DNA of 64,000 nucleotides from Chloroflexota bacterium (GTDB taxonomy: Bacteria; Chloroflexota; Anaerolineae; Anaerolineales; E44-bin32): NCBI GenBank assembly GCA_022561215.1, contig JADFRQ010000011.1, positions 1,068 to 65,067 of the forward strand. Reading direction: 5' to 3'. Below, piece after piece: positions 1 through 64,000 of this stretch; position 1 is the stretch's first letter, and each line of letters begins with the position of its first letter. Position numbers and translations under genes: made by a program. The notes under the pieces are model-generated. The model saw nothing but the letters and a program-made list of their open reading frames with translations, made no database searches and was not told where the DNA came from.

Positions 1-145
1 AGTGCCTCGGTTTGCCAGGTAATATTCCCCTTTTCGTGTAATACCCCGTCAAATAATCTCAAATCAATCAATATGAATTGGCAACGATCTTGCACAGCCA
101 TGCGCAATAAATCGTCCAACAGTATAATCCTCCCGTTCAATCAAA

Positions 146-2083
146 ATGATAAGGCGGGTGTCGGTGGAGGATCTACCAGAAGAAAAACCTTATTTTCGGG
201 TATCTGCCAAAAGATATCGCAAATCCTCTCGTCCAATAGTATTTCTTGTGATTTCATCCGTCTTGTCCGTTGCTGCGATTAGCTGGATGGCGAGCAACTA
301 TGGGGGGTTCGCACGCGCGGAAGATGTCATCGCGGAGCGCCCGCAAGTTGAACTTGCTGCCATTGCAACGGATACCCCGCGGCCAACATCGAGCCCATCC
401 GCCGTTCCATTGGAAGAGCCGACGATTGCAAACACCTCCGTAATCCCTCCATCCGAGTTGCCCTTTGGGTCAATCGTATTCGATGGTCGCAAACTGGGTT
501 ACAGCCATCTATGGTATTACCTCCCTGGCGAGCTCAGCGCGCGCCAAATCACCAATGGGAATTGGGATGATCGTCATCCCGCCTTTAGCCCCGATGGAAG
601 TTCAATAGCTTTTGCTTCTCATCAGAATGGCAATTGGGACCTCTATCTGCTTCAAGCCGAAACTGGTGAAGTTCGCAGGCTGACAGCGACATTGGGATTT
701 GAGAGCAGGCCTGCATGGTCCCCGGATGGCCAATGGCTGGCGTACGAGGCTTATTACGAAGGAAATTACGACATTTGGATATTGCCGCTCGACGAAGAAC
801 AGGAGCCATTTCGATTGACGTCGCATCCCGGGGTGGACCGCTCTCCATCCTGGAGTTCAGATGGGCGGAGCATCGCCTTTATTTCCAATCGTGAGAATAA
901 TTTCGACCTTTTTTTGGCGGACCTTGACGCGGTAGATGATCGCTTTACGAATCTCACACGTTCGTCCGAGATCGAAGAAAGTATGCCAAGATTTGAGCCC
1001 GATGGCACACGGCTCGCGTTTGTAGCAAATTCGGATGGCAGCAACCAAGTCTTTATAATGGATCTCAATGAAGCGGGACGCAATGCCAAGGTTATAGGTC
1101 CTGGTGACTACGCCGTTTGGTCACCGGACGGTTTATCATTGGCCATACTTCAAAATCGCGCTTATGAGAGTTATCTCGTGAGCTATAACATCAATGCAAT
1201 AGGAATTCCCCCGCTTGGCTTAGCAGTCGACGGTACAGTCTTGGGTATCGACTGGAACGGAGAGAGGTTTCGTTTTGTTACCAACCCAATTAATAACATC
1301 GAATCACTGTACGAAAGAATTGTGCAAACGCCGATCGCGCAAGGACGTTATTCCGTAATCCGCTTGCCGAATCTTTCAGCGCCAAATCCATTTCTTTCGG
1401 ATTTAGCGAATGAAGCGTTTCAGGCATTACGAGAGCGTACGATTCAAGAAGTAGGTTGGGATTTGCTTGGAAATCTAGACGGAGTATTGGTGGGCATTAA
1501 CGATCCCCTTCCTCCTGGATTTGCCTTTAATGACTGGCTTTACACAGGCCGAGCATTTGCCATCAGTGAAGCGATTGTTGGGGCTGGGTGGGTTGAAGTT
1601 CAGCGTGAGAACATCTTTGGACAAACCTATTGGCGCCTCTATGTGCGCGCACGCTTTCAAGATGGTTCGCAAGGTGAACCCCTTCAAACAATACCTTGGG
1701 ATTTTTCTGGAAGGGAAAGTGGCGATCCGGTAATTTATGATCAAGGTGGCTCCTATCAAGAGAGCGTGCCAAAGGGCTACTATATTGACTTCACAGCTCT
1801 GGCCAGTGATTTCGGGTTTTTGCGCCAGCCGGCGCTTTCAAATTGGCGAACCTATTACGCGGGCACACGTTATAAGGAATTCGCACTCATGGATGGATTA
1901 AGCTGGGAGGAAGCAATGCTCCAAATCTATCCATCATTCGCCATCATCACGCCCACGCCCTTTCAAACTCCAACGAAAACACCCACCCGCACCCCCCGGC
2001 CGACGAACACGCCCTGGTGGATTAAAACAAACACGCCTACACCATCGCAAACGTCCACGCCAACGCCTACAACGAAACCATGA
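146..2083 (+). CDS. TolB-like PD40 beta-propeller repeat protein with N-terminal membrane anchor, an unassigned C-terminal domain and a Pro/Thr-rich tail
   Basis: Repeated PD40/TolB signatures: FSPDGSSIAFASHQNGNWDLYLL, WSPDGQWLAYEAYYEGNYDIWILP, PSWSSDGRSIAFISNRENNFDLFLADL, FEPDGTRLAFVANSDGSNQVFIMDL. Hydrophobic anchor IVFLVISSVLSVAAISWMA. PT-rich C-terminus. Exact start uncertain. Confidence 0.75.
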   Translation: MIRRVSVEDLPEEKPYFRVSAKRYRKSSRPIVFLVISSVLSVAAISWMASNYGGFARAEDVIAERPQVELAAIATDTPRPTSSPSAVPLEEPTIANTSVIPPSELPFGSIVFDGRKLGYSHLWYYLPGELSARQITNGNWDDRHPAFSPDGSSIAFASHQNGNWDLYLLQAETGEVRRLTATLGFESRPAWSPDGQWLAYEAYYEGNYDIWILPLDEEQEPFRLTSHPGVDRSPSWSSDGRSIAFISNRENNFDLFLADLDAVDDRFTNLTRSSEIEESMPRFEPDGTRLAFVANSDGSNQVFIMDLNEAGRNAKVIGPGDYAVWSPDGLSLAILQNRAYESYLVSYNINAIGIPPLGLAVDGTVLGIDWNGERFRFVTNPINNIESLYERIVQTPIAQGRYSVIRLPNLSAPNPFLSDLANEAFQALRERTIQEVGWDLLGNLDGVLVGINDPLPPGFAFNDWLYTGRAFAISEAIVGAGWVEVQRENIFGQTYWRLYVRARFQDGSQGEPLQTIPWDFSGRESGDPVIYDQGGSYQESVPKGYYIDFTALASDFGFLRQPALSNWRTYYAGTRYKEFALMDGLSWEEAMLQIYPSFAIITPTPFQTPTKTPTRTPRPTNTPWWIKTNTPTPSQTSTPTPTTKP

Positions 2084-3174
2084 AACAACACACTTGGCAA
2101 TTGCTGACAGCGCTCATGGGTCTGGCCGCATTAATTGCGGGATGTTCTCCTCAATCTTCCGAGCCAACGCAATTGGAGCCCACGGCGACAAAAGCGCCGT
2201 CCACTGGGGTTGTGGCCACTGCGGTTCCTGAAGTAGCAACCCAGGATGAGATCGATCAATTGCTCACTGATCTTCAGGCGACACCTGTGCGTTTTGTGTT
2301 TCCGACGCCGGATCCGCGTACTGGTCCTGACTGGAGGCCACCACCCTACGATGTTCCTCTGGCGCTGAGACCAGAAGATCATTTTTATTTTCGAAGACCG
2401 ATACCATCCAATAATGTTAATTGGCCCGATCCCACCTATCGTTATGGAAGTACCTTTTTTGGTGATCTCTCCATTCATACTGGCGTTGATATCGGCGCTG
2501 ATCGGGGCGTACCGGTATTGGCCGCTGGGCCGGGCGAAGTGGTCTGGACAGGTTTCGGCCTCTATCGTGGAATAGAGGATCCGGACGATCCATACGGTCT
2601 CGCGGTTTCCATCCGGCATGATTTTGGACATGCCGGCAAAAGGCTCTATACAGTTTATGCTCATATGGATTCGGTCGATGTTTGGCTGGGCCAGATGGTT
2701 GTCGCTGGCGAGAAAATTGGAACCGTCGGGGATACTGGCCAAGCAAGCGGGCCACACTTGCATTTTGAAGTCAGGCTGGGAAGAAACGATTTCTTTGGTT
2801 CGAGAAATCCTGAGCTGTGGATGGCTCCACCGGAGGGATATTCGGTCCTTGCAGGCCAAATAACCAATACCTACGGTGTGCCACTTACCGAACAACTTAT
2901 TCAGATAAAAAATATCGAAACCGGGCAGCGGTGGGATGTGTGGACTTATCTGCAAACACTTGCCAACCCCGACGAGCGTTATCTAGAAAATTTTGTTATC
3001 AGTGATCTGCCAGCAGGGCCCTATGAAATTCGTGTCGATTATTTTGGTCTGAAGTTCATTACGCAGCTTTTGCTCGATCCGGGCAGGACCAATATCCTTA
3101 ATTTTAGAGGTTGGGATGGGTTTGAATATGAAAGCGATATTGATTCCCAGAATCAGCTAATTCCCCCTTATTAA
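2080..3174 (+). CDS. M23 (LytM) family metallopeptidase, lipoprotein
   Basis: Lipobox-type signal LAALIAGCSP. M23 motifs HTGVDIGADRGVPVLAAGPGEV and GPHLHFEVRLG. ATGA start/stop overlap with the upstream gene. Confidence 0.85.
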   Translation: MKQHTWQLLTALMGLAALIAGCSPQSSEPTQLEPTATKAPSTGVVATAVPEVATQDEIDQLLTDLQATPVRFVFPTPDPRTGPDWRPPPYDVPLALRPEDHFYFRRPIPSNNVNWPDPTYRYGSTFFGDLSIHTGVDIGADRGVPVLAAGPGEVVWTGFGLYRGIEDPDDPYGLAVSIRHDFGHAGKRLYTVYAHMDSVDVWLGQMVVAGEKIGTVGDTGQASGPHLHFEVRLGRNDFFGSRNPELWMAPPEGYSVLAGQITNTYGVPLTEQLIQIKNIETGQRWDVWTYLQTLANPDERYLENFVISDLPAGPYEIRVDYFGLKFITQLLLDPGRTNILNFRGWDGFEYESDIDSQNQLIPPY

Positions 3175-3206
3175 ACTCGAAATAGGCAAAATTATGTAAA
3201 GTAACC

Positions 3207-3236
3207 TTGACAGTGCTGCTATCATCGTGCTATCCT
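3207..3236 (+). promoter_or_regulatory. Putative sigma-70-type promoter (TTGACA, 18 nt spacer, TATCCT)
   Basis: TTGACA at 3207-3212 and TATCCT at 3231-3236, about 95 nt upstream of the MBL hydrolase start. Sequence match only. Confidence 0.3.
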
Positions 3237-3331
3237 TGCGCCCACCGCAAGTTCATTTTGAGAGTGGCGAAAATTCTAATCCCTCGATGGAACGTGAAAC
3301 ATAACAACAAACAAACGGCCCTGGAGGGCGG

Positions 3332-4171
3332 ATGATTCGCGAACGAGTTGCAGATGATGTATATATTTTCACGAGCGAAGTTTACGCCCGCGTTAATGCT
3401 GGAGCGGTGATTGGCCCCGAGTGGTCCATCTTGATCGACACACTCGCCTACCCGGAAGAATCAATTGAAATCCGTGACTTTATCGAAAATCGACTAGGGA
3501 GCCCTATCCGTTATTTGGTAAACACACATTACCATGCGGATCATAGCTTGGGTAATTGCTGGTTCCCGAATGCGATTCATATCGGCCATGAGTTATGTCG
3601 ACAGCTTCTTGACACCAGGGGCAGAGAGGCGTTGAAATCCGCAAAAGATCATAATCGAGACCTCGCTAAAGTAGAAATTGTACTGCCGGATATAACCTTC
3701 GAAGATGGAGGATTGGCATTACGCACCGGAAAACGCACCCTCATGCTTTTCTCTCTACCTGGGCATAGCGTCGATGGAATTGGGGTGCTGCTTGTCGAAG
3801 ATAAAATATTGTTTTCTGGGGACATCATGATGCCGCTGCCTTATCTAATCGACGGCGATTTGGATACGATGGTTCAGAGCTTGAAACAGATTCCTAAACT
3901 AAAGCTGGAGAATCTCGTTCAAGGGCATGGGGAGCTCATCCTGCGTGGCGAAATTCCGATTGTGGTGAAATCCAATTTAGACTATATCTCAAAGATTAGA
4001 AGTTATGCAAAAAAGGCACTTCGCCGAAAAAACCCGGAGGAATTTCTTGCCGCAGTGAATATTGAAGATTGCGGAAAAAATCGGGTATTGCTGAACGGAC
4101 TTGCAGCAGAACTTCACCATCGCAATCTTTTGGCACTTTATCAACGATACCGGAAAGAGCGAGATGGGTAG
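3332..4171 (+). CDS. MBL-fold metallo-hydrolase
   Basis: Beta-lactamase-fold metal motif NTHYHADHSLGN, with downstream HS..DG and QGHG elements. Confidence 0.85.
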   Translation: MIRERVADDVYIFTSEVYARVNAGAVIGPEWSILIDTLAYPEESIEIRDFIENRLGSPIRYLVNTHYHADHSLGNCWFPNAIHIGHELCRQLLDTRGREALKSAKDHNRDLAKVEIVLPDITFEDGGLALRTGKRTLMLFSLPGHSVDGIGVLLVEDKILFSGDIMMPLPYLIDGDLDTMVQSLKQIPKLKLENLVQGHGELILRGEIPIVVKSNLDYISKIRSYAKKALRRKNPEEFLAAVNIEDCGKNRVLLNGLAAELHHRNLLALYQRYRKERDG

Positions 4172-4204
4172 AGTTTTTATTCGACGTGTGGATGAAAAAC
4201 GAAA

Positions 4205-4606
4205 ATGAAGAACTATACGATCGTTTTTGATGGAGGAAGTAAAGGCAATCCGGGGGAAGCATTCGGTTCATTCTTGATCGTTGAAGAGCAGGGACAATTG
4301 AGGACTCCGGTGCGTCTTCAGCTGGGCTATGCCACAAATAACGAGGCAGAATATTTGAGCCTTCTTTCTGCACTTGAAACATTGCTTGAAGAGTTAAAGG
4401 GAAGAAAAACAAAGCCAAAATCTGCGGCGTTAAAGATCTATGGCGATAGCCAACTGGTTATTAACCAGGTGAACGGTGATTGGAAGGCGAAAAGTTCTAA
4501 AATGAGATCCTATCGCGACAAAATCATCCGCTACCTCATTCGATTTTACAATGTCGAATCAATCCATCAATCAAGAAAAAAAACCGTAAAGATCCTGGGC
4601 CATTGA
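4205..4606 (+). CDS. RNase H family protein (RNase HI-like / RVT_3-type)
   Basis: FDGGSKGNPGEAFGSF, NNEAEYLSLLSALE and IYGDSQLVINQVNGDWKAK match the RNase H fold catalytic D/E/D layout. Confidence 0.7.
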   Translation: MKNYTIVFDGGSKGNPGEAFGSFLIVEEQGQLRTPVRLQLGYATNNEAEYLSLLSALETLLEELKGRKTKPKSAALKIYGDSQLVINQVNGDWKAKSSKMRSYRDKIIRYLIRFYNVESIHQSRKKTVKILGH

Positions 4607-4657
4607 CCCTCCAAATGCCATGTGGCATAATCCGCAAATCATTCCAATACATTAAAA

Positions 4658-4931
4658 GCGAGGACGGAGACGAGTACATCTGAATCGGAATTCAAGCGAA
4701 CTCGGGATGGTGGAAGCCGAGGAAAACCATCAGATTGAAAATCACTCCTGAGCAGCGACCTGAACAAGGAGCACTCCTTAACTAAGGAAGACGGGATCAC
4801 TCGCCGTTATCAAGAGTGGGGGTATTCGCGGTAGCGCCAGTACCTCACAAAGTGCCCATATTTTTTTGGGTATCAGGGTGGTACCGCGGGATAATTAAAT
4901 GCTCTCGTCCCTGAATGGGGCGAGAGATTTT
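4658..4931 (+). promoter_or_regulatory. T-box riboswitch leader, Ile specifier (AUC)
   Basis: Stem I spans 4658-4753, closed by AGGA/TCCT, with a GA/S-turn element GAGACGAGTA. Distal helix CTCGG/CCGAG carries loop GATGGTGGAAG. Specifier loop GAAA-ATC-A has ATC at 4741-4743. Conserved T-box sequence AGGGTGGTACCGCGG lies at 4875-4889. A terminator hairpin follows. Confidence 0.85.
4902..4931 (+). terminator. T-box expression-platform terminator hairpin
   Basis: 10-bp stem CTCTCGTCCC (4902-4911) / GGGGCGAGAG (4917-4926) with one G-U pair, loop TGAAT, then A-TTTT. Confidence 0.65.
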
Positions 4932-4950
4932 GATTCTAATCGGAGGATAT

Positions 4951-5190
4951 TTGATAACGGAACGACTGTGCCACAACGATGCAAACCGCAATCATTTCCA
5001 AGCGCATGTTGTGAAAACCGACGGCGATGCCATCCTCCTGAATCAGACAGCTTTTTATCCGGGAGGAGGAGGCCAGCCGGAAGATTTTGGTTTGATTCGA
5101 AACACAGCTGATATTGGCCGGATAAAAATTATAGAATTCAAGAGCAAGGGGAAAATCAATAAGCGTATCGTTATCTCCCTGGAGGTCTGA
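4951..5190 (+). CDS. AlaX-M-like N-terminal beta-barrel domain mini-protein (79 aa), or a gene remnant
   Basis: The ITERLCHNDANRNHFQAHVVKTDGDAILLNQTAFYPGGGGQPEDFGLI pattern matches the N-terminus of AlaX-M/L trans-editing proteins (L-Y-x-D-x-Y ... LD-x-T-x-FYP-x-GGGQP-x-D-x-G). GGAGG at 4942-4946 precedes TTG 4951. The ATG at 4915 lies inside the terminator stem. The stop is 2 nt before the ileS ATG. Confidence 0.5.
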   Translation: MITERLCHNDANRNHFQAHVVKTDGDAILLNQTAFYPGGGGQPEDFGLIRNTADIGRIKIIEFKSKGKINKRIVISLEV

Positions 5191-5192
5191 GG

Positions 5193-8100
5193 ATGGGCGC
5201 AATGTTTAAACCTGTTTCCAATAAGATCGATTTTATAGCGCAGGAACACAACATTTTGGAATTCTGGAGCAAAATTGGAGCATTTAATAAGCTTCGTCAA
5301 TTGCGGACCCATGCCCCCAGGTGGTCATTCATCGATGGGCCAATAACAGCCAACAATCCCATGGGGGTGCATCATGGCTGGGGACGTACCTACAAAGATC
5401 TTTTCCAGCGATTTAAGGCGATGCAAGGATATCAATTAAGGTATCAAAACGGATTCGATTGCCAGGGACTTTGGGTGGAGGTGGAAGTGGAGCGGGAGTT
5501 GGGCTTCACCTCGAAGCGAGAAATTGAGAAATTTGGCTTGGCGGATTTTGTGCTTATGTGCAAACAACGCGTGCTGAATTATTCTGCAGTCCAGACCGAG
5601 CAAAGCATCCGGCTTGGATTTTGGATGGATTGGAATGCCCCGCAGTTCTTGAGAAAACTTCGTGATCAACTGGGGGAGGATCCTCTCCGGGAAATTTCCG
5701 TAGATGGCCCTCAAGGAAAGGTGACCGATACGGTGGAAGGCATCGTTGGCAGGCTCGGTCTTCCTGAACTGGGTGGCTCGTATTTCACCTTCTCGGATGA
5801 GAACAATTACACCATCTGGACAGTCTTGAAGGCTTGCTTTGATAAAGGCTGGCTGTACAAAGGTCGCGATGTTATGCCATGGTGTTCCAGGTGTGGGACT
5901 GGTCTAAGCCAGCATGAAATTGTCACCGAGGGATATCGCGAGATCACACATGCGAGCATTACATTACGTTTCCCCCTTAAGTCTCGCCCAGGAGAAAACC
6001 TATTGATTTGGACGACAACGCCCTGGACTCTAACCAGCAACGTCGTCGCAGCGGTGGGCCCCGATCTTACCTATGTGCAGGTCCGCCAGGGTGAAGATAC
6101 CTACTATCTGAGTAAGGGAACATTGGGAATGCTCGAAGGTGATTATGAAATACTACGCGAGCTTGAAGGGCGAGAAATGGAGGGCTGGGAATACGAGGGT
6201 CCCTTCGATGAATTACCTGCCCAAATTGATAGCGGAGCTCCAGATGCGCACCGGGTGATCCTGTGGTCGGAAGTCGGCGAAGAGGAAGGAACCGGAATTG
6301 TGCACATTGCGCCGGGGTGCGGTGCGGAGGATTTTAAGCTGGGCAAGGAATTTGGGTTGCCGGTGATTGCTCCGCTGGATGAAAGCGGTGTATTTATAGA
6401 GGGATTCGGATGGTTAAGCGGCAGGAAGGAGCACGGAATTTCGCAGGCAATATTTGATGATCTGAAGCATAAAGCAAAAATTTATAAAATTGAGGATTAC
6501 GTGCACCGCTATCCGGTTTGCTGGCGCTGTTCGGAAGAGCTCGTATTTCGCCTTGTTGATGAATGGTTTATCTCAATGGGTGAGCAACTTGATAAGCCCT
6601 TTGAAGACATTACAGAGCATGAAAAAGAAAAGTACCTGCGCTACCAAATTATGGATGTTGTTGAGCAGGGGACAAATTGGCACCCTTCATTCGGACTTGA
6701 TCGCGAACTCGATTGGCTGCGTAACATGCAGGATTGGATGATTTCAAAGAAACGTTATTGGGGTCTGGCGTTGCCCATCTGGGAATGTAAAAATTGCGGC
6801 CATTTTGATGTGATGGGAAGCAAGAATGAATTGCGCGATCGGGCGATCGAAGGCTGGCAGGAGTTTGAAGGACACTCTCCCCATCGTCCGTACGTCGATG
6901 CGGTGAAGATCGAATGTTCCCATTGTGGTGAACTCGTTAGCCGAATCTCTGAGGTGGGCAATCCCTGGCTCGATGCTGGAATTGTGGCAATGAGCACCAT
7001 GCAATACAACAGTGACAGGGAATATTGGAAGAAATGGTTTCCGGCCAATCTAATCTCGGAAAGTTTTCCGGGCCAGTTTCGAAATTGGTTCTACAGCCTG
7101 CTGGCCATGAGCACGATTTTGGAGCGCAAGTCTCCATTCGAGCATGTCTTTACCTATGCAACCCTTCTCGCTGAAGATGGACGGGCAATGCATAAGTCTT
7201 GGGGAAACTCAATCGAATTTAATGAGGCTGCCGATAAGATGGGTGTGGACGTAATGCGCTGGCTTTACAGCAGCCATAAACCAGAAAAGGATTTGCTTTT
7301 TGGTTACGAGCAAGCAGACGAGATCCGCCGCAAGTTCCTGCTGCCACTATGGAATGTTTATAGTTTCTTTATCACGTATGCCAATATTGATGGCTGGGCT
7401 CCATCCGCGAATAAAGACGTGGAATACAGTCTGCTAGATCGCTGGATCTTATCTCGTTTGCAGGAATTGGTTAGCCGCGTCACCGCGAAATTGGAGGAAT
7501 ATCAGCCTGATGTCGCGACGAATGAAATAAATCATTTTCTGGAAAATTTAAGCAATTGGTATTTGAGGCGCAGTCGAAGGCGTTTTTGGGCGAAAACAGG
7601 CGCCAGCGGCGAATCGGACAGGGATAAGAACGCGGCCTACGAAACGCTGTATCAAGTACTGGAAACTTTGTCCCGTTTGTTGGCACCCTTTGTTCCTTTT
7701 GTGAGCGAGGTAATGTACCAGAATCTTGTGTGCAGCATAAACAAACGTATGCCTGAAAGTGTGCATCATGCGAAGTATCCGAAACCGGATACTGCATTTA
7801 TGGATCAAGAATTGGTACGCGAGATGGAACTGGTACTCCGGCTGGTGTCATTAGGCCATGCGGCACGAAATCGATCCAACGTAAAGGTTCGTCAGCCTCT
7901 TGCGGAAGCAGCATTCTCGGTTGGCATGGCATCCGAGGTGGATGTTGTCGAAAAATACGCTGAGCTGCTGCGCGCAGAACTCAATGTTAAACACATTCGC
8001 ATGCTTGATACGGCTGCGGAAGCAGTCGATTATGTGTTAAAGCCTCTTCCGCGCCAGCTTGGGAGCAAATATGGAGCAAAATTTCCGGCACTTCGATCCG

Positions 8101-8561
8101 CCATTCTGGCGCTTGAACCACAGAAAGCGGCGGAAACACTTCTTGCAAATACGGCGCTTGAGGTTGAAGTCGAAGGGTCGATCATCAACGTTCAACCCGA
8201 TGAAGTTGAAGTGCAGATTGAGGCGCACGCGGGTTTTTCTGTTGCATCAGATGGCGCGTACCTCGCCGCCCTGGTAACCAAACTTTCCCCCGAACTGCAG
8301 AAGGAGGGTTTGGCGCGCGAGGTTGTTCGCCGGGTGCAGGATTTACGCAAACAAGCACAGTTTGTCGTTGACGATCGAATCATTCTACAATACAAGGCCT
8401 CTGATTATCTGGGGGAGGCAATTGCCGAGAACAAGAATTATCTCATGCAAGAGACATTAACTGTCGTCCTTGAAAAACATGCTTCCCCACAAGGTGTTAT
8501 GGTTGCCGAGCATAGCTTTGATAGTGAAAGCCTGATAATCGCCATCCGCAAACACGGCTAG
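5193..8561 (+). CDS. ileS: Isoleucine--tRNA ligase (long, type-2-like form)
   Basis: 1122 aa. HIGH-region PMGVHHGWGR, KMSKS-like AMHKSWGNS, Zn-ribbon Cys pairs CWRC and CKNCGH...CSHCG, and CP1 editing region. Preceded by an Ile T-box. Confidence 0.97.
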   Translation: MGAMFKPVSNKIDFIAQEHNILEFWSKIGAFNKLRQLRTHAPRWSFIDGPITANNPMGVHHGWGRTYKDLFQRFKAMQGYQLRYQNGFDCQGLWVEVEVERELGFTSKREIEKFGLADFVLMCKQRVLNYSAVQTEQSIRLGFWMDWNAPQFLRKLRDQLGEDPLREISVDGPQGKVTDTVEGIVGRLGLPELGGSYFTFSDENNYTIWTVLKACFDKGWLYKGRDVMPWCSRCGTGLSQHEIVTEGYREITHASITLRFPLKSRPGENLLIWTTTPWTLTSNVVAAVGPDLTYVQVRQGEDTYYLSKGTLGMLEGDYEILRELEGREMEGWEYEGPFDELPAQIDSGAPDAHRVILWSEVGEEEGTGIVHIAPGCGAEDFKLGKEFGLPVIAPLDESGVFIEGFGWLSGRKEHGISQAIFDDLKHKAKIYKIEDYVHRYPVCWRCSEELVFRLVDEWFISMGEQLDKPFEDITEHEKEKYLRYQIMDVVEQGTNWHPSFGLDRELDWLRNMQDWMISKKRYWGLALPIWECKNCGHFDVMGSKNELRDRAIEGWQEFEGHSPHRPYVDAVKIECSHCGELVSRISEVGNPWLDAGIVAMSTMQYNSDREYWKKWFPANLISESFPGQFRNWFYSLLAMSTILERKSPFEHVFTYATLLAEDGRAMHKSWGNSIEFNEAADKMGVDVMRWLYSSHKPEKDLLFGYEQADEIRRKFLLPLWNVYSFFITYANIDGWAPSANKDVEYSLLDRWILSRLQELVSRVTAKLEEYQPDVATNEINHFLENLSNWYLRRSRRRFWAKTGASGESDRDKNAAYETLYQVLETLSRLLAPFVPFVSEVMYQNLVCSINKRMPESVHHAKYPKPDTAFMDQELVREMELVLRLVSLGHAARNRSNVKVRQPLAEAAFSVGMASEVDVVEKYAELLRAELNVKHIRMLDTAAEAVDYVLKPLPRQLGSKYGAKFPALRSAILALEPQKAAETLLANTALEVEVEGSIINVQPDEVEVQIEAHAGFSVASDGAYLAALVTKLSPELQKEGLAREVVRRVQDLRKQAQFVVDDRIILQYKASDYLGEAIAENKNYLMQETLTVVLEKHASPQGVMVAEHSFDSESLIIAIRKHG

Positions 8562-8694
8562 GGCCGCAAGGACGTATGGCTTGATTAGGGGTAGAACTTC
8601 AAATTTCAATTGTGCAAGATGGCTGCATTCCGCGATGGATGGGCATGCGCAAGATTAGCTTGACGCAGTAGAATCCGGACTCAAATTTAGGCGG

Positions 8695-9264
8695 GTGAAG
8701 AGTATGGCAACTATATTCAATATTGTGCGCAAATATATCCCACTGGCCTTAATCGCCGGAGTTGTCGTTGGCCTCGATCAATGGTCAAAAGACATTGTTC
8801 GCACAAACCTGGAATTTGGGGAATCGATCACTCCTTTTCCAATTATCGCCCCAATCTTTCGCATCATTCATTGGAAAAATACTGGCGCGGCTTTCGGCAT
8901 ATTCCCTCAAGCAGGCCTCATCTTCACCGCCGTCGCCGTCATTGTGGCGCTAGCGATCGTTTACTATTGGCCGCGAATTACAAAGGATCAGGTCGCACTA
9001 AAGCTGGCGCTGGCGCTGCAATTAGGTGGCGCATTGGGGAATTTAATTTCTCGCCTATCCGTCGGCGTGGTAACGGATATTTTTGCGGTGGGGAAATTCC
9101 CTGTCTTTAATGTTGCTGATTCGAGTATTTTCATCGGCGTTGTTGTCTTAATTGTCGCAACCTGGTGGGAAGAAAAACAGGCCAAGGCGGATGCGCAAAA
9201 AGAGAAAGACGGCACCCCCGAAAACCACGTAATGGGTCCCTCAGAAGTGGACACCAATGCGTGA
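8695..9264 (+). CDS. lspA: Lipoprotein signal peptidase II
   Basis: Four TM segments with conserved NTGAAFG and FNVADSSIFIGVVVLI motifs. Start could be GTG 8695 or ATG 8704. Confidence 0.9.
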   Translation: MKSMATIFNIVRKYIPLALIAGVVVGLDQWSKDIVRTNLEFGESITPFPIIAPIFRIIHWKNTGAAFGIFPQAGLIFTAVAVIVALAIVYYWPRITKDQVALKLALALQLGGALGNLISRLSVGVVTDIFAVGKFPVFNVADSSIFIGVVVLIVATWWEEKQAKADAQKEKDGTPENHVMGPSEVDTNA

Positions 9265-10187
9265 ATGAGCAACGAATTGAAGTCAAGGTATCTCCTCCCG
9301 GCGGCAGACTCGATCGGATTATCGCTTCATCTATTGCCGAAGTTTCCCGCAATCGCTTGCAGAAACTTATTCGGGCGGGGCGATTGCTGGTTGATGGTGA
9401 AGTGGTCATAAAACCTGCCTATGCCCTCGAGGGTGGTGAAATAATTTCCCTTGTCATTCCCGCCGTAAGAGATAGCAGCATTAAGAGCGAACCGATACCA
9501 CTTAATATCGTATTTGAAAATGCTGACATATTGGTCATCAACAAAAATCCTGGGATTGTCGTTCATCCCTCACCAGGGCACGCGAGTGGGACGATAGTCA
9601 ATGCAGTGCTGGCGCATGCTCCTGAAATACAAGGCGTAGGAGGAGAACGAAGACCCGGCATCGTTCACCGGTTGGACAAGGGCACATCAGGAATTCTGGT
9701 CGTAGCAAAAAATGATGCTTCCCATCAATTTTTGCAGGCGCAGTTCATGAATCGAAGTGTGCACAAAACATACATCGCCCTTGTCGATGGCATCCCAAAG
9801 ACGCGCGTGGGGTTGATTGAAGCGGGAATCGGTCGATCGCGGAGGGACCGAAAAAAAATGGCAGTTTTACCTCCTGGACAGGGAAGGGAGGCCATCAGTC
9901 AGTATGCAACACTCGAACAGTTTACAGCCCACACGTTGCTACAAATTCAACCGCTCACGGGTCGAACGCATCAGATACGCGTACATTTAGCGTTTATTCA
10001 TGCACCTGTGGTTGGAGATCGGGTTTACGGGAAGCGCAAGCCCAGTGTGCCAATAAAGCGTCAATTTCTGCATGCCTCGGCCATCGAACTCTTGGTTCCG
10101 GGCGAAGAATCTACCCAAACCTTTCGCGCGCCTTTGCCCAAAGATTTGGAAGATGTGCTTAGCATGTTGCGATCCATCACGTCATAG
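9261..10187 (+). CDS. rluD: RluA-family 23S rRNA pseudouridine synthase (RluD-like) with S4 domain
   Basis: S4-like N-terminus RLDRIIASSI...LIRAGRLLVDGEV. Catalytic motif HRLDKGTSGILVVAKN. GTG 9261 gives a GTGA overlap with the lspA stop. Confidence 0.88.
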   Translation: MNEQRIEVKVSPPGGRLDRIIASSIAEVSRNRLQKLIRAGRLLVDGEVVIKPAYALEGGEIISLVIPAVRDSSIKSEPIPLNIVFENADILVINKNPGIVVHPSPGHASGTIVNAVLAHAPEIQGVGGERRPGIVHRLDKGTSGILVVAKNDASHQFLQAQFMNRSVHKTYIALVDGIPKTRVGLIEAGIGRSRRDRKKMAVLPPGQGREAISQYATLEQFTAHTLLQIQPLTGRTHQIRVHLAFIHAPVVGDRVYGKRKPSVPIKRQFLHASAIELLVPGEESTQTFRAPLPKDLEDVLSMLRSITS

Positions 10188-10223
10188 GCATTCTTTTCGT
10201 TATTTTTGGAGGAACACTAACCG

Positions 10224-11276
10224 ATGCCGAAATTGGTTGACCTGCGCTCAGACACCGTAACGCAGCCTACCGCTGCGATGCGCGAGGCCATGGCGGTAGC
10301 CGAAGTGGGCGATGATGTTTATGGGGAAGATCCAACAATTAATCGACTCGAAAAACTTGCCGCAACGCGCATGGGTATGCCATCATCAATGTTCGTACCT
10401 AGCGGAACGATGGGTAATCTGGCAGCAATTCTTGCGCACTGCGCGCGTGGTGATGAAATGATATTGGGCCATCTCTCACACAGTTTCCTTTTTGAAGCTG
10501 GAGGTGCTGCGGCATTGGGCGGAGTGCAGCCGCGCACAGTCCGCAACCAGGAAGATGGAACGCTGGATTTCGAGGATATTCGAGCTTCAATACGTGAAAA
10601 TGATCCGCACTTTCCGATCACGCGGTTGATTTGTTTGGAAAATACTCATAACCGTTGCGGCGGCAACCCAATTACGGCAACGTATACGAAAGCCGTGGGA
10701 GATATTGCGAAAGAGTATGATCTTAAGCTGCACATCGATGGAGCGCGCATTTTTAACGCGGCCGCGGCGCAGAATGTTCCTGCGCGCGATCTCGTACAAA
10801 ATGCCGACTCGGTCACTTTCTGCCTGTCGAAGGCGTTATGTGCGCCTGTAGGCTCTCTGCTCTGCGGCTCCGAGGCATTTATCCACAAGGCGCGCAGGGT
10901 GCGTAAGCAACTTGGTGGCGGAATGCGCCAGGCTGGAGTGTTGGCTGCCGCGGGAATTATTGCGCTGGAGAAAATGACCTCTCGATTAGTGGACGATCAT
11001 GCTCGCGCAAGGCGATTGGCGGCAGGGTTGGTACGAATGGATGAAGAGGAATTCTCTGTATCGACTCCGACAACAAACATGGTATACGTTACGATCCGCC
11101 CCGAAGCCAGTTTTGACGCCAAGGTTTTGGCCGCGGTACTGAAGTCGAAAGGAATACGTGTTGGTATTGTAGCTTCCCATAGAATTCGTTTGGTGCTGCA
11201 CCATGATATCGACGATGATTCGCTCCAAATCGCGATCACGGCGATTAAGCAATCCTGGTCAGAATTAAGAAATTAA
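10224..11276 (+). CDS. ltaE: Low-specificity L-threonine aldolase
   Basis: DLRSDTVTQPT..MREAM....GDDVYGEDPT N-terminal signature, PLP-fold, and SKALCAPVGS lysine region. Confidence 0.85.
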   Translation: MPKLVDLRSDTVTQPTAAMREAMAVAEVGDDVYGEDPTINRLEKLAATRMGMPSSMFVPSGTMGNLAAILAHCARGDEMILGHLSHSFLFEAGGAAALGGVQPRTVRNQEDGTLDFEDIRASIRENDPHFPITRLICLENTHNRCGGNPITATYTKAVGDIAKEYDLKLHIDGARIFNAAAAQNVPARDLVQNADSVTFCLSKALCAPVGSLLCGSEAFIHKARRVRKQLGGGMRQAGVLAAAGIIALEKMTSRLVDDHARARRLAAGLVRMDEEEFSVSTPTTNMVYVTIRPEASFDAKVLAAVLKSKGIRVGIVASHRIRLVLHHDIDDDSLQIAITAIKQSWSELRN

Positions 11277-11305
11277 TTCGCAAACCATTACTAAGCACAA
11301 ATTTC

Positions 11306-11335
11306 TTGACTGGGATTTAACGCTTATGGTAGACT
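11306..11335 (+). promoter_or_regulatory. Putative promoter for tRNA-Asp (TTGACT, 18 nt spacer, TAGACT)
   Basis: Hexamers at 11306-11311 and 11330-11335. The tRNA 5' end lies 14 nt downstream of the -10 element. Confidence 0.35.
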
Positions 11336-11348
11336 GTCATGCAGCCTC

Positions 11349-11422
11349 GGGGGCGTGGTGTAGTGGCCTAACATGCTGGCCTGTCAAGCCAGAGACCGCG
11401 GGTTCGAATCCCGTCGTCCCCG
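11349..11422 (+). tRNA. tRNA-Asp (anticodon GTC)
   Basis: Hand-folded 74-nt cloverleaf: acceptor GGGGGCG/CGTCCCC, anticodon stem CTGGC/GCCAG with loop CTGTCAA, T-arm GCGGG-TTCGAAT-CCCGT, discriminator G. CCA is not encoded. Confidence 0.9.
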
Positions 11423-11557
11423 CTCTAAAATAAAGGCGTTGGATAGGAGTGCGAACGCTCAATTTTGCCCTTAGCATCCTCTTCTCTTAATTTTGGGAGC
11501 AGAGAGCAGGGGGATTTGCAGAGATCTCCATCCAAAGGGGGAGCGCTCATCGCTATC

Positions 11558-12052
11558 TCAACCGGCGTAATGCCAGCCAACTGTCGGCAAGGTAAGCGAA
11601 TCTTTATCCTCCCCGTCCTTCATATTTCCCGCACCAACAACTTCACCAAGTATGATATTGTGGTCGCCACCAAAATCATAGATTTCTTTCACCCTGCACT
11701 CCAGGTACGCGGCCGCACCATCAATAATTGGACAGCCCGTTTCCGGAGCAGCTGAATATTTTACATTATCCATCTTCGCCGCGTTCTTATCACGACTTTT
11801 GGAGAACGATTTTACAATCTCCTGATCTTCCTTCAAAAACAAATTGACGGAAAATACACGGCCCTGGTTGACCAAGCCGTAGGAATAGGACGTTTTTTGC
11901 AAGCCAAAGGCCAGTAAGCGCGGCTCAAAAGAGACTTGCGTGATCCAATTAGCGACCATGGCATTTGCGTCCTCGCCATTTCGGCTGGTTACTACATACC
12001 ATCCATAGGGCATTCTGCGCAATACTTCTTTGATTTTATCCTCGGACATCAA
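11558..12052 (-). CDS. Flavin reductase-like (FMN-binding split-barrel) protein
   Basis: MPYGWYVVTSRNGEDANAMVANWITQVSFEPRLLAFGL is typical of the flavin reductase domain. GAAGGAG RBS upstream. Confidence 0.75.
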   Translation of the reverse strand: MMSEDKIKEVLRRMPYGWYVVTSRNGEDANAMVANWITQVSFEPRLLAFGLQKTSYSYGLVNQGRVFSVNLFLKEDQEIVKSFSKSRDKNAAKMDNVKYSAAPETGCPIIDGAAAYLECRVKEIYDFGGDHNIILGEVVGAGNMKDGEDKDSLTLPTVGWHYAG

Positions 12053-12259
12053 CTGGCTCCTTCTCGTATTTAGAAAAATTCAATTCAACACTATCATTCT
12101 TTTCGGACTGAGAGGACTTCGCAATTAAGAAAAGTCTAACACGATTGACCCTGGCGGTGCTTCGGCCAAAGCCGCGTCTGCCTTCGCGAGTGGTCTCCAA
12201 ACTCAAGTCAAAATCGGCATTCAGATTTAAACAAGCGTGTGAAGTGAATCAAACTCGAG

Positions 12260-14104
12260 TCAGTCGCTTGCCGCAGTCGTAAGTGCAAAAGGATCCAACT
12301 CGTCTTCGAGTTTTTTCCGAAACTGTTGCGTGTAGAGGCGGTAGTAGTGGCCTTTTTTCTTCAACAATTCGCTATGCGAGCCCATTTCCGTAATACGCCC
12401 ATCGTCTATGAGAATGATGCGATCGGCGCGTTTTATGGTCGAAAGCCGGTGGGCGATGATAAAACTCGTTCGGTTCTCCAATAAGACGCTCAGGCCCTTT
12501 TGAATCAGAGATTCTGTAATTGTGTCGACCGAACTAGTTGCTTCGTCCATGATAAATAGATCGGGCTCCGCAAGAACTGCGCGAGCCAGACTAATGAGTT
12601 GTTTTTGTCCCACAGACAGTAGATTTCCGCCCTCGCCAACTTCACCATCATAACCACCTTCTTGTTCATTGATAAATTCGTCGGCGCCTGTGAGTATGGC
12701 GGCTTTCTCGACATCTTCATCCGTGGCATCCAGACGTCCATAGCGAATGTTTTCACGGATCGATCCTGAAAATAAGTGTGGTGACTGTAACACCATGCCA
12801 ATGCGCGATTGTATAGATTGCAAGGAGACCGAAGTATAGTCGTGATCGCCAATCATAATCCTTCCGCTTTTGGGCTCGTAAAAGCGGCAGAGCAAATTAA
12901 CGATGGTGGATTTACCACCCCCTGTTGGGCCGACAAGCGCAACTGTTTCACCTTGGCGAACATGCAGTGTAAAGTTCTTGAGTACGGGTTTATCTTCTTG
13001 GTAGAAAAAATCTACATTTTCAAATTTGATATCGCCGCGCAGTGTTCCAGGATCAAATGCCCCTGGCCGATCGGTGATTTCAGGATGGGAATCAATAAGA
13101 GAAAAAATTCGTTCAGCCGAAGCAATCGCTTGTTGCATTTCAGCGTACACGCGCGCCATGTCTTGGATGGGCCAGAGCATGAAAGTAATGTAGGCGATAA
13201 AGGCTGAAAGCCCACCAATCGAAAGCTCCCCGAGACCGGATTGAAGGCCTCCATACCAAGCGACAATACCTAGCCCCAATGCACTAATAATTTGCACCAC
13301 TGGCAGAAAGAGAGCCGAAAGCCAAGCTGCTCGGAATCCGGATTCGAACATTTTTGTTGATAATTTGCTAAATTCCTCAAGATTCCTCTCTTCACGCCGG
13401 AGCGCTTTGACGGCACGGACCCCGGATATATTCTCATTAAATGCACCAGTTATTTTTGAGTTTAATTTGCGGACCTTGCGGTATTCAGTGATGATCACCT
13501 TTTTGAATCGCCCTGCGATGATCAGCAGCAAAGGGATGATCGTAAAAACCAAAAGTCCAAGTTTCCAGTTGATGATGATCATAAAGGTTACTGAGGAAAT
13601 AATACTGATTGTTCCCCAGGTAATATCCAGCAATCCCCACGTCACCAATTCTGCCACGCGTGCAGCATCGGAGGTCACGCGGGACATGATCCAGCCCACT
13701 GGGGTGCGGTCATAATAGGTCAACGAAAGTTCCTGCAAGTGATTAAAGGTATTTTGACGAAGGTCGTACTGGATCCGTTCACCAAGCATGCTCGCCAAGT
13801 ATATGAAGGTGAAGATCCCCAGCGATGAGAAAAGCATTATCCCCAAATAGAGAAGGATAAGCTCGCGCAGTGCATTTTTATCGGAAGCCAAAATTCCTTC
13901 ATCGATAATACGCTTCGTAATAAACGTCGAATAGGAGTCGAGTATCGATATAAGGCTAATCGCTAACAGAAATCCTATTAACCAGCGCCAGTGCGGTTTG
14001 GCTGTCGAAAGTATCCTGAGAAGGGTCTTCCCATTATGCTGAGTAGTAAAATCCTCTTCTTCAAATTCAAACTCAAACACCACTAATCTCTCTTTCCAGC
14101 TCAA
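12260..14104 (-). CDS. ABC exporter, fused permease/ATPase (heterodimer partner B)
   Basis: Six-TM exporter domain. Walker A GPTGGGKST, signature LSVGQKQ, Walker B LFIMDEATSS. The annotated start overlaps the upstream partner by 32 nt. Confidence 0.9.
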   Translation of the reverse strand: MSWKERLVVFEFEFEEEDFTTQHNGKTLLRILSTAKPHWRWLIGFLLAISLISILDSYSTFITKRIIDEGILASDKNALRELILLYLGIMLFSSLGIFTFIYLASMLGERIQYDLRQNTFNHLQELSLTYYDRTPVGWIMSRVTSDAARVAELVTWGLLDITWGTISIISSVTFMIIINWKLGLLVFTIIPLLLIIAGRFKKVIITEYRKVRKLNSKITGAFNENISGVRAVKALRREERNLEEFSKLSTKMFESGFRAAWLSALFLPVVQIISALGLGIVAWYGGLQSGLGELSIGGLSAFIAYITFMLWPIQDMARVYAEMQQAIASAERIFSLIDSHPEITDRPGAFDPGTLRGDIKFENVDFFYQEDKPVLKNFTLHVRQGETVALVGPTGGGKSTIVNLLCRFYEPKSGRIMIGDHDYTSVSLQSIQSRIGMVLQSPHLFSGSIRENIRYGRLDATDEDVEKAAILTGADEFINEQEGGYDGEVGEGGNLLSVGQKQLISLARAVLAEPDLFIMDEATSSVDTITESLIQKGLSVLLENRTSFIIAHRLSTIKRADRIILIDDGRITEMGSHSELLKKKGHYYRLYTQQFRKKLEDELDPFALTTAASD

Positions 14105-15926
14105 GTTCTACCTGTGTTTGAAGTTCATATATTCGCCGGTAAATGTTCTCTTCATTCATTAGTTCTGCATGGTTTCCACTCTGTACAATTTGTCCTCTGT
14201 CAAGGACGAGAATCATGTCTGCTCCTTGAACGCTTTGCACCCTATGCGCGATGATAAATGTCGTTCGACCTCGCATCAGCTTTTGCAGCGCTTCGCGGAT
14301 CAATGCTTCTGTTTCGGGATCGACAGATGAAGTGCTATCGTCGAAGATTAAAATTCGTGGATCTTTCAGTAAGGTGCGGGCAATTGCAATTCTCTGTTTT
14401 TGACCGCCGGATAGAGTCACGCCCCTTTCACCAACCATGGTGTTGTAACCCTCTGGGAAAGTCAAAATTACATCATGCATCGCCGCCGCTTGCGCAGCTT
14501 CCTCTACCTCCCGGTTGGTTACATCGCGTCCCACACCGTAAACGATGTTTTCGCGAATTGTGCGAGAAAAAAGGAACGGTTCCTGCGCAACAATGCCAAT
14601 ATTCTGGCGCAAAGCTTCACGCGAGTAGTCCCGCAGCTCCACACCATCAAGCCTTAAACTGCCCTCCGTATATTCATAAAAACGCGGTAGAAGATTTACA
14701 AGCGTAGTTTTGCCCGAGCCGGTAGCCCCAAGCAAAGCGACTGTCATTCCCGGACGCACGCTAAAATTAATATCGTGAAGTATTTGCGCTTGATCGCCAT
14801 ACCGAAATCCAATCTTCTCAAATTCAAGCTTGCCAACCAGCCCACCGATGGCGATGCCAATTCCTTCGTCGAGCGGCTCCCTTTCCACTCGGAGTACTTC
14901 CCGCACTCGCCCGAATGAGACCAGTCCCGAGGACATTTGAACAATTAATCGTCCCAGACCCCTCAAGGGCCAGATTATCCAAACGATGAGACCCGTGAAA
15001 GCCAGATAGGAACCTATCGACAGTGCGCCGTCAATCACCATCAAAGCTCCCAGGCCTAACCCGGCAATCATTTGAGTGCCCACAAGGATGTCAGAAATTG
15101 GCCAATAAATGGAGTGAATAAGGAATAAATGTTTGCCCCTTAAGAATTTTTCCCAATTTTCACGATCAAATTTCTCCATTTCATATTCTTGGCGAGCAAA
15201 CGCTTTTACCACACGGACGCCGGTCAAATTTTCTTGCAGGGTGGTGGATAAGACCGCCTCTTGCTGCTGATATTCTTCGTAAGCCTTGGAAATCTTATTG
15301 AAAAAATAATAGGAAAGCGCAACGACAAAGGGCACAACGATGACCGAAGCCAGGGCCAAACGCCAACTCAACAAGAGAAGCGCGGTGAAATTGACCAAAA
15401 AGAGAAGTATGATTCGTCCAAATCCAATTGCCTGGTCTGAAAAAAACCGGCGTATGGCATCGATATCGGAGGTAGTTCTTTGAATTAACTCCCCGGTGGG
15501 CGTCTTATCATGGTAAGCAAATGTGAGCCGCTGAATATGATCATAGATATAGTTACGTAGTTGGCGGACGATGTTCTCGGCAGTTCTGGCCGCCAATCGA
15601 CCGCTTATGTAGGTAAACAAACCCTGCAAGAGCGCAAAAGCAAGAAACGCAAAGGCTATGTAGGGTAATTGATTGTGCTGCGATTCGTCGGCCAGAACAT
15701 CGTCCACAAAATAGCGAATGAGATAATAGGTGCCTGCCCTAAGGGTGGATGCAACCCCAATGGACAGGGCGGCAACCAAGTAAATGCGCCGTTGGCCAGC
15801 CATCAGCTCCCACAATCCACGAATTCTATTCGTGTCGACAATATTTGGATTTGAGAGATACTTATGGTCCATGTTCATTAATTGAGTTTCCAGGATTTCC
15901 GGTATCGTTTCGACACCAATATTCAA
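14073..15926 (-). CDS. ABC exporter, fused permease/ATPase (heterodimer partner A)
   Basis: Walker A GATGSGKTT, signature LSGGQKQR, Walker B ILIFDDSTSS, N-terminal six-TM domain. Confidence 0.9.
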   Translation of the reverse strand: MNIGVETIPEILETQLMNMDHKYLSNPNIVDTNRIRGLWELMAGQRRIYLVAALSIGVASTLRAGTYYLIRYFVDDVLADESQHNQLPYIAFAFLAFALLQGLFTYISGRLAARTAENIVRQLRNYIYDHIQRLTFAYHDKTPTGELIQRTTSDIDAIRRFFSDQAIGFGRIILLFLVNFTALLLLSWRLALASVIVVPFVVALSYYFFNKISKAYEEYQQQEAVLSTTLQENLTGVRVVKAFARQEYEMEKFDRENWEKFLRGKHLFLIHSIYWPISDILVGTQMIAGLGLGALMVIDGALSIGSYLAFTGLIVWIIWPLRGLGRLIVQMSSGLVSFGRVREVLRVEREPLDEGIGIAIGGLVGKLEFEKIGFRYGDQAQILHDINFSVRPGMTVALLGATGSGKTTLVNLLPRFYEYTEGSLRLDGVELRDYSREALRQNIGIVAQEPFLFSRTIRENIVYGVGRDVTNREVEEAAQAAAMHDVILTFPEGYNTMVGERGVTLSGGQKQRIAIARTLLKDPRILIFDDSTSSVDPETEALIREALQKLMRGRTTFIIAHRVQSVQGADMILVLDRGQIVQSGNHAELMNEENIYRRIYELQTQVELELEREISGV

Positions 15927-16429
15927 TGTGATCTTGCTCGGATTATGACGTGCATCTAGGCTGTACTCGCGACATTCTGTTGTTCTTTATTTTGGAGGCA
16001 GGTGAGAAGAATGAGAACCAGGTAACCCAGCCCAGGCCTACAAACCCACAGTCAACCAATGGGAAACATCGCTGATATTTGTGATGTTCAGTATCTTATG
16101 ATGGCCATGGAGTATCCACCCTTCAAGTTGCACCAAACGCTCGCCGGCGCAGATTTAATCGGGGGGTACATTATAACCAAAAAATAATGCATCGGGCAGA
16201 TGCAAACCTAATCATCCTGTCGACCCTGGCAATTTTGCCAGCGACTGCATCCGCTCTCCAAAGACCCGTGTTCGCCAGACATTCGTATCAAAAGTAGTGC
16301 CCTGGCGGACTCAAGCGTATATTGGTTTTTGCCATCATTGGGGAAAACTGGAGGATTAATTTGGCCGTCATCTCAACGAATATGCGAGCTTTCATCGGTC
16401 ACTTCAATACAATAATTAGAGATTACGAC

Positions 16430-16459
16430 TTGACACCCACAAAATCGGCGTGGTATTCT
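16430..16459 (+). promoter_or_regulatory. Putative promoter upstream of dprA (TTGACA, 18 nt spacer, TATTCT with TGG extension)
   Basis: TTGACA at 16430-16435 and TATTCT at 16454-16459, 27 nt before the dprA ATG. Confidence 0.3.
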
Positions 16460-16485
16460 GGGCCGGTTACTTAAGGAAGTGAGTC

Positions 16486-17604
16486 ATGCAGGCAGCGGAA
16501 AAAGGAAAATATTGGATCGGCTTTAATCGGGTTACCGGTATCGGGCCGATGCGGTTGAGGACACTACTCGACTTCTTTGGCAATGTTGAGGCTGCCTGGA
16601 TTGCTCCTCGGCAAGCGCTGCGTGAGGCGGGATTGAATGTTAAGCTTGTGGAGAGCCTGCTCAAAGCGCGAGAATCTTTGGATTTGGACCAGGAACTCGC
16701 AAAATTGGATCAGCTGGGAATAGACTTGATCACATGGGAGGACGAGCGTTACCCCGATAGATTGAAGGAAATTGACGCTTCTCCCCCCGTTCTTTATGTA
16801 AGTGGGTCGCTGGAGCCCATTGATCGCTATGCCGTGGCCATTGTTGGAACCAGGCGCTTATCACCTTATGGTGAAATGATCGCGCGTGAAATTTCTAATG
16901 GACTAGCTTCCAATGGTATTACGATCGTCTCCGGGCTCGCACGCGGCATCGATGGCATTGCTCATCAAGGGGCACTCGAGGTTGGCGGACGCACGTTGGC
17001 AGTTCTTGGTTCTGGGCTGGATCGCCTATACCCATCCAATCATCGCAAATTGGCGCATGCTGTCAAAGAACGCGGTGCCGTTCTTAGCGATTACCCACTG
17101 GGAACCGCGCCGGAGGCGAGGAACTTTCCTCCCCGCAATCGAATCATCTCTGGTCTATCGCTGGCCGTAATTATTGTTGAGGCAGGTGAAAGTAGTGGGG
17201 CGCTAATTACGGCCAATTTCGCCGCCGAACAGGGCAGGGATGTTTTCGCGGTGCCCGGAAATATCCACAGCAGGGCCAGCAAGGGGACCAATCGATTAAT
17301 CCTAAATGGTGCGATTCCTTTTCTCTCGATTGTCGATGTCTTGGAAGCTCTTAACCTTGAACTTATTGCACGTCAGGAACAGGTAGAGGATTATTTGCCA
17401 GAAGATGATGTTGAGCGTGTAGTTTACGCAAAGCTTTCGTCGGAACCAATTCATGTCGATGAATTACAAGTGCAATGTGATTTACCAGTATCAAAGATTA
17501 CGGCTTCGTTGGCGATGCTGGAATTGAAGGGTCAAGCCCGGCAGGTTGGAGGCATGCATTACATTCGCGCACGGGAAACACAAGCGGCCTACCGGGTGGA
17601 ATAA
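16486..17604 (+). CDS. dprA: DNA-processing protein DprA (Smf)
   Basis: Rossmann-like core GTRRLSPYG...SGLARGIDGIAHQGALEVGGRTLAVLGSGLDRLYP...PPRNRIISGLS, and a C-terminal winged-helix region. Confidence 0.9.
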   Translation: MQAAEKGKYWIGFNRVTGIGPMRLRTLLDFFGNVEAAWIAPRQALREAGLNVKLVESLLKARESLDLDQELAKLDQLGIDLITWEDERYPDRLKEIDASPPVLYVSGSLEPIDRYAVAIVGTRRLSPYGEMIAREISNGLASNGITIVSGLARGIDGIAHQGALEVGGRTLAVLGSGLDRLYPSNHRKLAHAVKERGAVLSDYPLGTAPEARNFPPRNRIISGLSLAVIIVEAGESSGALITANFAAEQGRDVFAVPGNIHSRASKGTNRLILNGAIPFLSIVDVLEALNLELIARQEQVEDYLPEDDVERVVYAKLSSEPIHVDELQVQCDLPVSKITASLAMLELKGQARQVGGMHYIRARETQAAYRVE

Positions 17605-17606
17605 TA

Positions 17607-18701
17607 ATGGAAAATTTCTACGCGGCAATAATGGCAGGAGGGGGAGGCACTCGATTATGGCCACTTTCGAGAAGACATCGCCCGAAACAATCCCTGCGGC
17701 TCGTGAGCGATAAAACATTATTTCAAATGGCGCTGGATCGATTGGGCCCGCTAATTCCAGCGGAGAGAATTTACGTCATTACGGTCGCCGATCAAGCCGC
17801 ACAGTTGCAAGAAGACGCGCCTCTTATCCCAAAAGCCAACTTCATCGTTGAGCCTCAACCCCGGGGCACGGCTTCCGTCGTCGGTTTGGCGGCAATCCAT
17901 TTGGAAATGCAGGACGAAGAAAGTGTGATGGCGGTGCTTACGGCTGACCACATTATTCGCAACGAAGAAGCATTCCGTGAGCTTTTGCGAACGGCATTCG
18001 AGATAGCGAGTTCAGGAGAATTGGTCACGCTCGGGATATCCCCAAATTATCCCACGTCAGGATATGGTTATATTCGCAGAGGGGAAAAGCTGGGTGAAAT
18101 TAGGGATCGAGAATATTACCGCACGATTGAGTTTAAGGAAAAGCCATCGATCGAAGTAGCCACTGAATATGTGGGCAGCGGTAATTACTCCTGGAACTCA
18201 GGGATGTTTGTGTGGAAATCTGCGCGAATTCTTGAGGAAATTGCATTGCACATGCCCGATTTGGCGGGTGGCCTTAATCAAGTAAAAACTGCGCTGGGAA
18301 CTGAAGCGCAACAACCAGTACTCGAAGAAGTTTGGGGAAAATTGCAGAATGAAACCATAGATTTCGGAATTATGGAGCATGTTGCCAAGTCGGTTGTCAT
18401 ACCCGCAGACGATTTAGAATGGTTTGACATCGGCGGATGGGAGCGGCTTTTCGACATTTTTCCAGTCGACGAGAACGGCAACTTGCAGCTTGCCCAAGAA
18501 TCGATAGTACTTGACACCTATAATTCATTAATTTTCCAAGGTAAAACAAAGACAGACAGGCTATTTGCTTTATTGGGAGTCAGTGATCTAATTGTCGTCG
18601 ATACAGGCGATGTTGTGCTAATAATCCCCCGCTCAAAAGCGGAGGAAGTAAGGAAAATTGTGGGAATGTTATCGGAACAAGGGAAAAGTAAATTTATCTA
18701 G
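17607..18701 (+). CDS. Mannose-1-phosphate guanylyltransferase-like sugar nucleotidyltransferase
   Basis: N-terminal AIMAGGGGTRLWPLSR...PKQ signature, then GYGYI and WNSGMFVW motifs. Confidence 0.8.
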   Translation: MENFYAAIMAGGGGTRLWPLSRRHRPKQSLRLVSDKTLFQMALDRLGPLIPAERIYVITVADQAAQLQEDAPLIPKANFIVEPQPRGTASVVGLAAIHLEMQDEESVMAVLTADHIIRNEEAFRELLRTAFEIASSGELVTLGISPNYPTSGYGYIRRGEKLGEIRDREYYRTIEFKEKPSIEVATEYVGSGNYSWNSGMFVWKSARILEEIALHMPDLAGGLNQVKTALGTEAQQPVLEEVWGKLQNETIDFGIMEHVAKSVVIPADDLEWFDIGGWERLFDIFPVDENGNLQLAQESIVLDTYNSLIFQGKTKTDRLFALLGVSDLIVVDTGDVVLIIPRSKAEEVRKIVGMLSEQGKSKFI

Positions 18702-18714
18702 CAGGAGTTTATTG

Positions 18715-21069
18715 GTGGAAGCGTATTGTGTAAAGTGTAAACAAAAAAGGCCGGTGCAAGATCCACAGGCCACATTTACGTCAACAGGAACACCCGCGAC
18801 CAGGGGAGTTTGCCCGGTTTGTGGGACGAAATTATTTCGCATGGGGCGCACGTCTGCTCATGATGGGCTGGAACCAGAGAAAGTTGTCCGCAAACCACGT
18901 AAACGTAAAAAATTGAAAAATGACAAACCTAGAAAAGGGAAACTGGTCATCGTCGAATCTCCTGCGAAAGCGAGGACCATCGCCCGATATTTGGGCAAAG
19001 AATTTTCGGTGCGTGCCTCCATTGGGCATGTGCGTGATTTGTTAAGATCGCAAATCTCGGTGGATGTGGAAAACGGGTTCATCCCAAAATACAGGGTCCC
19101 GAACGAAAAACGGGAAGTCGTAAAGGAGCTTAAGGCCGAGGCCGCTGCAGCAGAAGAAATTTACCTGGCAACCGATCCAGATCGAGAAGGCGAAGCGATA
19201 GCTTGGCACCTTATCGAAGCAGCAGAAATCGATGATGGCCGCGCGCTCCGGGTTGTGTTTAATGAAATCACTCAGAGCGCCATAGATGAAGCGTTCACCA
19301 AGCCACGTGCCATTGATATGGATCTGGTTAACGCACAGCAGGCCCGGCGAATTCTTGACCAATTGGTTGGCTATAATTTGAGCCCTCTTCTCTGGGCGAA
19401 GGTGAGAAGTCGCTTGTCCGCGGGGAGGGTGCAGTCGGTTGCACTGCGGCTTATTGTCGACAGAGAGAAGGAAATTCGTATATTTGAAGCCCAAGAATTT
19501 TGGACAATCGATGCCGATTTTCTGCAGACCGAAAAGCCACCTGAATTTCGAGCGCGTCTTGTTGCTATCGATAAACAAAAATCGGAGTTTGGGTCCGAAG
19601 ATGAAGTAAACGTTTTGCAGGAAAAATTGCGCAGTGCACGTTATTCGGTACGCAAGGTTAAACCGGGAACGCGTGCTCGGCGTCCTGCGGCCCCATTCAT
19701 AACGAGCACTCTACAGCAGGCCTCATCGAATCGATTGCGTTATTCGGCGAGCAAAACAATGGCAATCGCACAGCAACTTTATGAGGGAATTGAGCTTGGG
19801 GAAGGCGATCCAACCGGGCTGATAACCTACATGCGCACGGATTCCACACAGGTTGCCAAACAGGCCCAAAATGAAGCCAGGGAGCTAATTCGTGATTCCT
19901 TTGGTGCAGAGCATGTTCCCGATGAGCTTCCAATCTATAAAACAAAAACCAAGCGGGCACAGGAAGCGCATGAGGCGATTCGGCCCACGTCAGTAAGGAA
20001 AGAGCCGGAGAAGATAAAAGAGTTCCTTAGCAAGGACCAGTACAAGTTATACGACTTGATTTGGAGACGTTTCATTGCATCACAAATGAAACCAGCGCAA
20101 TACGACACCCTCACCATTGAAATCGAGGGTCAAACGGTTGACCAAAATTTTCTCTTCCGAGTTTCAGCTTCAAGCATAAAATTCACAGGATTTACAGAAG
20201 TTTATGCGTTGCGTACGAAGAATGATGGTTCCTCGAATGGAAGGGACCAGCTGGAGGCAAAAATGGCTCGCTTGCCTGCGTTAGCGGTTGGTGATCCAGT
20301 GGATTTGGTTGAATTATTTCCGGAACAGCATTTTACTCAGCCCCCAAGTCGATATTCCGATGCCACTCTCGTTAGAGCGCTTGAAGATAACGGCATTGGT
20401 AGGCCATCAACCTACGCGCCGATTCTTTCCACGCTACAGCGTCGAGGGTATACGGAGAGAAAGCAACTTAAGTTGTATCCCACGGAAATTGGAGAGGTCG
20501 TAAATGATCTCATAGTCGACCATTTTCCGGACATCGTCGACCTTGGGTTTACGGCGCGCATGGAAGAAAATCTCGATAAAATCGCTCTGGGTCAAATACC
20601 CTGGGTCGAAATCGTCAGAAATTTTTATGGTCCTTTTGCAGAGCAGGTTGAGAAGGCACGCGAGCTAATGCCCGAAGTGAAAACAGAACCTGAAATACTT
20701 GATCGCCTCTGTCCTGAGACCGGGCATCATCTGGTTGTGCGTCATGGACGTTACGGGAAGTTTATCGGGTGTTCTGATTTTCCGACCTGTCGATACACAG
20801 AACCTTGGTTAGAGAAGATTGGCGTGCATTGTCCGCAATGTGCGGAGGGCGAACTTGTGGAAAGACGAACGCGCAAGGGCAGAGTTTTTTACGGCTGTTC
20901 TCGTTATCCTGAATGTGATTTCACCAGCTGGAAAAGACCACTCCCCAATCCATGCCCGCACTGTGCAGGGTTATTGGTGGTAGATAATAAGAGCCACGCG
21001 GCATGTTTAGCTTGTGGGAACCAATTCGAATTGGAAATGTTTGAAGAACATGAGGATCAATTGGCATAG
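18715..21069 (+). CDS. topA: DNA topoisomerase I with an extra N-terminal zinc ribbon and three C-terminal C4 zinc fingers
   Basis: TOPRIM LVIVESPAKARTI and DPDREGEAI, active-site YMRTDS. C-terminal CPETG..C..C, CPQC..C..C and CPHC..CLAC. AGGAG at 18703-18707 precedes GTG 18715. Confidence 0.95.
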   Translation: MEAYCVKCKQKRPVQDPQATFTSTGTPATRGVCPVCGTKLFRMGRTSAHDGLEPEKVVRKPRKRKKLKNDKPRKGKLVIVESPAKARTIARYLGKEFSVRASIGHVRDLLRSQISVDVENGFIPKYRVPNEKREVVKELKAEAAAAEEIYLATDPDREGEAIAWHLIEAAEIDDGRALRVVFNEITQSAIDEAFTKPRAIDMDLVNAQQARRILDQLVGYNLSPLLWAKVRSRLSAGRVQSVALRLIVDREKEIRIFEAQEFWTIDADFLQTEKPPEFRARLVAIDKQKSEFGSEDEVNVLQEKLRSARYSVRKVKPGTRARRPAAPFITSTLQQASSNRLRYSASKTMAIAQQLYEGIELGEGDPTGLITYMRTDSTQVAKQAQNEARELIRDSFGAEHVPDELPIYKTKTKRAQEAHEAIRPTSVRKEPEKIKEFLSKDQYKLYDLIWRRFIASQMKPAQYDTLTIEIEGQTVDQNFLFRVSASSIKFTGFTEVYALRTKNDGSSNGRDQLEAKMARLPALAVGDPVDLVELFPEQHFTQPPSRYSDATLVRALEDNGIGRPSTYAPILSTLQRRGYTERKQLKLYPTEIGEVVNDLIVDHFPDIVDLGFTARMEENLDKIALGQIPWVEIVRNFYGPFAEQVEKARELMPEVKTEPEILDRLCPETGHHLVVRHGRYGKFIGCSDFPTCRYTEPWLEKIGVHCPQCAEGELVERRTRKGRVFYGCSRYPECDFTSWKRPLPNPCPHCAGLLVVDNKSHAACLACGNQFELEMFEEHEDQLA

Positions 21070-21180
21070 AAAGTGCAACGTGGAATTGATCTAGACATGC
21101 GATTAGTCTAAAATCAAACATCATGCCGAAAGAGACACCGATATCTATTTGTAGGCGTGCCGAAGTAGAAGAGAGGCGCA

Positions 21181-22212
21181 ATGGGTGCCATTGGCGAACT
21201 ATTCGACCGTAAAGCTATTCTTGGCATAAGTGCACTTGTGCTTGGACTGGTAGTCGGTGTGTTCTACGCATGGGTTATCAGCCCGATCAGGTGGATCGAT
21301 GGTACGCCTGAGCAATTGAGGGATGATTTGCGACAGGACTATATGCGCATGACTGTCGATTCCTATTCAATAAATAATGATGAGAATCTGGCGATCACCC
21401 GTTATCAACATCTCGGAGAGTTTGCGGCGGAGACGCTAACTAAAACGGCGGATAACCCTGCCTCAATAAGTCCGGAAGCGCTACAGAATTTTCGAGCGGC
21501 CGTCGAAAATTTTGCTCCTGATATTCCGGATCAATCGAGTTCTGATCAACTTCCTTCCACATCGAGCGGCAGCAGCTTGTTTAGCACTCTTCTGGGAATC
21601 ATTCCATGGATATTTGGAATTGTTGCGTTCTTTGGTGCCATCGGATTCGGCGTCTATCTTTTGCGACGCCGGGGGGCAGATGAAACCGGATCCTATCCTG
21701 AAGAAAGTTTTTCCGAAAATCTCTCGCACGAACCATCCGAACTCGATATGCGGTTGGGACAGTCGCTGGGAGCTTCGGATGAGCCCATTGCGAACTTTCG
21801 GACAATCTACTCCCTGGGCGACGATTTGTACGATGATTCTTTTAGTATCGAAGGCCCCAATGGTGAATTTATGGGTGAATGTGGCGTCGGTATAGGTGAC
21901 ATTATTGGTGTCGGCGAACCGAAGAAGGTTTCCGCATTCGAAGTTTGGCTATTTGATAAGAATGACATACAAACCGTGACGAATGTTTTAATGAGCAGCT
22001 ATACGTACAACGACGAAGCTACGCGCGTGCGGATTTCCGCGAAAGGGGAGCCCATATTAGCGGAAAATGGGGGTGTAATTGAGCTGCGTACAGAGTCCTT
22101 AAGGCTCGAAGCGCGAATTGTCGATCTGACATTTGGGGAAGGAGCGCTTCCTTCCGGAAGCTTCTTTGAGCGCATTGCGATCGAGCTAAAAGCCTGGCAT
22201 TCGGGTTATTAG
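21181..22212 (+). CDS. Hypothetical two-TM membrane protein with unassigned soluble domains
   Basis: TM segments ILGISALVLGLVVGVFYAWVI and LLGIIPWIFGIVAFFGAIGFGVYLL, with a Ser/acidic linker. No recognisable motif. Confidence 0.5.
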   Translation: MGAIGELFDRKAILGISALVLGLVVGVFYAWVISPIRWIDGTPEQLRDDLRQDYMRMTVDSYSINNDENLAITRYQHLGEFAAETLTKTADNPASISPEALQNFRAAVENFAPDIPDQSSSDQLPSTSSGSSLFSTLLGIIPWIFGIVAFFGAIGFGVYLLRRRGADETGSYPEESFSENLSHEPSELDMRLGQSLGASDEPIANFRTIYSLGDDLYDDSFSIEGPNGEFMGECGVGIGDIIGVGEPKKVSAFEVWLFDKNDIQTVTNVLMSSYTYNDEATRVRISAKGEPILAENGGVIELRTESLRLEARIVDLTFGEGALPSGSFFERIAIELKAWHSGY

Positions 22213-22394
22213 AATCCTCACCAGGCATAGAATGCCAGCGAGTCTATCCTGTATGGTTTTCCTCGTTCGATAAGTAGGGGTTCAGAGACTAGAGTGGCAA
22301 CCGCTGACGGGTAGGAATCCCTCGAAAGTGGCGGCGAAACATACTTAAACGGCTCGCCTCAGTTGAGATGGTCTTAATCCATAGACTTAGGCAA

Positions 22395-22862
22395 TTATTT
22401 GATCTCTAGAATGTCCAATTCGATCTCCCCTCCGGGAGTCTTCACCTTTACCGTATCGCCGGCGCTCCTCCCCAGTAGCGATCTTCCGATAGGGGATTCA
22501 TATGATATCTTCCCCTCGCGAACATTGGCTTCTTGTATGCCAACAATTCTGAAGGTTTGCGGTTTGCCATTTCCCTCGCGCACGATAATTGTGGAGCCAA
22601 TTTCAGCTTTTCCAGTGGAAACTTGTTTTTCAATAACGACGACATTATCAAGTACGGCCTCTAATTCTTGTATTTTTCCCTCGAGAAACGCCTGGTCTTC
22701 CTTGGCCTTGATGTAATCAGCATTTTCCGATAAATCACCCATTGCAACTGCATTACGTAATCGATCAGCAAGGTCCTTTCGTTTTGCTCCACGCAAATCT
22801 TCGAGGTCGATCTTGATTTTTTTTATTCCCTCCGGCGTTAGAAAATATTCTTGTTTGCTCAT
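22395..22862 (-). CDS. greA: Transcription elongation factor GreA
   Basis: 155 aa. Coiled-coil N-domain with GDLSENADYIKAKEDQAFLEGKI, and a C-terminal FKBP-like ISYESPIGRSLLG. Confidence 0.95.
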   Translation of the reverse strand: MSKQEYFLTPEGIKKIKIDLEDLRGAKRKDLADRLRNAVAMGDLSENADYIKAKEDQAFLEGKIQELEAVLDNVVVIEKQVSTGKAEIGSTIIVREGNGKPQTFRIVGIQEANVREGKISYESPIGRSLLGRSAGDTVKVKTPGGEIELDILEIK

Positions 22863-22888
22863 TTGTACAATCCTACTCCATTCCCAAA

Positions 22889-24103
22889 TTATGGTCCTAC
22901 GGTGGGATCAAATAATCGCGCGTGATCTTGAAGCGCGAATCGATCTGTCATTCCTGCAAGATAGTCGGTAACAACACGATAGAAATCGCCATGATGAGCG
23001 CGCGCTTGGACTTCGCGTGGTAAGATTTCTGGGTTCTGTGTATACGATTCAAAGAGATTTTGCAGCATCCGTTCTGCCTTTATCTGCATTCTGTATACGC
23101 GCGGATGGCGATAAAGATTTTGATAAAGAAAGGATTTCAATTCGCGATTCATTTCTTGCATAGCCACGGAGAAGCCCACGATATTCGAAGAATGCAATTG
23201 AATGTCTTCTGTAGTTTCGATGCCGCTTCTTTCGATTTGATCACTGGTCTCGCCAATGAGATCGGAAACTTCAAGTCCAATTAAGCGGCGAATGATGCGA
23301 TGTCGATTTAGTTCGCTGAGTCGAGATGGTTCAAGGTCGAGGCTCTCGAGCAATGTTTCCCAAAGCGCCAATCCATCGAGTTGTTCAGGTGTAATCAAAG
23401 CCGAGCGTAAACCGTCATCAAGGTCATGCGCACTATAGGCGAGTTCATCTGCAGCGTTGGCAATTTGAGCCTCGAGGTGGCCCCGTTTTTCAGGGTCAAA
23501 ATTAATGGCATCGGCGACGCCGTTTTCAGTTTCATGTTTGACAATTCCCTCTCGAACTTCCCAGGTAAGGTTAAGTCCTTGAAAATCCGGATATCTATTT
23601 TCTAATTCGGTTACGATGCGAAATGATTGCCTGTTATGGTCAAATCCGCCATGTTCTTGCATAAGTTTGCTTAGTGTAGATTCGCCAGCATGCCCAAACG
23701 GCGGGTGACCCAGATCATGTGCAAGGCAGATCGATTCGACAAGATCTTCATTGGCTCCCAACGCGCGGCTAATCGTCCTTCCCACTTCAGCGACTTCAAG
23801 CGTGTGGGTCAATCGAGTGCGATAATAATCACCCTCCGAGATAATGAAAACCTGCGTCTTATGCTTCAGCCGGCGGAATGCCGTGGTGTGCAAAATACGC
23901 TCGCGATCGCGTTGAAACGGCGTGCGGTAGGCGCGCTCTTCCTCGGGAAATGCCCGGCCTTTGGAGTCACTGCTTCGCATACCATAGGAAGCAAGCGTGC
24001 GATTCTCGTTATCCTGAAGCTGTTGGCGCGAGATGATCATGCGACCCCTGTCGATGTTCAAAGAGAAAGAGTCTAACTGACGGCTAGTTGATATGTCAAT
24101 CAA
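22889..24103 (-). CDS. dGTP triphosphohydrolase-like HD-domain protein
   Basis: FQRDRERILHTTAFRRLKHKTQVF, RLTHTLEV and LAHDLGHPPFGHAGE motifs. The start may be an internal Met. Confidence 0.85.
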   Translation of the reverse strand: MIDISTSRQLDSFSLNIDRGRMIISRQQLQDNENRTLASYGMRSSDSKGRAFPEEERAYRTPFQRDRERILHTTAFRRLKHKTQVFIISEGDYYRTRLTHTLEVAEVGRTISRALGANEDLVESICLAHDLGHPPFGHAGESTLSKLMQEHGGFDHNRQSFRIVTELENRYPDFQGLNLTWEVREGIVKHETENGVADAINFDPEKRGHLEAQIANAADELAYSAHDLDDGLRSALITPEQLDGLALWETLLESLDLEPSRLSELNRHRIIRRLIGLEVSDLIGETSDQIERSGIETTEDIQLHSSNIVGFSVAMQEMNRELKSFLYQNLYRHPRVYRMQIKAERMLQNLFESYTQNPEILPREVQARAHHGDFYRVVTDYLAGMTDRFALQDHARLFDPTVGP

Positions 24104-24336
24104 TACATTGGGGAATTGGTCTTTCGTGCCTTTGCCTGCTTGCGGGAAGGGGGTCGTGGTTTCGAAATCGATTGATCAATTTTGCCTCTCGTGAGGTAAT
24201 AGCGTCCCCGGCACGGATGTGTTGTATCTAGCCCCATAGGGCTTGGCATGGCGGAGATCGAAGGCAGCAACTATGAGAGAACTTCCGAATCTTAATTTAC
24301 CTTCTGCGGTTAGAATACTTGTTTGAGGAGAGTGGA

Positions 24337-25962
24337 ATGCCAAAAATTGTGACCATCAAGGAGATGCAAGAGATTGAAAAGGCAGCGGATTCTCAAGGAT
24401 TATCTTTTGACACAATGATACAAAATGCCGGGAAATCGATTGCGGATATTGCCATTTCCCGATTGGGGAAAGTGGAAGGCAGGCGTGTCGTTATCCTTGC
24501 TGGAAAGGGGAACAATGGGGGAGATGGGCTTGTTGCTGGGCTTCACTTGGCAAATGATGGGGCCCTGGTTTCCATTTATCTGACCGAAAAACTGGCAGAA
24601 GGTGAAGAGCTGCTTAAGCCTTTGCAAGATAAGCAGCTCCTTGTTGCGGTCTACGCCGATGATCAGCGATCGAGAGTGCTGAGGAATCTTCTACGGAGTG
24701 CAGATATCGTGATTGACAGCGTTTTGGGGACGGGGGTTAAATTGCCATTAAAGGGTGCGGCAAAGGAAGTGCTCTCCAAGGCACAGCAAATCCTGTCGAA
24801 ACGGGAAACCTTGCCCTATGTAATCGCCGTCGATTGTCCATCTGGCTTGAATTGTGACACGGGCGAGATTGCAGATGAAGCGCTAAAAGCGGATTTGACG
24901 ATCACATTAGCTGCGGCAAAGCCGGGTTTAATAAGCTTTCCAGGCGCCGGATATGTTGGTGAGCTGGTGATTGGCGAGATCGGGCTTCCACCGAGGCTCA
25001 AAGAACTTGCGAAAATTAAACTCGAATTACAAACCGCTGAGTCAACGGTTCGCTTGTTTCCGCCGCGACCTATGGATGCTCACAAGGGCACATTTGGCAA
25101 GGTGTTGATTGTTGCCGGCTCGATAAACTACCCGGGGGCAGCCGGTTTGGCGGGAGTTGCTGCCTACAGAAGCGGCGTTGGGCTTGTGACCCTGGCTGTG
25201 CCTGCCGTAATCCAGCCCATGTTGGTGCCAATACTGCCAGAGGCCACATGGGTTTTGTTGCCGCATGATATGGGCGCCCTGAATGAAAATGGCGCCGGTA
25301 TTATTGTTGAAGAATATGAATCCACGCAGGCACTGCTGATCGGTCCCGGCTTAGGTCAAGATGACGGCACCTTAGGCTTACTCTCAAGTCTATTTTATTC
25401 CGCAGACTTCAGTGAACGCTCACAAATTGGGTTTCTAAAGTCAAGCTACGAGCTGAGCGATACGCCGAACGAGATTCCACCGTGTGTCATTGATGCCGAT
25501 GGATTAAATCTTCTGGCAAAAATTGATAACTGGTCAAAATTGCTTCCACCGCTATCAATCCTGACGCCGCATCCTGGCGAGATGGCTACCCTAACAGGTC
25601 GATCTAAGGATGAAATTCAGCAAAACCGTGTTGCGGTTGCCAGGGAATTTGCGAAAGCTTGGGGTCATGTAGTCACATTGAAGGGCGCATTTACAGTAGT
25701 TGCCTCTCCCGATGGCAGGGCTGCGGTTATGCCCATCGCCACTGCGGCGCTGGCACATGCGGGAACAGGTGATGTCCTGGCAGGAGTCATCGCAGGATTT
25801 AGAGCCCAAGGACTCGAAGCATACGAGGCTGCAATAGCGGGAAGCTTTATTCAGGCACGTGCAGGGGAATATGCGGCGGAGGTGCTTGGGACCGGGGCGA
25901 GTGTTCTTGCCGGAGAGGTCGCCGAAGCGCTGCCCAATGTTATCGCAGAACTAAACGCATAA
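24337..25962 (+). CDS. nnr: Bifunctional NAD(P)H-hydrate repair enzyme (epimerase / ADP-dependent dehydratase)
   Basis: YjeF_N motif GKGNNGGDG and C-terminal carbohydrate-kinase motif GTGDVLAG. GAGGAG RBS precedes ATG 24337. Confidence 0.9.
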   Translation: MPKIVTIKEMQEIEKAADSQGLSFDTMIQNAGKSIADIAISRLGKVEGRRVVILAGKGNNGGDGLVAGLHLANDGALVSIYLTEKLAEGEELLKPLQDKQLLVAVYADDQRSRVLRNLLRSADIVIDSVLGTGVKLPLKGAAKEVLSKAQQILSKRETLPYVIAVDCPSGLNCDTGEIADEALKADLTITLAAAKPGLISFPGAGYVGELVIGEIGLPPRLKELAKIKLELQTAESTVRLFPPRPMDAHKGTFGKVLIVAGSINYPGAAGLAGVAAYRSGVGLVTLAVPAVIQPMLVPILPEATWVLLPHDMGALNENGAGIIVEEYESTQALLIGPGLGQDDGTLGLLSSLFYSADFSERSQIGFLKSSYELSDTPNEIPPCVIDADGLNLLAKIDNWSKLLPPLSILTPHPGEMATLTGRSKDEIQQNRVAVAREFAKAWGHVVTLKGAFTVVASPDGRAAVMPIATAALAHAGTGDVLAGVIAGFRAQGLEAYEAAIAGSFIQARAGEYAAEVLGTGASVLAGEVAEALPNVIAELNA

Positions 25963-26053
25963 TAATAGGCAGGCAAAATTCAATGTTAATGAAAGGGGCT
26001 TCTCTATTGAAGCCCCTTTTTTAGAAATCAGTTTTCTTCCACTGTGGCGAAGG

Positions 26054-26410
26054 TCACGCTTTGGCGGGTTTTTCGTCGGAAATTTCTGCTTTCTTGCGTC
26101 GTGCAGCCTTCTTCCCTGAATCGACCGCTTTCTCAATGCGAGCCTTTTGTTCTTCGAGAACTGCTTGACCTCGTTGCTGCAGGTCTTCAGCCCTCGTCCT
26201 TGCTTCTTCAGCAAGTTTTTCGGCTCTTGTGCGCGCCTCTGTCGCTGATTGTTCGACCTGGTCTTTGATTTCGATGCTTTTGTCGCGAATGAAAGTCCGA
26301 GTTTCTTCACCTGACTGAGGGGCGAGCAACAATGACACTGCCGCGCCCACCAATCCACCGATTACGAAACCGGAAATAAAAGCTCCAAAATCTCCATCTC
26401 TGTCCGCCAT
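26054..26410 (-). CDS. YtxH-domain protein
   Basis: N-terminal GAFISGFVIGGLVGAAVSLLLAPQSGEETR followed by a charged helical tail, the typical YtxH layout. Confidence 0.75.
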   Translation of the reverse strand: MADRDGDFGAFISGFVIGGLVGAAVSLLLAPQSGEETRTFIRDKSIEIKDQVEQSATEARTRAEKLAEEARTRAEDLQQRGQAVLEEQKARIEKAVDSGKKAARRKKAEISDEKPAKA

Positions 26411-26430
26411 GCTGTTCCTCCTACAATAAA

Positions 26431-26865
26431 TTATTCCGTTGAATTCGATCGGCCAATACCAACAAGATCGAGTGCCTGCCGAATTGCTGCAATGGTGCTA
26501 TTGACCTTAATCACCGGTTTGACGAGTTTGCTGCTTAGAAATGCCGTTGTGCCGCGCAATGTCTGCACGGTTTCAGTGGTCGAGTTGAGTATTGGTCGGA
26601 TCTCGTTTGTCAAGAGCGCAGTTAAACGGGCGAGCTGCACAATGAGAACAATTAAGGTAAGTCCTATAACGAGTGATTCCATAGCCATGAAAATAATCAC
26701 AATATCGCGAATAGTCTCGGTTTGGCCCGGATTTTTTATCATCGTCGCCACAGCCAAGATTATTCCCGCGAAGAGGAGTACGCTAAGAAACACCGCGCCG
26801 ATGATTGCGGCGCGCTGTTTTCCACTCGTCGTTGTCTTATTGTTTTCTTCCGATGAACTCGACAT
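26431..26865 (-). CDS. Two-TM membrane protein with helical C-terminal region (DUF948-like, tentative)
   Basis: TM segments AAIIGAVFLSVLLFAGIILAV and IVIIFMAMESLVIGLTLIVLIV, then an amphipathic helix. Sits next to the YtxH gene, as in Firmicute stress operons. Confidence 0.55.
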   Translation of the reverse strand: MSSSSEENNKTTTSGKQRAAIIGAVFLSVLLFAGIILAVATMIKNPGQTETIRDIVIIFMAMESLVIGLTLIVLIVQLARLTALLTNEIRPILNSTTETVQTLRGTTAFLSSKLVKPVIKVNSTIAAIRQALDLVGIGRSNSTE

Positions 26866-27313
26866 GCTACCAATCGTAATATCTAAAATGGTCGACTATT
26901 GTATCACACGTCTCCATGCGGGAAATCGGAACGTTATGCGAGGTGGCTTATTTAAAATACACAAGCATTTGCCTACTTTATGTTCCTCGGCACCGCGGTC
27001 TAGTAGCGCAGACTTTCGACAAAGTAAAGCAGGATGGTACTGGATAAATGGGCCGCGCCGTGGGACGTAATCTAACCTCTGAGAAAATTTCTCACGCCGT
27101 ACGTGCGCAGGAAAACGAGCATCTGAGGATATGAATGACCGGTAGTTGGTTGGATGGGACGATTGTGCGTACGGCTACGAATTAATACGTAAGAAATAAA
27201 CCCTGGATCGCGTCTATGCACGTGTAACGGGGGTTTCATTTTCGTAGCAGCATGCTCTTTGCCAATTCACCAGTCGAAGTCCATCAAATTGAATTATTGG
27301 GAGTTTGAGCATC

Positions 27314-27973
27314 ATGAACAATACACTTGCACCGGAGTCTGGAACAAACGGTCATAAGCATACGTCCACCGTAATGGAGGTGCGTAAACCTTCAGCCCAT
27401 TTGATGATCGAACCGAGGGCAGCGATCGAGGATAACATCTATCAGATCCTTTTGAATGTTGGTGAAAATCCTGAGAGAGATGGCTTGCAGCGCACACCAC
27501 ATCGCGTCGCGAAAATGTACGAAGAGCTTCTAGAGGGTTACGCGCAGGATGTGACGAGCATTATTAATGGGGCGATGTTCGATGTTGAATATGGGGAAGA
27601 TGAGATGGTGGTAGTGGCGGACATTGAATATGGTTCCATGTGCGAGCACCATATGCTTCCTTTCACCGGAAAGGCGCATGTGGCGTATATACCGGGTGAA
27701 AAAGTTGTCGGCTTGAGTAAGATTCCCCGGATCGTGGATATGTTTGCCAGACGCTTGCAGGTTCAAGAGCGGCTTACGAATGAAATTACGGACGCTCTAG
27801 AATCCGCTATTAAGCCCAAAGGCGTAATCGTTTTGTTGGAGGGGCAGCACAGCTGCGCATCGCTGCGCGGGGTGAAAAAGCACGGCGTAAATATGATGAC
27901 AACCGCAAAGCGGGGAGTTTTCAAAACGGACACACAGCTGCGCGGAGAATTTTTCCGTATGATCGGGAAATAG
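27314..27973 (+). CDS. folE: GTP cyclohydrolase I
   Basis: [20 protein letters not shown], and RLQVQERLT...HSC motifs. Confidence 0.95.
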
Positions 27974-28003
27974 CAAACCTTTATTCAAATCCCCAATTTA
28001 TAC

Positions 28004-28046
28004 ATGATCGGTCCATCACGACGCAGGGTGGGCCGATCATTTTATT
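28004..28046 (+). terminator. Rho-independent terminator after folE
   Basis: Stem ATGATCGGTCC (28004-28014) / GGCCGATCAT (28031-28040) followed by TTTATT. Confidence 0.6.
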
Positions 28047-28219
28047 ATGGTCCGATCTCGCGTATCAATGGAATGTTTGCCGCTTTCCTACGCGGAAGAG
28101 GGCATCCGATCCCCCCAAAAGCAAGATTAAGGTCTCATTAATAGGTGTAAGAAGAGCCCATATTGTCTCATCAGAGCACTAGAAGGTTACCAAAATTTGA
28201 AGTGATCTAGGGAGATGAC

Positions 28220-28939
28220 ATGGACCCTGTGAATGTAACGATAGGATTAGCTTTTCTTGCGGGATTAGCTTCATTCTTGTCCCCTTGTGTGCTGGCTTTG
28301 GTGCCAGCCTATGTGGGCTATCTCGGTGGCCGATCAATTTCACCGGGAGGCATTGTTGTTCAGGATAAATCAGTTACCTTCAGGCACGGTGTTGCCTTCG
28401 TAATTGGTTTTAGTGTGGTTTTTGTAGCTTTAGGTGCCGCAGCCTCCGCGATTGGAACATTGCTCTTCGACGTGCGCGATACAATCGCAAAGATTGGAGG
28501 AATCGTCGTAATTGTGTTTGGTTTGCACACAATTGGAATCATCAACATCCCCATTCTCAATACCGACACGCGTCGACAAACGAAACCTGGAAAATCGAGC
28601 TATTTCTCATCGAGCATGATGGGCGTAGTCTTCTCTGCCGGTTGGGCGCCATGTGTTGGCCCGGTGCTGGGTGCGGTATTGACATTGGCCATAAGTGGCT
28701 CCGAGGTTACACAAGGTGTTGTCCTTCTTAGCGCCTATTCAGCCGGCCTCGCCATTCCATTCTTGCTTGCAGCGCTTGGAGTAGGACGGATTACGGAACT
28801 GCTCAAGAGACACAGTAAGGCTATTCACACTTTATCGATAACAACCGGCGTGGTATTAGTGGCAGTAGGGATCATGTTATTCACGGGCTCCTTGGAGAAA
28901 TTGGCTCAATTTGGTTTCTTTGTCGACTTTGGACTATAA
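28220..28939 (+). CDS. ccdA: Cytochrome c biogenesis / thiol-disulfide electron transporter CcdA (DsbD core family)
   Basis: Six TM segments with the two conserved Cys motifs FLSPCVLALVPAYVGYL and GWAPCVGPVLGAVL. Confidence 0.9.
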   Translation: MDPVNVTIGLAFLAGLASFLSPCVLALVPAYVGYLGGRSISPGGIVVQDKSVTFRHGVAFVIGFSVVFVALGAAASAIGTLLFDVRDTIAKIGGIVVIVFGLHTIGIINIPILNTDTRRQTKPGKSSYFSSSMMGVVFSAGWAPCVGPVLGAVLTLAISGSEVTQGVVLLSAYSAGLAIPFLLAALGVGRITELLKRHSKAIHTLSITTGVVLVAVGIMLFTGSLEKLAQFGFFVDFGL

Positions 28940-28949
28940 GGGTGTACAC

Positions 28950-29534
28950 ATGCTGAAAATAATTAGGAAGTCGAAAATTCTACTTTCGATCGTTGGAATA
29001 AGTGCATTTGGGCTGGCATTGCTCACTCTCAATATCATCCGCCAACCATCGCCTAATTCCAATGCAGTGCGTCCTGAGCCCGATCCGATAGGCAACCTCG
29101 AGGTTGCTCCGGTCTTGGGATCGTTATCCCCTGAGTTCGAGTTGCTAGATTTGGCTGGTGATCGCGTCAAGTTAAGTGATTTCATCGGTGAGCCGGTGGT
29201 CATAAACTTCTGGGCAACTTGGTGTGGGCCCTGTCGTATAGAGATGCCTGCGCTCGAAGCGAGGTTTAAGGAATATGAAGCTTCCGGACTTAAAATCCTC
29301 GCAGTAGATTTTGACGAGTCAGATGAGAAAGTGCGCAAGTTCGGTGATGAATTAGGCCTCACATTTACAATATTGCTCGATCCTGGGGCCAATGTACAAA
29401 AGCTTTACAGGATCAGGGCTTATCCAACTTCGTTCTTCATTGATCGGGAGGGTGTTATCCAGGTCCAACACTTCGGGGCGATGACAGAAGAACAGCTCGA
29501 TGCTAATCTTGCCCAGATTGGAATTGGTATCTGA
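28950..29534 (+). CDS. TlpA/ResA-family membrane-anchored thioredoxin-like oxidoreductase
   Basis: N-terminal anchor, then VVINFWATWCGPCRIEMP (CxxC) and YRIRAYPTSFFIDREG (cis-Pro region). Confidence 0.85.
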   Translation: MLKIIRKSKILLSIVGISAFGLALLTLNIIRQPSPNSNAVRPEPDPIGNLEVAPVLGSLSPEFELLDLAGDRVKLSDFIGEPVVINFWATWCGPCRIEMPALEARFKEYEASGLKILAVDFDESDEKVRKFGDELGLTFTILLDPGANVQKLYRIRAYPTSFFIDREGVIQVQHFGAMTEEQLDANLAQIGIGI

Positions 29535-29683
29535 GATTGGGAATGGCCGGCCCGACCCGAATATCCGGCCAGGGCATCGATAACGGGACGAATGTTGATT
29601 AACGAGTCACGCTGCAAGGGATCCGAGCGAGATCGTATTAACCTCAGTGGAGGCTCTACGAGTGGTGTGGAAAGGAAAAGTCA

Positions 29684-30919
29684 ATGTTTATAAAGCTAAA
29701 GAAGGGTCGATTGTTTCTCGCAGTGGGAATAAGCCTAGTCTTGGCTGCATGTGCTCCGGTTGTATCGGACAATCTGCCGAAGAGATCGGATCAGAATCTT
29801 GAGAATCCACCTGGCGCTGGTGGAATTGAAACGGAGGCAGAAGTGGACAGAAGCGAAGATCCGTTTGATGGGGTGAACGTAAAATTCAATCTGAGTTTCT
29901 GGCCGGACACCGATTTCACCAAACATACGATTGATTACAATGAGATCTTTTCCGGCGGTCCACCTCCTGATGGAATTCCGGCAATCGATTCGCCCGTTTT
30001 CGAGGCAATTGAGCGGGGCGATCAATGGCTGGGGGAGGATTGGCCGATAATGTTTTTTGAACGAAACGGGGATGCGCGTGCTTATCCCTTGGCAATTCTC
30101 ATTCATCATGAAATCGTGAATGACGTTGTGGGAGGAGTACCGGTTGCGATCACATTCTGTCCTCTCTGTAATTCCACGATTGCGTTCAATCGTACGCTTG
30201 CGGATGGAAGAGTATTGGATTTTGGAACGACTGGAAATCTAAGAAATTCGGATCTGGTGATGTATGATCGCCAAACAAAGTCATGGTGGCAACAATTCAC
30301 TGGAGAGGGAATTGTAGGCGAGCTTACTGGTGTGCAATTGGAGTTTCTGCCATCGCAAATTGTCGCCTGGTCCGATTTCAAGGAAAATCATCCGGAAGGA
30401 ACAGTGCTCTCTCGGAATACCGGTCATTTGCGCCCCTACGGAAACAATCCCTATGCCGGGTATGACACGATCGATAGCAACCCATTTTTCCCAGTCAGCG
30501 GCGATGATAATCGCTTGCTGCCCAAGGAACGCGTCGTTGCGATCCAAATCGATGGAATCGACGTCGCCTATCCCTTTACGCTCTTGAGCGAGCTGAATGT
30601 GGTGAATGATCAAATCTCTGGCGATCCACTGGTGGTATTTTGGGCCGCAGGAACTGAGTCTACTTTTGGCAATGGGGGCCCAGATACTGGATCGAGCAGT
30701 GTTTTCATTCGCATAATCGATGGTCAGGAGCTGACTTTCGTGAGCGTGGCCGATGGGTTTCAGGATGAGCAAACGAACAGCCTGTGGAATATTTTTGGTG
30801 AGGCGATTGAAGGCGAACTGAGTGGCAAAAAGATGGAGCAAGTTGTCTCTGGTGAGCACTTCTGGTTTGCTTGGGTCACTTTCAAGCCCGAGACAATTGT
30901 TTGGTCGCCTGCTGGCTGA
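29684..30919 (+). CDS. DUF3179-family lipoprotein with CPLC motif
   Basis: Lipobox LVLAAC. DUF3179-type PPPDGIPAIDSPVF, YPLAILIHHEIVND and ITFCPLCNSTIAF motifs. Confidence 0.75.
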   Translation: MFIKLKKGRLFLAVGISLVLAACAPVVSDNLPKRSDQNLENPPGAGGIETEAEVDRSEDPFDGVNVKFNLSFWPDTDFTKHTIDYNEIFSGGPPPDGIPAIDSPVFEAIERGDQWLGEDWPIMFFERNGDARAYPLAILIHHEIVNDVVGGVPVAITFCPLCNSTIAFNRTLADGRVLDFGTTGNLRNSDLVMYDRQTKSWWQQFTGEGIVGELTGVQLEFLPSQIVAWSDFKENHPEGTVLSRNTGHLRPYGNNPYAGYDTIDSNPFFPVSGDDNRLLPKERVVAIQIDGIDVAYPFTLLSELNVVNDQISGDPLVVFWAAGTESTFGNGGPDTGSSSVFIRIIDGQELTFVSVADGFQDEQTNSLWNIFGEAIEGELSGKKMEQVVSGEHFWFAWVTFKPETIVWSPAG

Positions 30920-30953
30920 GGGCGTCGCATTGCAATTCCATAGTTGAGGTGAT

Positions 30954-31024
30954 GTTCCCCCGCCAATGGGCGCCGTGACCAACGAATTCCCCTGTTCTGT
31001 CATTCTGAGCCGCAGCGCAGCGCA
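30954..31024. repeat. Intergenic repeat, copy A (about 70 nt)
   Basis: GTTCCCCCGCCAATGGGCGCCGTGACCAACGAATTCCCCTGTTCTGTCATTCTGAGCCGCAGCGCAGCGCA. It recurs at roughly 85 percent identity (by eye) at 31133-31204. Confidence 0.9.
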
Positions 31025-31100
31025 GGGGAAGAATCTCGTTTTGTATGGGTGAAGCCCCATTCTGGACAAGAACGAGATCCTTCGCTTTGCTCAGGATGAC
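30999..31100. repeat. Long imperfect inverted repeat (hairpin-forming) built on the GTCATTCTGAGC...GAAGAATCTCGTT core
   Basis: Left arm GTCATTCTGAGC...GAAGAATCTCGTT (30999-31040) pairs with right arm AACGAGATCCTTC...GCTCAGGATGAC (31071-31100). Confidence 0.8.
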
Positions 31101-31132
31101 ATTAATAGGTTTGCATTAATGGTGTCGAAGAG

Positions 31133-31204
31133 GTTCCCTCGCAGATGGGCGCCGGGAGCAACGCATTCCCCCTATTCTGTCATTCTGAGCCGGAGCGCAG
31201 CGCA
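31133..31204. repeat. Intergenic repeat, copy B
   Basis: GTTCCCTCGCAGATGGGCGCCGGGAGCAACGCATTCCCCCTATTCTGTCATTCTGAGCCGGAGCGCAGCGCA, a direct repeat of copy A. Confidence 0.9.
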
Positions 31205-31235
31205 TAGTCTGGACAACAATGCGGCAAACCTGGGC

Positions 31236-32273
31236 TTAATCAGGACTGATTGGCGTTACCGAAGGATCGATAAAACCTGTCTGCAATTCATCGATCATCT
31301 TTTCAATCCACTGCAGCCTGCCAATCGAGAGCAATTCTTGATTTACATCCTCCACGAGCAATGGTATTTCTGCGCGCCAACCGCCTTTCTCCTCCAGAAT
31401 GTCATTCCATTTCTCGCGAATTGAAATCTCAGGCGCAAATCGAAGCGTGGCAATCCAGCGCTCGGCATCAGCCGGCATACTGACTCCAATGAAATTCAGC
31501 TCACTATTCATGAGTATTTGCAGCATTTCTGTGTCGCCAAGCTGCATGTTGATAAACAACGTATCAACGGCATTTGCCGCAAAAAAATCAGCCGCTTGTC
31601 TCCAATCCTCATCTGTACGATTGGCCTTGAGCGCGAACGATAATGGATAATCGTAATATGGTGGGTAGGTCAACCGGCAAAGTCCACAGAAATAGATCAT
31701 CCCGTTTCGAAAGCCGGCGGCGCGTATTCCGGCGCCTTCGTCGATAAGGGTTGCAACGCGCCAATCCGGCGTAATCACAGCTGCAAGGTAGCCTGCGAGA
31801 AAAGATAATTGATCTTCGCGAAATCCGTTTGCTCCAAGCAGGCTGAGATTATGCTTCGTTCCCAGGCCGGATATTCCGACGGCGACAAACTGCACCTGGG
31901 GTGATAGATCGGCCCATTGCTCGATATCCGGGGCCGGAGGCAGGGCCACGACCACACGAAGCTGAGAATCGACGTCTTCTGCAGGATAGCTGGCGCGCTG
32001 TTCAAGGGCCCATCCCTGGTCAGCCGTCAAATCTTGCAACGCAACTAGCAAATGCTGTTGGATCTGCCGATGCATGCTGGGGTCGGCAACAATGAATAAT
32101 TTGGGAGGAAGGGCATCATCTGTCGAATTCGGAGATTGAATTTCTTCGGTTAAGGATGCTGATGGAGGAGGACGTGTAGGCAAAACAGCAGGCGTCGTGG
32201 GGTTGGGGGCGCACGCAGATAGAAATATCGCGATGATGGGGAAATAGGCTTGCCATCGATAGCGTGTGTCCAT
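31236..32273 (-). CDS. Hypothetical lipoprotein (possibly a BMP/periplasmic-binding-like fold)
   Basis: Lipobox AIFLSAC and a Pro-rich linker. The fold assignment is only a weak impression from FVAVGISG...LAGYLAAV. Confidence 0.5.
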   Translation of the reverse strand: MDTRYRWQAYFPIIAIFLSACAPNPTTPAVLPTRPPPSASLTEEIQSPNSTDDALPPKLFIVADPSMHRQIQQHLLVALQDLTADQGWALEQRASYPAEDVDSQLRVVVALPPAPDIEQWADLSPQVQFVAVGISGLGTKHNLSLLGANGFREDQLSFLAGYLAAVITPDWRVATLIDEGAGIRAAGFRNGMIYFCGLCRLTYPPYYDYPLSFALKANRTDEDWRQAADFFAANAVDTLFINMQLGDTEMLQILMNSELNFIGVSMPADAERWIATLRFAPEISIREKWNDILEEKGGWRAEIPLLVEDVNQELLSIGRLQWIEKMIDELQTGFIDPSVTPISPD

Positions 32274-32341
32274 TTAATTCGAATCCACACTGGGACCATA
32301 CCTATAAGGCCAGGCACAATGGCACCAAGATATCGAAAAGC

Positions 32342-32623
32342 TCAATTTCGTCTCTTTCGAGGAGGCGATTCGGGGCCGGCAAGAATGCTTGCTGAAAACA
32401 AACCCACTATCGTTGCCAGCAATGCCGGAAAAATGTTTAGTGGCCCAACACGTACCAGATGCCAATCCAACCATTCGCCGACGAGATGACCGGCAAAAAA
32501 AGCGACCCAGGCAGTGAGCAGGTATAGAAAAAGGCGAGGCAAACGACCTCCCCGAAGCAAATGGAAAACTAGGCCGCAAATAGATGCGAGAAGCGATCCA
32601 AAGAATAAGCTTGGCAATGTCAT
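32342..32623 (-). CDS. Small 3-TM membrane protein (93 aa), translationally coupled to mnmA
   Basis: ATGA overlap with the mnmA stop at 32620-32623. Hydrophobic segments LPSLFFGSLLASICGLVF, LFLYLLTAWVAFFAGHLV and IFPALLATIVGLFSASIL. Confidence 0.5.
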   Translation of the reverse strand: MTLPSLFFGSLLASICGLVFHLLRGGRLPRLFLYLLTAWVAFFAGHLVGEWLDWHLVRVGPLNIFPALLATIVGLFSASILAGPESPPRKRRN

Positions 32624-33681
32624 GGTTGAATTAATCCACCACCCAAACATTCTCCTTCTTTGTAAAAAACTGCGAGCTGGCCAGGAGTAATATCGGCAAT
32701 AGGATTTTCGAGATCAATTTCTGCTTTCTGGCCAGACCGTGGGATCAGAGTCGCCCATTGCTCAGCCGCTCGATAACGCACTTGGACCCCAAGCCGAATT
32801 TTTTCATCAGGGGCTTCACCGTTCACCCAATGCAGGTCCTTAATGATGAAATTTGTCGATCCCAGTGCATCTTTCGTGCCCACAATCAAGTGGTTGCGCG
32901 CAAGATCTTTTCGAATGACATAAAGTGGTTGAGGGGCGCTGATACCCAGTCCCTTTCGCTGCCCAATGGTGTAAAATGCTAAACCCTTATGCTCCCCTAA
33001 ATATTTGCCTTGAACCGAAAATATGGCTCCTCCAGCTGGAAGAATTGCGCCGCTATTTTCAAGAAAGAGTCGATAATCTCCTCCGCCGATAAAGCAAAGA
33101 TCCTGGCTTTCGGGACGATCTGCGACAATTAATGAATAGTCATGGGCGAGTGCACGAACTTCAGATTTTATATAGCCACCAATGGGAAATAGCGCATGCG
33201 ACAATTGTTCTTGATTTAATATGCTGAGCACATACGATTGATCTTTCTTTAAATCCTTCGCTCTGTACAGGCTGTAACCGCCGTTTCTGCGCTTTACCTG
33301 CGCGTAGTGCCCCGTTGCCAGGTGCGTAGCACCAAGGACTTGCGCATAGTCAAGTAGGTAACGCCAACGAATATGCCGGTTGCACTCAACACAGGGATTC
33401 GGCGTTACTCCACGAACATAACCCTCGACGAAGAAATCCACGACGTTGCGTTTGAAGGTATCTTTTGCATCAAGCACATAGAAGGGAATATTAAGCTTGC
33501 CGGCAATTCGGCGCGCATTTGCCAAATCGGCCGGTGAACAACAACGGTTCTCCACCAGCTTGTCGCTCCACAAGCGCATCATGATCCCGATCACGTCTTC
33601 TCCCTGATCAACAAGAAGCGCTGCCACAACCGAGCTATCAACACCCCCGCTCATTGCAACCGCAATTTTTCTTTTTTTCAC
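32620..33681 (-). CDS. mnmA: tRNA-specific 2-thiouridylase
   Basis: PP-loop VAMSGGVDSSV, catalytic Cys regions NPCVECNRHIRW and QDLCFI. Confidence 0.95.
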   Translation of the reverse strand: MKKRKIAVAMSGGVDSSVVAALLVDQGEDVIGIMMRLWSDKLVENRCCSPADLANARRIAGKLNIPFYVLDAKDTFKRNVVDFFVEGYVRGVTPNPCVECNRHIRWRYLLDYAQVLGATHLATGHYAQVKRRNGGYSLYRAKDLKKDQSYVLSILNQEQLSHALFPIGGYIKSEVRALAHDYSLIVADRPESQDLCFIGGGDYRLFLENSGAILPAGGAIFSVQGKYLGEHKGLAFYTIGQRKGLGISAPQPLYVIRKDLARNHLIVGTKDALGSTNFIIKDLHWVNGEAPDEKIRLGVQVRYRAAEQWATLIPRSGQKAEIDLENPIADITPGQLAVFYKEGECLGGGLIQP

Positions 33682-34844
33682 TAGGCGGAGATCTTTCGCA
33701 ATCGTTCGACAGCTTCAGGGAGGATTTGGACCAGGCGTTGGATATCGGCCTCACGGGTGGGTCGGCCTACGGTCACGCGCAAAGATCCCAATGCCCAAAT
33801 CGCCGGTAATCCAATTGCTTCAAGAACCTTCGAGGGAGCAGGATCACCCGTTTTGCAAGCCGAGCCTGAGGAGCATCCAAATCCTGCAGCATCTAACACA
33901 CCAAGAAGCTGATTGCCGTCAATGCCTTTAAAAAGAAAGGAGGCGTGATTGGGGAGTCGCGAGGATAGGTGCCCACTGATCTGTGTATCGGGGATGATCT
34001 CAGGGAGCGCGCCAAGCAAATGATCGCGCAACCTGCTGTATTTTTTATTATGTTCGTCGCTCTCGGATTGGGTTATCTCGAGCGCGCGGGCCATTCCAAC
34101 AATGAGGGGAACATTTTGGGTTCCTGCGCGCAATGAAAATTCCTGAGATCCGCCTGTCTGTTGCGCCCAAATGGTGTTCCCCGAGCGAATGTACAATGCT
34201 CCAACACCCTTAGGACCATAAAATTTATGCGCGCCTAAGGAAAGCAGGTCAATATTGAGATGGTTGACAGTGATATCGAGCTGACTGGCTGCTTGAACCG
34301 CATCTGTATGAAATGGAATCTCCCGCCGGCGACAAATATCGGCGAGTTCCGCAATCGGATTAATCGTTCCGATTTCATTATTTGCATAGATAATGGATAC
34401 CAGGGCAGTATCATCTCGAATGCGGATTGCAAGATCATTTGGCGATACTCGACCATCTTCGTCCACAGGAAGAAATTCAAGATCAAACCCGAAACGTTCC
34501 GCGAGATTATGTGCGGTTTTTGAGACGGCATCGTGTTCCACGGGAGAGATTAATATATGCCGCGCGCCACGTGTGTTTTTGGCATACATCGCCAGACCTC
34601 GAACCGCGAGATTGTCGCTCTCCGATCCACAACTTGTAAAAACGATTTCCTCAGGAGCACAATCCATGATTGCGGCAATCGATTCTCTCGCATCCTCTAC
34701 CGCAGTTTCCGCGCGTTGTCCCCAACGGTGAATGGACGAGGGATTTCCGAATTCGGTCGTGAAATAGGGAAGCATTGCCTCAAGAACACGTTCGTCTATC
34801 GGTGTTGATGCTGCATAATCCAGGTAAACGCCATTCTGTTGCAT
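33681..34844 (-). CDS. Cysteine desulfurase (NifS/IscS class)
   Basis: PLP-lysine region LGAHKFYGPKG and active-site loop SSGSACKTG. 1-nt overlap with mnmA. Confidence 0.92.
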   Translation of the reverse strand: MQQNGVYLDYAASTPIDERVLEAMLPYFTTEFGNPSSIHRWGQRAETAVEDARESIAAIMDCAPEEIVFTSCGSESDNLAVRGLAMYAKNTRGARHILISPVEHDAVSKTAHNLAERFGFDLEFLPVDEDGRVSPNDLAIRIRDDTALVSIIYANNEIGTINPIAELADICRRREIPFHTDAVQAASQLDITVNHLNIDLLSLGAHKFYGPKGVGALYIRSGNTIWAQQTGGSQEFSLRAGTQNVPLIVGMARALEITQSESDEHNKKYSRLRDHLLGALPEIIPDTQISGHLSSRLPNHASFLFKGIDGNQLLGVLDAAGFGCSSGSACKTGDPAPSKVLEAIGLPAIWALGSLRVTVGRPTREADIQRLVQILPEAVERLRKISA

Positions 34845-34985
34845 AGCGGAATTCTATCACGCAGGATAGCGAGAAAAAATAGATGAGATTTCAACCCATA
34901 AATAATTGAGCTATTCATCTTGCATACAGTTCTATGCTGGATCCAGAGAAATTGGGAAGGCAAATCCTTGCAGAGAGTATAATGA

Positions 34986-36320
<1,335 letters not shown>

Positions 36321-36451
36321 TCTTTTCTCATCGGTCTTTTACAATATATTCGCACCGCATTCCATGCCATGCACGCAGGCAGGGCGCGCTGGCGAGTGCT
36401 TCACTAACTCCGGAATCAACCATCGATGCGAGTCAGCTTCATGCAGATAAA

Positions 36452-36970
36452 TCAAGAATTCAAAGATTTATCGCGGTCCAGCACTTCATCCAGAGTTAAT
36501 AATTCTCCTTGAGCCGGTCTTCGCATGTTCGGATCTTGGTGTGCACAATATGGACAAATGTGCCACGGCAGTTCCATCAACCGACCACAGTTTGTACATT
36601 CTTTATGCAGCCTGGTATGGCAGTGGGGGCATATTTGCCATTCCTTGTCGATTACGGAACCGCAACCCGGGCAAGTTGAGGAGGCCTCAATTTCGCCTAG
36701 CAGTACTTCGTCTTCCAGAGTTCGTTGATAAATTTCATCAAGCGTTTGCTTTGGCCTGAGAATTAAATAGATTATTAACCCTGGGATGTTGAGCAGCAGC
36801 ACAATAAGCGAGGAGAGCAGTTGAACAATGCGATCGCGCGTCCTGAGCTGAATGTCACGCGCTGTCCAAAAAACAAGGCTCAACCACAAGGCAGCGATAA
36901 ATGCGCCGAAAAACGCGCTACTATAAAGGAAAAATTTTCCCAAAGTCGTAAAATCGATGAATGAATCCAT
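36452..36970 (-). CDS. Membrane protein with PLDc_N-like two-TM domain and C-terminal double zinc ribbon
   Basis: WLSLVFWTARDI...LLNIPGLIIYLILRP (PLD-nuclease N-terminal-like), then CPGCG...CPHCH...CTNCG...CPYCAH. Confidence 0.65.
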   Translation of the reverse strand: MDSFIDFTTLGKFFLYSSAFFGAFIAALWLSLVFWTARDIQLRTRDRIVQLLSSLIVLLLNIPGLIIYLILRPKQTLDEIYQRTLEDEVLLGEIEASSTCPGCGSVIDKEWQICPHCHTRLHKECTNCGRLMELPWHICPYCAHQDPNMRRPAQGELLTLDEVLDRDKSLNS

Positions 36971-37077
36971 AGTTTGCTCCGACCAAAAGAAATTATAGCA
37001 CGCCGAATTTCCGGCTCTTCGGCGTTTAGCTTGGGAAAAGCCACACGGCGAGTGGACCATCTAAGAGAAGGTGCTCA

Positions 37078-37806
37078 ATGAATAAGCCGAGTACACAGCC
37101 TTATTTAATCGCGGATCTCGCTTCCAACGATAGGCCACGTGAGCGCCTATCTGACCTGGGCGCAGAGGTTCTTTCCAACGCTGAGCTGATAGCCATACTG
37201 CTGGGATCTGGCGTTAAGGGTCAGAACGTGATCGACCTGGCGCAATCTTTATTGCTGAAATTTGGTGGTCTCAGTGGATTGCATAAAACAGCATTTGATG
37301 AGTTATGCAACGTGAAGGGGATCGGCCCTGCCAAAGCAGCGCAACTTAAAGCTGCAATTGAGCTAGGCAGACGCTTAACCGCTGCATCGCCAGAAGAAAA
37401 ACCCGTGGTGCGTTCACCGGAAGATGCCGCGCGCTTAGTGATGTATGCAATGGGTGCACTGGAGGTCGAACATTTAAAAGTGATGTTATTGGATACAAGA
37501 AATAGGCTAATTCGCATTGTCCAAGTTTATGTCGGATCATTAAATGCTTCACTAATACGAGTGGGAGAGATATTTCGAGAAGCTGTTCGTGCGAATGCGG
37601 CATCGCTGATCATCGTGCATAATCATCCCAGCGGAGATCCCAGTCCGAGCCCAGAAGATATCGCCGTCACGCTCGAAATTGTAAGTGCGGGAAAATTGCT
37701 GGATGTCGAAGTCCTTGATCACATCATCATTGGGAAGAATCGCTTTGTATCGCTTAAATCGAAAGGCCTAGGTTTCGAGAACGAAGAGCCTTCTGAACGG
37801 ACATAA
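37078..37806 (+). CDS. radC: RadC-family JAB-domain protein
   Basis: N-terminal HhH region LSNAELIAILLGSG...GIGPAKAAQL and JAMM-like HNHPSGDPSPSPEDI. Confidence 0.9.
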   Translation: MNKPSTQPYLIADLASNDRPRERLSDLGAEVLSNAELIAILLGSGVKGQNVIDLAQSLLLKFGGLSGLHKTAFDELCNVKGIGPAKAAQLKAAIELGRRLTAASPEEKPVVRSPEDAARLVMYAMGALEVEHLKVMLLDTRNRLIRIVQVYVGSLNASLIRVGEIFREAVRANAASLIIVHNHPSGDPSPSPEDIAVTLEIVSAGKLLDVEVLDHIIIGKNRFVSLKSKGLGFENEEPSERT

Positions 37807-37867
37807 GACCTATGACGATGCGTCAACACTACAGCATGCATGCCTCGGCTGCCAATCTGTGCTGGCC

Positions 37868-38608
37868 TTATTCGATTGAATAGCCTAACTCGGGCAAATA
37901 GTCTGCGAACATTTCGAGCGCCTTCGCTTTGTGTTCGGCACTTAGCTCGACCCTCCAGCGGCCGCTTTTTCCGACGTTGAAGTGCAAATCATTTCCCCAG
38001 TTTTTGCGGTTGCGAGCGTCATAATGATCGATGATCTCGTTTAATACCTCATCATGCACAGGAATATCGATATGGGTAAATACTTTTTTTAGAGTGATAC
38101 GCGGCTCCTTCAGAAGATCTTCATAACGCACAAGAAGCGCACGTTTGCTTCGAATCCAACGTTTGCTTATTTGCAAGTGGTACTTCGCGACCTGCATTGC
38201 GTTCTCCATCGTCGTTAACGTATCAAACCTGGTTCGAGATTGAATGCCTTGCTCGCGAATCCACTCCCCGTGTTCAAATAATGAGAGGGTTACGTCGCGC
38301 GGATCACGGTAGATATACACGGCCTTCATCATGCCTATATCGATCATTCGTTTCACAGAGGTAGTGGGCCGGCCATGCGTTTTCACGGTAAATGTTTTGC
38401 CGAACCAATGGGGGATACTGATCAGAGCGAGCCGATGGAACCGTAAAGTCCGCGAAGTGCAATCCGATGCCGAAAGCATCCTCTGTAGGCGAAATCGATC
38501 ACGGATCCAACGCCCATCATCATGACCAGCGGCCACAACAAGATCGTTCACCATATTAAAGAACCAAGACGAACCAGCTTTCAGCATGGCTGCGGTAAGC
38601 ACAATCAT
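37868..38608 (-). CDS. Sulfotransferase-family protein
   Basis: N-terminal PAPS 5'-phosphosulfate loop-like LKAGSSWFFN and a later RDPRDVTLS (3'-phosphate-binding-like) motif. Confidence 0.6.
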   Translation of the reverse strand: MIVLTAAMLKAGSSWFFNMVNDLVVAAGHDDGRWIRDRFRLQRMLSASDCTSRTLRFHRLALISIPHWFGKTFTVKTHGRPTTSVKRMIDIGMMKAVYIYRDPRDVTLSLFEHGEWIREQGIQSRTRFDTLTTMENAMQVAKYHLQISKRWIRSKRALLVRYEDLLKEPRITLKKVFTHIDIPVHDEVLNEIIDHYDARNRKNWGNDLHFNVGKSGRWRVELSAEHKAKALEMFADYLPELGYSIE

Positions 38609-38796
38609 GAAGTTGCTCGGAGAGGTTGTGAAATTATCATTCCGCTTATCTCTGTGTGCAATAAGTCAAGGTGGCCCGGATTAGCATATTCTCCATCAGT
38701 TGAGATCTGGCTCACCTGTTTTTTGTCCATCAGGTCCACAGGTAAAGTTAAGCGACCAATGATTTCCGGTAATAAAAAAGGTGCCGAGCGTTCCAT
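38605..38796 (-). CDS. Hypothetical 63-aa ORF wedged between the transporter and sulfotransferase genes
   Basis: Starts 8 nt after the AEC transporter stop and overlaps the sulfotransferase ATG by ATGA. No SD and no recognisable motif. Confidence 0.25.
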   Translation of the reverse strand: MERSAPFLLPEIIGRLTLPVDLMDKKQVSQISTDGEYANPGHLDLLHTEISGMIISQPLRATS

Positions 38797-38804
38797 CGTA
38801 ATTC

Positions 38805-39719
38805 TTAAACATGGAGGATGGCCAGGATAGGCGTTAGGGTGAGAGGGCTAAGCACCGTAGTTACCAGTATGACCCCGGTGACAAATTCTGGTTCCACATT
38901 GTATTCAATCGCGATAATGGATGTCAGCACGGCGGTCGGCATCGCCGCTTCCAATATGCCGGCTTGCATTGAAATTCCTTGCAGTCCAAATAATGGCGCC
39001 AGGCGGATAGCAATAAATGGGGAGACAATTAGCCGCAATGTGAGTGCAATTGCCAGGAGCCTCCGATTTATTTTTGGCATTCCATAACGTGCAATTTGCA
39101 TTCCCAGGAAAATGAGCATGCTCGGAATGGCGGCTGCAGATAGCAGATCAATGGGCCGCGAAATAGCATCCGGCAGTGTGGTCGTTGTGGCACGCAGGGT
39201 AAGGGCAAGAGGGATTGCGTAGACTACCGGAACCCTTAACAAAGCGAGCAATGCATTCGCCGGGCGCATGCTGCCTGCGGCGGCAATGTAGATGCCGAAT
39301 GAATTGGCGACAAGCGCGCTGGTTATAAAAAAGATGCTCGCCCAAGCCGCCGCTTCATTTCCTAAAGCAAAAGTGTTTAACGAAAGCCCATAGTTACCTG
39401 CGTTTGCGAAGATGGTTGTCAACAATAGGGCACTTAGTAGTCCCGCAGGAAGGCTGAGCAATTTACCAATCGTCCAACTGAGCAGACCGACAGCAGCCAT
39501 GCTGCTCGCTGCAAAAAGGGCCATTTGTGCCATTTGCACGGCCTGGATGGGGGTCGTGATTAGAAGCTTGAATATAAGCGCAGGGGCAAATACATAGAAA
39601 ATAACCTGGGATAGCGGTCGAGCAGCGATGTGTAATTTTTTTTGAAATAAATAGCCGACAAGAACGATGAGTAGGATAGGAAGTAAATTATCAGCAAATT
39701 GGTTTAGCAGGGAAGTCAA
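38805..39719 (-). CDS. AEC (auxin efflux carrier) family transporter
   Basis: About 10 TM segments in a 5+5 arrangement with a short central loop, typical size (304 aa) and composition. Confidence 0.7.
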   Translation of the reverse strand: MTSLLNQFADNLLPILLIVLVGYLFQKKLHIAARPLSQVIFYVFAPALIFKLLITTPIQAVQMAQMALFAASSMAAVGLLSWTIGKLLSLPAGLLSALLLTTIFANAGNYGLSLNTFALGNEAAAWASIFFITSALVANSFGIYIAAAGSMRPANALLALLRVPVVYAIPLALTLRATTTTLPDAISRPIDLLSAAAIPSMLIFLGMQIARYGMPKINRRLLAIALTLRLIVSPFIAIRLAPLFGLQGISMQAGILEAAMPTAVLTSIIAIEYNVEPEFVTGVILVTTVLSPLTLTPILAILHV

Positions 39720-40687
39720 GTACCAAGTTCCTGTCCCGCGATGCTATCGCTGGGGACCATATCCCGAGTGCTGTTGGTAAAATCCAAATTATCGAGCGCA
39801 TCCTGAAGAAAGAGAAGCTCTATTTCCTCGTCATCCGCACTATCCATAAGCGAACTTAATGCCCGAGTCGCTGATGAACCTCCAATTTGACTGATTGACC
39901 ATGTGGCTGCTCGCCGAACAAGTGGATTAACATCGTCAAGCAATTCGATCAATTCCGGTATGGCTTCCCTGATTTCAAGTTCGCCTGCCGCTACGGCAGA
40001 CTTATTACGCAGGGCAGGGGATTGGCTATGCAAATGTCTGCTAATGGTTTCAGCCCAATGCTCATCTGCAGATCGGCCCATGGCGAGTAACGCGGATTGA
40101 ATCAGATCCTCATCTTCGGAATTGTAGGCATCCAGGATTATCTGATCTACCTCTTCACGAGAGGAATAGCCCAATGATTCTATACAGCCGCACTGAATAA
40201 GCATTGCGCTTTCGCGACGCAACGAATTAAGTAAGGCTTCTTCTGCATCGACAAGAAACTGGCGAGGATAACTATCCGTTTCGCCCTTTAAAATAAATGG
40301 CCCTAAAGCCTTCGCCGCAGACGCGCGGACTTCAATAGATGGATCATCGAGCAGGTTAGAAATGAGCGTGGGGATAAGTTGATAATCATCCGATTCCCAT
40401 AAATTGCGGATTGCCAGGTGTCTAACATCAGCTTCAGAATCCATGATCGCAAATCGATTAAGGGCGTCAAAAGATAACTTGAAATCATCGGCGGCAAGGT
40501 TGCCAAGGGCTTCCAGCAATTGCTTCCTCTTGTTAGGGGGAATATTTTCCCAGTGTTCGTCGAGGAATTCAATTCCCGCTTGATCGAGATCGGATAACTC
40601 CGCTAGCCAATCGGATGATGGCAATTTCTCATCATCGACAAGGAGGTCGATGAGTTCCTTTGATTTATTGGTCATAGGGGTGCCCAT
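39716..40687 (-). CDS. HEAT-repeat protein
   Basis: Repeated D..VR..A..ALG-type units: EVRASAAKALGPF, PLVRRAATWSISQIGG, DVRHLAIRNLWES. 4-nt overlap with the downstream transporter gene. Confidence 0.8.
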   Translation of the reverse strand: MGTPMTNKSKELIDLLVDDEKLPSSDWLAELSDLDQAGIEFLDEHWENIPPNKRKQLLEALGNLAADDFKLSFDALNRFAIMDSEADVRHLAIRNLWESDDYQLIPTLISNLLDDPSIEVRASAAKALGPFILKGETDSYPRQFLVDAEEALLNSLRRESAMLIQCGCIESLGYSSREEVDQIILDAYNSEDEDLIQSALLAMGRSADEHWAETISRHLHSQSPALRNKSAVAAGELEIREAIPELIELLDDVNPLVRRAATWSISQIGGSSATRALSSLMDSADDEEIELLFLQDALDNLDFTNSTRDMVPSDSIAGQELGT

Positions 40688-40695
40688 ATAAAATT

Positions 40696-41742
40696 TTAAG
40701 GGAGCAAAATGGGATTAACAAAATCCAAGAAATTAACATAGATGAGTATAGCAATTAGTACAGCAAATCCGATCGTGTGTGCCAAACCTTCATAACGCGG
40801 ATTGATTCTTTTTCCAAGCACAAATTCCAGAAAAACAAAGATCAAACGGCCACCGTCAAGCGCGGGGAATGGCAAAAGGTTTGCAATCGCAAGACCAGCG
40901 CTGATGACGCCAATCAAATTTAAAGTCAGGAATGGACGTTGTGAAGAGCGGTCGATTGCTCCGGCCCATGCGAGCATATCGTACATTCCCTTTAATCCGC
41001 TAATGCGTGCCTGATCCGGCTCGATTTCACCACTAATGAGACGTCCCGGGAGGAGGATAATCTGGCTAAATTGGATCGCAGTAGAGCGGTATCCAAAGTT
41101 TATGGCTTGCCCCCACGAAATTTCACTCGTCGGATGGCCAAGGATAACACCCACTGGGCCTTGATCATCCGGATAAATCTGGCGGGGGATTAGGGCGAGC
41201 GTTTCGAGCTCGCCAGCGCGCTCAATCGTCAGCTGTGTTTGGCGGCCAATTCTCTCCGCAATTGCCTCTACCATGCTTTCAAAGGTAGTGATTTCTACTC
41301 GATCGACAAATAATACTATATCGCCCGGAAGAATTCCTGCTTCATATGCCGGTGTATTTTCAAGTACATTCGTGATCAAAACTATTTCATTGTCGGGGGC
41401 GGCAAATCGGAAGGCAAACGTGAAGGCAAGAAGGGCAAGCAGAACATTGGCAAAGGGTCCGGCCAAGAGCACAGCAGTTCGAACGCGTTTGGAAGAAATT
41501 GCAAAACCACCTTCCACCTCAGGATCATTCTCGCCCGCAATACGAACGAAACCACCGAAAGGAAGCCAATTAAGTGAAAATCTCGTCCCGGCAGCATGAA
41601 AAAGAGTTAACATACGGGGAGGGAAGCCAAGGCCAAATTCATCCACGCGCACACCGAGCAATCGGGCGATAAAAAAATGTCCCGACTCATGCCCAATGAT
41701 TAAGCCACCAATGACGAGTATAAAAATCAGAAAATCTGACAA
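40696..41742 (-). CDS. rseP: Site-2 protease, M50 family (RseP/RasP-like) with PDZ domain
   Basis: HExxH in TM1 (GHESGHFFIARLLG), PDZ region AGILPGDIVLFVD, and C-terminal NLLPFPALDGGR motif. Confidence 0.9.
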   Translation of the reverse strand: MSDFLIFILVIGGLIIGHESGHFFIARLLGVRVDEFGLGFPPRMLTLFHAAGTRFSLNWLPFGGFVRIAGENDPEVEGGFAISSKRVRTAVLLAGPFANVLLALLAFTFAFRFAAPDNEIVLITNVLENTPAYEAGILPGDIVLFVDRVEITTFESMVEAIAERIGRQTQLTIERAGELETLALIPRQIYPDDQGPVGVILGHPTSEISWGQAINFGYRSTAIQFSQIILLPGRLISGEIEPDQARISGLKGMYDMLAWAGAIDRSSQRPFLTLNLIGVISAGLAIANLLPFPALDGGRLIFVFLEFVLGKRINPRYEGLAHTIGFAVLIAILIYVNFLDFVNPILLP

Positions 41743-41804
41743 AACCTAACCCTCGCAAGAACGAAAATAATGGATCGAATTATATCACTCTCAACAACCT
41801 GCGC

Positions 41805-42773
41805 TCATAGGAGATGGGCACCATTGCCTTGAGCGCAGAGGATGACTTCCTGAACTCCAGGAAGTTTTTTGAGTCTATGTTCCACCTCGTTGGCTGATGC
41901 AGGTGTACAAAGACAGTGTACATTCGGTCCCGCGTCGATCGTATAACACACCTCCAGTTTTTCTGATTGCCACGATTTGACCGCTTGCATAATTCGTACC
42001 GTCTCCGGAGTCCAGTAGAGCAGCGCTGGAGTGGAGGTCTGCATGACAGAGTGCATTAAATTGCTGTCTAATTCGACAATTTGGCACAATAACTCAAAAT
42101 CCTTGTCCTTAATCGCTGCGCGGCATAAGGCCAGGCGTCGTGGAGTGTCGGAAACTCTGGCCGTCTGCAAAGGACTGCTCTCGGCGATTTTATGGCCGCG
42201 CGTCGATCCGTAAGGCTTCTCAGATTGATCAACAAGAGCGATTAAATCCATTAACTCCCAATCTTTTCCAATTGATAAAGGCTGGGAAAAGGAGTCTGCA
42301 TCGTCTGTTCCCACAAACCATTCGACGAAAGCACCGTAAAGCGATCGACATGCAGAACCGGAACCGCGGCGAGCGATTCTTGAAAGTGTTTTCGTATCCA
42401 AATCCAATCCGGCGGCCTGGGCGGCAGCCACACTAAGCGCCGCAAAAGCCGCCGAAGAGGAGGCAATTCCAGCAGCAATTGCAAAATTGGAAGAGCTAGT
42501 CACTCTTGCGAGGTGATGCGTGTTGGCAAGGGAGCGAATATGGTTTAGGAGGTCGGATACGCGATCTGATGCACGTTTTGATGCTTTTTGACCATTAATA
42601 AACAGCTCATCAGCGCTTAAGTGGGAGTCAAATTGCACAGTGGTTTGGGTTTCTAATCCGGCCAATGTCATTGAGATCGAACCATTCGAAGGCAAGCGCA
42701 GGGTGTGATCTCGGTTCCCCCAGTATTTGATTAGAGCAATATTAGGGTGTGCTATAGCTGTAACGGGGTTCAA
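41805..42773 (-). CDS. mvaD: (Di)phosphomevalonate decarboxylase, GHMP kinase superfamily
   Basis: NIALIKYWGNRD N-terminal signature, GIASSSAAFAAL (GHMP motif II-like) and RRGSGSACRSLYG. Confidence 0.85.
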   Translation of the reverse strand: MNPVTAIAHPNIALIKYWGNRDHTLRLPSNGSISMTLAGLETQTTVQFDSHLSADELFINGQKASKRASDRVSDLLNHIRSLANTHHLARVTSSSNFAIAAGIASSSAAFAALSVAAAQAAGLDLDTKTLSRIARRGSGSACRSLYGAFVEWFVGTDDADSFSQPLSIGKDWELMDLIALVDQSEKPYGSTRGHKIAESSPLQTARVSDTPRRLALCRAAIKDKDFELLCQIVELDSNLMHSVMQTSTPALLYWTPETVRIMQAVKSWQSEKLEVCYTIDAGPNVHCLCTPASANEVEHRLKKLPGVQEVILCAQGNGAHLL

Positions 42774-43033
42774 TTTTTTCCTGCCATCCCGAGGAGTCTA
42801 CCATGAACAAAAGGGAAATGACCTTCCTAATATCGTGCTTCCGCTTACCTTTGGAGCAATCCGGGTTGCCCTTTTCTCAGGGAAGTGTATGATAACGCGG
42901 TATTTGAGTCGAGGCGCGGCCTGCTGCCAGGTTGTATGGAGTTTCCTGACTGAATTCAGTGCTTTTCGCGGCAGGCATCGGTCAAGGGCACTTTTTGCGA
43001 TAGAGATTGCAGTAGTCGATAAGGAGCGAGAGC

Positions 43034-43189
43034 ATGAGGACAGCGCGTACCATGGGAAATCTCGTATTTGGTGTTTGGCTTCTTCTATGGGGATTGGTGC
43101 AGATCATTGATATCCCATTTCCCCTAAGTAATATAATTCTTGGCGCGTTAGCGGTTGTCGCGGGGATGCTGCTCTTACTTGGTCTATAA
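43034..43189 (+). CDS. Candidate 51-aa two-TM micro-protein
   Basis: AAGGAG at 43021-43026, 7 nt before ATG 43034. Translates to MRTARTMGNLVFGVWLLLWGLVQIIDIPFPLSNIILGALAVVAGMLLLLGL. Below the ORF-track size cutoff. Confidence 0.35.
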   Translation: MRTARTMGNLVFGVWLLLWGLVQIIDIPFPLSNIILGALAVVAGMLLLLGL

Positions 43190-43529
43190 AGCGAATAATT
43201 CCTGCAAACAATTTTTTATTTTCGCGCTAGTCGTCCCCGCCATACAACATCGTGGAAGGTTGCCGACAGTTTAATTTACCCCTTGATCCCTTAACAATCC
43301 ACCCCTAAAAGTACTCTTCTACTATACACATTTACGATGCCGCAGCGCTGTGCATGATCTTGCCACATCCGCATTGCACGGGCCGATAAATTCTAAAGCC
43401 GTACACGCGTAAGATATCTAAACCATGCCACGTCTATTAAGCGATGAAGTTTCGTATGCGCTATTGTGCAGGTTGAAGCTCTGATAATTGAACGAGATGG
43501 ATAAGAATTAACAGATTTGGAGGGAAGGA

Positions 43530-43883
43530 ATGACTGATAAACCAATTCACATCAGCGATGCTGAGTTTGAGGAGAAAGTACTTAATTCAAAGCTTCCTGT
43601 AATTGTGGACTTTTGGGCCCCTTGGTGCGGTCCATGTCGAATGGTAGCACCAATTTTGGACAGAATTGCAACGGATTATGCAGGAAAATTAATCGTTACA
43701 AAGGTAAACACCGATGAAAACTCGGAATGGGCGATTAAGTACGGAGTTCAGGGGATACCGACGTTGCTCTTTATAAAAGATGGCGAGGTCATCCGCGAGC
43801 AGGTTGGCGCGTTGCAGGAGACTCATCTTCGAGAACTGGTGGATAGTGTTTTCGCTGATTCGGAGGTCGTAGCTGCCGCCTAA
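43530..43883 (+). CDS. trxA: Thioredoxin
   Basis: VDFWAPWCGPCRM active site and GIPTLLFIKDG cis-Pro loop. GGAGGGAAGG RBS. Confidence 0.95.
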   Translation: MTDKPIHISDAEFEEKVLNSKLPVIVDFWAPWCGPCRMVAPILDRIATDYAGKLIVTKVNTDENSEWAIKYGVQGIPTLLFIKDGEVIREQVGALQETHLRELVDSVFADSEVVAAA

Positions 43884-43924
43884 TCGAAGGATTCGATGAA
43901 ATAAAGCAAAGGTAAATGCATAGA

Positions 43925-44137
43925 GGGCTGTCCCAAAAAGAGCGATTTTGGTATGTGCCCAATCAAAAACCAGCAGTAAGGGCGACTGGCCCGAGCTTTA
44001 GCTCGCAGCTTTAGCTCGCAGCTTTAGCTCGCAGCTTTAGCTCGCCGGTGCCCTTACACCTGTGATCGGACAGCGCTACTTGAAAGAATTCGCTTCTCTA
44101 TCCTACTATCGAATGTATTGCCCTTTTGGGACAGCCC
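43925..44137. repeat. Inverted-repeat-bounded 213-bp intergenic element
   Basis: GGGCTGTCCCAAAA (43925-43938) is the reverse complement of TTTTGGGACAGCCC (44124-44137). An inner pair GTAAGGGC (43976-43983) / GCCCTTAC (44050-44057) brackets the tandem repeat. Confidence 0.6.
43994..44045. repeat. Perfect 13-bp tandem repeat, 4 copies (AGCTTTAGCTCGC)
   Basis: Read directly: four identical head-to-tail units. Confidence 0.97.
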
Positions 44138-44198
44138 GTTTGTTTCAATCTCCTAAGGTTTTCGCGCTCGCTCGCTGCCAACAAAATATGAGGGGAGG

Positions 44199-44272
44199 GG
44201 TGGCTGAGGGGATTTGAACCCCCAACCGCCGCATCCACAGTGCGGAGCTCTGCCTGTTGAGCTACAGCCACC
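44199..44272 (-). tRNA. tRNA-His (anticodon GTG) with encoded G-1
   Basis: Hand-folded on the minus strand: G(-1)+GTGGCTG/CAGCCAC acceptor, anticodon stem CCGCA/TGCGG with loop CTGTGGA, T-arm GGGGG-TTCAAAT-CCCCT, discriminator C. CCA is not encoded. Confidence 0.9.
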
Positions 44273-44292
44273 AAAGCGCGTGGATTCTATCA

Positions 44293-45570
44293 TTAAGTAG
44301 TTGCCCGCTCAAGCGACCTGCGCAAATGTTCGATGAGATCATCCTGATTTATCTGATCCTGTTCCCCGCTCTTGAGATTTTTTAAAGCGACAATTCCATT
44401 TTTTGCTTCATCCGGGCCTAAAATGAGCGCAAATGGGATCCCCTGTCGATCTGCGTATTTGAACTGCCGATTGAGGCGATGGGGCTCGGGATACCATTCT
44501 GCTTTTATTCCCGCCGCCCGAAGTTTCGCGGCGAGAGAAAGCGTTTCGTTGCGAAGATTTTCTTCAAAATAAATGACCAGAATATCGGAGGGGTTTACTT
44601 GTAATTCCGGTAATAAAGAATAATTCTCAAGTACAAGGCGGAGGACAACATCCCCCATAGCAAATCCAACACCGGGAAGTGATTGGCCGCCAACTTCGGC
44701 GACAAGATTGTCGTATCTGCCTCCCCCCAATATTGCTCGCTCTGATGCACCGATATCGCGAGCTTCAAAAACGGTTCCAGTATAGTAGTCTAGTCCTCGT
44801 ATGACGGTAGGATCGTATTGAAGATATTTTGATATATTAAGCGCATCAGCGGCAGCAAAAAAAGCGCTGAGTTCTTCGGAATCTGCCCATGCCTCCTCCC
44901 TGGCAAGTATGCTCTTAATTCGATTTACCTCATTCGGATCAAATCCTAGTTTTTGGCCGTACTCCTGCCATTTTTGAATCCCCATCTTGTCTTTGCGGTC
45001 GATATATCGAAATATTTGGGAATACTGCGCCGCGGGAAACCCTGCACGGTTAAGCTGGGATTCCATCAGGTGTCTATTGTTGATAAAGATGCGCACTTGG
45101 TCTGAATTAAGATTCAATTTCTCAAAAAAAGCCGCCAGCACAGCGACAATTTCGGCATCTGCCTGAGCCGAATCGACCCCGAGTAAATCGATATTCCACT
45201 GGAAAAATTCTCGGCTGCGGCCTCGCTGAGGTTTTTCATAACGCCAAAATGGCCCGAAAGACCACCAGCGAATGGGAGGTTGAAGGTTTCTGCCAAGTGC
45301 GGCTACCATGCGGGCAAGCGAAGGGGTAAGCTCAGGGCGCAAGACGATCTGTTCGCCACCTCGATCTTCGAAAACGTAGGCTTGTTCCCTTACAAGTTCA
45401 TCCCCTGATTTAGCTGCATACAATTCAAGGCGTTCCAAGAAAGGAGCCTCGTATTCTTGATAGCCGAAAGACTCGGATACCTGGCGGATAGCGCCATGCA
45501 GCCATGTTCGGAATGCCATATTTTCGGGATAATAATCTCGGGTTCCCTTAACGGGCTTAATCATACGCAT
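44293..45570 (-). CDS. hisS: Histidine--tRNA ligase
   Basis: KGTRDYYP, class II motif 2 FGPFWRYEKPQRGRSREF, motif 3 region GGGRYDNL, and a C-terminal anticodon-binding domain. Confidence 0.95.
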   Translation of the reverse strand: MRMIKPVKGTRDYYPENMAFRTWLHGAIRQVSESFGYQEYEAPFLERLELYAAKSGDELVREQAYVFEDRGGEQIVLRPELTPSLARMVAALGRNLQPPIRWWSFGPFWRYEKPQRGRSREFFQWNIDLLGVDSAQADAEIVAVLAAFFEKLNLNSDQVRIFINNRHLMESQLNRAGFPAAQYSQIFRYIDRKDKMGIQKWQEYGQKLGFDPNEVNRIKSILAREEAWADSEELSAFFAAADALNISKYLQYDPTVIRGLDYYTGTVFEARDIGASERAILGGGRYDNLVAEVGGQSLPGVGFAMGDVVLRLVLENYSLLPELQVNPSDILVIYFEENLRNETLSLAAKLRAAGIKAEWYPEPHRLNRQFKYADRQGIPFALILGPDEAKNGIVALKNLKSGEQDQINQDDLIEHLRRSLERATT

Positions 45571-45579
45571 ACGCCTTGA

Positions 45580-46023
45580 TTAAGGGATAATCGAAGCGTT
45601 ATTTTGGGGGAGCTGCACGACCGGATCGCCAACCCGAATCGTCCCTTCCTCGAGCACGCGCACCAACAGACCTCGCTCGCCATCAATATCATCGCGCATT
45701 CCGGGATGAAGTTCGTTGAGCATATCGCATGGCTTGCAGTCGGTTGTAACTTCGAGCAAAGTATCGCCAATACGGAGTAGGGATCCAGATTGGATAGCTG
45801 AAAGTTGCATGCCGGAAACAACAAGATTCTCCCGCAAATCACCTGGGTTAACCTTAAAGCGCTTCAGAATTGATTGCTCTACGATGAGGATCTGTCTTTT
45901 CTTTTTGCCATACGATGCGTCCCCTATGATTCCTTCGTACGCTATCGTCTGCAGGTCGGCAACTTGATGCATCGGTTGACCATGGTTCCGTTTAATAAAT
46001 AAATTTTCTACTTTTCCACTCAT
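45580..46023 (-). CDS. MOSC-domain protein
   Basis: Beta-barrel MOSC pattern RQILIVEQS...PGDLRENLVVSG...LRIGD..LEVT..C.PC. AAGGAA RBS precedes the internal ATG 46023, and the longer ORF reaches 46092. Confidence 0.8.
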   Translation of the reverse strand: MSGKVENLFIKRNHGQPMHQVADLQTIAYEGIIGDASYGKKKRQILIVEQSILKRFKVNPGDLRENLVVSGMQLSAIQSGSLLRIGDTLLEVTTDCKPCDMLNELHPGMRDDIDGERGLLVRVLEEGTIRVGDPVVQLPQNNASIIP

Positions 46024-46108
46024 GACAGTTCCTTTGAGCTGATTTGGGTTTTCCAGCGTGATATGCTTATACGATATTTGCGTTAAAACCAATGACTAAG
46101 GTAGATCT

Positions 46109-47641
46109 ATGGCCGGCCTGCCTATCATGTTTCTTCTCCTTACGGCAATTCTACTCTGGCTCATACGACGAAGCCATATCCGTGTGCTCTGGATGGTGTC
46201 GCTAGCCGGAGTGTTTGCTTCCTGGATCAGCATCCTAATCCTAACATACGCACTTCCTTTGCAATTTGTTTTCCTTCGCGGGCAAACCGACACACATAAT
46301 ACGATTCTAAGGCTGGATTTAACTTCCTGGCCGTTTGTTCTCATCCTGTCCACTTTGTTCCTTTCGTCGCTGCTGAGCACATTTACCAATCGCAATGAGT
46401 TCGCATGGAAGTTTGCGTTTCAATTTATGGTTGTGGCAGCTGCAGGTTTGGCTGCCGCAATGGCAGGAAATGTCTTAAGCTTTGTATTAAGCTGGTCTGT
46501 TCTTGATTTAACAATCCTCGCCATCGGTTTGAATAACGCACGAGATGAATCCGAATGGATGCAAGCGATCCAAAAATTCGGGTTTAGGGCAGCGGCAATA
46601 ATACTTCTGATGGTGGCCGAGTTATTGAATCGAAACGCAGGCGGAACGGAAGATCTGAGGGACATTCGTTCTTTCGCGGTTTTCGGATGCCTATTTATCG
46701 TTTTGCTGCTTCGGTCAGGAAAATTTGGCAAAGATGTGAGCTTGGGAAAATGGCAACCCCCTGCGCTCTCAATGCAGGCGATCTTATCCAGAGTCGCCGC
46801 GTTTTCTCTGCTTGCGCGTGTGTTAACTTCGTCCTTTCATCCATCCATTATTGCTGAACTTAGAATCGCAGGGGTGGCATTCGCGGGCTGGGCGATCGCC
46901 GCTTTGTTGATTAACGGGCAACTCCGGAAGAAAAGGGTTGATCCGGGACTCATTTTTCTAGGTGTAGTCCTACCTATGCAGGCGCAATCTCTGCATTCGC
47001 CCGAGCCGATCGCGGTAAACATGGGAGTCCTATTAATACTTTTGGCAGGGGCGTCTCGTAATCTTAAAACGAGTCGAACCTGGCACATGGTTATCATTGG
47101 CACGCTTGCCCTAATGATTGTCGGAATGCCAGGCTCATTCGGAAGTGCACTTATCCGAATGGCAACACGCATCATTCAAAGCCAAAACCTGGTAGGCTTT
47201 TGGTTGCTTGCTCCGCTGGTACTTATCCTATTTGGGTCGCGAATCATCGTGCAAGGGCTCGATACCATTAAGGAATTTGATTCCCGGGCTGCAGGGCCAT
47301 CCGTGCGAGCCACTTTCGCGATGCTCCTGCTGCCATTTTCGGGCTTTGCCACTTTAATGGTTGACCGTCCGATTACACTGGCGGGAGCTCCAATTTTTAT
47401 CGCTATGGTAGGCGCAATGATAATCAGCCTAATTGCGTTACGCCGGCTCAAAATTATTCCCCACGCCAATCATTATTCCGAATTGATTTCTCGGACGCTC
47501 CGCCCGCTCATAAGAGGAATGTTCCTTCTGTTTCGTCAAGTCGTTCACGGTTCTGCGGTTCTATTTGAAGGTGAAACCGGGATGTTATGGGTTTACGTGA
47601 TATTGCTTTTTTTGTTCGTAACGTTTGGCATCTTGAGCTAA
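46109..47641 (+). CDS. Polytopic membrane protein (510 aa, about 14 TM), possibly a degenerate antiporter-like (NuoL/HyfD-type) subunit
   Basis: Almost entirely hydrophobic. The N-terminal third is laid out like PF00361 proteins (LDLTSWPFVLILSTLF..., FMVVAAAGLAAAMAGNVLSFVLSWSVLDLTIL), but the PxHxWLP signature is absent. Coupled to the next gene by TAATG. Confidence 0.6.
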   Translation: MAGLPIMFLLLTAILLWLIRRSHIRVLWMVSLAGVFASWISILILTYALPLQFVFLRGQTDTHNTILRLDLTSWPFVLILSTLFLSSLLSTFTNRNEFAWKFAFQFMVVAAAGLAAAMAGNVLSFVLSWSVLDLTILAIGLNNARDESEWMQAIQKFGFRAAAIILLMVAELLNRNAGGTEDLRDIRSFAVFGCLFIVLLLRSGKFGKDVSLGKWQPPALSMQAILSRVAAFSLLARVLTSSFHPSIIAELRIAGVAFAGWAIAALLINGQLRKKRVDPGLIFLGVVLPMQAQSLHSPEPIAVNMGVLLILLAGASRNLKTSRTWHMVIIGTLALMIVGMPGSFGSALIRMATRIIQSQNLVGFWLLAPLVLILFGSRIIVQGLDTIKEFDSRAAGPSVRATFAMLLLPFSGFATLMVDRPITLAGAPIFIAMVGAMIISLIALRRLKIIPHANHYSELISRTLRPLIRGMFLLFRQVVHGSAVLFEGETGMLWVYVILLFLFVTFGILS

Positions 47642-48246
47642 TGAATGTTCCTCAATACCTGGCCCCCTTGCTTTCCATCATCGCCGGCGTAAGCGCAGGC
47701 CTGATTACGGTTCTTGATGATCGTCGGTATGGACTTGGGATGATGGCTCTCCAATATTTCTGTGTCTCCATTTTCGCCGGCCTATTTATTTCCATGAGCG
47801 TAATGCCCTTGAAATTGATCGGTGGAACGTCGGTAATATTGATCATGTACCGGAGCGTTGGCCAACTGGGTTGGAAACAAAATGGCCGTGCGGAGGAAAA
47901 TCTTCCCTCCGGAAGATTGTTCAGGATTATCGCCGTCCTACTGCTCATTACGGGTTCGCTGGGCATAGGTCGAACTCTTTTTAGCGGGCTGGCGAATATT
48001 CAGCCCGTGGCAATTTCTTCCTTCTTGCTGCTAAGCGCACTCGGATTACTGCAGCTAAGCCTCAAGGAAGGTCCATTCGAGGTCGCACTTGGCCTTTTTA
48101 CCTTGATTAATGGATTTGAACTCATCTACAGTTCATTGGAATCTTCGCTAGCCGTTCTGGCGCTCCTGGCTTTGACGCATATTGGAATAGCCATTGCGAT
48201 TAGCATCATCGCGATTGATGTTGCCCCTGGTCTTGAGGGAAGGTGA
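47641..48246 (+). CDS. Six/seven-TM membrane protein (201 aa), HyfE/NuoK-like (tentative)
   Basis: Size, TM count and membrane-embedded acidic residue (TLINGFELIYSSLES) recall HyfE/NuoK-type subunits. Its start overlaps the upstream stop and its stop overlaps the downstream start. Confidence 0.5.
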   Translation: MNVPQYLAPLLSIIAGVSAGLITVLDDRRYGLGMMALQYFCVSIFAGLFISMSVMPLKLIGGTSVILIMYRSVGQLGWKQNGRAEENLPSGRLFRIIAVLLLITGSLGIGRTLFSGLANIQPVAISSFLLLSALGLLQLSLKEGPFEVALGLFTLINGFELIYSSLESSLAVLALLALTHIGIAIAISIIAIDVAPGLEGR

Positions 48247-49652
48247 TGAACGCGTCTCTGCTCACTTTTTCCATTACCGGGATTGGCATTTTGGTGCAAG
48301 TATTTACTCGGAAGCGGCATTTATTGGCTTCATTGTTATCCAGCACCTTCGCGTTTCTAATTGCGATTTTTATTTTTTCTATCCCCATGGATCGCGCTTT
48401 CACATTGATGGGCGCCTCTATACGCGTCAACAGCACATGGCAAATCTTTGGACGCTCCCTTGTCCTGGATGAGTTTAACCGCCAGGCAGTAGGATACTTA
48501 TATCTGATTGGCGGCGCGATCTTGGGTTCGGCCTGGATTTCAAAACCGACACGGATGTTTCACCCACTAGGATTGGCTATTCTTGCTCTCGTTGCCGCGT
48601 CACTGATGGTGGTTCCCTTTCTCTTCGCAGCAATATTCCTTGAACTCGCGGCAATTACTTTCCTGCTTGTCCTTTCCACAAGGACAATCGGCACGGCGCG
48701 CAGCGGGTTGAGGATGCTGATATTGTATACGTTGGCAATGTTGGCGATCTTGTTTGCCGGGTCGATGATTGAACTATCCGGGATGAGTGATTTGAGTGTC
48801 ATCCTGCTGGATACTCGGGTCAGCATTCTTCTCGCATTTGGATTTGCGATCTTATTAAGTATTCCTCCATTTCATGCATGGTTGCCGATGGCCGCCGGCG
48901 AAACCCATCCGTTTGCCATCGCATTGGCATCCACCGTCCTTCCGGCGGCCGGTCTATTTTTCGTTTTACGCTTTTTTGGAGCGTTATCCCTGGCGGTAAA
49001 TGAATCCAATCTTCTGGAGATCATTCGTATTTTCGGGGCGACCACCGTCTGGGTAGCTGCACTTTGGGGGGCCAGTCAAAAAAGCTTCGCAAAAATGGCT
49101 GCCTATGCCACTGTATCGGACTTGGGGGTGATGCTCATTGCCGTCGGGCTTGGATCTGAGCAAGGTATTCGTCTGGCATTGGCAATTACCGCCGCGAGAT
49201 TTGTAGGGTCCCTATGCCTGGCAATTGGGCTTGCAAATAATTCCGACAAACATCGATTTAATCCACAGGAGGGGGAGCCGATTGATGCAGCGCTCCCACC
49301 AAATAGCGCTGCCAGATTGGTGACCTTCCTTGGGACTGCTTCCATCGCTGGATTGCCACTTACCGCTGGATTTCCTGCGAAATGGCGCCTGTTGCAGATC
49401 CTTGCCACCGGAACGGCCTATGCTTGGATCTCGATTATGGTTGCAATGTTTATCTTTGGGTTTCGAATTCTGCGATTTGCGCAAAAATATAGATCAAACG
49501 GTCCAGTGAATGACGGCGCACAATCGGATGCGAAAATAACTGTGTTTCTCTACGCCGCTATTTTTCTGACTTTCGCATTCGGATTGGTTCCGCAAGTACT
49601 TAATCGCTGGATTGAGCATACAGTTATGGGTTTGGGTCTCTTAATCCCTTGA
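48243..49652 (+). CDS. Proton-conducting-membrane-transporter family (NuoN/HyfF/MrpD-like) subunit, divergent
   Basis: PF00361-like hallmarks: FLELAAITFLLVL (TM5 Glu), LSIPPFHAWLPMAAGETHPFAIALAS (PxHxWLP..E..P) and QKSFAKMAAYATVSDLGVMLIAVG. The start could be GTG 48243 or ATG 48246. Confidence 0.7.
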   Translation: MMNASLLTFSITGIGILVQVFTRKRHLLASLLSSTFAFLIAIFIFSIPMDRAFTLMGASIRVNSTWQIFGRSLVLDEFNRQAVGYLYLIGGAILGSAWISKPTRMFHPLGLAILALVAASLMVVPFLFAAIFLELAAITFLLVLSTRTIGTARSGLRMLILYTLAMLAILFAGSMIELSGMSDLSVILLDTRVSILLAFGFAILLSIPPFHAWLPMAAGETHPFAIALASTVLPAAGLFFVLRFFGALSLAVNESNLLEIIRIFGATTVWVAALWGASQKSFAKMAAYATVSDLGVMLIAVGLGSEQGIRLALAITAARFVGSLCLAIGLANNSDKHRFNPQEGEPIDAALPPNSAARLVTFLGTASIAGLPLTAGFPAKWRLLQILATGTAYAWISIMVAMFIFGFRILRFAQKYRSNGPVNDGAQSDAKITVFLYAAIFLTFAFGLVPQVLNRWIEHTVMGLGLLIP

Positions 49653-49696
49653 CGGATTGAGGGAATGCTATAATCGCACGAAATGGAGCAACAGGT

Positions 49697-50875
49697 ATGG
49701 CGGAAGATCGATTAGAAGGTCGAATTGATTGGCTGGATAAACAACGACGCAAGGATGCAGACCGCATCAAAACCTTGCAAGAAAAAGTTGCAAAGGCAGA
49801 GAAATTGCTTGCCAAGCAGGCAAAGCAGGTGAAAGAGGCAGTGAGTGAAATAGCACGTATATCGGCTCAAGCCTCGCAAATTCGTCAATTTGACGACGCG
49901 GTGGCGAATCTGAGAGCAGATTTTTCCCGGCAATTGCAGGGCCTAGTCGAGAGCCAGCAGAAGCGTGATACGCGCTTGGAAAAAATTCGCAACGCCGAAA
50001 GAGAAATGGCGTCAAAGTCGGTTGAGGAGCTGCGTTTAGAGTTAAAACAGCTGCAAGATATCCGCCAAACACTTGAAACTCGCAGGCATGAAGAAATTCG
50101 CATCAGTCGGGAATTAAATACCATGGAGAAAAAATTTGATGAAATTAAGCTCCGGGAAGAGGGGCTTTCAAGATCAATAACAACGAGTGAAGATTCTAGA
50201 CTTGAAGGTGCAAAGCGCCTGGCTGAATTGCAATCGGAATCAACCGATTTGAGAAAGAAAATTGAGTCGCTCCGCGGGCTTGTTGATACCGTTGAAGACC
50301 GCTCAAGAAGATTTGAATCGTTCATTGCTGAGCTAACGGAGAATGAGAACAATCGTCGAGAGGATCAAAACATCTGGATCGAGCAGCAAGAACTCGGTCG
50401 CGTTAGTTTCGAAAAGGAATGGAAGCATTGGCTCAAAAGTTTTGAGGCTTTTAAGGGGCTTGCCGAAGAATCTGATATTCGAATGCAAATGTATGACGAA
50501 AATTACAGGGCGATGAAGAAGACGAAAATCGATCTTGAAAAAATCCTTGATCGCCTGGAGCGCAGGATCTCGGAGATTTCTGAAGTTCAGCGCATAGCTG
50601 AGGACAAGATAAAAAGCGATTGGTCGATGTTCCAAGCGGATGACATGAAGCGTTGGAACACTTTTCAACTGACAAATGATGAACAATGGAAGGAACATGA
50701 TAGGCTGCACGAAAAACTAGGGCGCGATATTGGCGAGATGAATGAGAGTCTTGTTAAAGGGTTGGCTGTCCTTGAAAATTTATCGGAAAGTGGGCGCCGC
50801 CAGGTGACGGATCTTTTGAATATTGTCCGTCAATGGGCAGCGGAACAAGAAAGGCAAATGGAGCAGGTTAAGTAG
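49697..50875 (+). CDS. Soluble coiled-coil protein (392 aa), function unknown
   Basis: Charged heptad-like sequence throughout (E/K/R/L/Q rich) with no TM segment. GGAG sits 8 nt upstream of the ATG. Confidence 0.6.
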   Translation: MAEDRLEGRIDWLDKQRRKDADRIKTLQEKVAKAEKLLAKQAKQVKEAVSEIARISAQASQIRQFDDAVANLRADFSRQLQGLVESQQKRDTRLEKIRNAEREMASKSVEELRLELKQLQDIRQTLETRRHEEIRISRELNTMEKKFDEIKLREEGLSRSITTSEDSRLEGAKRLAELQSESTDLRKKIESLRGLVDTVEDRSRRFESFIAELTENENNRREDQNIWIEQQELGRVSFEKEWKHWLKSFEAFKGLAEESDIRMQMYDENYRAMKKTKIDLEKILDRLERRISEISEVQRIAEDKIKSDWSMFQADDMKRWNTFQLTNDEQWKEHDRLHEKLGRDIGEMNESLVKGLAVLENLSESGRRQVTDLLNIVRQWAAEQERQMEQVK

Positions 50876-50915
50876 CAACTGCGTTAGAAGACAAAGGGGG
50901 CGTAATCAGGATTTT

Positions 50916-52808
50916 ATGAGGGTTCTCGGTACAGCCGGACACGTCGATCATGGGAAATCTACACTTGTCCTCGCACTTACAGGTATTGATCCAGATCGTC
51001 TGCAAGAAGAAAAAGACAGGCAAATGACAATCGATTTGGGATTCGCCTGGATGACGCTGCCTGAAAGCGGAGAGGTAGGAATCATTGATGTTCCCGGGCA
51101 TCGAGATTTTATCGAAAATATGCTCGCTGGCGTTGGGGGGATCGATGCCGCCATGTTGGTGATTGCCGCGGACGAAGGTGTCATGCCGCAAACGAGAGAA
51201 CACTTCGCCATTCTTAATCTGTTGGAGGTCCCGCGGGGCGTAATCGCATTGACCAAAATCGATCTTATCGAGGATGAGGCCTGGCTGACCATGGTGAGCG
51301 AGGAAATCAAGCAGCTTACGAGCAACACATCGCTTGCGAACTGGCCCATCGTACCCATCTCGGCGCAGGAGAAGCGCGGACTTGGCGAACTTCGAGAAAA
51401 GCTTGATCAAATCCTGTCCACCACAAAGGCCCGATTGGATATTGGGGCACCACGCCTGGGAATCGATCGCGTATTTTCGATAGCGGGATTTGGCACCGTG
51501 GTTACGGGCACCCTGAGCGACGGGGCGTTTGAAGTAGGCGAGGAGATCGAAATTCTTCCGCGAGCTTTTTCTGGAAGGATTCGGGGACTGCAGACCCACA
51601 AAAATTCCGTTGAAACCGCAATTCCAGGAGGGCGGACGGCAATCAATATCTCGGGACTTGATGTTAGTCAGATTCAACGTGGAGATGTAGTCGTTTTGCC
51701 GAATTCACATCAACCAACAACGATGCTGGATGTTCACTACCGTCATCTGCATGACAATGAACTTTCGATCAAGCACGATCAAGTCGTAAAATTCTATATC
51801 AGCGCATCGCAGCGCTCGGCGAGGATTCGACTGCTGGGGACAGATGAAATCAGGCCTGGAGAGGAGGGTTGGATTCAACTAATCTTGGACCAGCCGGTTG
51901 TGGCAATGCGCGGTGATCATTTTATCCTAAGAAGACCTTCTCCAGGGTTGACTTTGGGTGGCGGCGTCATTGCCGATCCCCACCCGTCTCGCAGACATCG
52001 ACGATTTACTTCCGATGTTGTAGAGAAGCTTGAAAACCTGATACGTGGCGGCCCGGCGGAAATATTGGCCCATTCGTTACGATTGCTTGGCCCGGCTAAA
52101 TTCGAGGACATCCTCAAACACGCGAATCTTTACGAGGATCAAATTTCTGGAGCACTTGCGCAACTCGGGGATCAAGGAGCTATCATTTTCTTGGGCAATA
52201 TCCAATCGGATCCAGATCCTTCAGACATTGCCATTCACATCGATGCCTGGAATGTGCTTTCGGAAAAAATATTGAAGACCTTAGGCGGCTATCATACAAA
52301 ATTCCCCCTTCGTTTTGGCATGTCACGCGAAGAGCTAAAAAGCCGATTAGGATTGAGCACTACGATTTACAATCATGTCCTCCTTCACATGGCTTCGCAA
52401 AATACGATTGATCTCAACAAATCGATTGTAAATGTCGCTGAATTTCAACCGACTTTGACCTCGGGCCTACGCAAAGAAGAGGCTGCGCTGTTGAATAAGT
52501 TTAATTCCGAACCGATGCGACCCCCCTCGGTTAAGCAAAGTATTGAACAAATTGGTGAAGAGCTTTACAACTATTTGCTGGCCAGCGATCAGCTTATCCA
52601 GGTATCTACGGAAGTTGTTTTCGCTCGGGCTGCTTATGAAATCATGCTCGACGAAGTGCGGCAGTTCCTGAAAAAAAACGATTCCATTACCGTGGCAGAG
52701 TTAAGAGATGCCGTCGGCACATCCCGGAAATACGCCTTGGCATTCATGGAACATCTGGATAGTATCGGAATCACGCAGCGCGAGGGAGATAGTCGAAAAT
52801 TGGCGTAA
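50916..52808 (+). CDS. selB: Selenocysteine-specific translation elongation factor
   Basis: G-domain GTAGHVDHGKSTLVLALTGIDPDRLQEEKDRQMTIDLGFA, DVPGH and TKID. C-terminal winged-helix signature VAELRDAVGTSRKYALAFMEHLDSIGITQREGDSRKL. Confidence 0.9.
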   Translation: MRVLGTAGHVDHGKSTLVLALTGIDPDRLQEEKDRQMTIDLGFAWMTLPESGEVGIIDVPGHRDFIENMLAGVGGIDAAMLVIAADEGVMPQTREHFAILNLLEVPRGVIALTKIDLIEDEAWLTMVSEEIKQLTSNTSLANWPIVPISAQEKRGLGELREKLDQILSTTKARLDIGAPRLGIDRVFSIAGFGTVVTGTLSDGAFEVGEEIEILPRAFSGRIRGLQTHKNSVETAIPGGRTAINISGLDVSQIQRGDVVVLPNSHQPTTMLDVHYRHLHDNELSIKHDQVVKFYISASQRSARIRLLGTDEIRPGEEGWIQLILDQPVVAMRGDHFILRRPSPGLTLGGGVIADPHPSRRHRRFTSDVVEKLENLIRGGPAEILAHSLRLLGPAKFEDILKHANLYEDQISGALAQLGDQGAIIFLGNIQSDPDPSDIAIHIDAWNVLSEKILKTLGGYHTKFPLRFGMSREELKSRLGLSTTIYNHVLLHMASQNTIDLNKSIVNVAEFQPTLTSGLRKEEAALLNKFNSEPMRPPSVKQSIEQIGEELYNYLLASDQLIQVSTEVVFARAAYEIMLDEVRQFLKKNDSITVAELRDAVGTSRKYALAFMEHLDSIGITQREGDSRKLA

Positions 52809-52835
52809 CTAGGTTTCTGCGGCAATCGACACGTT

Positions 52836-54440
52836 CTAAAAAGTGCGGTATCGCCATTGACCTGCCACCATCGTTGCGCAAGGCTGAATTCTGTACAAAT
52901 GATTGGGATCGACGTCAAAAGGATTTTCTTCCAGCACGATCAGATCGGCGTAATAGCCGGGTTCAATTTTTCCTAATTCATGTTCGCGATAGGAAGCATA
53001 AGCCGGGCCAAATGTATAAGCACTTATTGCCTCTGCCAGTGTAATCTTTTCCTTTGGAATCCAGCCTTCGCCCCCATCCTTTTGACCCACCTTTTTGCGA
53101 GTTACCGCGGCGCTTATTCCCAAGAATGGATTGGGGCTCTCTACTGGAGCATCTGATCCAAATGCCAGCACGGCGCCGGAGTTCAGCAAGCTGTTCCATG
53201 CGTAACTGAGATTTGATCTGTCGCCCCAAAACCTATCCGCCATTTCCATATCCGAGATAGCGTGAATAGGTTGCATGGAGGCGATAATATTAAGTGCCGC
53301 GGTCCGATTGATGTCCTGAGGATGAACGAGTTGCAAGTGTTCAATGCGGTGACGAAGCTTGGGCAGACCTAGCGCGGCTTCGGCCTTGCGCAGGGCATCA
53401 TAGGCATTCAGCACCACATGATTTGCTCTATCGCCAATCGCATGAATGGTGAGCCCAAACCCCGCCTGCGCCGCGCGCAAACCAAGCGCTGTGATTTGCT
53501 CATCATCTAAAAGCAACATTCCGAGATTATTTTCTTCCCCTACATAAGTTTCAAGCATGGCAGCCGTTCGCGGGCCCAACGCGCCGTCCGAGAAAATCTT
53601 GATATTGCCGAATTGCAACATGGAATTTCCAAAACCTGGAGCCAGCCCAATCGCCAGCGCCTCACTTAACTTATCCACGGGAATGTTCTTTAACACCCGC
53701 AATCCAAGCTGGCCTCGCCGCTGGAGGCGTTGATAGGCCCGAAAACAATCTGGACCATCGAAATCGTGAACGCCCGTAAGCCCCATAACCCAAAGATTTT
53801 CCTGGGCAGTCAAAATTAATTCGGCCAGCTCTACTTCGGATGGATAGGGAATGGTTGCAGCAACAAGCCGCATTGCATTTTCAAATAATATTCCTGTGGG
53901 GTTGCCTTTGGAATCTCTCTGAATTTCGCCACCAGCTGGATCGGGAGTACTCGAATTGATCCCTGCTAACTGCAATACTTTGGAGTTGGCCCATCCGGCA
54001 TGGAGTGACTTTGCCGTGAGGTAGATGGGGTGCGCTGTAGAGATTCTGTCCAAATCGTGAGAGGTGCCATACCTCGTCCAGAAGTTCTGGTTCCAACCAT
54101 GGCCAAGAATCCAACGCTGGGGGGCGGTTTTCGCCACGCGCACTTTCACCCGCTTCAAACATTCATTTATTGAAGATGTCTCACAATCAATCATATTTAT
54201 GGATTGCGCATACTTGCTCATATGAATGTGGGAATCCGTAAACCCAGGCAAAATACAGCGCTGATCGAGATCGATACGTTCAATTTCGGATGGAAAAGAT
54301 GAAATCCACTCAGTCGTATTGCCGACTCCCACGATTCGATCATCGCGGATGGCCATCGCCGAAGCGCTGGGGAAATGACCATTGAGGGTCAATATTTTTG
54401 CATTATGCAAGAGCAGGGTAGGTTGTCTTGATTTGATCAT
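52836..54440 (-). CDS. Amidohydrolase-3 family metal-dependent hydrolase
   Basis: PGFTDSHIHM metal-binding motif, then HAIGD, HLQLV and FGSDAPV motifs in TIM-barrel order. Confidence 0.85.
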   Translation of the reverse strand: MIKSRQPTLLLHNAKILTLNGHFPSASAMAIRDDRIVGVGNTTEWISSFPSEIERIDLDQRCILPGFTDSHIHMSKYAQSINMIDCETSSINECLKRVKVRVAKTAPQRWILGHGWNQNFWTRYGTSHDLDRISTAHPIYLTAKSLHAGWANSKVLQLAGINSSTPDPAGGEIQRDSKGNPTGILFENAMRLVAATIPYPSEVELAELILTAQENLWVMGLTGVHDFDGPDCFRAYQRLQRRGQLGLRVLKNIPVDKLSEALAIGLAPGFGNSMLQFGNIKIFSDGALGPRTAAMLETYVGEENNLGMLLLDDEQITALGLRAAQAGFGLTIHAIGDRANHVVLNAYDALRKAEAALGLPKLRHRIEHLQLVHPQDINRTAALNIIASMQPIHAISDMEMADRFWGDRSNLSYAWNSLLNSGAVLAFGSDAPVESPNPFLGISAAVTRKKVGQKDGGEGWIPKEKITLAEAISAYTFGPAYASYREHELGKIEPGYYADLIVLEENPFDVDPNHLYRIQPCATMVAGQWRYRTF

Positions 54441-54459
54441 TAATTTACTTCTTTGTTAA

Positions 54460-55107
54460 TCATTTTCGTGGTGAAAAAAACTTTGAGCCTAAATGGCGAG
54501 TGTCATTCAGTGACAAGACCATCCAGGTGTGATCATAGCGAAGGTGAGCGCTGCCCGTGTTGCTCGTACGCATAATGCTGTGACCTCCGCGTGTTGAGGG
54601 CGAAAGGCCAAGAATGCTGTGTAGGGCTGCGTTCAGAATACCGCCATGGGTAACAATGAGGTAGCGAGCAGAAGGCCGACGAAGAATTTTCTGAACGGCT
54701 GATGAAGCACGCAGGTATAAATCCCAATCACTTTCACCTGTTTCAAAGACTGGTGAGTACGGTGATCGATTGGAATTTTCATTTAATGTTTGCCGGAATG
54801 TTGCATAGTCCATACCTTCTGCTTTCCCATAGCGGCGTTCCTTCCATTGTTCGACGAATTCAATATCCATATTACCTGCAAATGCAACTTCAACAGTCAT
54901 TCTCGCGCGTTGAAGTGGGCTGCAGAGGATATGGTCAAAGGTAATTCCCTCTGCCGCCCAATATTTTCCCAGAGCCCGGGCCTGTCGAATTCCCAATTCC
55001 GATAGGGGGGAATTTTGTTGGCCCTGCACGATGCGCCCCTGGTTGGCAATCGATTGTGCATGTCGAAGGAAAGTAATCCGATGGACTTCGGTCTGAGGGA
55101 CGTTCAT
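54460..55107 (-). CDS. Histidine phosphatase (phosphoglycerate mutase) family protein
   Basis: FLRHAQS catalytic RHG-type motif, SPLQRA, and VTHGG. Confidence 0.85.
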   Translation of the reverse strand: MNVPQTEVHRITFLRHAQSIANQGRIVQGQQNSPLSELGIRQARALGKYWAAEGITFDHILCSPLQRARMTVEVAFAGNMDIEFVEQWKERRYGKAEGMDYATFRQTLNENSNRSPYSPVFETGESDWDLYLRASSAVQKILRRPSARYLIVTHGGILNAALHSILGLSPSTRGGHSIMRTSNTGSAHLRYDHTWMVLSLNDTRHLGSKFFSPRK

Positions 55108-55193
55108 TCGCTACCCACCATTCGGTGTGCTCGATAGGGATGTTTGCAAGGCAGCATAGAATTAGCAAGGTGTGGGTAGGCCATTGTTTTGGA

Positions 55194-56129
55194 TTAAGGT
55201 GCCTCTTGCTGGAGCATATTCTCGCTCATAATGGCAGGCGTTCCATTTACGAATGCTTCCCCAGTCATAGTTTTACGGCCCGCCGGCTGTACTTCGTCGA
55301 GGACCAATACGCCATCTGGAGTTACGACAGCTGGATTGCGCGATCGCTTCACAAGCGTCCCAATTTCTTGCTCCGCAGCCTCGTCAACATGCACAGAATG
55401 GACTGCAATGCGTCTGTTTTCCCAAAAAAAGAACGACCCAGGCCAAGGCTCAAATGCCCTGACCTGTCGCGCAAGTTCTTGCGCGGGCTTTGAAAAATCC
55501 AACAAACCATCTTGTTTCTTTAACATTGGTGCATAGGTAGCAAGAAGTGTATCCTGAGGTGCGGGGACAATCTTTCCCTGAATGTAATCGGGTAAGGTTT
55601 GGCAAAGTTGGTCTGCGCCGAGCTGCGATAATCGTGTTGATAACTCTCCCGCCGTCTCCTTATCCATAATTTGAATAGTTGTTTGGGTCAATATAGGGCC
55701 GGTGTCGAGACCGACGTCCATCAGCATAAGTGTGATTCCCGTCCCGTCATCACCATGCAGGATAGCAGCCTGAATGGGCGCCGCACCGCGCCAGCGGGGC
55801 AGGAGCGATGCATGAATATTGATGCTCCCCATCCGGGGGATATCGAGGATTTCCTGACTTAGTATCTGACCGTAGGCGGAGACAATAATAAGGTCGGGTG
55901 ACCATTTTCTTATCGCATTTACGGATTCTGGGCTGCGCACCTTTTCGGGCTGCAAGATTGGTAAGGCTAAGGCCACTGCCGCGTCTTTAATAGGAGAGTA
56001 GGCAATTACTCTGCCCCTTCCTGCAGCTTTGTCCACTTGTGTTATTACTCCCACGATGGAATAATCACTCACCAACATATGCAATGTAGGGACGGAAAAT
56101 ACGGGGGATCCCATAAATACGATGCGCAT
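55194..56129 (-). CDS. fmt: Methionyl-tRNA formyltransferase
   Basis: MRIVFMGSPVFSVPTL, IVSAYGQIL, INIHASLLPRWRGAAPIQ, and a C-terminal beta-barrel domain. Confidence 0.95.
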   Translation of the reverse strand: MRIVFMGSPVFSVPTLHMLVSDYSIVGVITQVDKAAGRGRVIAYSPIKDAAVALALPILQPEKVRSPESVNAIRKWSPDLIIVSAYGQILSQEILDIPRMGSINIHASLLPRWRGAAPIQAAILHGDDGTGITLMLMDVGLDTGPILTQTTIQIMDKETAGELSTRLSQLGADQLCQTLPDYIQGKIVPAPQDTLLATYAPMLKKQDGLLDFSKPAQELARQVRAFEPWPGSFFFWENRRIAVHSVHVDEAAEQEIGTLVKRSRNPAVVTPDGVLVLDEVQPAGRKTMTGEAFVNGTPAIMSENMLQQEAP

Positions 56130-56310
56130 GCCATATCCTAGCACAGCCATTTTGAGAAGTTAATGGAAACTAACGTTCGTTTGCGGTGTTAACCTTTTAA
56201 AGAATGTGGTAATGTTGGGTGCCCTGCGCACAAATTGACAGCGAGTTTGATCGTTGGCAGAATAATTGTCAACACATCTATCGATTACGTTTCTTACTGG
56301 AGGATACCTT

Positions 56311-56634
56311 ATGACTGAAGATGAAATGATGAACGAATCGGAGAGTAGCAGTGACGATCGTTTATTTGCCGCCATGGCTTATGCGTTATCGCCACTGATG
56401 CCGATTATCATTTTAATTATGCCAGATAAAAGAGACCGGGCATTTATTCGCTCGCATAATGTGCAGGCCTTGATTGTTGGTGTGTTGCTGTGGTTTATTA
56501 TTGTGCCACTTACTTTTGGTTGCGGCTCTATTGGCTGGCTGGTTTTGCTCTACCTGGCGTATGAGGCCTATCAGGGGAAAACAATCAACATTCCATTGGT
56601 ATCTAATTTTGTCAAAAATCAAAATTGGGCGTGA
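56311..56634 (+). CDS. DUF4870-like small membrane protein
   Basis: DRLFAAMAYALSPLMPIIILIMPDKRDRAFIRSHNVQALIVG pattern. GGAGGA RBS precedes ATG 56311. Confidence 0.7.
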   Translation: MTEDEMMNESESSSDDRLFAAMAYALSPLMPIIILIMPDKRDRAFIRSHNVQALIVGVLLWFIIVPLTFGCGSIGWLVLLYLAYEAYQGKTINIPLVSNFVKNQNWA

Positions 56635-56711
56635 CCTGTTCTTGAAGGTGGTCGCTGCGATTTAAGAAAAGAGAATTGCAACAACCATTTCTCATTGGAG
56701 CGCCGAGGCGT

Positions 56712-56759
56712 AAATTCCGGCAACTTGCATTGTTGTCGGAATTTAAATTTTAAGTTTTT
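56712..56759 (+). terminator. Rho-independent terminator
   Basis: 13-bp stem AAATTCCGGCAAC / GTTGTCGGAATTT (one G-U pair) with loop TTGCAT, followed by a T-rich AAATTTTAAGTTTTT. Confidence 0.55.
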
Positions 56760-56781
56760 GTTTGAAGGAGATTGCTGACCA

Positions 56782-58458
56782 ATGGAAAAAAGGTGGATCT
56801 GGCCGCCGCAATTAAGCAGCGATGTGCTCCATAGGTTAGCCTCATTCTCCGGCATTGAACAACAAATTCTCGCAGGTCGTGGGCTAGACACTGCGGTGAG
56901 TGCGAGCGCATTTCTTGCTGGACATCTTCCAGATATAAATGATCCCTTCGCGCTGGATGGCATGCATACGGCTGTTGACCGAATACGGCAGGCCGCCGAG
57001 CGAGGTGAGAAAGTAGTTGTTTATGGGGATTATGATGCGGATGGTATCACAGCGACTGTTCTAATGGTTGAAACGCTGAGTCACTTGGGAATGCAGGCCA
57101 TAGTTTACGTGCCGGATCGAATTACGGAAGGTTATGGAATTAACCGTAAGGCAATCTCGAATTTACAAAGTGCGGGAGCCAATCTCATTATTTCAGTCGA
57201 TTGTGGCATACGTGCTGTAGAGGCAATCGAGCACGCCAACGAAATTGGAGTCGATGTCATTGTTACCGATCATCATAAGCCAGGGATTAGGATCCCGGAT
57301 GCGTATGCGGTAATTAATCCAAATAAGATGGATGATTCCTATCCATTCAAAGGTTTGGCTGGCGTGGGATTAGCTTTCAAAGTAGCCCAGGCGTTGGGCA
57401 TCACTGCTGATAATTCGATTGAAGCATCGTTATTGGAATTGGTGGCGATCGGAACTATTGCTGATCTGGCCCCACTCCTCGAAGAAAATAGGAGTCTGGT
57501 AGCTCGCGGACTCGATGCGCTCAGGGCCTCCAAGCGGATTGGAATAAGGGCTCTTTTCGATGCTACACGCCAGGTACAATCACAAATTAATGCGCGCAGT
57601 ATTGGGTTTGTCGTAGCCCCGCGTTTGAATGCCGCTGGGAGGCTAAGCGATGCCAGAAAGGCGATCGACCTTTTGCTGGAGCAGGATCCTGCTACTGCAA
57701 ATGCCCAAGCGCAAGAATTGGAGCAAATTAATCGCCGACGTCGAAAGTTAACCACGGAGCTGGTGGAAAAGGCACGCGCCATATACCTTGCGGAGGAGCG
57801 AACGGAAGGAATTATTTTCGCAAGTCACACCAGCTTCCATGAGGGGATTGTTGGTTTGGCAGCGTCGAGGTTGCTCGACGACTTCTTCCGCCCGACGATT
57901 ATCGCCAATACTTCAAAGGGGATTACGAAAGGATCTGCGCGCAGTATTCCGGGGTTTAATATCACCCAGGCACTGGAAAATTCGAGCGACCTGTTGATCC
58001 GTTTTGGTGGACATGCTGCTGCGGCTGGATTTTCGGTAAAGGATGAGAATGTAGCACAGCTGAGAAACGAATTGGATCAGTACGCCGCGGAGCATATTAA
58101 GCAGGAGGATCTGATTCCTTCGATTGAGATCGATGCCCAGGTTCAATTTACTGACCTGGATGATGATCTGCTTCAATTTATTGATCGCCTGGAGCCTTGT
58201 GGTATGGGCAATCCAATTCCCTTATTTGGCGCGCGAAATGTTAAAGTGGTCAATGCACGCCGTGTGGGCAAGGATAACAATCATTTAAAGCTCATGCTCC
58301 AACAAAATGAAATTTTTATCGATGCGATCGCTTTTGGGCAAGGGGAAACAATGGATAAAATTAAACATCAAATTGAGATCGCATTTCATTTCGAAAGAAA
58401 CACCTACATGGGGGTTGAAAATCTACAGCTTAATATCCGCGGAATAAAAATCCTTTAG
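56782..58458 (+). CDS. recJ: Single-stranded-DNA-specific exonuclease RecJ
   Basis: DHH motifs VYGDYDADGITA, SVDCG, VTDHH and DHHA1 GGHAAAAG. Confidence 0.92.
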   Translation: MEKRWIWPPQLSSDVLHRLASFSGIEQQILAGRGLDTAVSASAFLAGHLPDINDPFALDGMHTAVDRIRQAAERGEKVVVYGDYDADGITATVLMVETLSHLGMQAIVYVPDRITEGYGINRKAISNLQSAGANLIISVDCGIRAVEAIEHANEIGVDVIVTDHHKPGIRIPDAYAVINPNKMDDSYPFKGLAGVGLAFKVAQALGITADNSIEASLLELVAIGTIADLAPLLEENRSLVARGLDALRASKRIGIRALFDATRQVQSQINARSIGFVVAPRLNAAGRLSDARKAIDLLLEQDPATANAQAQELEQINRRRRKLTTELVEKARAIYLAEERTEGIIFASHTSFHEGIVGLAASRLLDDFFRPTIIANTSKGITKGSARSIPGFNITQALENSSDLLIRFGGHAAAAGFSVKDENVAQLRNELDQYAAEHIKQEDLIPSIEIDAQVQFTDLDDDLLQFIDRLEPCGMGNPIPLFGARNVKVVNARRVGKDNNHLKLMLQQNEIFIDAIAFGQGETMDKIKHQIEIAFHFERNTYMGVENLQLNIRGIKIL

Positions 58459-58503
58459 TCCGCACTTTTATATTCTCGGGGTCGGATAATTTAATCCTGT
58501 TAG

Positions 58504-59190
58504 TCAGTCAATAAATCGATACTTCGCTAGAGTCCAAACTGCTTCGAAGGCATCCTTGAGGCCTATTTTCTTGCCCTCGGAGTACTCTCGCGGATTAAAT
58601 GTTATTGGGACTTCAAAGATGCGAATTTTGCGTTTGAGAAGCTTCGCCGTAATTTCGGGTTCGAAATTAAATCGCTTTGATTTGAGAGGAATATCCACAA
58701 GAATTTCTCGGCGAAATAATTTGTAGCCGGTTTCCATATCTGAAAGGATGCTGTTGTAAAGCAAATTGGTCATTAGAGTCAGCAATTTATTGGCCACGAG
58801 GTGCCAGAACATCGTTGACCGTCGAGGGCCGCCCAAGAAGCGTGACCCGTAAACGACATCTGCCATCCCTTCCTCAATCGGCTTAAGGATTGCCGCGTAA
58901 TCTCGCGGATCATATTCCAAGTCAGCGTCTTGAATGATCACAAGATCCGAGGTGCTGTACTTAATTCCAGTGCGTACTGCCGAACCTTTGCCCTGGTTTT
59001 GGTCGTGAAGAAATAATTTAATCTGAGGGTAGCTGGGGCTTATTTTTTGAAGCAACTCGCGGGTACCATCTGTCGAACCATCGTCTACGATGACAATTTC
59101 ATCGGCAAGTCCGACGGCAACAACTCTGCGAATGATCTCCTCGATCGTCGCCACTTCATTGTAGACTGGGATAATAACGCCAAAGCTCAT
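58504..59190 (-). CDS. Family 2 glycosyltransferase (polyprenyl-phosphate sugar synthase-like)
   Basis: VIIPVYNE, VDDGSTDGT and IQDADLEYDP motifs. Confidence 0.88.
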   Translation of the reverse strand: MSFGVIIPVYNEVATIEEIIRRVVAVGLADEIVIVDDGSTDGTRELLQKISPSYPQIKLFLHDQNQGKGSAVRTGIKYSTSDLVIIQDADLEYDPRDYAAILKPIEEGMADVVYGSRFLGGPRRSTMFWHLVANKLLTLMTNLLYNSILSDMETGYKLFRREILVDIPLKSKRFNFEPEITAKLLKRKIRIFEVPITFNPREYSEGKKIGLKDAFEAVWTLAKYRFID

Positions 59191-59347
59191 GTTGGGGATT
59201 GTAGATCACTTGGCGAATGGAAACAACCGCCCATTTGCTCCACACGTGCGGCATGTATATAATTTCTGGTATTGTTCATCCTATAGTGGAGTAAGGTTGA
59301 ATGAAAATTGAAAATGCTCGGTTTGTTTTTCCCAGTGCCGGAGGATT

Positions 59348-60700
59348 ATGATGTCGTTACCTAAAGCGGAAGTTCGTTCCTCTCGGGGAACGGGGGATTT
59401 AAAAAAGAGGAGCGCCCGCTTTATCCCTAAGCCAATCAAAAGCATAGAGGATACCGGAATAAGCGAGCTCTGGCTCCAAGATCTTGCGTTGAAGGTTTTA
59501 TATTTTCGTGGGTATGTAACCGGGTTTGCCATGTCGGAGTCTATGGCACTCCCATTCTCGGGTTTGGTAGAGAACATTTTGGAATCACTTAAGCGCGAGC
59601 AATTTGTTGAAATTAAATCGCAAGTTGGTTTCGGAGAAGGCTCATTCCAATACGCAATTACAGAAGCTGGAATTGAACGTGCGCGAGAGGCCCTCGAGCG
59701 CAGCCAGTATGCCGGCCCTACTCCAGTACCCCTTGCCTACTACAATGCTTCAATCCGTAGCCAGAGCAGAGGACGGCCCACAGTACATCCGCGCACGATG
59801 CGCCTGGCGCTTGCAGATCTGATTCTCTCAGACCAAACATTTCATCGTATCGGCCCCGCAGTTAATTCGGGAACTTCTATGTTTCTTTATGGGCCACCAG
59901 GCAACGGAAAAACATCGATCGCCAGGGCGATAGGCAATATGGCTCTGCAAGAGGATATGTATATTCCCTATGCTATCGATATTGATGGGCAAATTGTAAA
60001 GCTATACGATTCAGTTAACCATGTCCTGGCGGAGGACGAAGAGTTAACCGCCAATGGAACCGGAACGCTAAAATCTGGTACGAAGCGAGATACTCGATGG
60101 GTAAAGATCAGAAGGCCGTTCGTGGTAACGGGTGGCGAATTGACCATGGAGGGCCTGGACCTGGTCTATGATGATGTCAACAAATATTACGAAGCGCCGT
60201 TTCAGGTAAAAGCCAATGGTGGGGTATTGTTAATTGACGATTTTGGCAGGCAGCAGATCAGGCCTCGCGATCTCTTGAATCGCTGGATTGTTCCGCTCGA
60301 GAACAGAATTGATTACCTGACTCTGCACACAGGCCGCAAGGTGGAAATTCCCTTCGATGTTCTGGTGGTGTTCTCGACAAATCTGCCACCGCGTGACCTG
60401 GTAGATGAAGCCTTTTTACGACGCCTTCGGCATAAAATTTATGTTGAAGATCCCACCTATGATGCCTACCGACAAATCTTTATGCGCGTGGCTGAAAGTA
60501 AGGGCGTGAAGTATTCCGACAAGGGATTGGCTTACCTTATGCAGGAATGGTATATCAAGCGCAACCGCAAACTTCGCGCATCTCATCCAAGGGAAATAAG
60601 TGATCAGATCCTTGACATTTCACAATACTTAAACATCGCTCCTGAGATGGAGAAGGAGCTTTTGGATAAAGCCGCGCAAGCCTATTTTGTAGATATTTAG
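59348..60700 (+). CDS. AAA+ ATPase with about 190-aa N-terminal winged-helix-like domain
   Basis: Walker A FLYGPPGNGKTS, Walker B GVLLIDDFGRQ, sensor-1 VVFSTNL, Arg-finger region EAFLRRLRHKI. The N-terminal domain has no motif I can assign. Confidence 0.8.
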   Translation: MMSLPKAEVRSSRGTGDLKKRSARFIPKPIKSIEDTGISELWLQDLALKVLYFRGYVTGFAMSESMALPFSGLVENILESLKREQFVEIKSQVGFGEGSFQYAITEAGIERAREALERSQYAGPTPVPLAYYNASIRSQSRGRPTVHPRTMRLALADLILSDQTFHRIGPAVNSGTSMFLYGPPGNGKTSIARAIGNMALQEDMYIPYAIDIDGQIVKLYDSVNHVLAEDEELTANGTGTLKSGTKRDTRWVKIRRPFVVTGGELTMEGLDLVYDDVNKYYEAPFQVKANGGVLLIDDFGRQQIRPRDLLNRWIVPLENRIDYLTLHTGRKVEIPFDVLVVFSTNLPPRDLVDEAFLRRLRHKIYVEDPTYDAYRQIFMRVAESKGVKYSDKGLAYLMQEWYIKRNRKLRASHPREISDQILDISQYLNIAPEMEKELLDKAAQAYFVDI

Positions 60701-60702
60701 CA

Positions 60703-61455
60703 ATGCCGCGCAGAACTGAATGGAGAGATAAGTCCCCGCTGGTCATTGCACATCGCGGGGCTTCTGCTTATGCACCAGAAAATACACTGGCCGCCTTTCG
60801 TTTGGCGGAGGAGCTGGGCGCACAGGCGATTGAACTTGATGTGAAACTGACAAAGGATGAACGTGTTGTTGTGCTCCACGACGCGACTCTCGAGCGCACG
60901 ACATCGGGAAGAGGACCGCTCTCAAAATTTTCCTATGAGGAGATCAAGCACTTAGATGCCGGGAGTTCATTTGGACCTACATTCGCAAAGGAAATAATTC
61001 CCACTCTCGAACAGGTCTTCATTCATCTTGGTTCCGGGATGTTAATCAATATCGAACTCACCAATTACGCGAACCCATTTGACGCCTTACCCGCAAAGGT
61101 AGTAGAAATTGTGCGCCGCGCTGGGAATGCGAGTCAAATTTTATTTTCGTCGTTCAGCGTGATTGCGCTTATTCGAGCGCGGCGAATGGCGCCGGAAATT
61201 CCTACAGGTTTATTGGTCCGAAATTCGACGGCGATGTGGCTGACAGCCCTAATGCAACGATTGCTGAAGGTTGAATATTTTCATCCGCAAGACGGGATGG
61301 TAACGGCTCGCATGCTTGATAAAATACGGAATATGAACATGGCCGTAAACGTTTGGACCGTCAATGATCAAAGCAGAATGAGGACATTGCTCGACATGGG
61401 TGTTGCGGGGCTCATTACAGATGAACCTGAAGTCGCATTGCAGACGCTGCAGTAG
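60703..61455 (+). CDS. Glycerophosphodiester phosphodiesterase
   Basis: VIAHRGASAYAPENTLAAF, IELDVKLTKDERVVVLHDATLERTT and VNVWTVND motifs. Starts 2 nt after the AAA+ stop. Confidence 0.9.
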   Translation: MPRRTEWRDKSPLVIAHRGASAYAPENTLAAFRLAEELGAQAIELDVKLTKDERVVVLHDATLERTTSGRGPLSKFSYEEIKHLDAGSSFGPTFAKEIIPTLEQVFIHLGSGMLINIELTNYANPFDALPAKVVEIVRRAGNASQILFSSFSVIALIRARRMAPEIPTGLLVRNSTAMWLTALMQRLLKVEYFHPQDGMVTARMLDKIRNMNMAVNVWTVNDQSRMRTLLDMGVAGLITDEPEVALQTLQ

Positions 61456-61552
61456 CTCCTCGATTAGTCATCCTCGAGCGGCCGAAATTGTGGTTCCGGA
61501 CACATTTTTTTGCTGTTTGAGATTAGAAAAATTTATGTCTTAGGTGGAATGG

Positions 61553-62380
61553 ATGAGCAAGCGTGATTATACAATTGAAGATCTGCTAAGCGTTTGTATT
61601 GCGCGCCAGGTGGAAGATGGCGAATTGCTTGCCCAAGGCCTAGCCACACCTTTGGTTGCGGCTGGTTACCTGCTTGCATGGCATACACATGCGCCCAATG
61701 TCTATTTTGCATCCGCGATCGGACAGAGTGTGTGCCGAGAGGGCGCCCCCCTCGGCCTGGAAACCATAGAAGCGTTATGGCTGGACAAGGCACTCATGAA
61801 TGTCGGTTTTGCCGGTGCGGCGACAGAAATTTTGCCTCGATTCAAACCGAAGGAATTTTTCCGTCCCGGTCAGATAGATAAGTACGGAAATTTTAATAAC
61901 GTCTTTATTGGAAAAAATTACCTCCGACCGCGGTTAAGATTGCCTGGAAGCGGGGGAATTCCTGATGTCACGCCGATTCTTGACGAGGTCTACTACTATG
62001 TGCCGAGACATTCGAGGGTGACTTTCGTAAAGCAGATTGACTTTCTATCTGGAATTGGCCGACAGGGTGATAAAACAATTGCCCATTATTTGGTATCGGA
62101 TTTGGGGCAATTTGATTTCAAATTCGGTGTGATGCGGTTGACCCATTTGCATCCGGGGATAAATCTGCAAAGAGTAAAGGCAAAAACGGGATTTGAGTTC
62201 GAGATCGCCTCGGATTTAAAAGAAACTTTACCCCCAACTGCAGAGCAGTTGGATCTGCTCTATGAAACCATCGACCCGCTCGGAATAAGGAAACTGGAAT
62301 TTCTCGGTGGAGCTGCACGCAGAAAAGAGCTGAAAATAATGTTGCAGCAGGAGAGAAGTGTTTCATACGAAACTGCGTAA
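61553..62380 (+). CDS. CoA-transferase beta-subunit-like protein (glutaconate CoA-transferase GctB-like)
   Basis: Co-linear resemblance to GctB: YT.E....IA.Q...G, QIDKYGNFNN...PGSGG and TGFEFEI....E..PPT..QL.LL...IDP. AGGTGG RBS precedes ATG 61553. Confidence 0.7.
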   Translation: MSKRDYTIEDLLSVCIARQVEDGELLAQGLATPLVAAGYLLAWHTHAPNVYFASAIGQSVCREGAPLGLETIEALWLDKALMNVGFAGAATEILPRFKPKEFFRPGQIDKYGNFNNVFIGKNYLRPRLRLPGSGGIPDVTPILDEVYYYVPRHSRVTFVKQIDFLSGIGRQGDKTIAHYLVSDLGQFDFKFGVMRLTHLHPGINLQRVKAKTGFEFEIASDLKETLPPTAEQLDLLYETIDPLGIRKLEFLGGAARRKELKIMLQQERSVSYETA

Positions 62381-62383
62381 ATC

Positions 62384-64000
62384 ATGCAAAAAAAGCTAGC
62401 ATTGCGGCTATTCACACTGATCTTTATCTTGGCCCTTCCGTTGTCCGGCTCGGCGAGCAAGCTGCAGCAAACAAGCGCAGCGTCGCTTCTGGAGCTGATG
62501 ACCCCCAAAGAGCGAATTGGTCAGCTGTTCATGCTCTCCTTTGACGGCAGCGATCCAAGCGCTAACGACTTCATTTATGAATTAATCAAAGAACAGCATA
62601 TTTCTGGTGTTGTATTTCGTGCGGATCATAACAACTTCACGGATGGGTCGGACATGCTAACGGAAACAAGGGCGCTAATCGCGGCGCTTCAAAATGCAAA
62701 CTATGAGGCTTCACTCTCCCCTGATGCCGGCGACTCACAAGGTGGGAATGCTGCCTCATCGGTGTATGTACCCCTATTCATCGGCATTGCACAGGAGGGA
62801 GGTGGAGCACCGCAATCGGAAATACGATCGGGGCTTACGCCACTACCTTCTGAGATGGCCATTGGTGCAACATGGGACAGCAGTCTGGCAAGAGCTGTGG
62901 GTGAAGTGCTGGGATTCGAATTGCAGGCCCTTGGATTTAATCTCCTGTTGGGACCTTCGCTGGATGTGCTGGAGGATCCTCGATTGGCTGGTCCAGGGGA
63001 CCTTGGAGTACGTGCGTTTGGTGGTGACCCCTACTGGGTAACGCTGATGGGACAGGCTTATATTGAAGGTGTGCATAGGGGGTCTTCTGGCCGAGTTGGC
63101 GTTATTGCCAAACACTTCCCGGGTCTTGGCGGAGGAGATCGCCCGGCTGAAGAAGAAGTTGCTACAGTGAGAAAATCTCTGTCTCAGCTGCAGCAAATTG
63201 ATTTGGTCCCATTTTTTGCCGTTGCCAGCGACCTTCCTGGCGAATCCCCAGCAATTGCGGATGGATTTTTAAGTTCAAATATCCGATACCAGGGTTTTCA
63301 GGGAAATATTCGGGCGACGACGCGGCCCGTTAGTCTAGATCAGGATGCCAACGACCAATTAATGGCGCTGGATGAACTATCGGCATGGCGAGAGGGGGGT
63401 GGCGTCACGATGAGTGATGCGTTGGGATCGCGTGCGCTGCGGCGGTTCATTGAATCCCTGGGGCAAAGTTTTCAAGGGCATATTATTGCGAAAGATGCCT
63501 TCCTCGCCGGAAATGATCTCTTGTATCTCGACGGTGTTAGGTCGGATAACGATCCGGATGAGATCACAACTGTGAAATCCACCTTGGCATTCTTCACCCA
63601 AAAATATGTCGAAGATGCCGTATTTGCCCGGCGCGTGGACGAGGCCGTGCTGCGCATATTGAAGCTAAAACTCAGATTGTATGGTAACGATTTTCAGTAT
63701 ACGCGCGTCATTCCGGATGTTAATGATCTCACCCGCATCGGGACGAGAAGTGATGTAACGATTGAAGTTGCACGAAAATCGGCCACTTTGATCAGCCCAA
63801 TTCAAATCGGAAGCGAAGACCGCCTCTCCAATCCGCCGAAAATTTTTGAAAGAGTGGTCTTTTTTACAGATTCGTTTGTGTATCGACAGTGTTCGACCTG
63901 TGCTCTGCAATCAGAAATTCCCACCCAGGCATTGGAAGATGCAATTATTCGGCTGTATGGACAGCGTGCGGCCGGTCTGGTCGGAGCTTGGAATCTAGTT
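62384..64000 (+). CDS. Glycoside hydrolase family 3 (NagZ/beta-hexosaminidase-like), secreted. 3' end lies outside the window.
   Basis: Signal peptide. GH3 N-domain motifs GFNLLLGPSLDV, RAFGGDP, KHFPGLGGGDR and SDALG. The reading frame stays open to the window end. Confidence 0.8.
   Translation, partial: MQKKLALRLFTLIFILALPLSGSASKLQQTSAASLLELMTPKERIGQLFMLSFDGSDPSANDFIYELIKEQHISGVVFRADHNNFTDGSDMLTETRALIAALQNANYEASLSPDAGDSQGGNAASSVYVPLFIGIAQEGGGAPQSEIRSGLTPLPSEMAIGATWDSSLARAVGEVLGFELQALGFNLLLGPSLDVLEDPRLAGPGDLGVRAFGGDPYWVTLMGQAYIEGVHRGSSGRVGVIAKHFPGLGGGDRPAEEEVATVRKSLSQLQQIDLVPFFAVASDLPGESPAIADGFLSSNIRYQGFQGNIRATTRPVSLDQDANDQLMALDELSAWREGGGVTMSDALGSRALRRFIESLGQSFQGHIIAKDAFLAGNDLLYLDGVRSDNDPDEITTVKSTLAFFTQKYVEDAVFARRVDEAVLRILKLKLRLYGNDFQYTRVIPDVNDLTRIGTRSDVTIEVARKSATLISPIQIGSEDRLSNPPKIFERVVFFTDSFVYRQCSTCALQSEIPTQALEDAIIRLYGQRAAGLVGAWNLV

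Follow-up and report, generated by a model that had tools for sequence, protein, structure and literature searches.

The window, that is, the whole 64,000-nt stretch of Chloroflexota DNA analysed here, carries ileS behind an isoleucine-specific T-box leader, and between the terminator of this leader and ileS lies a short open reading frame (ORF). The ORF has 79 codons. It runs from a TTG at 4951 to a TGA at 5188-5190, and its stop is 2 nt upstream of the ileS ATG at 5193. In these coordinates our results agree throughout with the initial annotation, which had described a GGAGG-TTG ORF of 79 residues ending 2 nt before ileS and had offered two readings of it: a decaying remnant of an alaX gene, or a retained stand-alone barrel that binds the tRNA acceptor end. 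The features of the region are listed in Table 1.

Table 1. Features between the leader promoter and ileS (positions are those of the window).
Feature	Position	Strand	Basis or remark
Promoter-like site, TTGACC-17 nt-CATAAT with TG	4603..4631	+	10/12 consensus matches
T-box leader, Ile-specific	4652..4915	+	RF00230, AUC specifier, tRNA-Ile(GAU) of the genome
Intrinsic terminator, stem 4902-4926 plus T-rich tail	4902..4936	+	Terminator scan, Rfam alignment
Shine-Dalgarno GGAGG of the former alaXM	4942..4946	+	Sequence
TTG start and ATA codon	4951..4956	+	All intact relatives start with ATG/GTG at the position of the ATA
Remnant of alaXM codons 1-49 (first three barrel strands, FYPGGGGQP)	4954..5100	+	Codon alignment with L116, NCBIfam positions 1-49
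Deletion junction	5100..5101	+	157 codons (471 nt) absent in frame, microhomology of at most 1-2 nt
Remnant of alaXM codons 207-235 and stop (short helix, last beta-hairpin of the editing core)	5101..5190	+	Profile and codon alignment
ileS Shine-Dalgarno GGAGG	5181..5185	+	Within the last codons of the remnant, 7 nt from the ATG
ileS (1122 aa)	5193..8561	+	Pfam matches of this gene on L118

The Rfam T-box model RF00230 matched the leader at 4652-4915 of the plus strand over the full length of the model (positions 1-219 of 219), and the score of 96.1 bits (E = 3.5e-21) exceeds the gathering score of 93. The specifier AUC lies at 4741-4743 in the loop context GAA-AUC-A. The T-box sequence, AGGGTGGTACCGCGG, occupies 4875-4889, and this element (AGGGUGGUACCGCGG) carries a UGGU bulge that is complementary to the ACCA end of tRNA-Ile. 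The source genome encodes a tRNA-Ile(GAU) with the 3' end ACCA, which fits both the specifier and the bulge of the leader. A terminator scan returned a single hairpin, whose stem at 4902-4926 has 10 pairs (seven of them G-C) and is followed by ATTTTGATT. According to the Rfam alignment, the 5' arm of this terminator (4902-4911) doubles as the 3' arm of the antiterminator. The sequence features that define a T-box are all found here: a score above gathering, a specifier codon with a matching tRNA, a UGGN bulge, and competition between antiterminator and terminator. The covariance score also bears out the initial annotation, which had placed the AUC, the T-box sequence and the terminator where we find them. 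Judging from its sequence, the leader appears to be a standard Ile-specific transcription attenuator that serves ileS. The T-boxes of Chloroflexi have been surveyed before (PMC2494555).

RNA folding of positions 4870-5215 revealed no structure beyond the terminator (z -1.9). The candidate promoter motif upstream of the leader is also kept in two related loci, L128 and L131. A separate ileS promoter inside the ORF was considered as well (5108-5137, 9/12 matches), but the match is no better than chance and was given no weight. The IleS protein of the window is 72-89% identical to the IleS proteins of its relatives over the first 300 residues.

For the ORF itself, TTG 4951 is the sole plausible start, 4 nt from its Shine-Dalgarno sequence. 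Gene callers report a longer form of 91 residues (cluster P0003, tRNA-synt_2c) that begins with an ATG at 4915-4917. This ATG lies within the terminator loop, is not preceded by a Shine-Dalgarno sequence and is absent in the closest relative, L116. The 91-residue form is an annotation artefact, and annotators should be aware that a tRNA-synt_2c protein of that length is called here from such a start.

The peptide is homologous to AlaXM proteins. The NCBIfam model for AlaXM, NF040865, matched it with an E value of 2.5e-18, so that the AlaX homology proposed for it proved significant in a profile search, with 66.7 bits, which is below the whole-protein cut-off of 300. Pfam tRNA-synt_2c scored 33.8 bits (cut-off 30.3), and archaeal AlaRS and AlaX-M chains in the PDB matched with E values of 4e-8 to 1e-7. 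What is preserved, however, is not one domain of AlaXM but its two ends. Residues 3-51 of the ORF correspond to profile positions 1-49, and residues 49-78 correspond to positions 205-234, the C-terminal end. The closest intact relative that we found, P0006 (235 aa; its DNA is in L116), served as the reference for a codon alignment, in which ORF residues 2-50 match P0006 codons 1-49 and residues 51-79 match codons 207-235. Compared with P0006, exactly 157 codons (471 nt; codons 50-206) are deleted and the reading frame is kept. The junction falls at an Arg codon, and the two break points have at most 1-2 nt in common; we do not claim a deletion mediated by direct repeats in the window genome because the junction shares no more sequence than that.

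The deleted stretch contains the parts of AlaXM that matter for catalysis. Profile positions 50-204 are absent from the ORF, including the HxxxH motif and the equivalent of the CxGxH motif. The residues H97, H101, D200, G201, G202 and H204, none of which varies among 42 intact proteins, are lost as well. The initial annotation was thus correct in stating that the catalytic HxxxH/CxxxH core is missing, as both motifs fall in the deleted codons 50-206. A protein with these losses cannot act as a deacylase. The same annotation had equated the ORF with the N-terminal barrel of AlaX. This was right as far as the homology of the N-terminal part with its FYPGGGGQP motif is concerned, but only about half of the barrel is there, and the 29 C-terminal residues had been overlooked. 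In the AlphaFold model of P0006 (pLDDT 92.5, pTM 0.89), six barrel strands lie between residues 14 and 85, and AlaX-S, which consists of the editing core alone, aligns from P0006 residue 94. The ORF retains three of the six strands (E14-23, E26-29 and E46-50), which falls short of a complete barrel. On the basis of this model, we do not expect the ORF to form a beta-barrel domain. AlphaFold2, with the same kind of alignment, modelled the mini form with a pLDDT of 59.9 and a pTM of 0.39; as a prediction, this does not prove that the peptide is unfolded.

Relatives of the window genome have an intact gene at this locus. In our first survey, full-length AlaXM was present in all 24 genomes of the same family (258-299 bits, just below the cut-off of 300), and ileS lay directly downstream of alaXM in each of the 23 family loci that were fetched. 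A T-box was found upstream of alaXM in 20 of the 21 loci searched, where four of the matches reach the gathering score and the other 16 have E ≤1e-5; all 20 of these leaders have AUC at the aligned specifier position, as does the leader of the window. The intact alaXM genes at the locus encode 233-243 residues. In a wider survey, the mini protein served as the query against all 98 genomes of the family, and at least 85 of them have the N and C parts separated by about 550-610 nt and in frames of at least 236 aa. The question of whether relatives keep an ORF of the same length in front of ileS can thus be answered: they do not, and at least 85 of 98 have the full-length alaXM instead. A profile search of the source genome for a second AlaX drew responses from alaS (with its editing domain) and thrS only. 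From the intact operon across the family loci, the ancestral order in this Anaerolineae family would be promoter, T-box(Ile), alaXM (~235 aa) and ileS. We found no description of an alaX gene under an ileS T-box in the literature that we searched.

The deletion is real and fixed, since the identical junction occurs in ten further assemblies from at least nine samples and several studies (ENA, Logan), all of them near-identical over 6 kb. These contigs also decide against a collapse by the assembler in a genome that in reality has an intact alaXM. Such an artefact would draw on nothing more specific than the general risk of metagenome-assembled genomes, and the junction has no repeat able to cause a collapse; we reject this explanation as hardly credible.

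In the window lineage, the former gene shows signs of decay apart from the deletion. An ATA stands in the place of the start codon, for which all relatives have ATG or GTG. A family-invariant Tyr (Y11 of P0006) has become Asn, and the Tyr of DYKSKG has become Phe. With the family consensus as outgroup, nine unique changes fall on the window lineage and two on the sister lineage, a difference that is not significant (p = 0.065); in IleS, which served as the control, the corresponding counts are 16 and 10. The 11 assemblies of the population differ at two sites within the ORF. Both changes are nonsynonymous and affect conserved residues, G41D inside GGGGQP and T52I (five of 11 assemblies) in a conserved NT, counts that are tiny. 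Over 2988 nt of ileS there are four such polymorphisms.

Other differences were seen among the same 11 assemblies. In the M23 peptidase, 10 SNPs and one indel of 3 nt lie in the N-terminal linker (window 2125-2212). A stretch of 89 nt is missing from the RNase H-like gene of L117 (window 4276-4364), and L123 has a 24-nt in-frame deletion in ileS (window 5786-5809).

The counterpoint to a gene remnant is that its frame is open to the native stop, with a good Shine-Dalgarno sequence (GGAGG) and an in-frame TTG at the old start site. The dN/dS ratios are also low. Against L116 (dS ~0.8) the N part has a ratio of 0.22, and the C part and ileS both have 0.07, but these values cover the whole path to L116, along most of which the gene was still intact in one or both lineages. 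Thus, the ratios fit a recent deletion as well as persisting constraint and do not separate the two. The excess of about seven replacements would amount to roughly a tenth of the window branch evolving neutrally. By a rough estimate, a frame of 79 codons would stay open by chance after so short a time in roughly two cases out of three, and the prior for a deletion to be in frame is one third. As an open frame is expected by chance over a short time, we do not take it as evidence of selection.

Short forms of AlaXM are not restricted to the window. HMMER was run exhaustively against 1.84 billion cluster representatives (50% identity) and returned 601 matches, and many of the best 150 of these were short. 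At least 14 of 20 short matches that we examined are fusions of the N- and C-terminal ends, and so is P0004. The junctions of these fusions differ, several of them lying at glycine-coding motifs. We looked up ten short forms. Nine of them are singletons and the tenth is a cluster with three members, and each occurs on one or two contigs. These sequences are sporadic deletion variants, to which the clustering at 50% identity lends prominence, and not a conserved family of mini-proteins.

The breaks of P0195, P0272, P0201 and others lie between the glycine runs FYPGGGGQP and DGGTH (…YPGG|THV…), so that alaXM may have a hot spot of recurrent deletion between two stretches rich in GGN. P0004 is a fusion of 99 aa with the junction …KNG|GTHV… on a contig of JGI 3300043331, where it adjoins an ABC transporter gene and not ileS. 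Three further matches, P0129, P0133 and P0147, were rejected as AlaXM forms; they are Ig-repeat or otherwise unrelated proteins that apparently matched through glycine-rich stretches.

It is in the light of these short forms that a functional mini-protein has to be considered, in which half a barrel and the C-terminal hairpin would together form a small domain of a new kind, still able to bind the tRNA acceptor end or IleRS. The open ORF, the low dN/dS over the whole path and the recurrence of N+C fusions in public data all speak for it. The fusions, however, all differ in their junctions and most of those looked up are single sequences, so that they do not amount to one protein found repeatedly. 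Orthologues of the same architecture in diverged species would be expected of a retained protein, and we found the window junction in one near-identical population only. Within that population invariant residues are replaced, the polymorphisms hit conserved residues and the start codon is lost; the peptide has three of six strands and a poor model where the intact protein is modelled well. At least 85 of the 98 family genomes retain the full gene, and others have lost alaXM entirely. We consider a functional mini-protein very unlikely. The second reading offered by the initial annotation, a retained stand-alone tRNA-acceptor-binding barrel, lacks support for related reasons: there is half a barrel, the rest is a C-terminal hairpin, its model is of low confidence, and it is confined to one near-clonal population. 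The proposed new class of stand-alone barrel proteins can be set aside.

More stages of decay are found in genus g10, which belongs to the same family. G091 (Anaerolineales), which carries P0195, has an in-frame mini form of 71 residues that is of independent origin. Its junction, FYPGG|THV, retains residues that are absent in the window and lacks residues that the window retains. The mini gene of G091 has its ATG and Shine-Dalgarno sequence intact, its stop abuts the GTG of ileS, and its neighbours are the same as in the window (Tricorn-like, M23 peptidase, Lactamase_B, RNase H-like, mini gene, ileS, lspA). In three other genomes, G095, G089 and G097 (L132, L133 and L135), the last 17-26 codons of alaXM alone survive (…YKSxGRINKRLxxELEE, stop). 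G095 and G089 have complete upstream sequence, and in these two the stub, which lacks an in-frame start, follows directly after the T-box terminator; the locus of G097 ends at a contig end upstream of the stub. G088 has no recognisable remnant of alaXM upstream of ileS. All five genomes of this series retain ileS.

The stubs explain why one end of the gene outlasts the rest. In the stub genomes, the Shine-Dalgarno sequence of ileS (GGAGGAG) is encoded by the final Leu-Glu-Glu codons of alaXM, and the ileS start is GTG. An ileS Shine-Dalgarno sequence within the last alaXM codons is common to the window, its relatives and the stub-only genomes. The 3' end of alaXM survives because it holds the ribosome-binding region of ileS. 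This overlap may also explain the constancy of the C-terminal LE(x) of AlaXM in the family.

The T-box leader itself is internally deleted in two g10 genomes, G091 (L128 3340-3500) and G099 (L131, reverse strand, ~2400-2560). L128 and L131 retain the promoter, the terminator hairpin and the first bases of stem I and have lost both the specifier loop and the T-box/antiterminator sequence. An Rfam search of L128 gave no T-box match even at E 10. In G091 and G099, the essential ileS gene thus stands behind a terminator without a visible antiterminator. Frameshifts in the alaXM of G041 were not counted as decay, as ileS at the same locus is frameshifted too and long-read assembly indel errors are the most likely cause.

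The G091 form bears on another explanation, namely that the ORF is a translated spacer. Translation from TTG 4951 to the stop would then be selected for the sake of ileS expression, through coupling, through unfolding of the ileS start region, or through protection of the long leader from Rho; the peptide would be useless, and only in-frame deletions would survive. The native stop-start geometry TGA-GG-ATG is kept in the window, as this explanation would have it, and the Shine-Dalgarno sequence and the TTG are present even though the spacer has otherwise diverged in a neutral-like manner (7/16 nt against L116). The former alaXM Shine-Dalgarno sequence is GGAGG in the window and GGAGC in nine of the 11 assemblies of its population (site 4946, G/C). 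Furthermore, both deletions known at this locus in the family, those of the window and of G091, are in frame, the latter with ATG and Shine-Dalgarno sequence kept. Two in-frame deletions could hint at selection for continued translation, but they are expected by chance in about one case in nine (~0.11). A wider tally is biased, as protein searches are blind to out-of-frame remnants. The ancestral ATG is lost, and the distance from the Shine-Dalgarno sequence to the TTG is very short. In addition, ileS has a GGAGG of its own close to its ATG, and it is preceded by a stub that lacks an in-frame start in G095 and G089 and by no remnant in G088; thus, ileS needs no upstream translated ORF in this family. 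Translational coupling of the ORF to ileS is possible but not needed, and we regard the translated spacer as improbable. Taking the alternatives that involve selection together, we give only a small chance to an ORF that is translated from TTG 4951 and kept open by selection, be it as a coupling or anti-polarity ORF or as a salvaged tRNA- or IleRS-binding peptide. If this were true, the two independent in-frame deletions would be the signature of that selection.

The best explanation of the 79-codon ORF is that it is a gene remnant. Relatives have an intact orthologue at the same locus, and the parts essential to the protein are lost in the window. The first of the two readings in the initial annotation, a decaying remnant of alaX, is therefore borne out by the intact alaXM of the relatives, by the 471-nt deletion and by the loss of the ATG. 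In our judgement, the ORF is very probably a young, non-functional alaXM remnant that arose by an in-frame deletion; the lack of function of the peptide and the recent date of the deletion are inferences.

We propose the following model for the history of the locus and for its present regulation. A single deletion of 471 nt took out alaXM codons 50-206 in the window lineage. Half the N-terminal barrel was lost in this way, together with almost all of the editing core and, within it, both metal-binding/catalytic motifs. By chance the frame was kept, and codons 1-49 were joined to the last 29 codons and the original stop. Later, the original ATG would have mutated to ATA. The second part of our model concerns the leader, which may work as other T-boxes do: uncharged tRNA-Ile(GAU) would pair with the AUC specifier and with the UGGU bulge, stabilise the antiterminator and block the terminator at 4902-4926. 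The remnant would merely be carried along in the leader transcript, with its 3' end kept as the ribosome-binding site of ileS.

These genomes amount to a natural experiment. In the window and in several g10 genomes alaXM has been gutted or lost, and the T-box (mostly) and ileS stay. Thus, alaXM appears to be a dispensable passenger gene of this operon that is not required for IleRS function.

How does this locus compare with known systems? The leader resembles the transcriptional ileS T-box leaders of RF00230, such as those of Bacillus and Staphylococcus ileS, in its match to the full model, its AUC specifier, its UGGU bulge, its mutually exclusive antiterminator and terminator, and its control of ileS. 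It differs from them in what follows: 261 nt of alaXM remnant separate the terminator from ileS in the window, and in its relatives the whole alaXM gene lies in between. Compared with the T-box(Ile)-alaXM-ileS operon of the Anaerolineae relatives, the window has the same leader, the same gene order and the same AlaXM family, but its alaXM is gutted. The ORF is also like ordinary internal-deletion pseudogenes, in that relatives have an intact orthologue, the catalytic motifs and the start are lost, and a single population carries it. Unlike them, its frame is open and a Shine-Dalgarno sequence and a TTG are present, hence its annotation by gene callers.

The last comparison is with AlaX-M itself (NF040865; Pyrococcus horikoshii PH0108, PDB 2E1B; PMC11260482, PMC12003907), to whose N-terminus (FYPGGGGQPxDxG) and C-terminus the two ends of the ORF are homologous. 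The family's intact AlaXM proteins (L006-L035, L116; P0006-P0009) differ from the textbook AlaX-M (PMC12003907) in one respect. They read QADGGTHV, with an Asp in place of the Cys of CxGxH, and this Asp (D200) is invariant in 42 sequences; the AlaX-M and AlaRS chains in the PDB have CGGTH where the family has DGGTH. The Cys of CxGxH has been described as universally conserved and crucial for editing (PMC12003907). An Asp for this Cys in an AlaXM that is co-regulated with ileS is, in our view, a more interesting question than the remnant itself.

Follow-up and report, generated by a model that had tools for sequence, protein, structure and literature searches.

A chained trio of membrane genes, two of them antiporter-like, conserved beside a coiled-coil gene and selB in Chloroflexota

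Three overlapping membrane genes of a Chloroflexota bacterium, followed by genes for a coiled-coil protein and for the selenocysteine-specific elongation factor SelB, raise the question of whether the antiporter module common to Mrp, complex I and membrane-bound hydrogenases can be kept on its own, and what it might then do. The initial annotation had likened the trio to hyfD-hyfE-hyfF and proposed an undescribed coupling system.

The four genes and selB

In the window (the whole stretch of DNA analyzed, 64,000 nucleotides), four ORFs occupy positions 46109-50875 of the plus strand, as initially annotated: gene A (46109..47641, 510 aa), gene B (47641..48246, 201 aa), gene C (48243..49652, 469 aa) and gene D (49697..50875, 392 aa). 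The selB gene (50916..52808) follows on the same strand as the fifth gene of a conserved block. Judged from sequence, A-D are genuine genes and not chance ORFs, because homologs were found with E-values reaching 1e-274 (C) and 1e-284 (A) and the families have from about 90 to at least 300 members.

The proposed chaining of the trio by start/stop overlaps was confirmed. The stop codon of A (TAA, 47639-47641) and the start codon of B (ATG, 47641) have one base in common, and the stop codon of B (TGA, 48244-48246) overlaps the start of C, which is either GTG 48243 or ATG 48246; a 4-nt overlap of B and C is possible in 66/84 related loci. D begins 44 nt after C, with GGAG preceding its start, and selB starts at ATG 50916 (MRVLGTAGHVDHGKS), 40 nt past the stop codon of D. 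TTG 50823 was rejected as a selB start, the true start being read at ATG 50916. Terminator-like sites of a convincing kind are absent from A through to the end of selB; downstream of selB there is one, at 52945-52960. Upstream of A, in or near the divergent MOSC gene, there is a weak sigma-70-like promoter match on the plus strand (45976..46005, 9/12 positions), which is a lead only, as shuffled versions of the region give more matches.

D is a soluble protein for which Pfam, PDB and PADLOC returned only generic coiled-coil matches and no family, and in which no membrane segment or known cytoskeletal domain was found. Its length of 392 aa is retained in many relatives, and it contains the conserved motifs RLxWLDEQRRKD and LERRIxEIxEMQRLxEDRFKQEWxxFxADDQKRW...DEQWREH. 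The product of selB scores 346 bits against TIGR00475 (cut-off 242) and has a complete set of domains, namely GTP_EFTU, the beta-barrel and winged-helix domains 2 and 3, with PF09106, PF09107 and PF25461 present.

The three membrane proteins

At the level of sequence, C was shown to be a divergent, NuoN/MrpD-like and NuoN/MrpD-sized antiporter-like subunit of the PF00361 family. It matches PF00361 in Pfam with 70.2 bits (cut-off 21.5) and scores at most 56 bits against the NCBIfam models of NuoL/M/N, MrpA/D and HyfF, the cut-offs of which are 264-1104 bits. Among PDB sequences the C profile best matched MbsH' (6u8y_X, 112 bits), followed by E. coli NuoN (100 bits), with the motifs PxH and GFxxK aligned residue by residue; MrpD chains were matched as well. 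The search for homologs gave about 90, with lengths of 444-480 aa. The acid of TM5 (E134) is kept in 64 of 70 family sequences, the Glu being missing in a minority of relatives, and the PPFH motif is kept too. The column of the TM7 lysine, aligned to both MbsH' and NuoN, is Leu (L204) and is Leu across the family, which upholds the substitution initially noted by eye. In TM8, where canonical subunits have a central Lys or His, the column is Gln in 47/70 and Pro in 19/70 sequences, Pro being found in the window copy. The TM12 motif GFPxR/KW, at the site of the canonical Lys (or Glu), has Arg in 61/70 and Lys in 5/70 sequences (R/K together 66/70; K380 in the window copy), and D293 and R319 are conserved. 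The description of C as a partly degenerate PF00361 member, with the TM5 Glu kept and a lysine lost, therefore stands.

For A, no match was found in Pfam or NCBIfam, and PF00662 was likewise not detected. Profile-profile comparison and the predicted structure nevertheless show that A is a very degenerate antiporter-like paralog of the NuoL/MrpA-N type that has lost all signature motifs, in agreement with the antiporter-like layout initially ascribed to it. Alignment of the A and C families by hhalign gave a probability of 96.4% (E 1.2e-9) over 385 collinear columns, and was reproduced on repeat; the A profile also matched MbsH' in hmmsearch (E 2e-4). With the AF2 model of A (pLDDT 85.8, pTM 0.86), Foldseek returned 187 PDB matches at E < 1e-3, the top ones being NuoL/ND5/MrpA with probability 1.0 and TMq up to 0.70; 6z16_A, 6z16_D and an MrpA-MrpD model were matched as well. 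The family has 296 representatives among 1.84 billion proteins.

The acid of TM5 in A is Asp133 (57/58 sequences) and the position of the canonical TM7 lysine is the invariant Arg202 (58/58), a placement on which the alignments to C (hhalign) and to MbsH' differ by one helical turn. There is no conserved base in the TM8 helix, and the TM12 column is Ile349, with no conserved charge. Strands 51-56 and 65-69 of the AF2 model form a beta-hairpin (51-69) which, as read from secondary structure, may correspond to the canonical one. Helix 453-487 of the model has 35 residues and is amphipathic, with the highest hydrophobic moment among long helices (1.39) and a low mean Kyte-Doolittle value (0.37); a terminal hydrophobic helix (489-506) follows directly, and the hinge residues E487, G488 and W494 are near-invariant. 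The identity of about 20% within the class indicates very fast evolution, which would also suit a purely structural role.

B was shown to be a new seven-helix protein with two invariant glutamates, from a family without known relatives. Pfam and NCBIfam gave no match at E <= 1, and the B profile found nothing among PDB sequences at E <= 10 except one ATP synthase subunit b chain (E 0.32). Comparison with E. coli NuoK by hhalign gave a probability of 0.6%. The AF2 model (pLDDT 87.8, seven helices) found nothing in Foldseek at E < 1e-3, the best TM-score being 0.44 for mycobacterial NuoJ. Neither an internal repeat nor similarity to A or C was detected in B. Its 173 homologs all belong to Chloroflexota and are all named 'hypothetical protein'. 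Residues Y39, G158, F159, E160 and E167 are invariant, and R29, K58, R95 and Y163 nearly so. The Glu pointed out initially in the motif NGFELIY is E160 and, like E167, occurs in 56/56 sequences. The positive-inside rule, as we read it, places both glutamates near the outer membrane face and not in mid-membrane. The initial assignment of B to HyfE/NuoK was not upheld: as a NuoK, MrpC or HyfE small subunit, a 3-TM unit with its key residues on TM2 and TM3, the protein is rejected by the Pfam, NCBIfam, PDB-sequence, hhalign and Foldseek results alike, and its likeness to NuoK is one motif only (GFEILY versus GLEIMI).

Taken over the families, the proton-carrying lysines are replaced: by Leu (C) or Arg (A) in TM7, by Gln or no counterpart in TM8, and mostly by Arg (C) or by no counterpart (A) in TM12. 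This argues against ordinary proton pumping by the trio. The window's own C, with a Lys in TM12, counts against the lysine-replacement reading.

Conservation of the block and its neighbours

The A-B-C genes are chained and conserved across Anaerolineae and related Chloroflexota, and hundreds of Anaerolineae genomes keep the A-B-C-D set beside selB; a scan of species-representative GTDB genomes with C gave at least 482 matching stretches. In 59/63 genome loci the gene directly after C is D, and in 47/49 metagenome loci the one directly before D is C. The tightest junction of the block is that of D and selB, with selB directly after D in 59/61 genome and 54/54 metagenome loci (113/115 in total). 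The coiled-coil gene and selB, placed after the trio by the initial annotation, are thus both conserved neighbours, and the check proposed for the neighbourhood shows it to be conserved within Chloroflexota. In the most divergent bin (C identity below 32%), D follows C in 18/19 loci and selB is kept in 16/19, whereas hisS is found upstream in 0/15 and the amidohydrolase gene downstream in 1/16, showing that linkage within the block outlasts general synteny.

The block can also be broken. Two opposite-strand glycosyltransferase genes separate C from D in L059 and L066. D-selB is present but ABC absent in L089 and L129, L007 and L067 have ABC but no D, and L005 and L069 have ABCD but no selB. 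The separability of ABC and D-selB counts against the main explanation given below. One distant trio adjoins ftsK.

The genes around the trio in the window are hisS, MOSC, D and selB. The annotated genes of the window (about 146-62380) have housekeeping functions only, and none of them is a nuo, hyd, fdh, mrpE-G or dabA gene. Gene tables of related loci, read to 8-10 kb on either side, show no hydrogenase, Q-module subunit (NuoB/C/D/H/I-like) or FdhF gene, and in about 140 related loci the trio has no redox, hydrogenase, Mrp E/F/G or DabA partner nearby. DabA (PF10070/DUF2309) is absent from the window's neighbours and the related loci, as are MrpB/E/F/G, which belong to the seven (or six) subunits of an Mrp operon, from the window and the related loci, only three membrane genes being present. 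The view that a catalytic partner is out of reach thus holds, for the window as for the related loci. The suggested analogy to hyfD-hyfE-hyfF has no support, as there is no hydrogenase gene in any locus and B matches no HyfE-type model of NCBIfam. The same is true of the suggested link between selB and FdhF, with no formate dehydrogenase gene in any locus and no conserved in-frame TGA in A, B, C or D. The linkage to selB is, as far as shown, a conserved operon architecture. The tie of D to selB is no looser than its tie to the trio, and its description as an accessory of the trio is only one reading.

Possible function and comparison with known systems

The trio looks like a stripped-down piece of the complex I/Mrp membrane arm and is a real, undescribed variant. 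We give about even chances to the explanation that A-B-C is a stand-alone, Mrp-core-like membrane complex without an enzyme partner, which is not a canonical proton pump and may bind, conduct or sense a cation at the B-C interface. Proton pumping of the canonical kind is doubted because arginine cannot shuttle protons. In Mrp, two lysines, LysTMH7 and LysTMH12, show absolute conservation and are essential. The coupling points consist of GluTMH5 and LysTMH7 in one subunit together with LysTMH12 in the neighbouring one; the MrpD/MrpC interface contains a cation tunnel lined by GluTMH5, and the amphipathic helix HL of MrpA braces the complex (PMC7419157). The trio would derive from the antiporter module common to Mrp, complex I and membrane-bound hydrogenases, and its physical order, by analogy with Mrp and complex I, would be B-C-A. 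The same analogy would place Glu134 (TM5) of C opposite Glu160 and Glu167 of B, remaking a cation/coupling site of the MrpD/MrpC or NuoN/NuoK type, and the Asp133/Arg202 pair of A opposite the TM12 Arg/Lys of C, while the 35-residue amphipathic helix and the last TM helix of A would brace C like a one-subunit helix HL. The cation bound, conducted or sensed between B and C could be H+ or Na+, and A would act as a fixed-charge brace. Because no relationship of B with NuoK, MrpC or NuoJ could be detected, the analogy for the B-C site may be wrong. D is the most likely cytoplasmic partner of A-B-C because it is co-operonic with the trio, though it is tied equally to selB.

The trio may be the undescribed coupling system initially proposed. 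In one form of it, which we consider unlikely, the trio and D would be a Chloroflexota-specific transducer responding to ion-motive force or voltage, with fixed Arg in place of proton-hopping Lys; ion binding between B and C would drive or gate a conformational change passed to D and then to a SelB-co-regulated process. If true, the antiporter module would have been put to a new use, in a coupling system so far undescribed that involves neither redox chemistry nor antiport. That the trio is a pseudo-transporter scaffold, moving no ions and providing D with a membrane anchor or platform, for example in the envelope, septum or filament architecture of these filamentous bacteria, seems rather unlikely. 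The family-wide loss of Grotthuss-competent lysines would fit such a role, as would a long conserved coiled coil beside the trio in 59/63 loci, the distant trio beside ftsK, and the extremely fast divergence of A, which keeps mainly Trp, one Asp/Arg pair and the C-terminal hinge; but the invariant Glu pair of B, the residues E134, D293, R319 and R380 of C and the broken-helix Pro motifs resemble a maintained polar axis, D lacks a membrane segment or known cytoskeletal domain, and some genomes have the trio without D. That ABC is one unit merely kept in an old housekeeping operon, with D-selB (or D and selB separately) functionally unrelated to it, is unlikely. In its favour, each junction is broken somewhere (L059/L066; L089/L129; L005/L069) and the D-selB junction is the tightest (113/115); against it, the divergent bin keeps D (18/19) and selB (16/19) against 0/15 for hisS and 1/16 for the amidohydrolase gene.

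Two further explanations are less probable still. PF00361 modules can energise vectorial chemistry, as in DabAB, and selB lies directly after D in 113/115 loci, so that the trio and D might import or handle Se species or serve selenoprotein synthesis or insertion, the Hyf/FdhF idea being one version. We regard this as very unlikely, since neither the window nor the 51 loci scanned for tRNAs contain selA, selD, tRNA-Sec, fdh or hydrogenase genes, A-D have no conserved in-frame TGA, ABCD occurs without selB in L005 and L069, and such proteins are unmentioned in a comparative-genomics survey of Se-linked genes (PMC5322559). Metagenome pipelines label C as 'NADH-quinone oxidoreductase subunit N' or 'formate hydrogenlyase subunit 3 / MnhD', names that would suit ordinary NuoL/M/N, MrpA/C/D or HyfD/E/F paralogs of a complete operon elsewhere in the genome. 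This explanation is contradicted by the evidence and extremely improbable, given the scores of C far below the NCBIfam cut-offs (at most 56 versus 264-1104 bits), the lack of any model match for A and B, the replaced essential lysines, and the travel of the trio as its own unit through about 140 loci with unrelated neighbours.

Among known systems, the vectorial CO2 pump DabAB/MpsAB resembles the trio in having a PF00361 protein outside respiration, a gene for a soluble partner and no redox module. The trio, however, lacks DabA (PF10070), its D is a coiled coil without a catalytic motif, and DabB is in general reported to keep the canonical charged residues. HyfD-HyfE-HyfF of hydrogenase 4 has the same large/small/large order of membrane genes with the PF00361 member last, but B has no match at E <= 1 among the NCBIfam models, C stays at 46 bits against HyfF models (cut-offs 543-951), and no hyfA/B/C/G/H/I, hyc or fdhF gene is present in any locus.

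The complex I arm (NuoL-NuoM-NuoN-NuoK/J/A) is similar in the fold of A (NuoL/ND5 top in Foldseek), in C (NuoN, 100 bits) and in the resemblance of GFEILY in B to GLEIMI in NuoK; by analogy, the acids of B would adjoin the TM5 Glu of the proximal subunit, as E36 and E72 of NuoK do. It differs in that the trio has no NuoH, A, J, K, no Q module and no N module nearby, only two antiporter-like subunits, and replaced key lysines, and in that B has seven helices with a Glu pair seven residues apart near one face, whereas in complex I the acids lie on two helices in mid-membrane. In comparison with the Mrp core (MrpA N-terminal domain-MrpD-MrpC; PDB 6z16, PMC7419157), the trio lacks MrpB, E, F, G and the C-terminal (NuoJ-like) domain of MrpA; B shows no sequence relationship to MrpC (3 TM, His37/His40); LysTMH7/TMH8/TMH12, absolutely conserved and essential in Mrp, are Leu/Arg, Gln/none and Arg/none; and the putative brace helix has about 35 residues, in a protein without a PF00662 match. 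The two nevertheless share the absence of a redox module, a pair of antiporter-like subunits, one of the NuoL/MrpA type with an amphipathic helix, in the trio a putative brace, and a terminal helix, in the trio a putative anchor, and one of the MrpD/NuoN type, and a small polytopic subunit whose key polar residues, placed in the trio by analogy, would lie beside GluTMH5 of the MrpD-type subunit.

Gene arrangement and putative transcription unit

Four genes on the forward strand of the window, A (46109-47641, 510 aa), B (47641-48246, 201 aa), C (48243-49652, 469 aa) and D (49697-50875, 392 aa), are followed by selB. The start/stop overlaps by which the initial annotation had linked the trio A-B-C read as described there: at the A/B junction (GAGCTAATGAAT) the TAA stop of A and the ATG start of B share one base, and at the B/C junction (GGAAGGTGATGAAC) the TGA stop of B lies within GTGATG, the start site of C. 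Of 84 related loci, 66 likewise allow a B/C overlap of 4 nt, so the translational coupling is a conserved feature as well. The ORF positions also agree with the coiled-coil gene having been placed 44 nt after the trio and before selB: D starts 44 nt 3' of C, preceded by GGAG, and selB starts at ATG 50916 (MRVLGTAGHVDHGKS), leaving a gap of 40 nt to the stop of D. No convincing terminator-like site was found between A and the end of selB, so a single transcript from A to selB is plausible. Two near-identical assemblies of one related locus disagree here: A and B were called as one 697-aa ORF in L001 (7911-10004), and as ORFs of 520 aa and 206 aa in L002 (7825-10004). The discrepancy stems from a frameshift or from the assembly and does not represent a true fusion.

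On the reverse strand, 16 nt from the start of A, a MOSC-domain ORF occupies 45580-46092 in its longest form (170 aa, TTG start). Its homologs are about 123 aa long (L003), so the true start probably lies further in, in which case the divergent MOSC/A intergenic region would probably span about 150 nt. The only promoter-like match (45976-46005) would fall in this region. Known RNA elements were not found in the A-B-C-D-selB block, the T-box and the two tRNAs of the window all being elsewhere. The T-box leader (RF00230, 96 bits, 4652-4915, + strand) precedes a gene (5193-8561) for a class I aminoacyl-tRNA synthetase of 1122 aa with tRNA-synt_1, Anticodon_1 and DUF5915 domains.

Family relationships of the encoded proteins

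The third protein, C, had been proposed to belong to PF00361, and it scores 70 bits with this model (cut-off 21.5). The NCBIfam models of NuoL/M/N, MrpA/D and HyfF yielded only 27-56 bits against cut-offs of 264-1104 bits; C is therefore a superfamily member outside every named family, and not the ordinary NuoL/M/N or Mrp paralog named in the initial annotation as the contrary case. When a profile of 22 C relatives was compared with solved structures, the best match was MbsH' (6u8y_X, 112 bits), and E. coli NuoN scored 100 bits. In these alignments 'vafgvKagmfPlHvWaP' is paired with 'GfailLavpPfhsWlp' at TM7, confirming at the residue level that leucine replaces the lysine, and 'GFasKW' is paired with 'GFparw' at TM12, where the lysine is replaced by arginine. 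The TM5 glutamate, likewise noticed earlier, is retained as E134 in 64 of 70 relatives. At TM12, 61 of these 70 sequences carry Arg and five carry Lys (Lys380 in the C of the window); at TM8 the residue is Gln or Pro, and D293 and R319 are near-invariant.

Pfam and NCBIfam searches with A produced zero matches. Profile-profile comparison (hhalign) of the A family (57 sequences) with the C family (70 sequences) gave a probability of 96.4% and an E-value of 1.2e-9 over 385 collinear columns; a deeper A alignment gave 96.2%. The AF2 model of A (58 sequences, pLDDT 85.8, pTM 0.86) matched 187 PDB chains in Foldseek at E < 1e-3, with NuoL, ND5 and MrpA at the top (probability 1.0, TMq up to 0.70), and the A profile matches MbsH' at E 2e-4. 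All three comparisons bear out the antiporter-like layout attributed to this protein. Few residues are retained across the family: TM5 Asp133, which is acidic in 57/58 sequences and falls on the Glu column by hhalign and one helical turn off by hmmsearch; Arg202, which is invariant (58/58) and which hhalign places precisely on the column of the canonical TM7 Lys; and also Asn121, several Trp and a C-terminal hinge (E487-G488...W494). There is no conserved base at TM8 or TM12 in the family. The model ends with a strongly amphipathic 35-residue helix (453-487; hydrophobic moment 1.39, the highest among the long helices; mean hydropathy 0.37) and a hydrophobic helix (489-506), from which we infer a possible one-subunit-long version of the lateral amphipathic helix (HL) of NuoL/MrpA plus its anchor.

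The middle protein, B, had been taken for a HyfE/NuoK-like subunit, which was not borne out. Pfam and NCBIfam searches gave zero matches, a B profile (24 sequences) found nothing relevant among PDB sequences, and all 173 database homologs are Chloroflexota 'hypothetical proteins' with no Pfam domain. The AF2 model, built with database homologs, is confident (pLDDT 87.8) and has seven helices; in Foldseek it had no match at E < 1e-3, the best TM-score being 0.44 with a mycobacterial NuoJ. Against an E. coli NuoK sequence, hhalign gave 0.6% probability and only one short aligned stretch, LLTxLaGFEILYaa with LLFMLIGLEIMINA, so the resemblance noted earlier is one of motif rather than homology. 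With all four approaches negative or non-significant, B as HyfE, NuoK, MrpC or NuoJ was rejected, as was an internal duplication or a piece of A or C (hhalign at most 2%). B is a new family without known relatives. Y39, G158, F159, E160 and E167 are invariant in it, and R29, K58, R95 and Y163 near-invariant; by the positive-inside rule we read E160 and E167 as directed towards the outer face.

D is, by sequence analysis, a soluble coiled-coil protein with a strikingly constant length (392 aa in 20/60 relatives) and well-conserved Trp/Arg-rich motifs. Its assignment to a known family was rejected, the matches being only generic coiled coils (designed coiled coils, tetherin, SMC, and the LmuB and JetC arms). 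The selB product is a bona fide SelB (TIGR00475, 346 bits, cut-off 242).

Conservation of the block and its neighbors

Homologs of C at 25-45% identity show the same A-B-C order amid very different neighbors. A scan of species-representative genomes turned up 482 or more related stretches. All of the 80 top-ranking ones come from Chloroflexota, mostly Anaerolineae, and one of them is a MAG labelled Limnocylindria. The neighborhood comparison proposed in the initial annotation showed that the A-B-C-D-selB block is kept across related Chloroflexota loci. Of the 63 loci whose sequence continues for 3.5 kb or more past C, 61 contain D (directly adjacent to C in 59), and selB directly follows D in 59. 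In the divergent bin (C below 32% identity) the linkage persists, with D in 18/19 loci and selB directly after it in 16/19, while hisS was seen upstream in 0/15 and the amidohydrolase downstream in 1/16; the linkage of the five genes is thus preserved for longer than synteny in general. Counted from the D side in metagenomes, C is directly upstream in 47/49 loci and selB directly downstream in 54/54.

Each junction of the block is broken in some locus: ABCD occurs without selB (L005, L069), ABC without D (L007, L067), and D-selB without upstream A, B or C (L089, 3984-8000; L129, 1-2745), the order in L089 being hisS, opposite-strand genes of 536 aa and 180 aa, and D. C is parted from D-selB by roughly 2.5 kb of inserted DNA in L059 (9383-11990) and L066 (about 9300-11800), and D stays with selB. 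The insert ORFs, read in L059 only, are two glycosyltransferase-like genes on the opposite strand, which makes ABC and D-selB distinct transcription units in that locus.

That the trio has no catalytic partner in reach agrees with both the window, whose annotated genes have housekeeping functions only, and the related loci, none of which has nuo, hydrogenase, fdh, mrpE-G or dabA genes near the trio. In the clade of the window selB is followed by an Amidohydro_3 gene (52836-54440, - strand). In the divergent clade a dihydropyrimidinase/D-hydantoinase gene (TIGR02033, 515-537 bits), often preceded by HPPK, lies directly upstream of A on the same strand (L065, 3683-5604; L082, 4265-5791; L085, L068, L072 and L081). 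A conserved catalytic neighbor was rejected, as the two enzymes represent different families at different positions, and they are therefore treated as clade-specific synteny.

Elsewhere in the window, tRNA-His (44197-44271, -) lies immediately downstream of hisS (44293-45570, -) on the same strand, a pairing that recurs in many related loci. A diphosphomevalonate decarboxylase-like gene (41805-42773, -; MVD-like_N and MDD_C) points to the presence of a mevalonate-pathway enzyme in the bacterium; it is syntenic in related loci, as are genes for an M50 protease and a HEAT-repeat protein and a Mem_trans gene. The topoisomerase I gene (18658-21069, +) encodes an N-terminal DUF5679, with dprA (16486-17604) and a nucleotidyl transferase gene just upstream.

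Possible function and relation to known systems

For Mrp and complex I, LysTMH7 and LysTMH12 have been described as essential and absolutely conserved. Each coupling point joins the GluTMH5/LysTMH7 pair in one subunit to LysTMH12 in the adjacent one, GluTMH5 lines a cation tunnel at the MrpD/MrpC interface, and helix HL of MrpA braces the complex (PMC7419157). Mapped on this scheme, the trio would have the order B-C-A, with Glu160/Glu167 of B adjoining Glu134 of C, the TM12 Arg/Lys of C adjoining Asp133/Arg202 of A, and the short HL of A clamping C. The polar axis would be kept in outline, its proton-hopping lysines now being Leu, Gln or Arg. Arginine is no proton shuttle, which makes canonical proton pumping or 2H+/Na+ antiport unlikely. 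It is still plausible that the acidic B-C interface binds, conducts or senses a cation, with A as a fixed-charge structural brace and D as a candidate cytoplasmic partner. The homology statements alone are held with high confidence; we regard the chances of this overall reading, an Mrp-core-like trio that may serve as something other than a canonical pump, as about even.

The lost lysines and the fast divergence of A would also fit a trio acting purely as a scaffold, which we consider unlikely, as the invariant glutamates of B are not easily explained in this way. Linkage of ABC and D-selB through old synteny, as neighbors by descent, fits the breakable junctions but is strained by how closely the genes stay linked in the most divergent bin, and appears rather improbable. 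A selenium-related role of the trio, for which the adjacency of selB is the sole support, is very doubtful: neither sel genes besides selB nor tRNA-Sec were found in the window or in 51 related loci, and a survey of Se-linked genes is without such proteins (PMC5322559). A selenoprotein among A-D as the reason for selB was rejected, as these genes have no conserved in-frame TGA codons; the four sporadic cases are at alignment edges or in frameshifted contigs. The view of A, B and C as conventional paralogs of Nuo, Mrp or Hyf subunits from a split operon is contradicted by model scores and residues and can hardly be entertained. An anti-phage defence system was also rejected, PADLOC being negative for A-C and the fixed chromosomal position across the class also speaking against it.

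Complex I, Mrp, membrane-bound hydrogenases, and DAB and Cup CO2 pumps are all driven by antiporter-like subunits, and the way in which the Lys/Glu chain and the lateral helix achieve long-distance coupling is still debated. The trio looks like a natural minimal version made up of an L-type brace, an N/D-type subunit and a small acidic subunit. Arg, Leu or Gln systematically takes the place of lysine at TM7, TM8 and TM12, and selection has maintained the trio in hundreds of species. It thus provides a ready-made 'mutant' for separating structural from catalytic features of the module, of interest to complex I and Mrp specialists. The automatic names of C (NuoN, MnhD, FHL subunit 3) mislead metabolic reconstruction of Anaerolineae, for example when complex I or hydrogenases are inferred from MAGs, and three families now called 'hypothetical' (A, B and D) are flagged here.

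Full-text literature searches, one of them poorly targeted, found no description of the A-B-C-D cluster. We rate the trio as an orphan mini antiporter module that is lysine-less and class-wide, has a new small subunit and shows conserved linkage to the coiled-coil gene and selB. It is placed outside Mrp, complex I, Hyf and DAB because defining features of these were tested and are lacking; among known systems the Mrp core (MrpA-N/MrpD/MrpC) comes closest, followed by the distal membrane arm of complex I.
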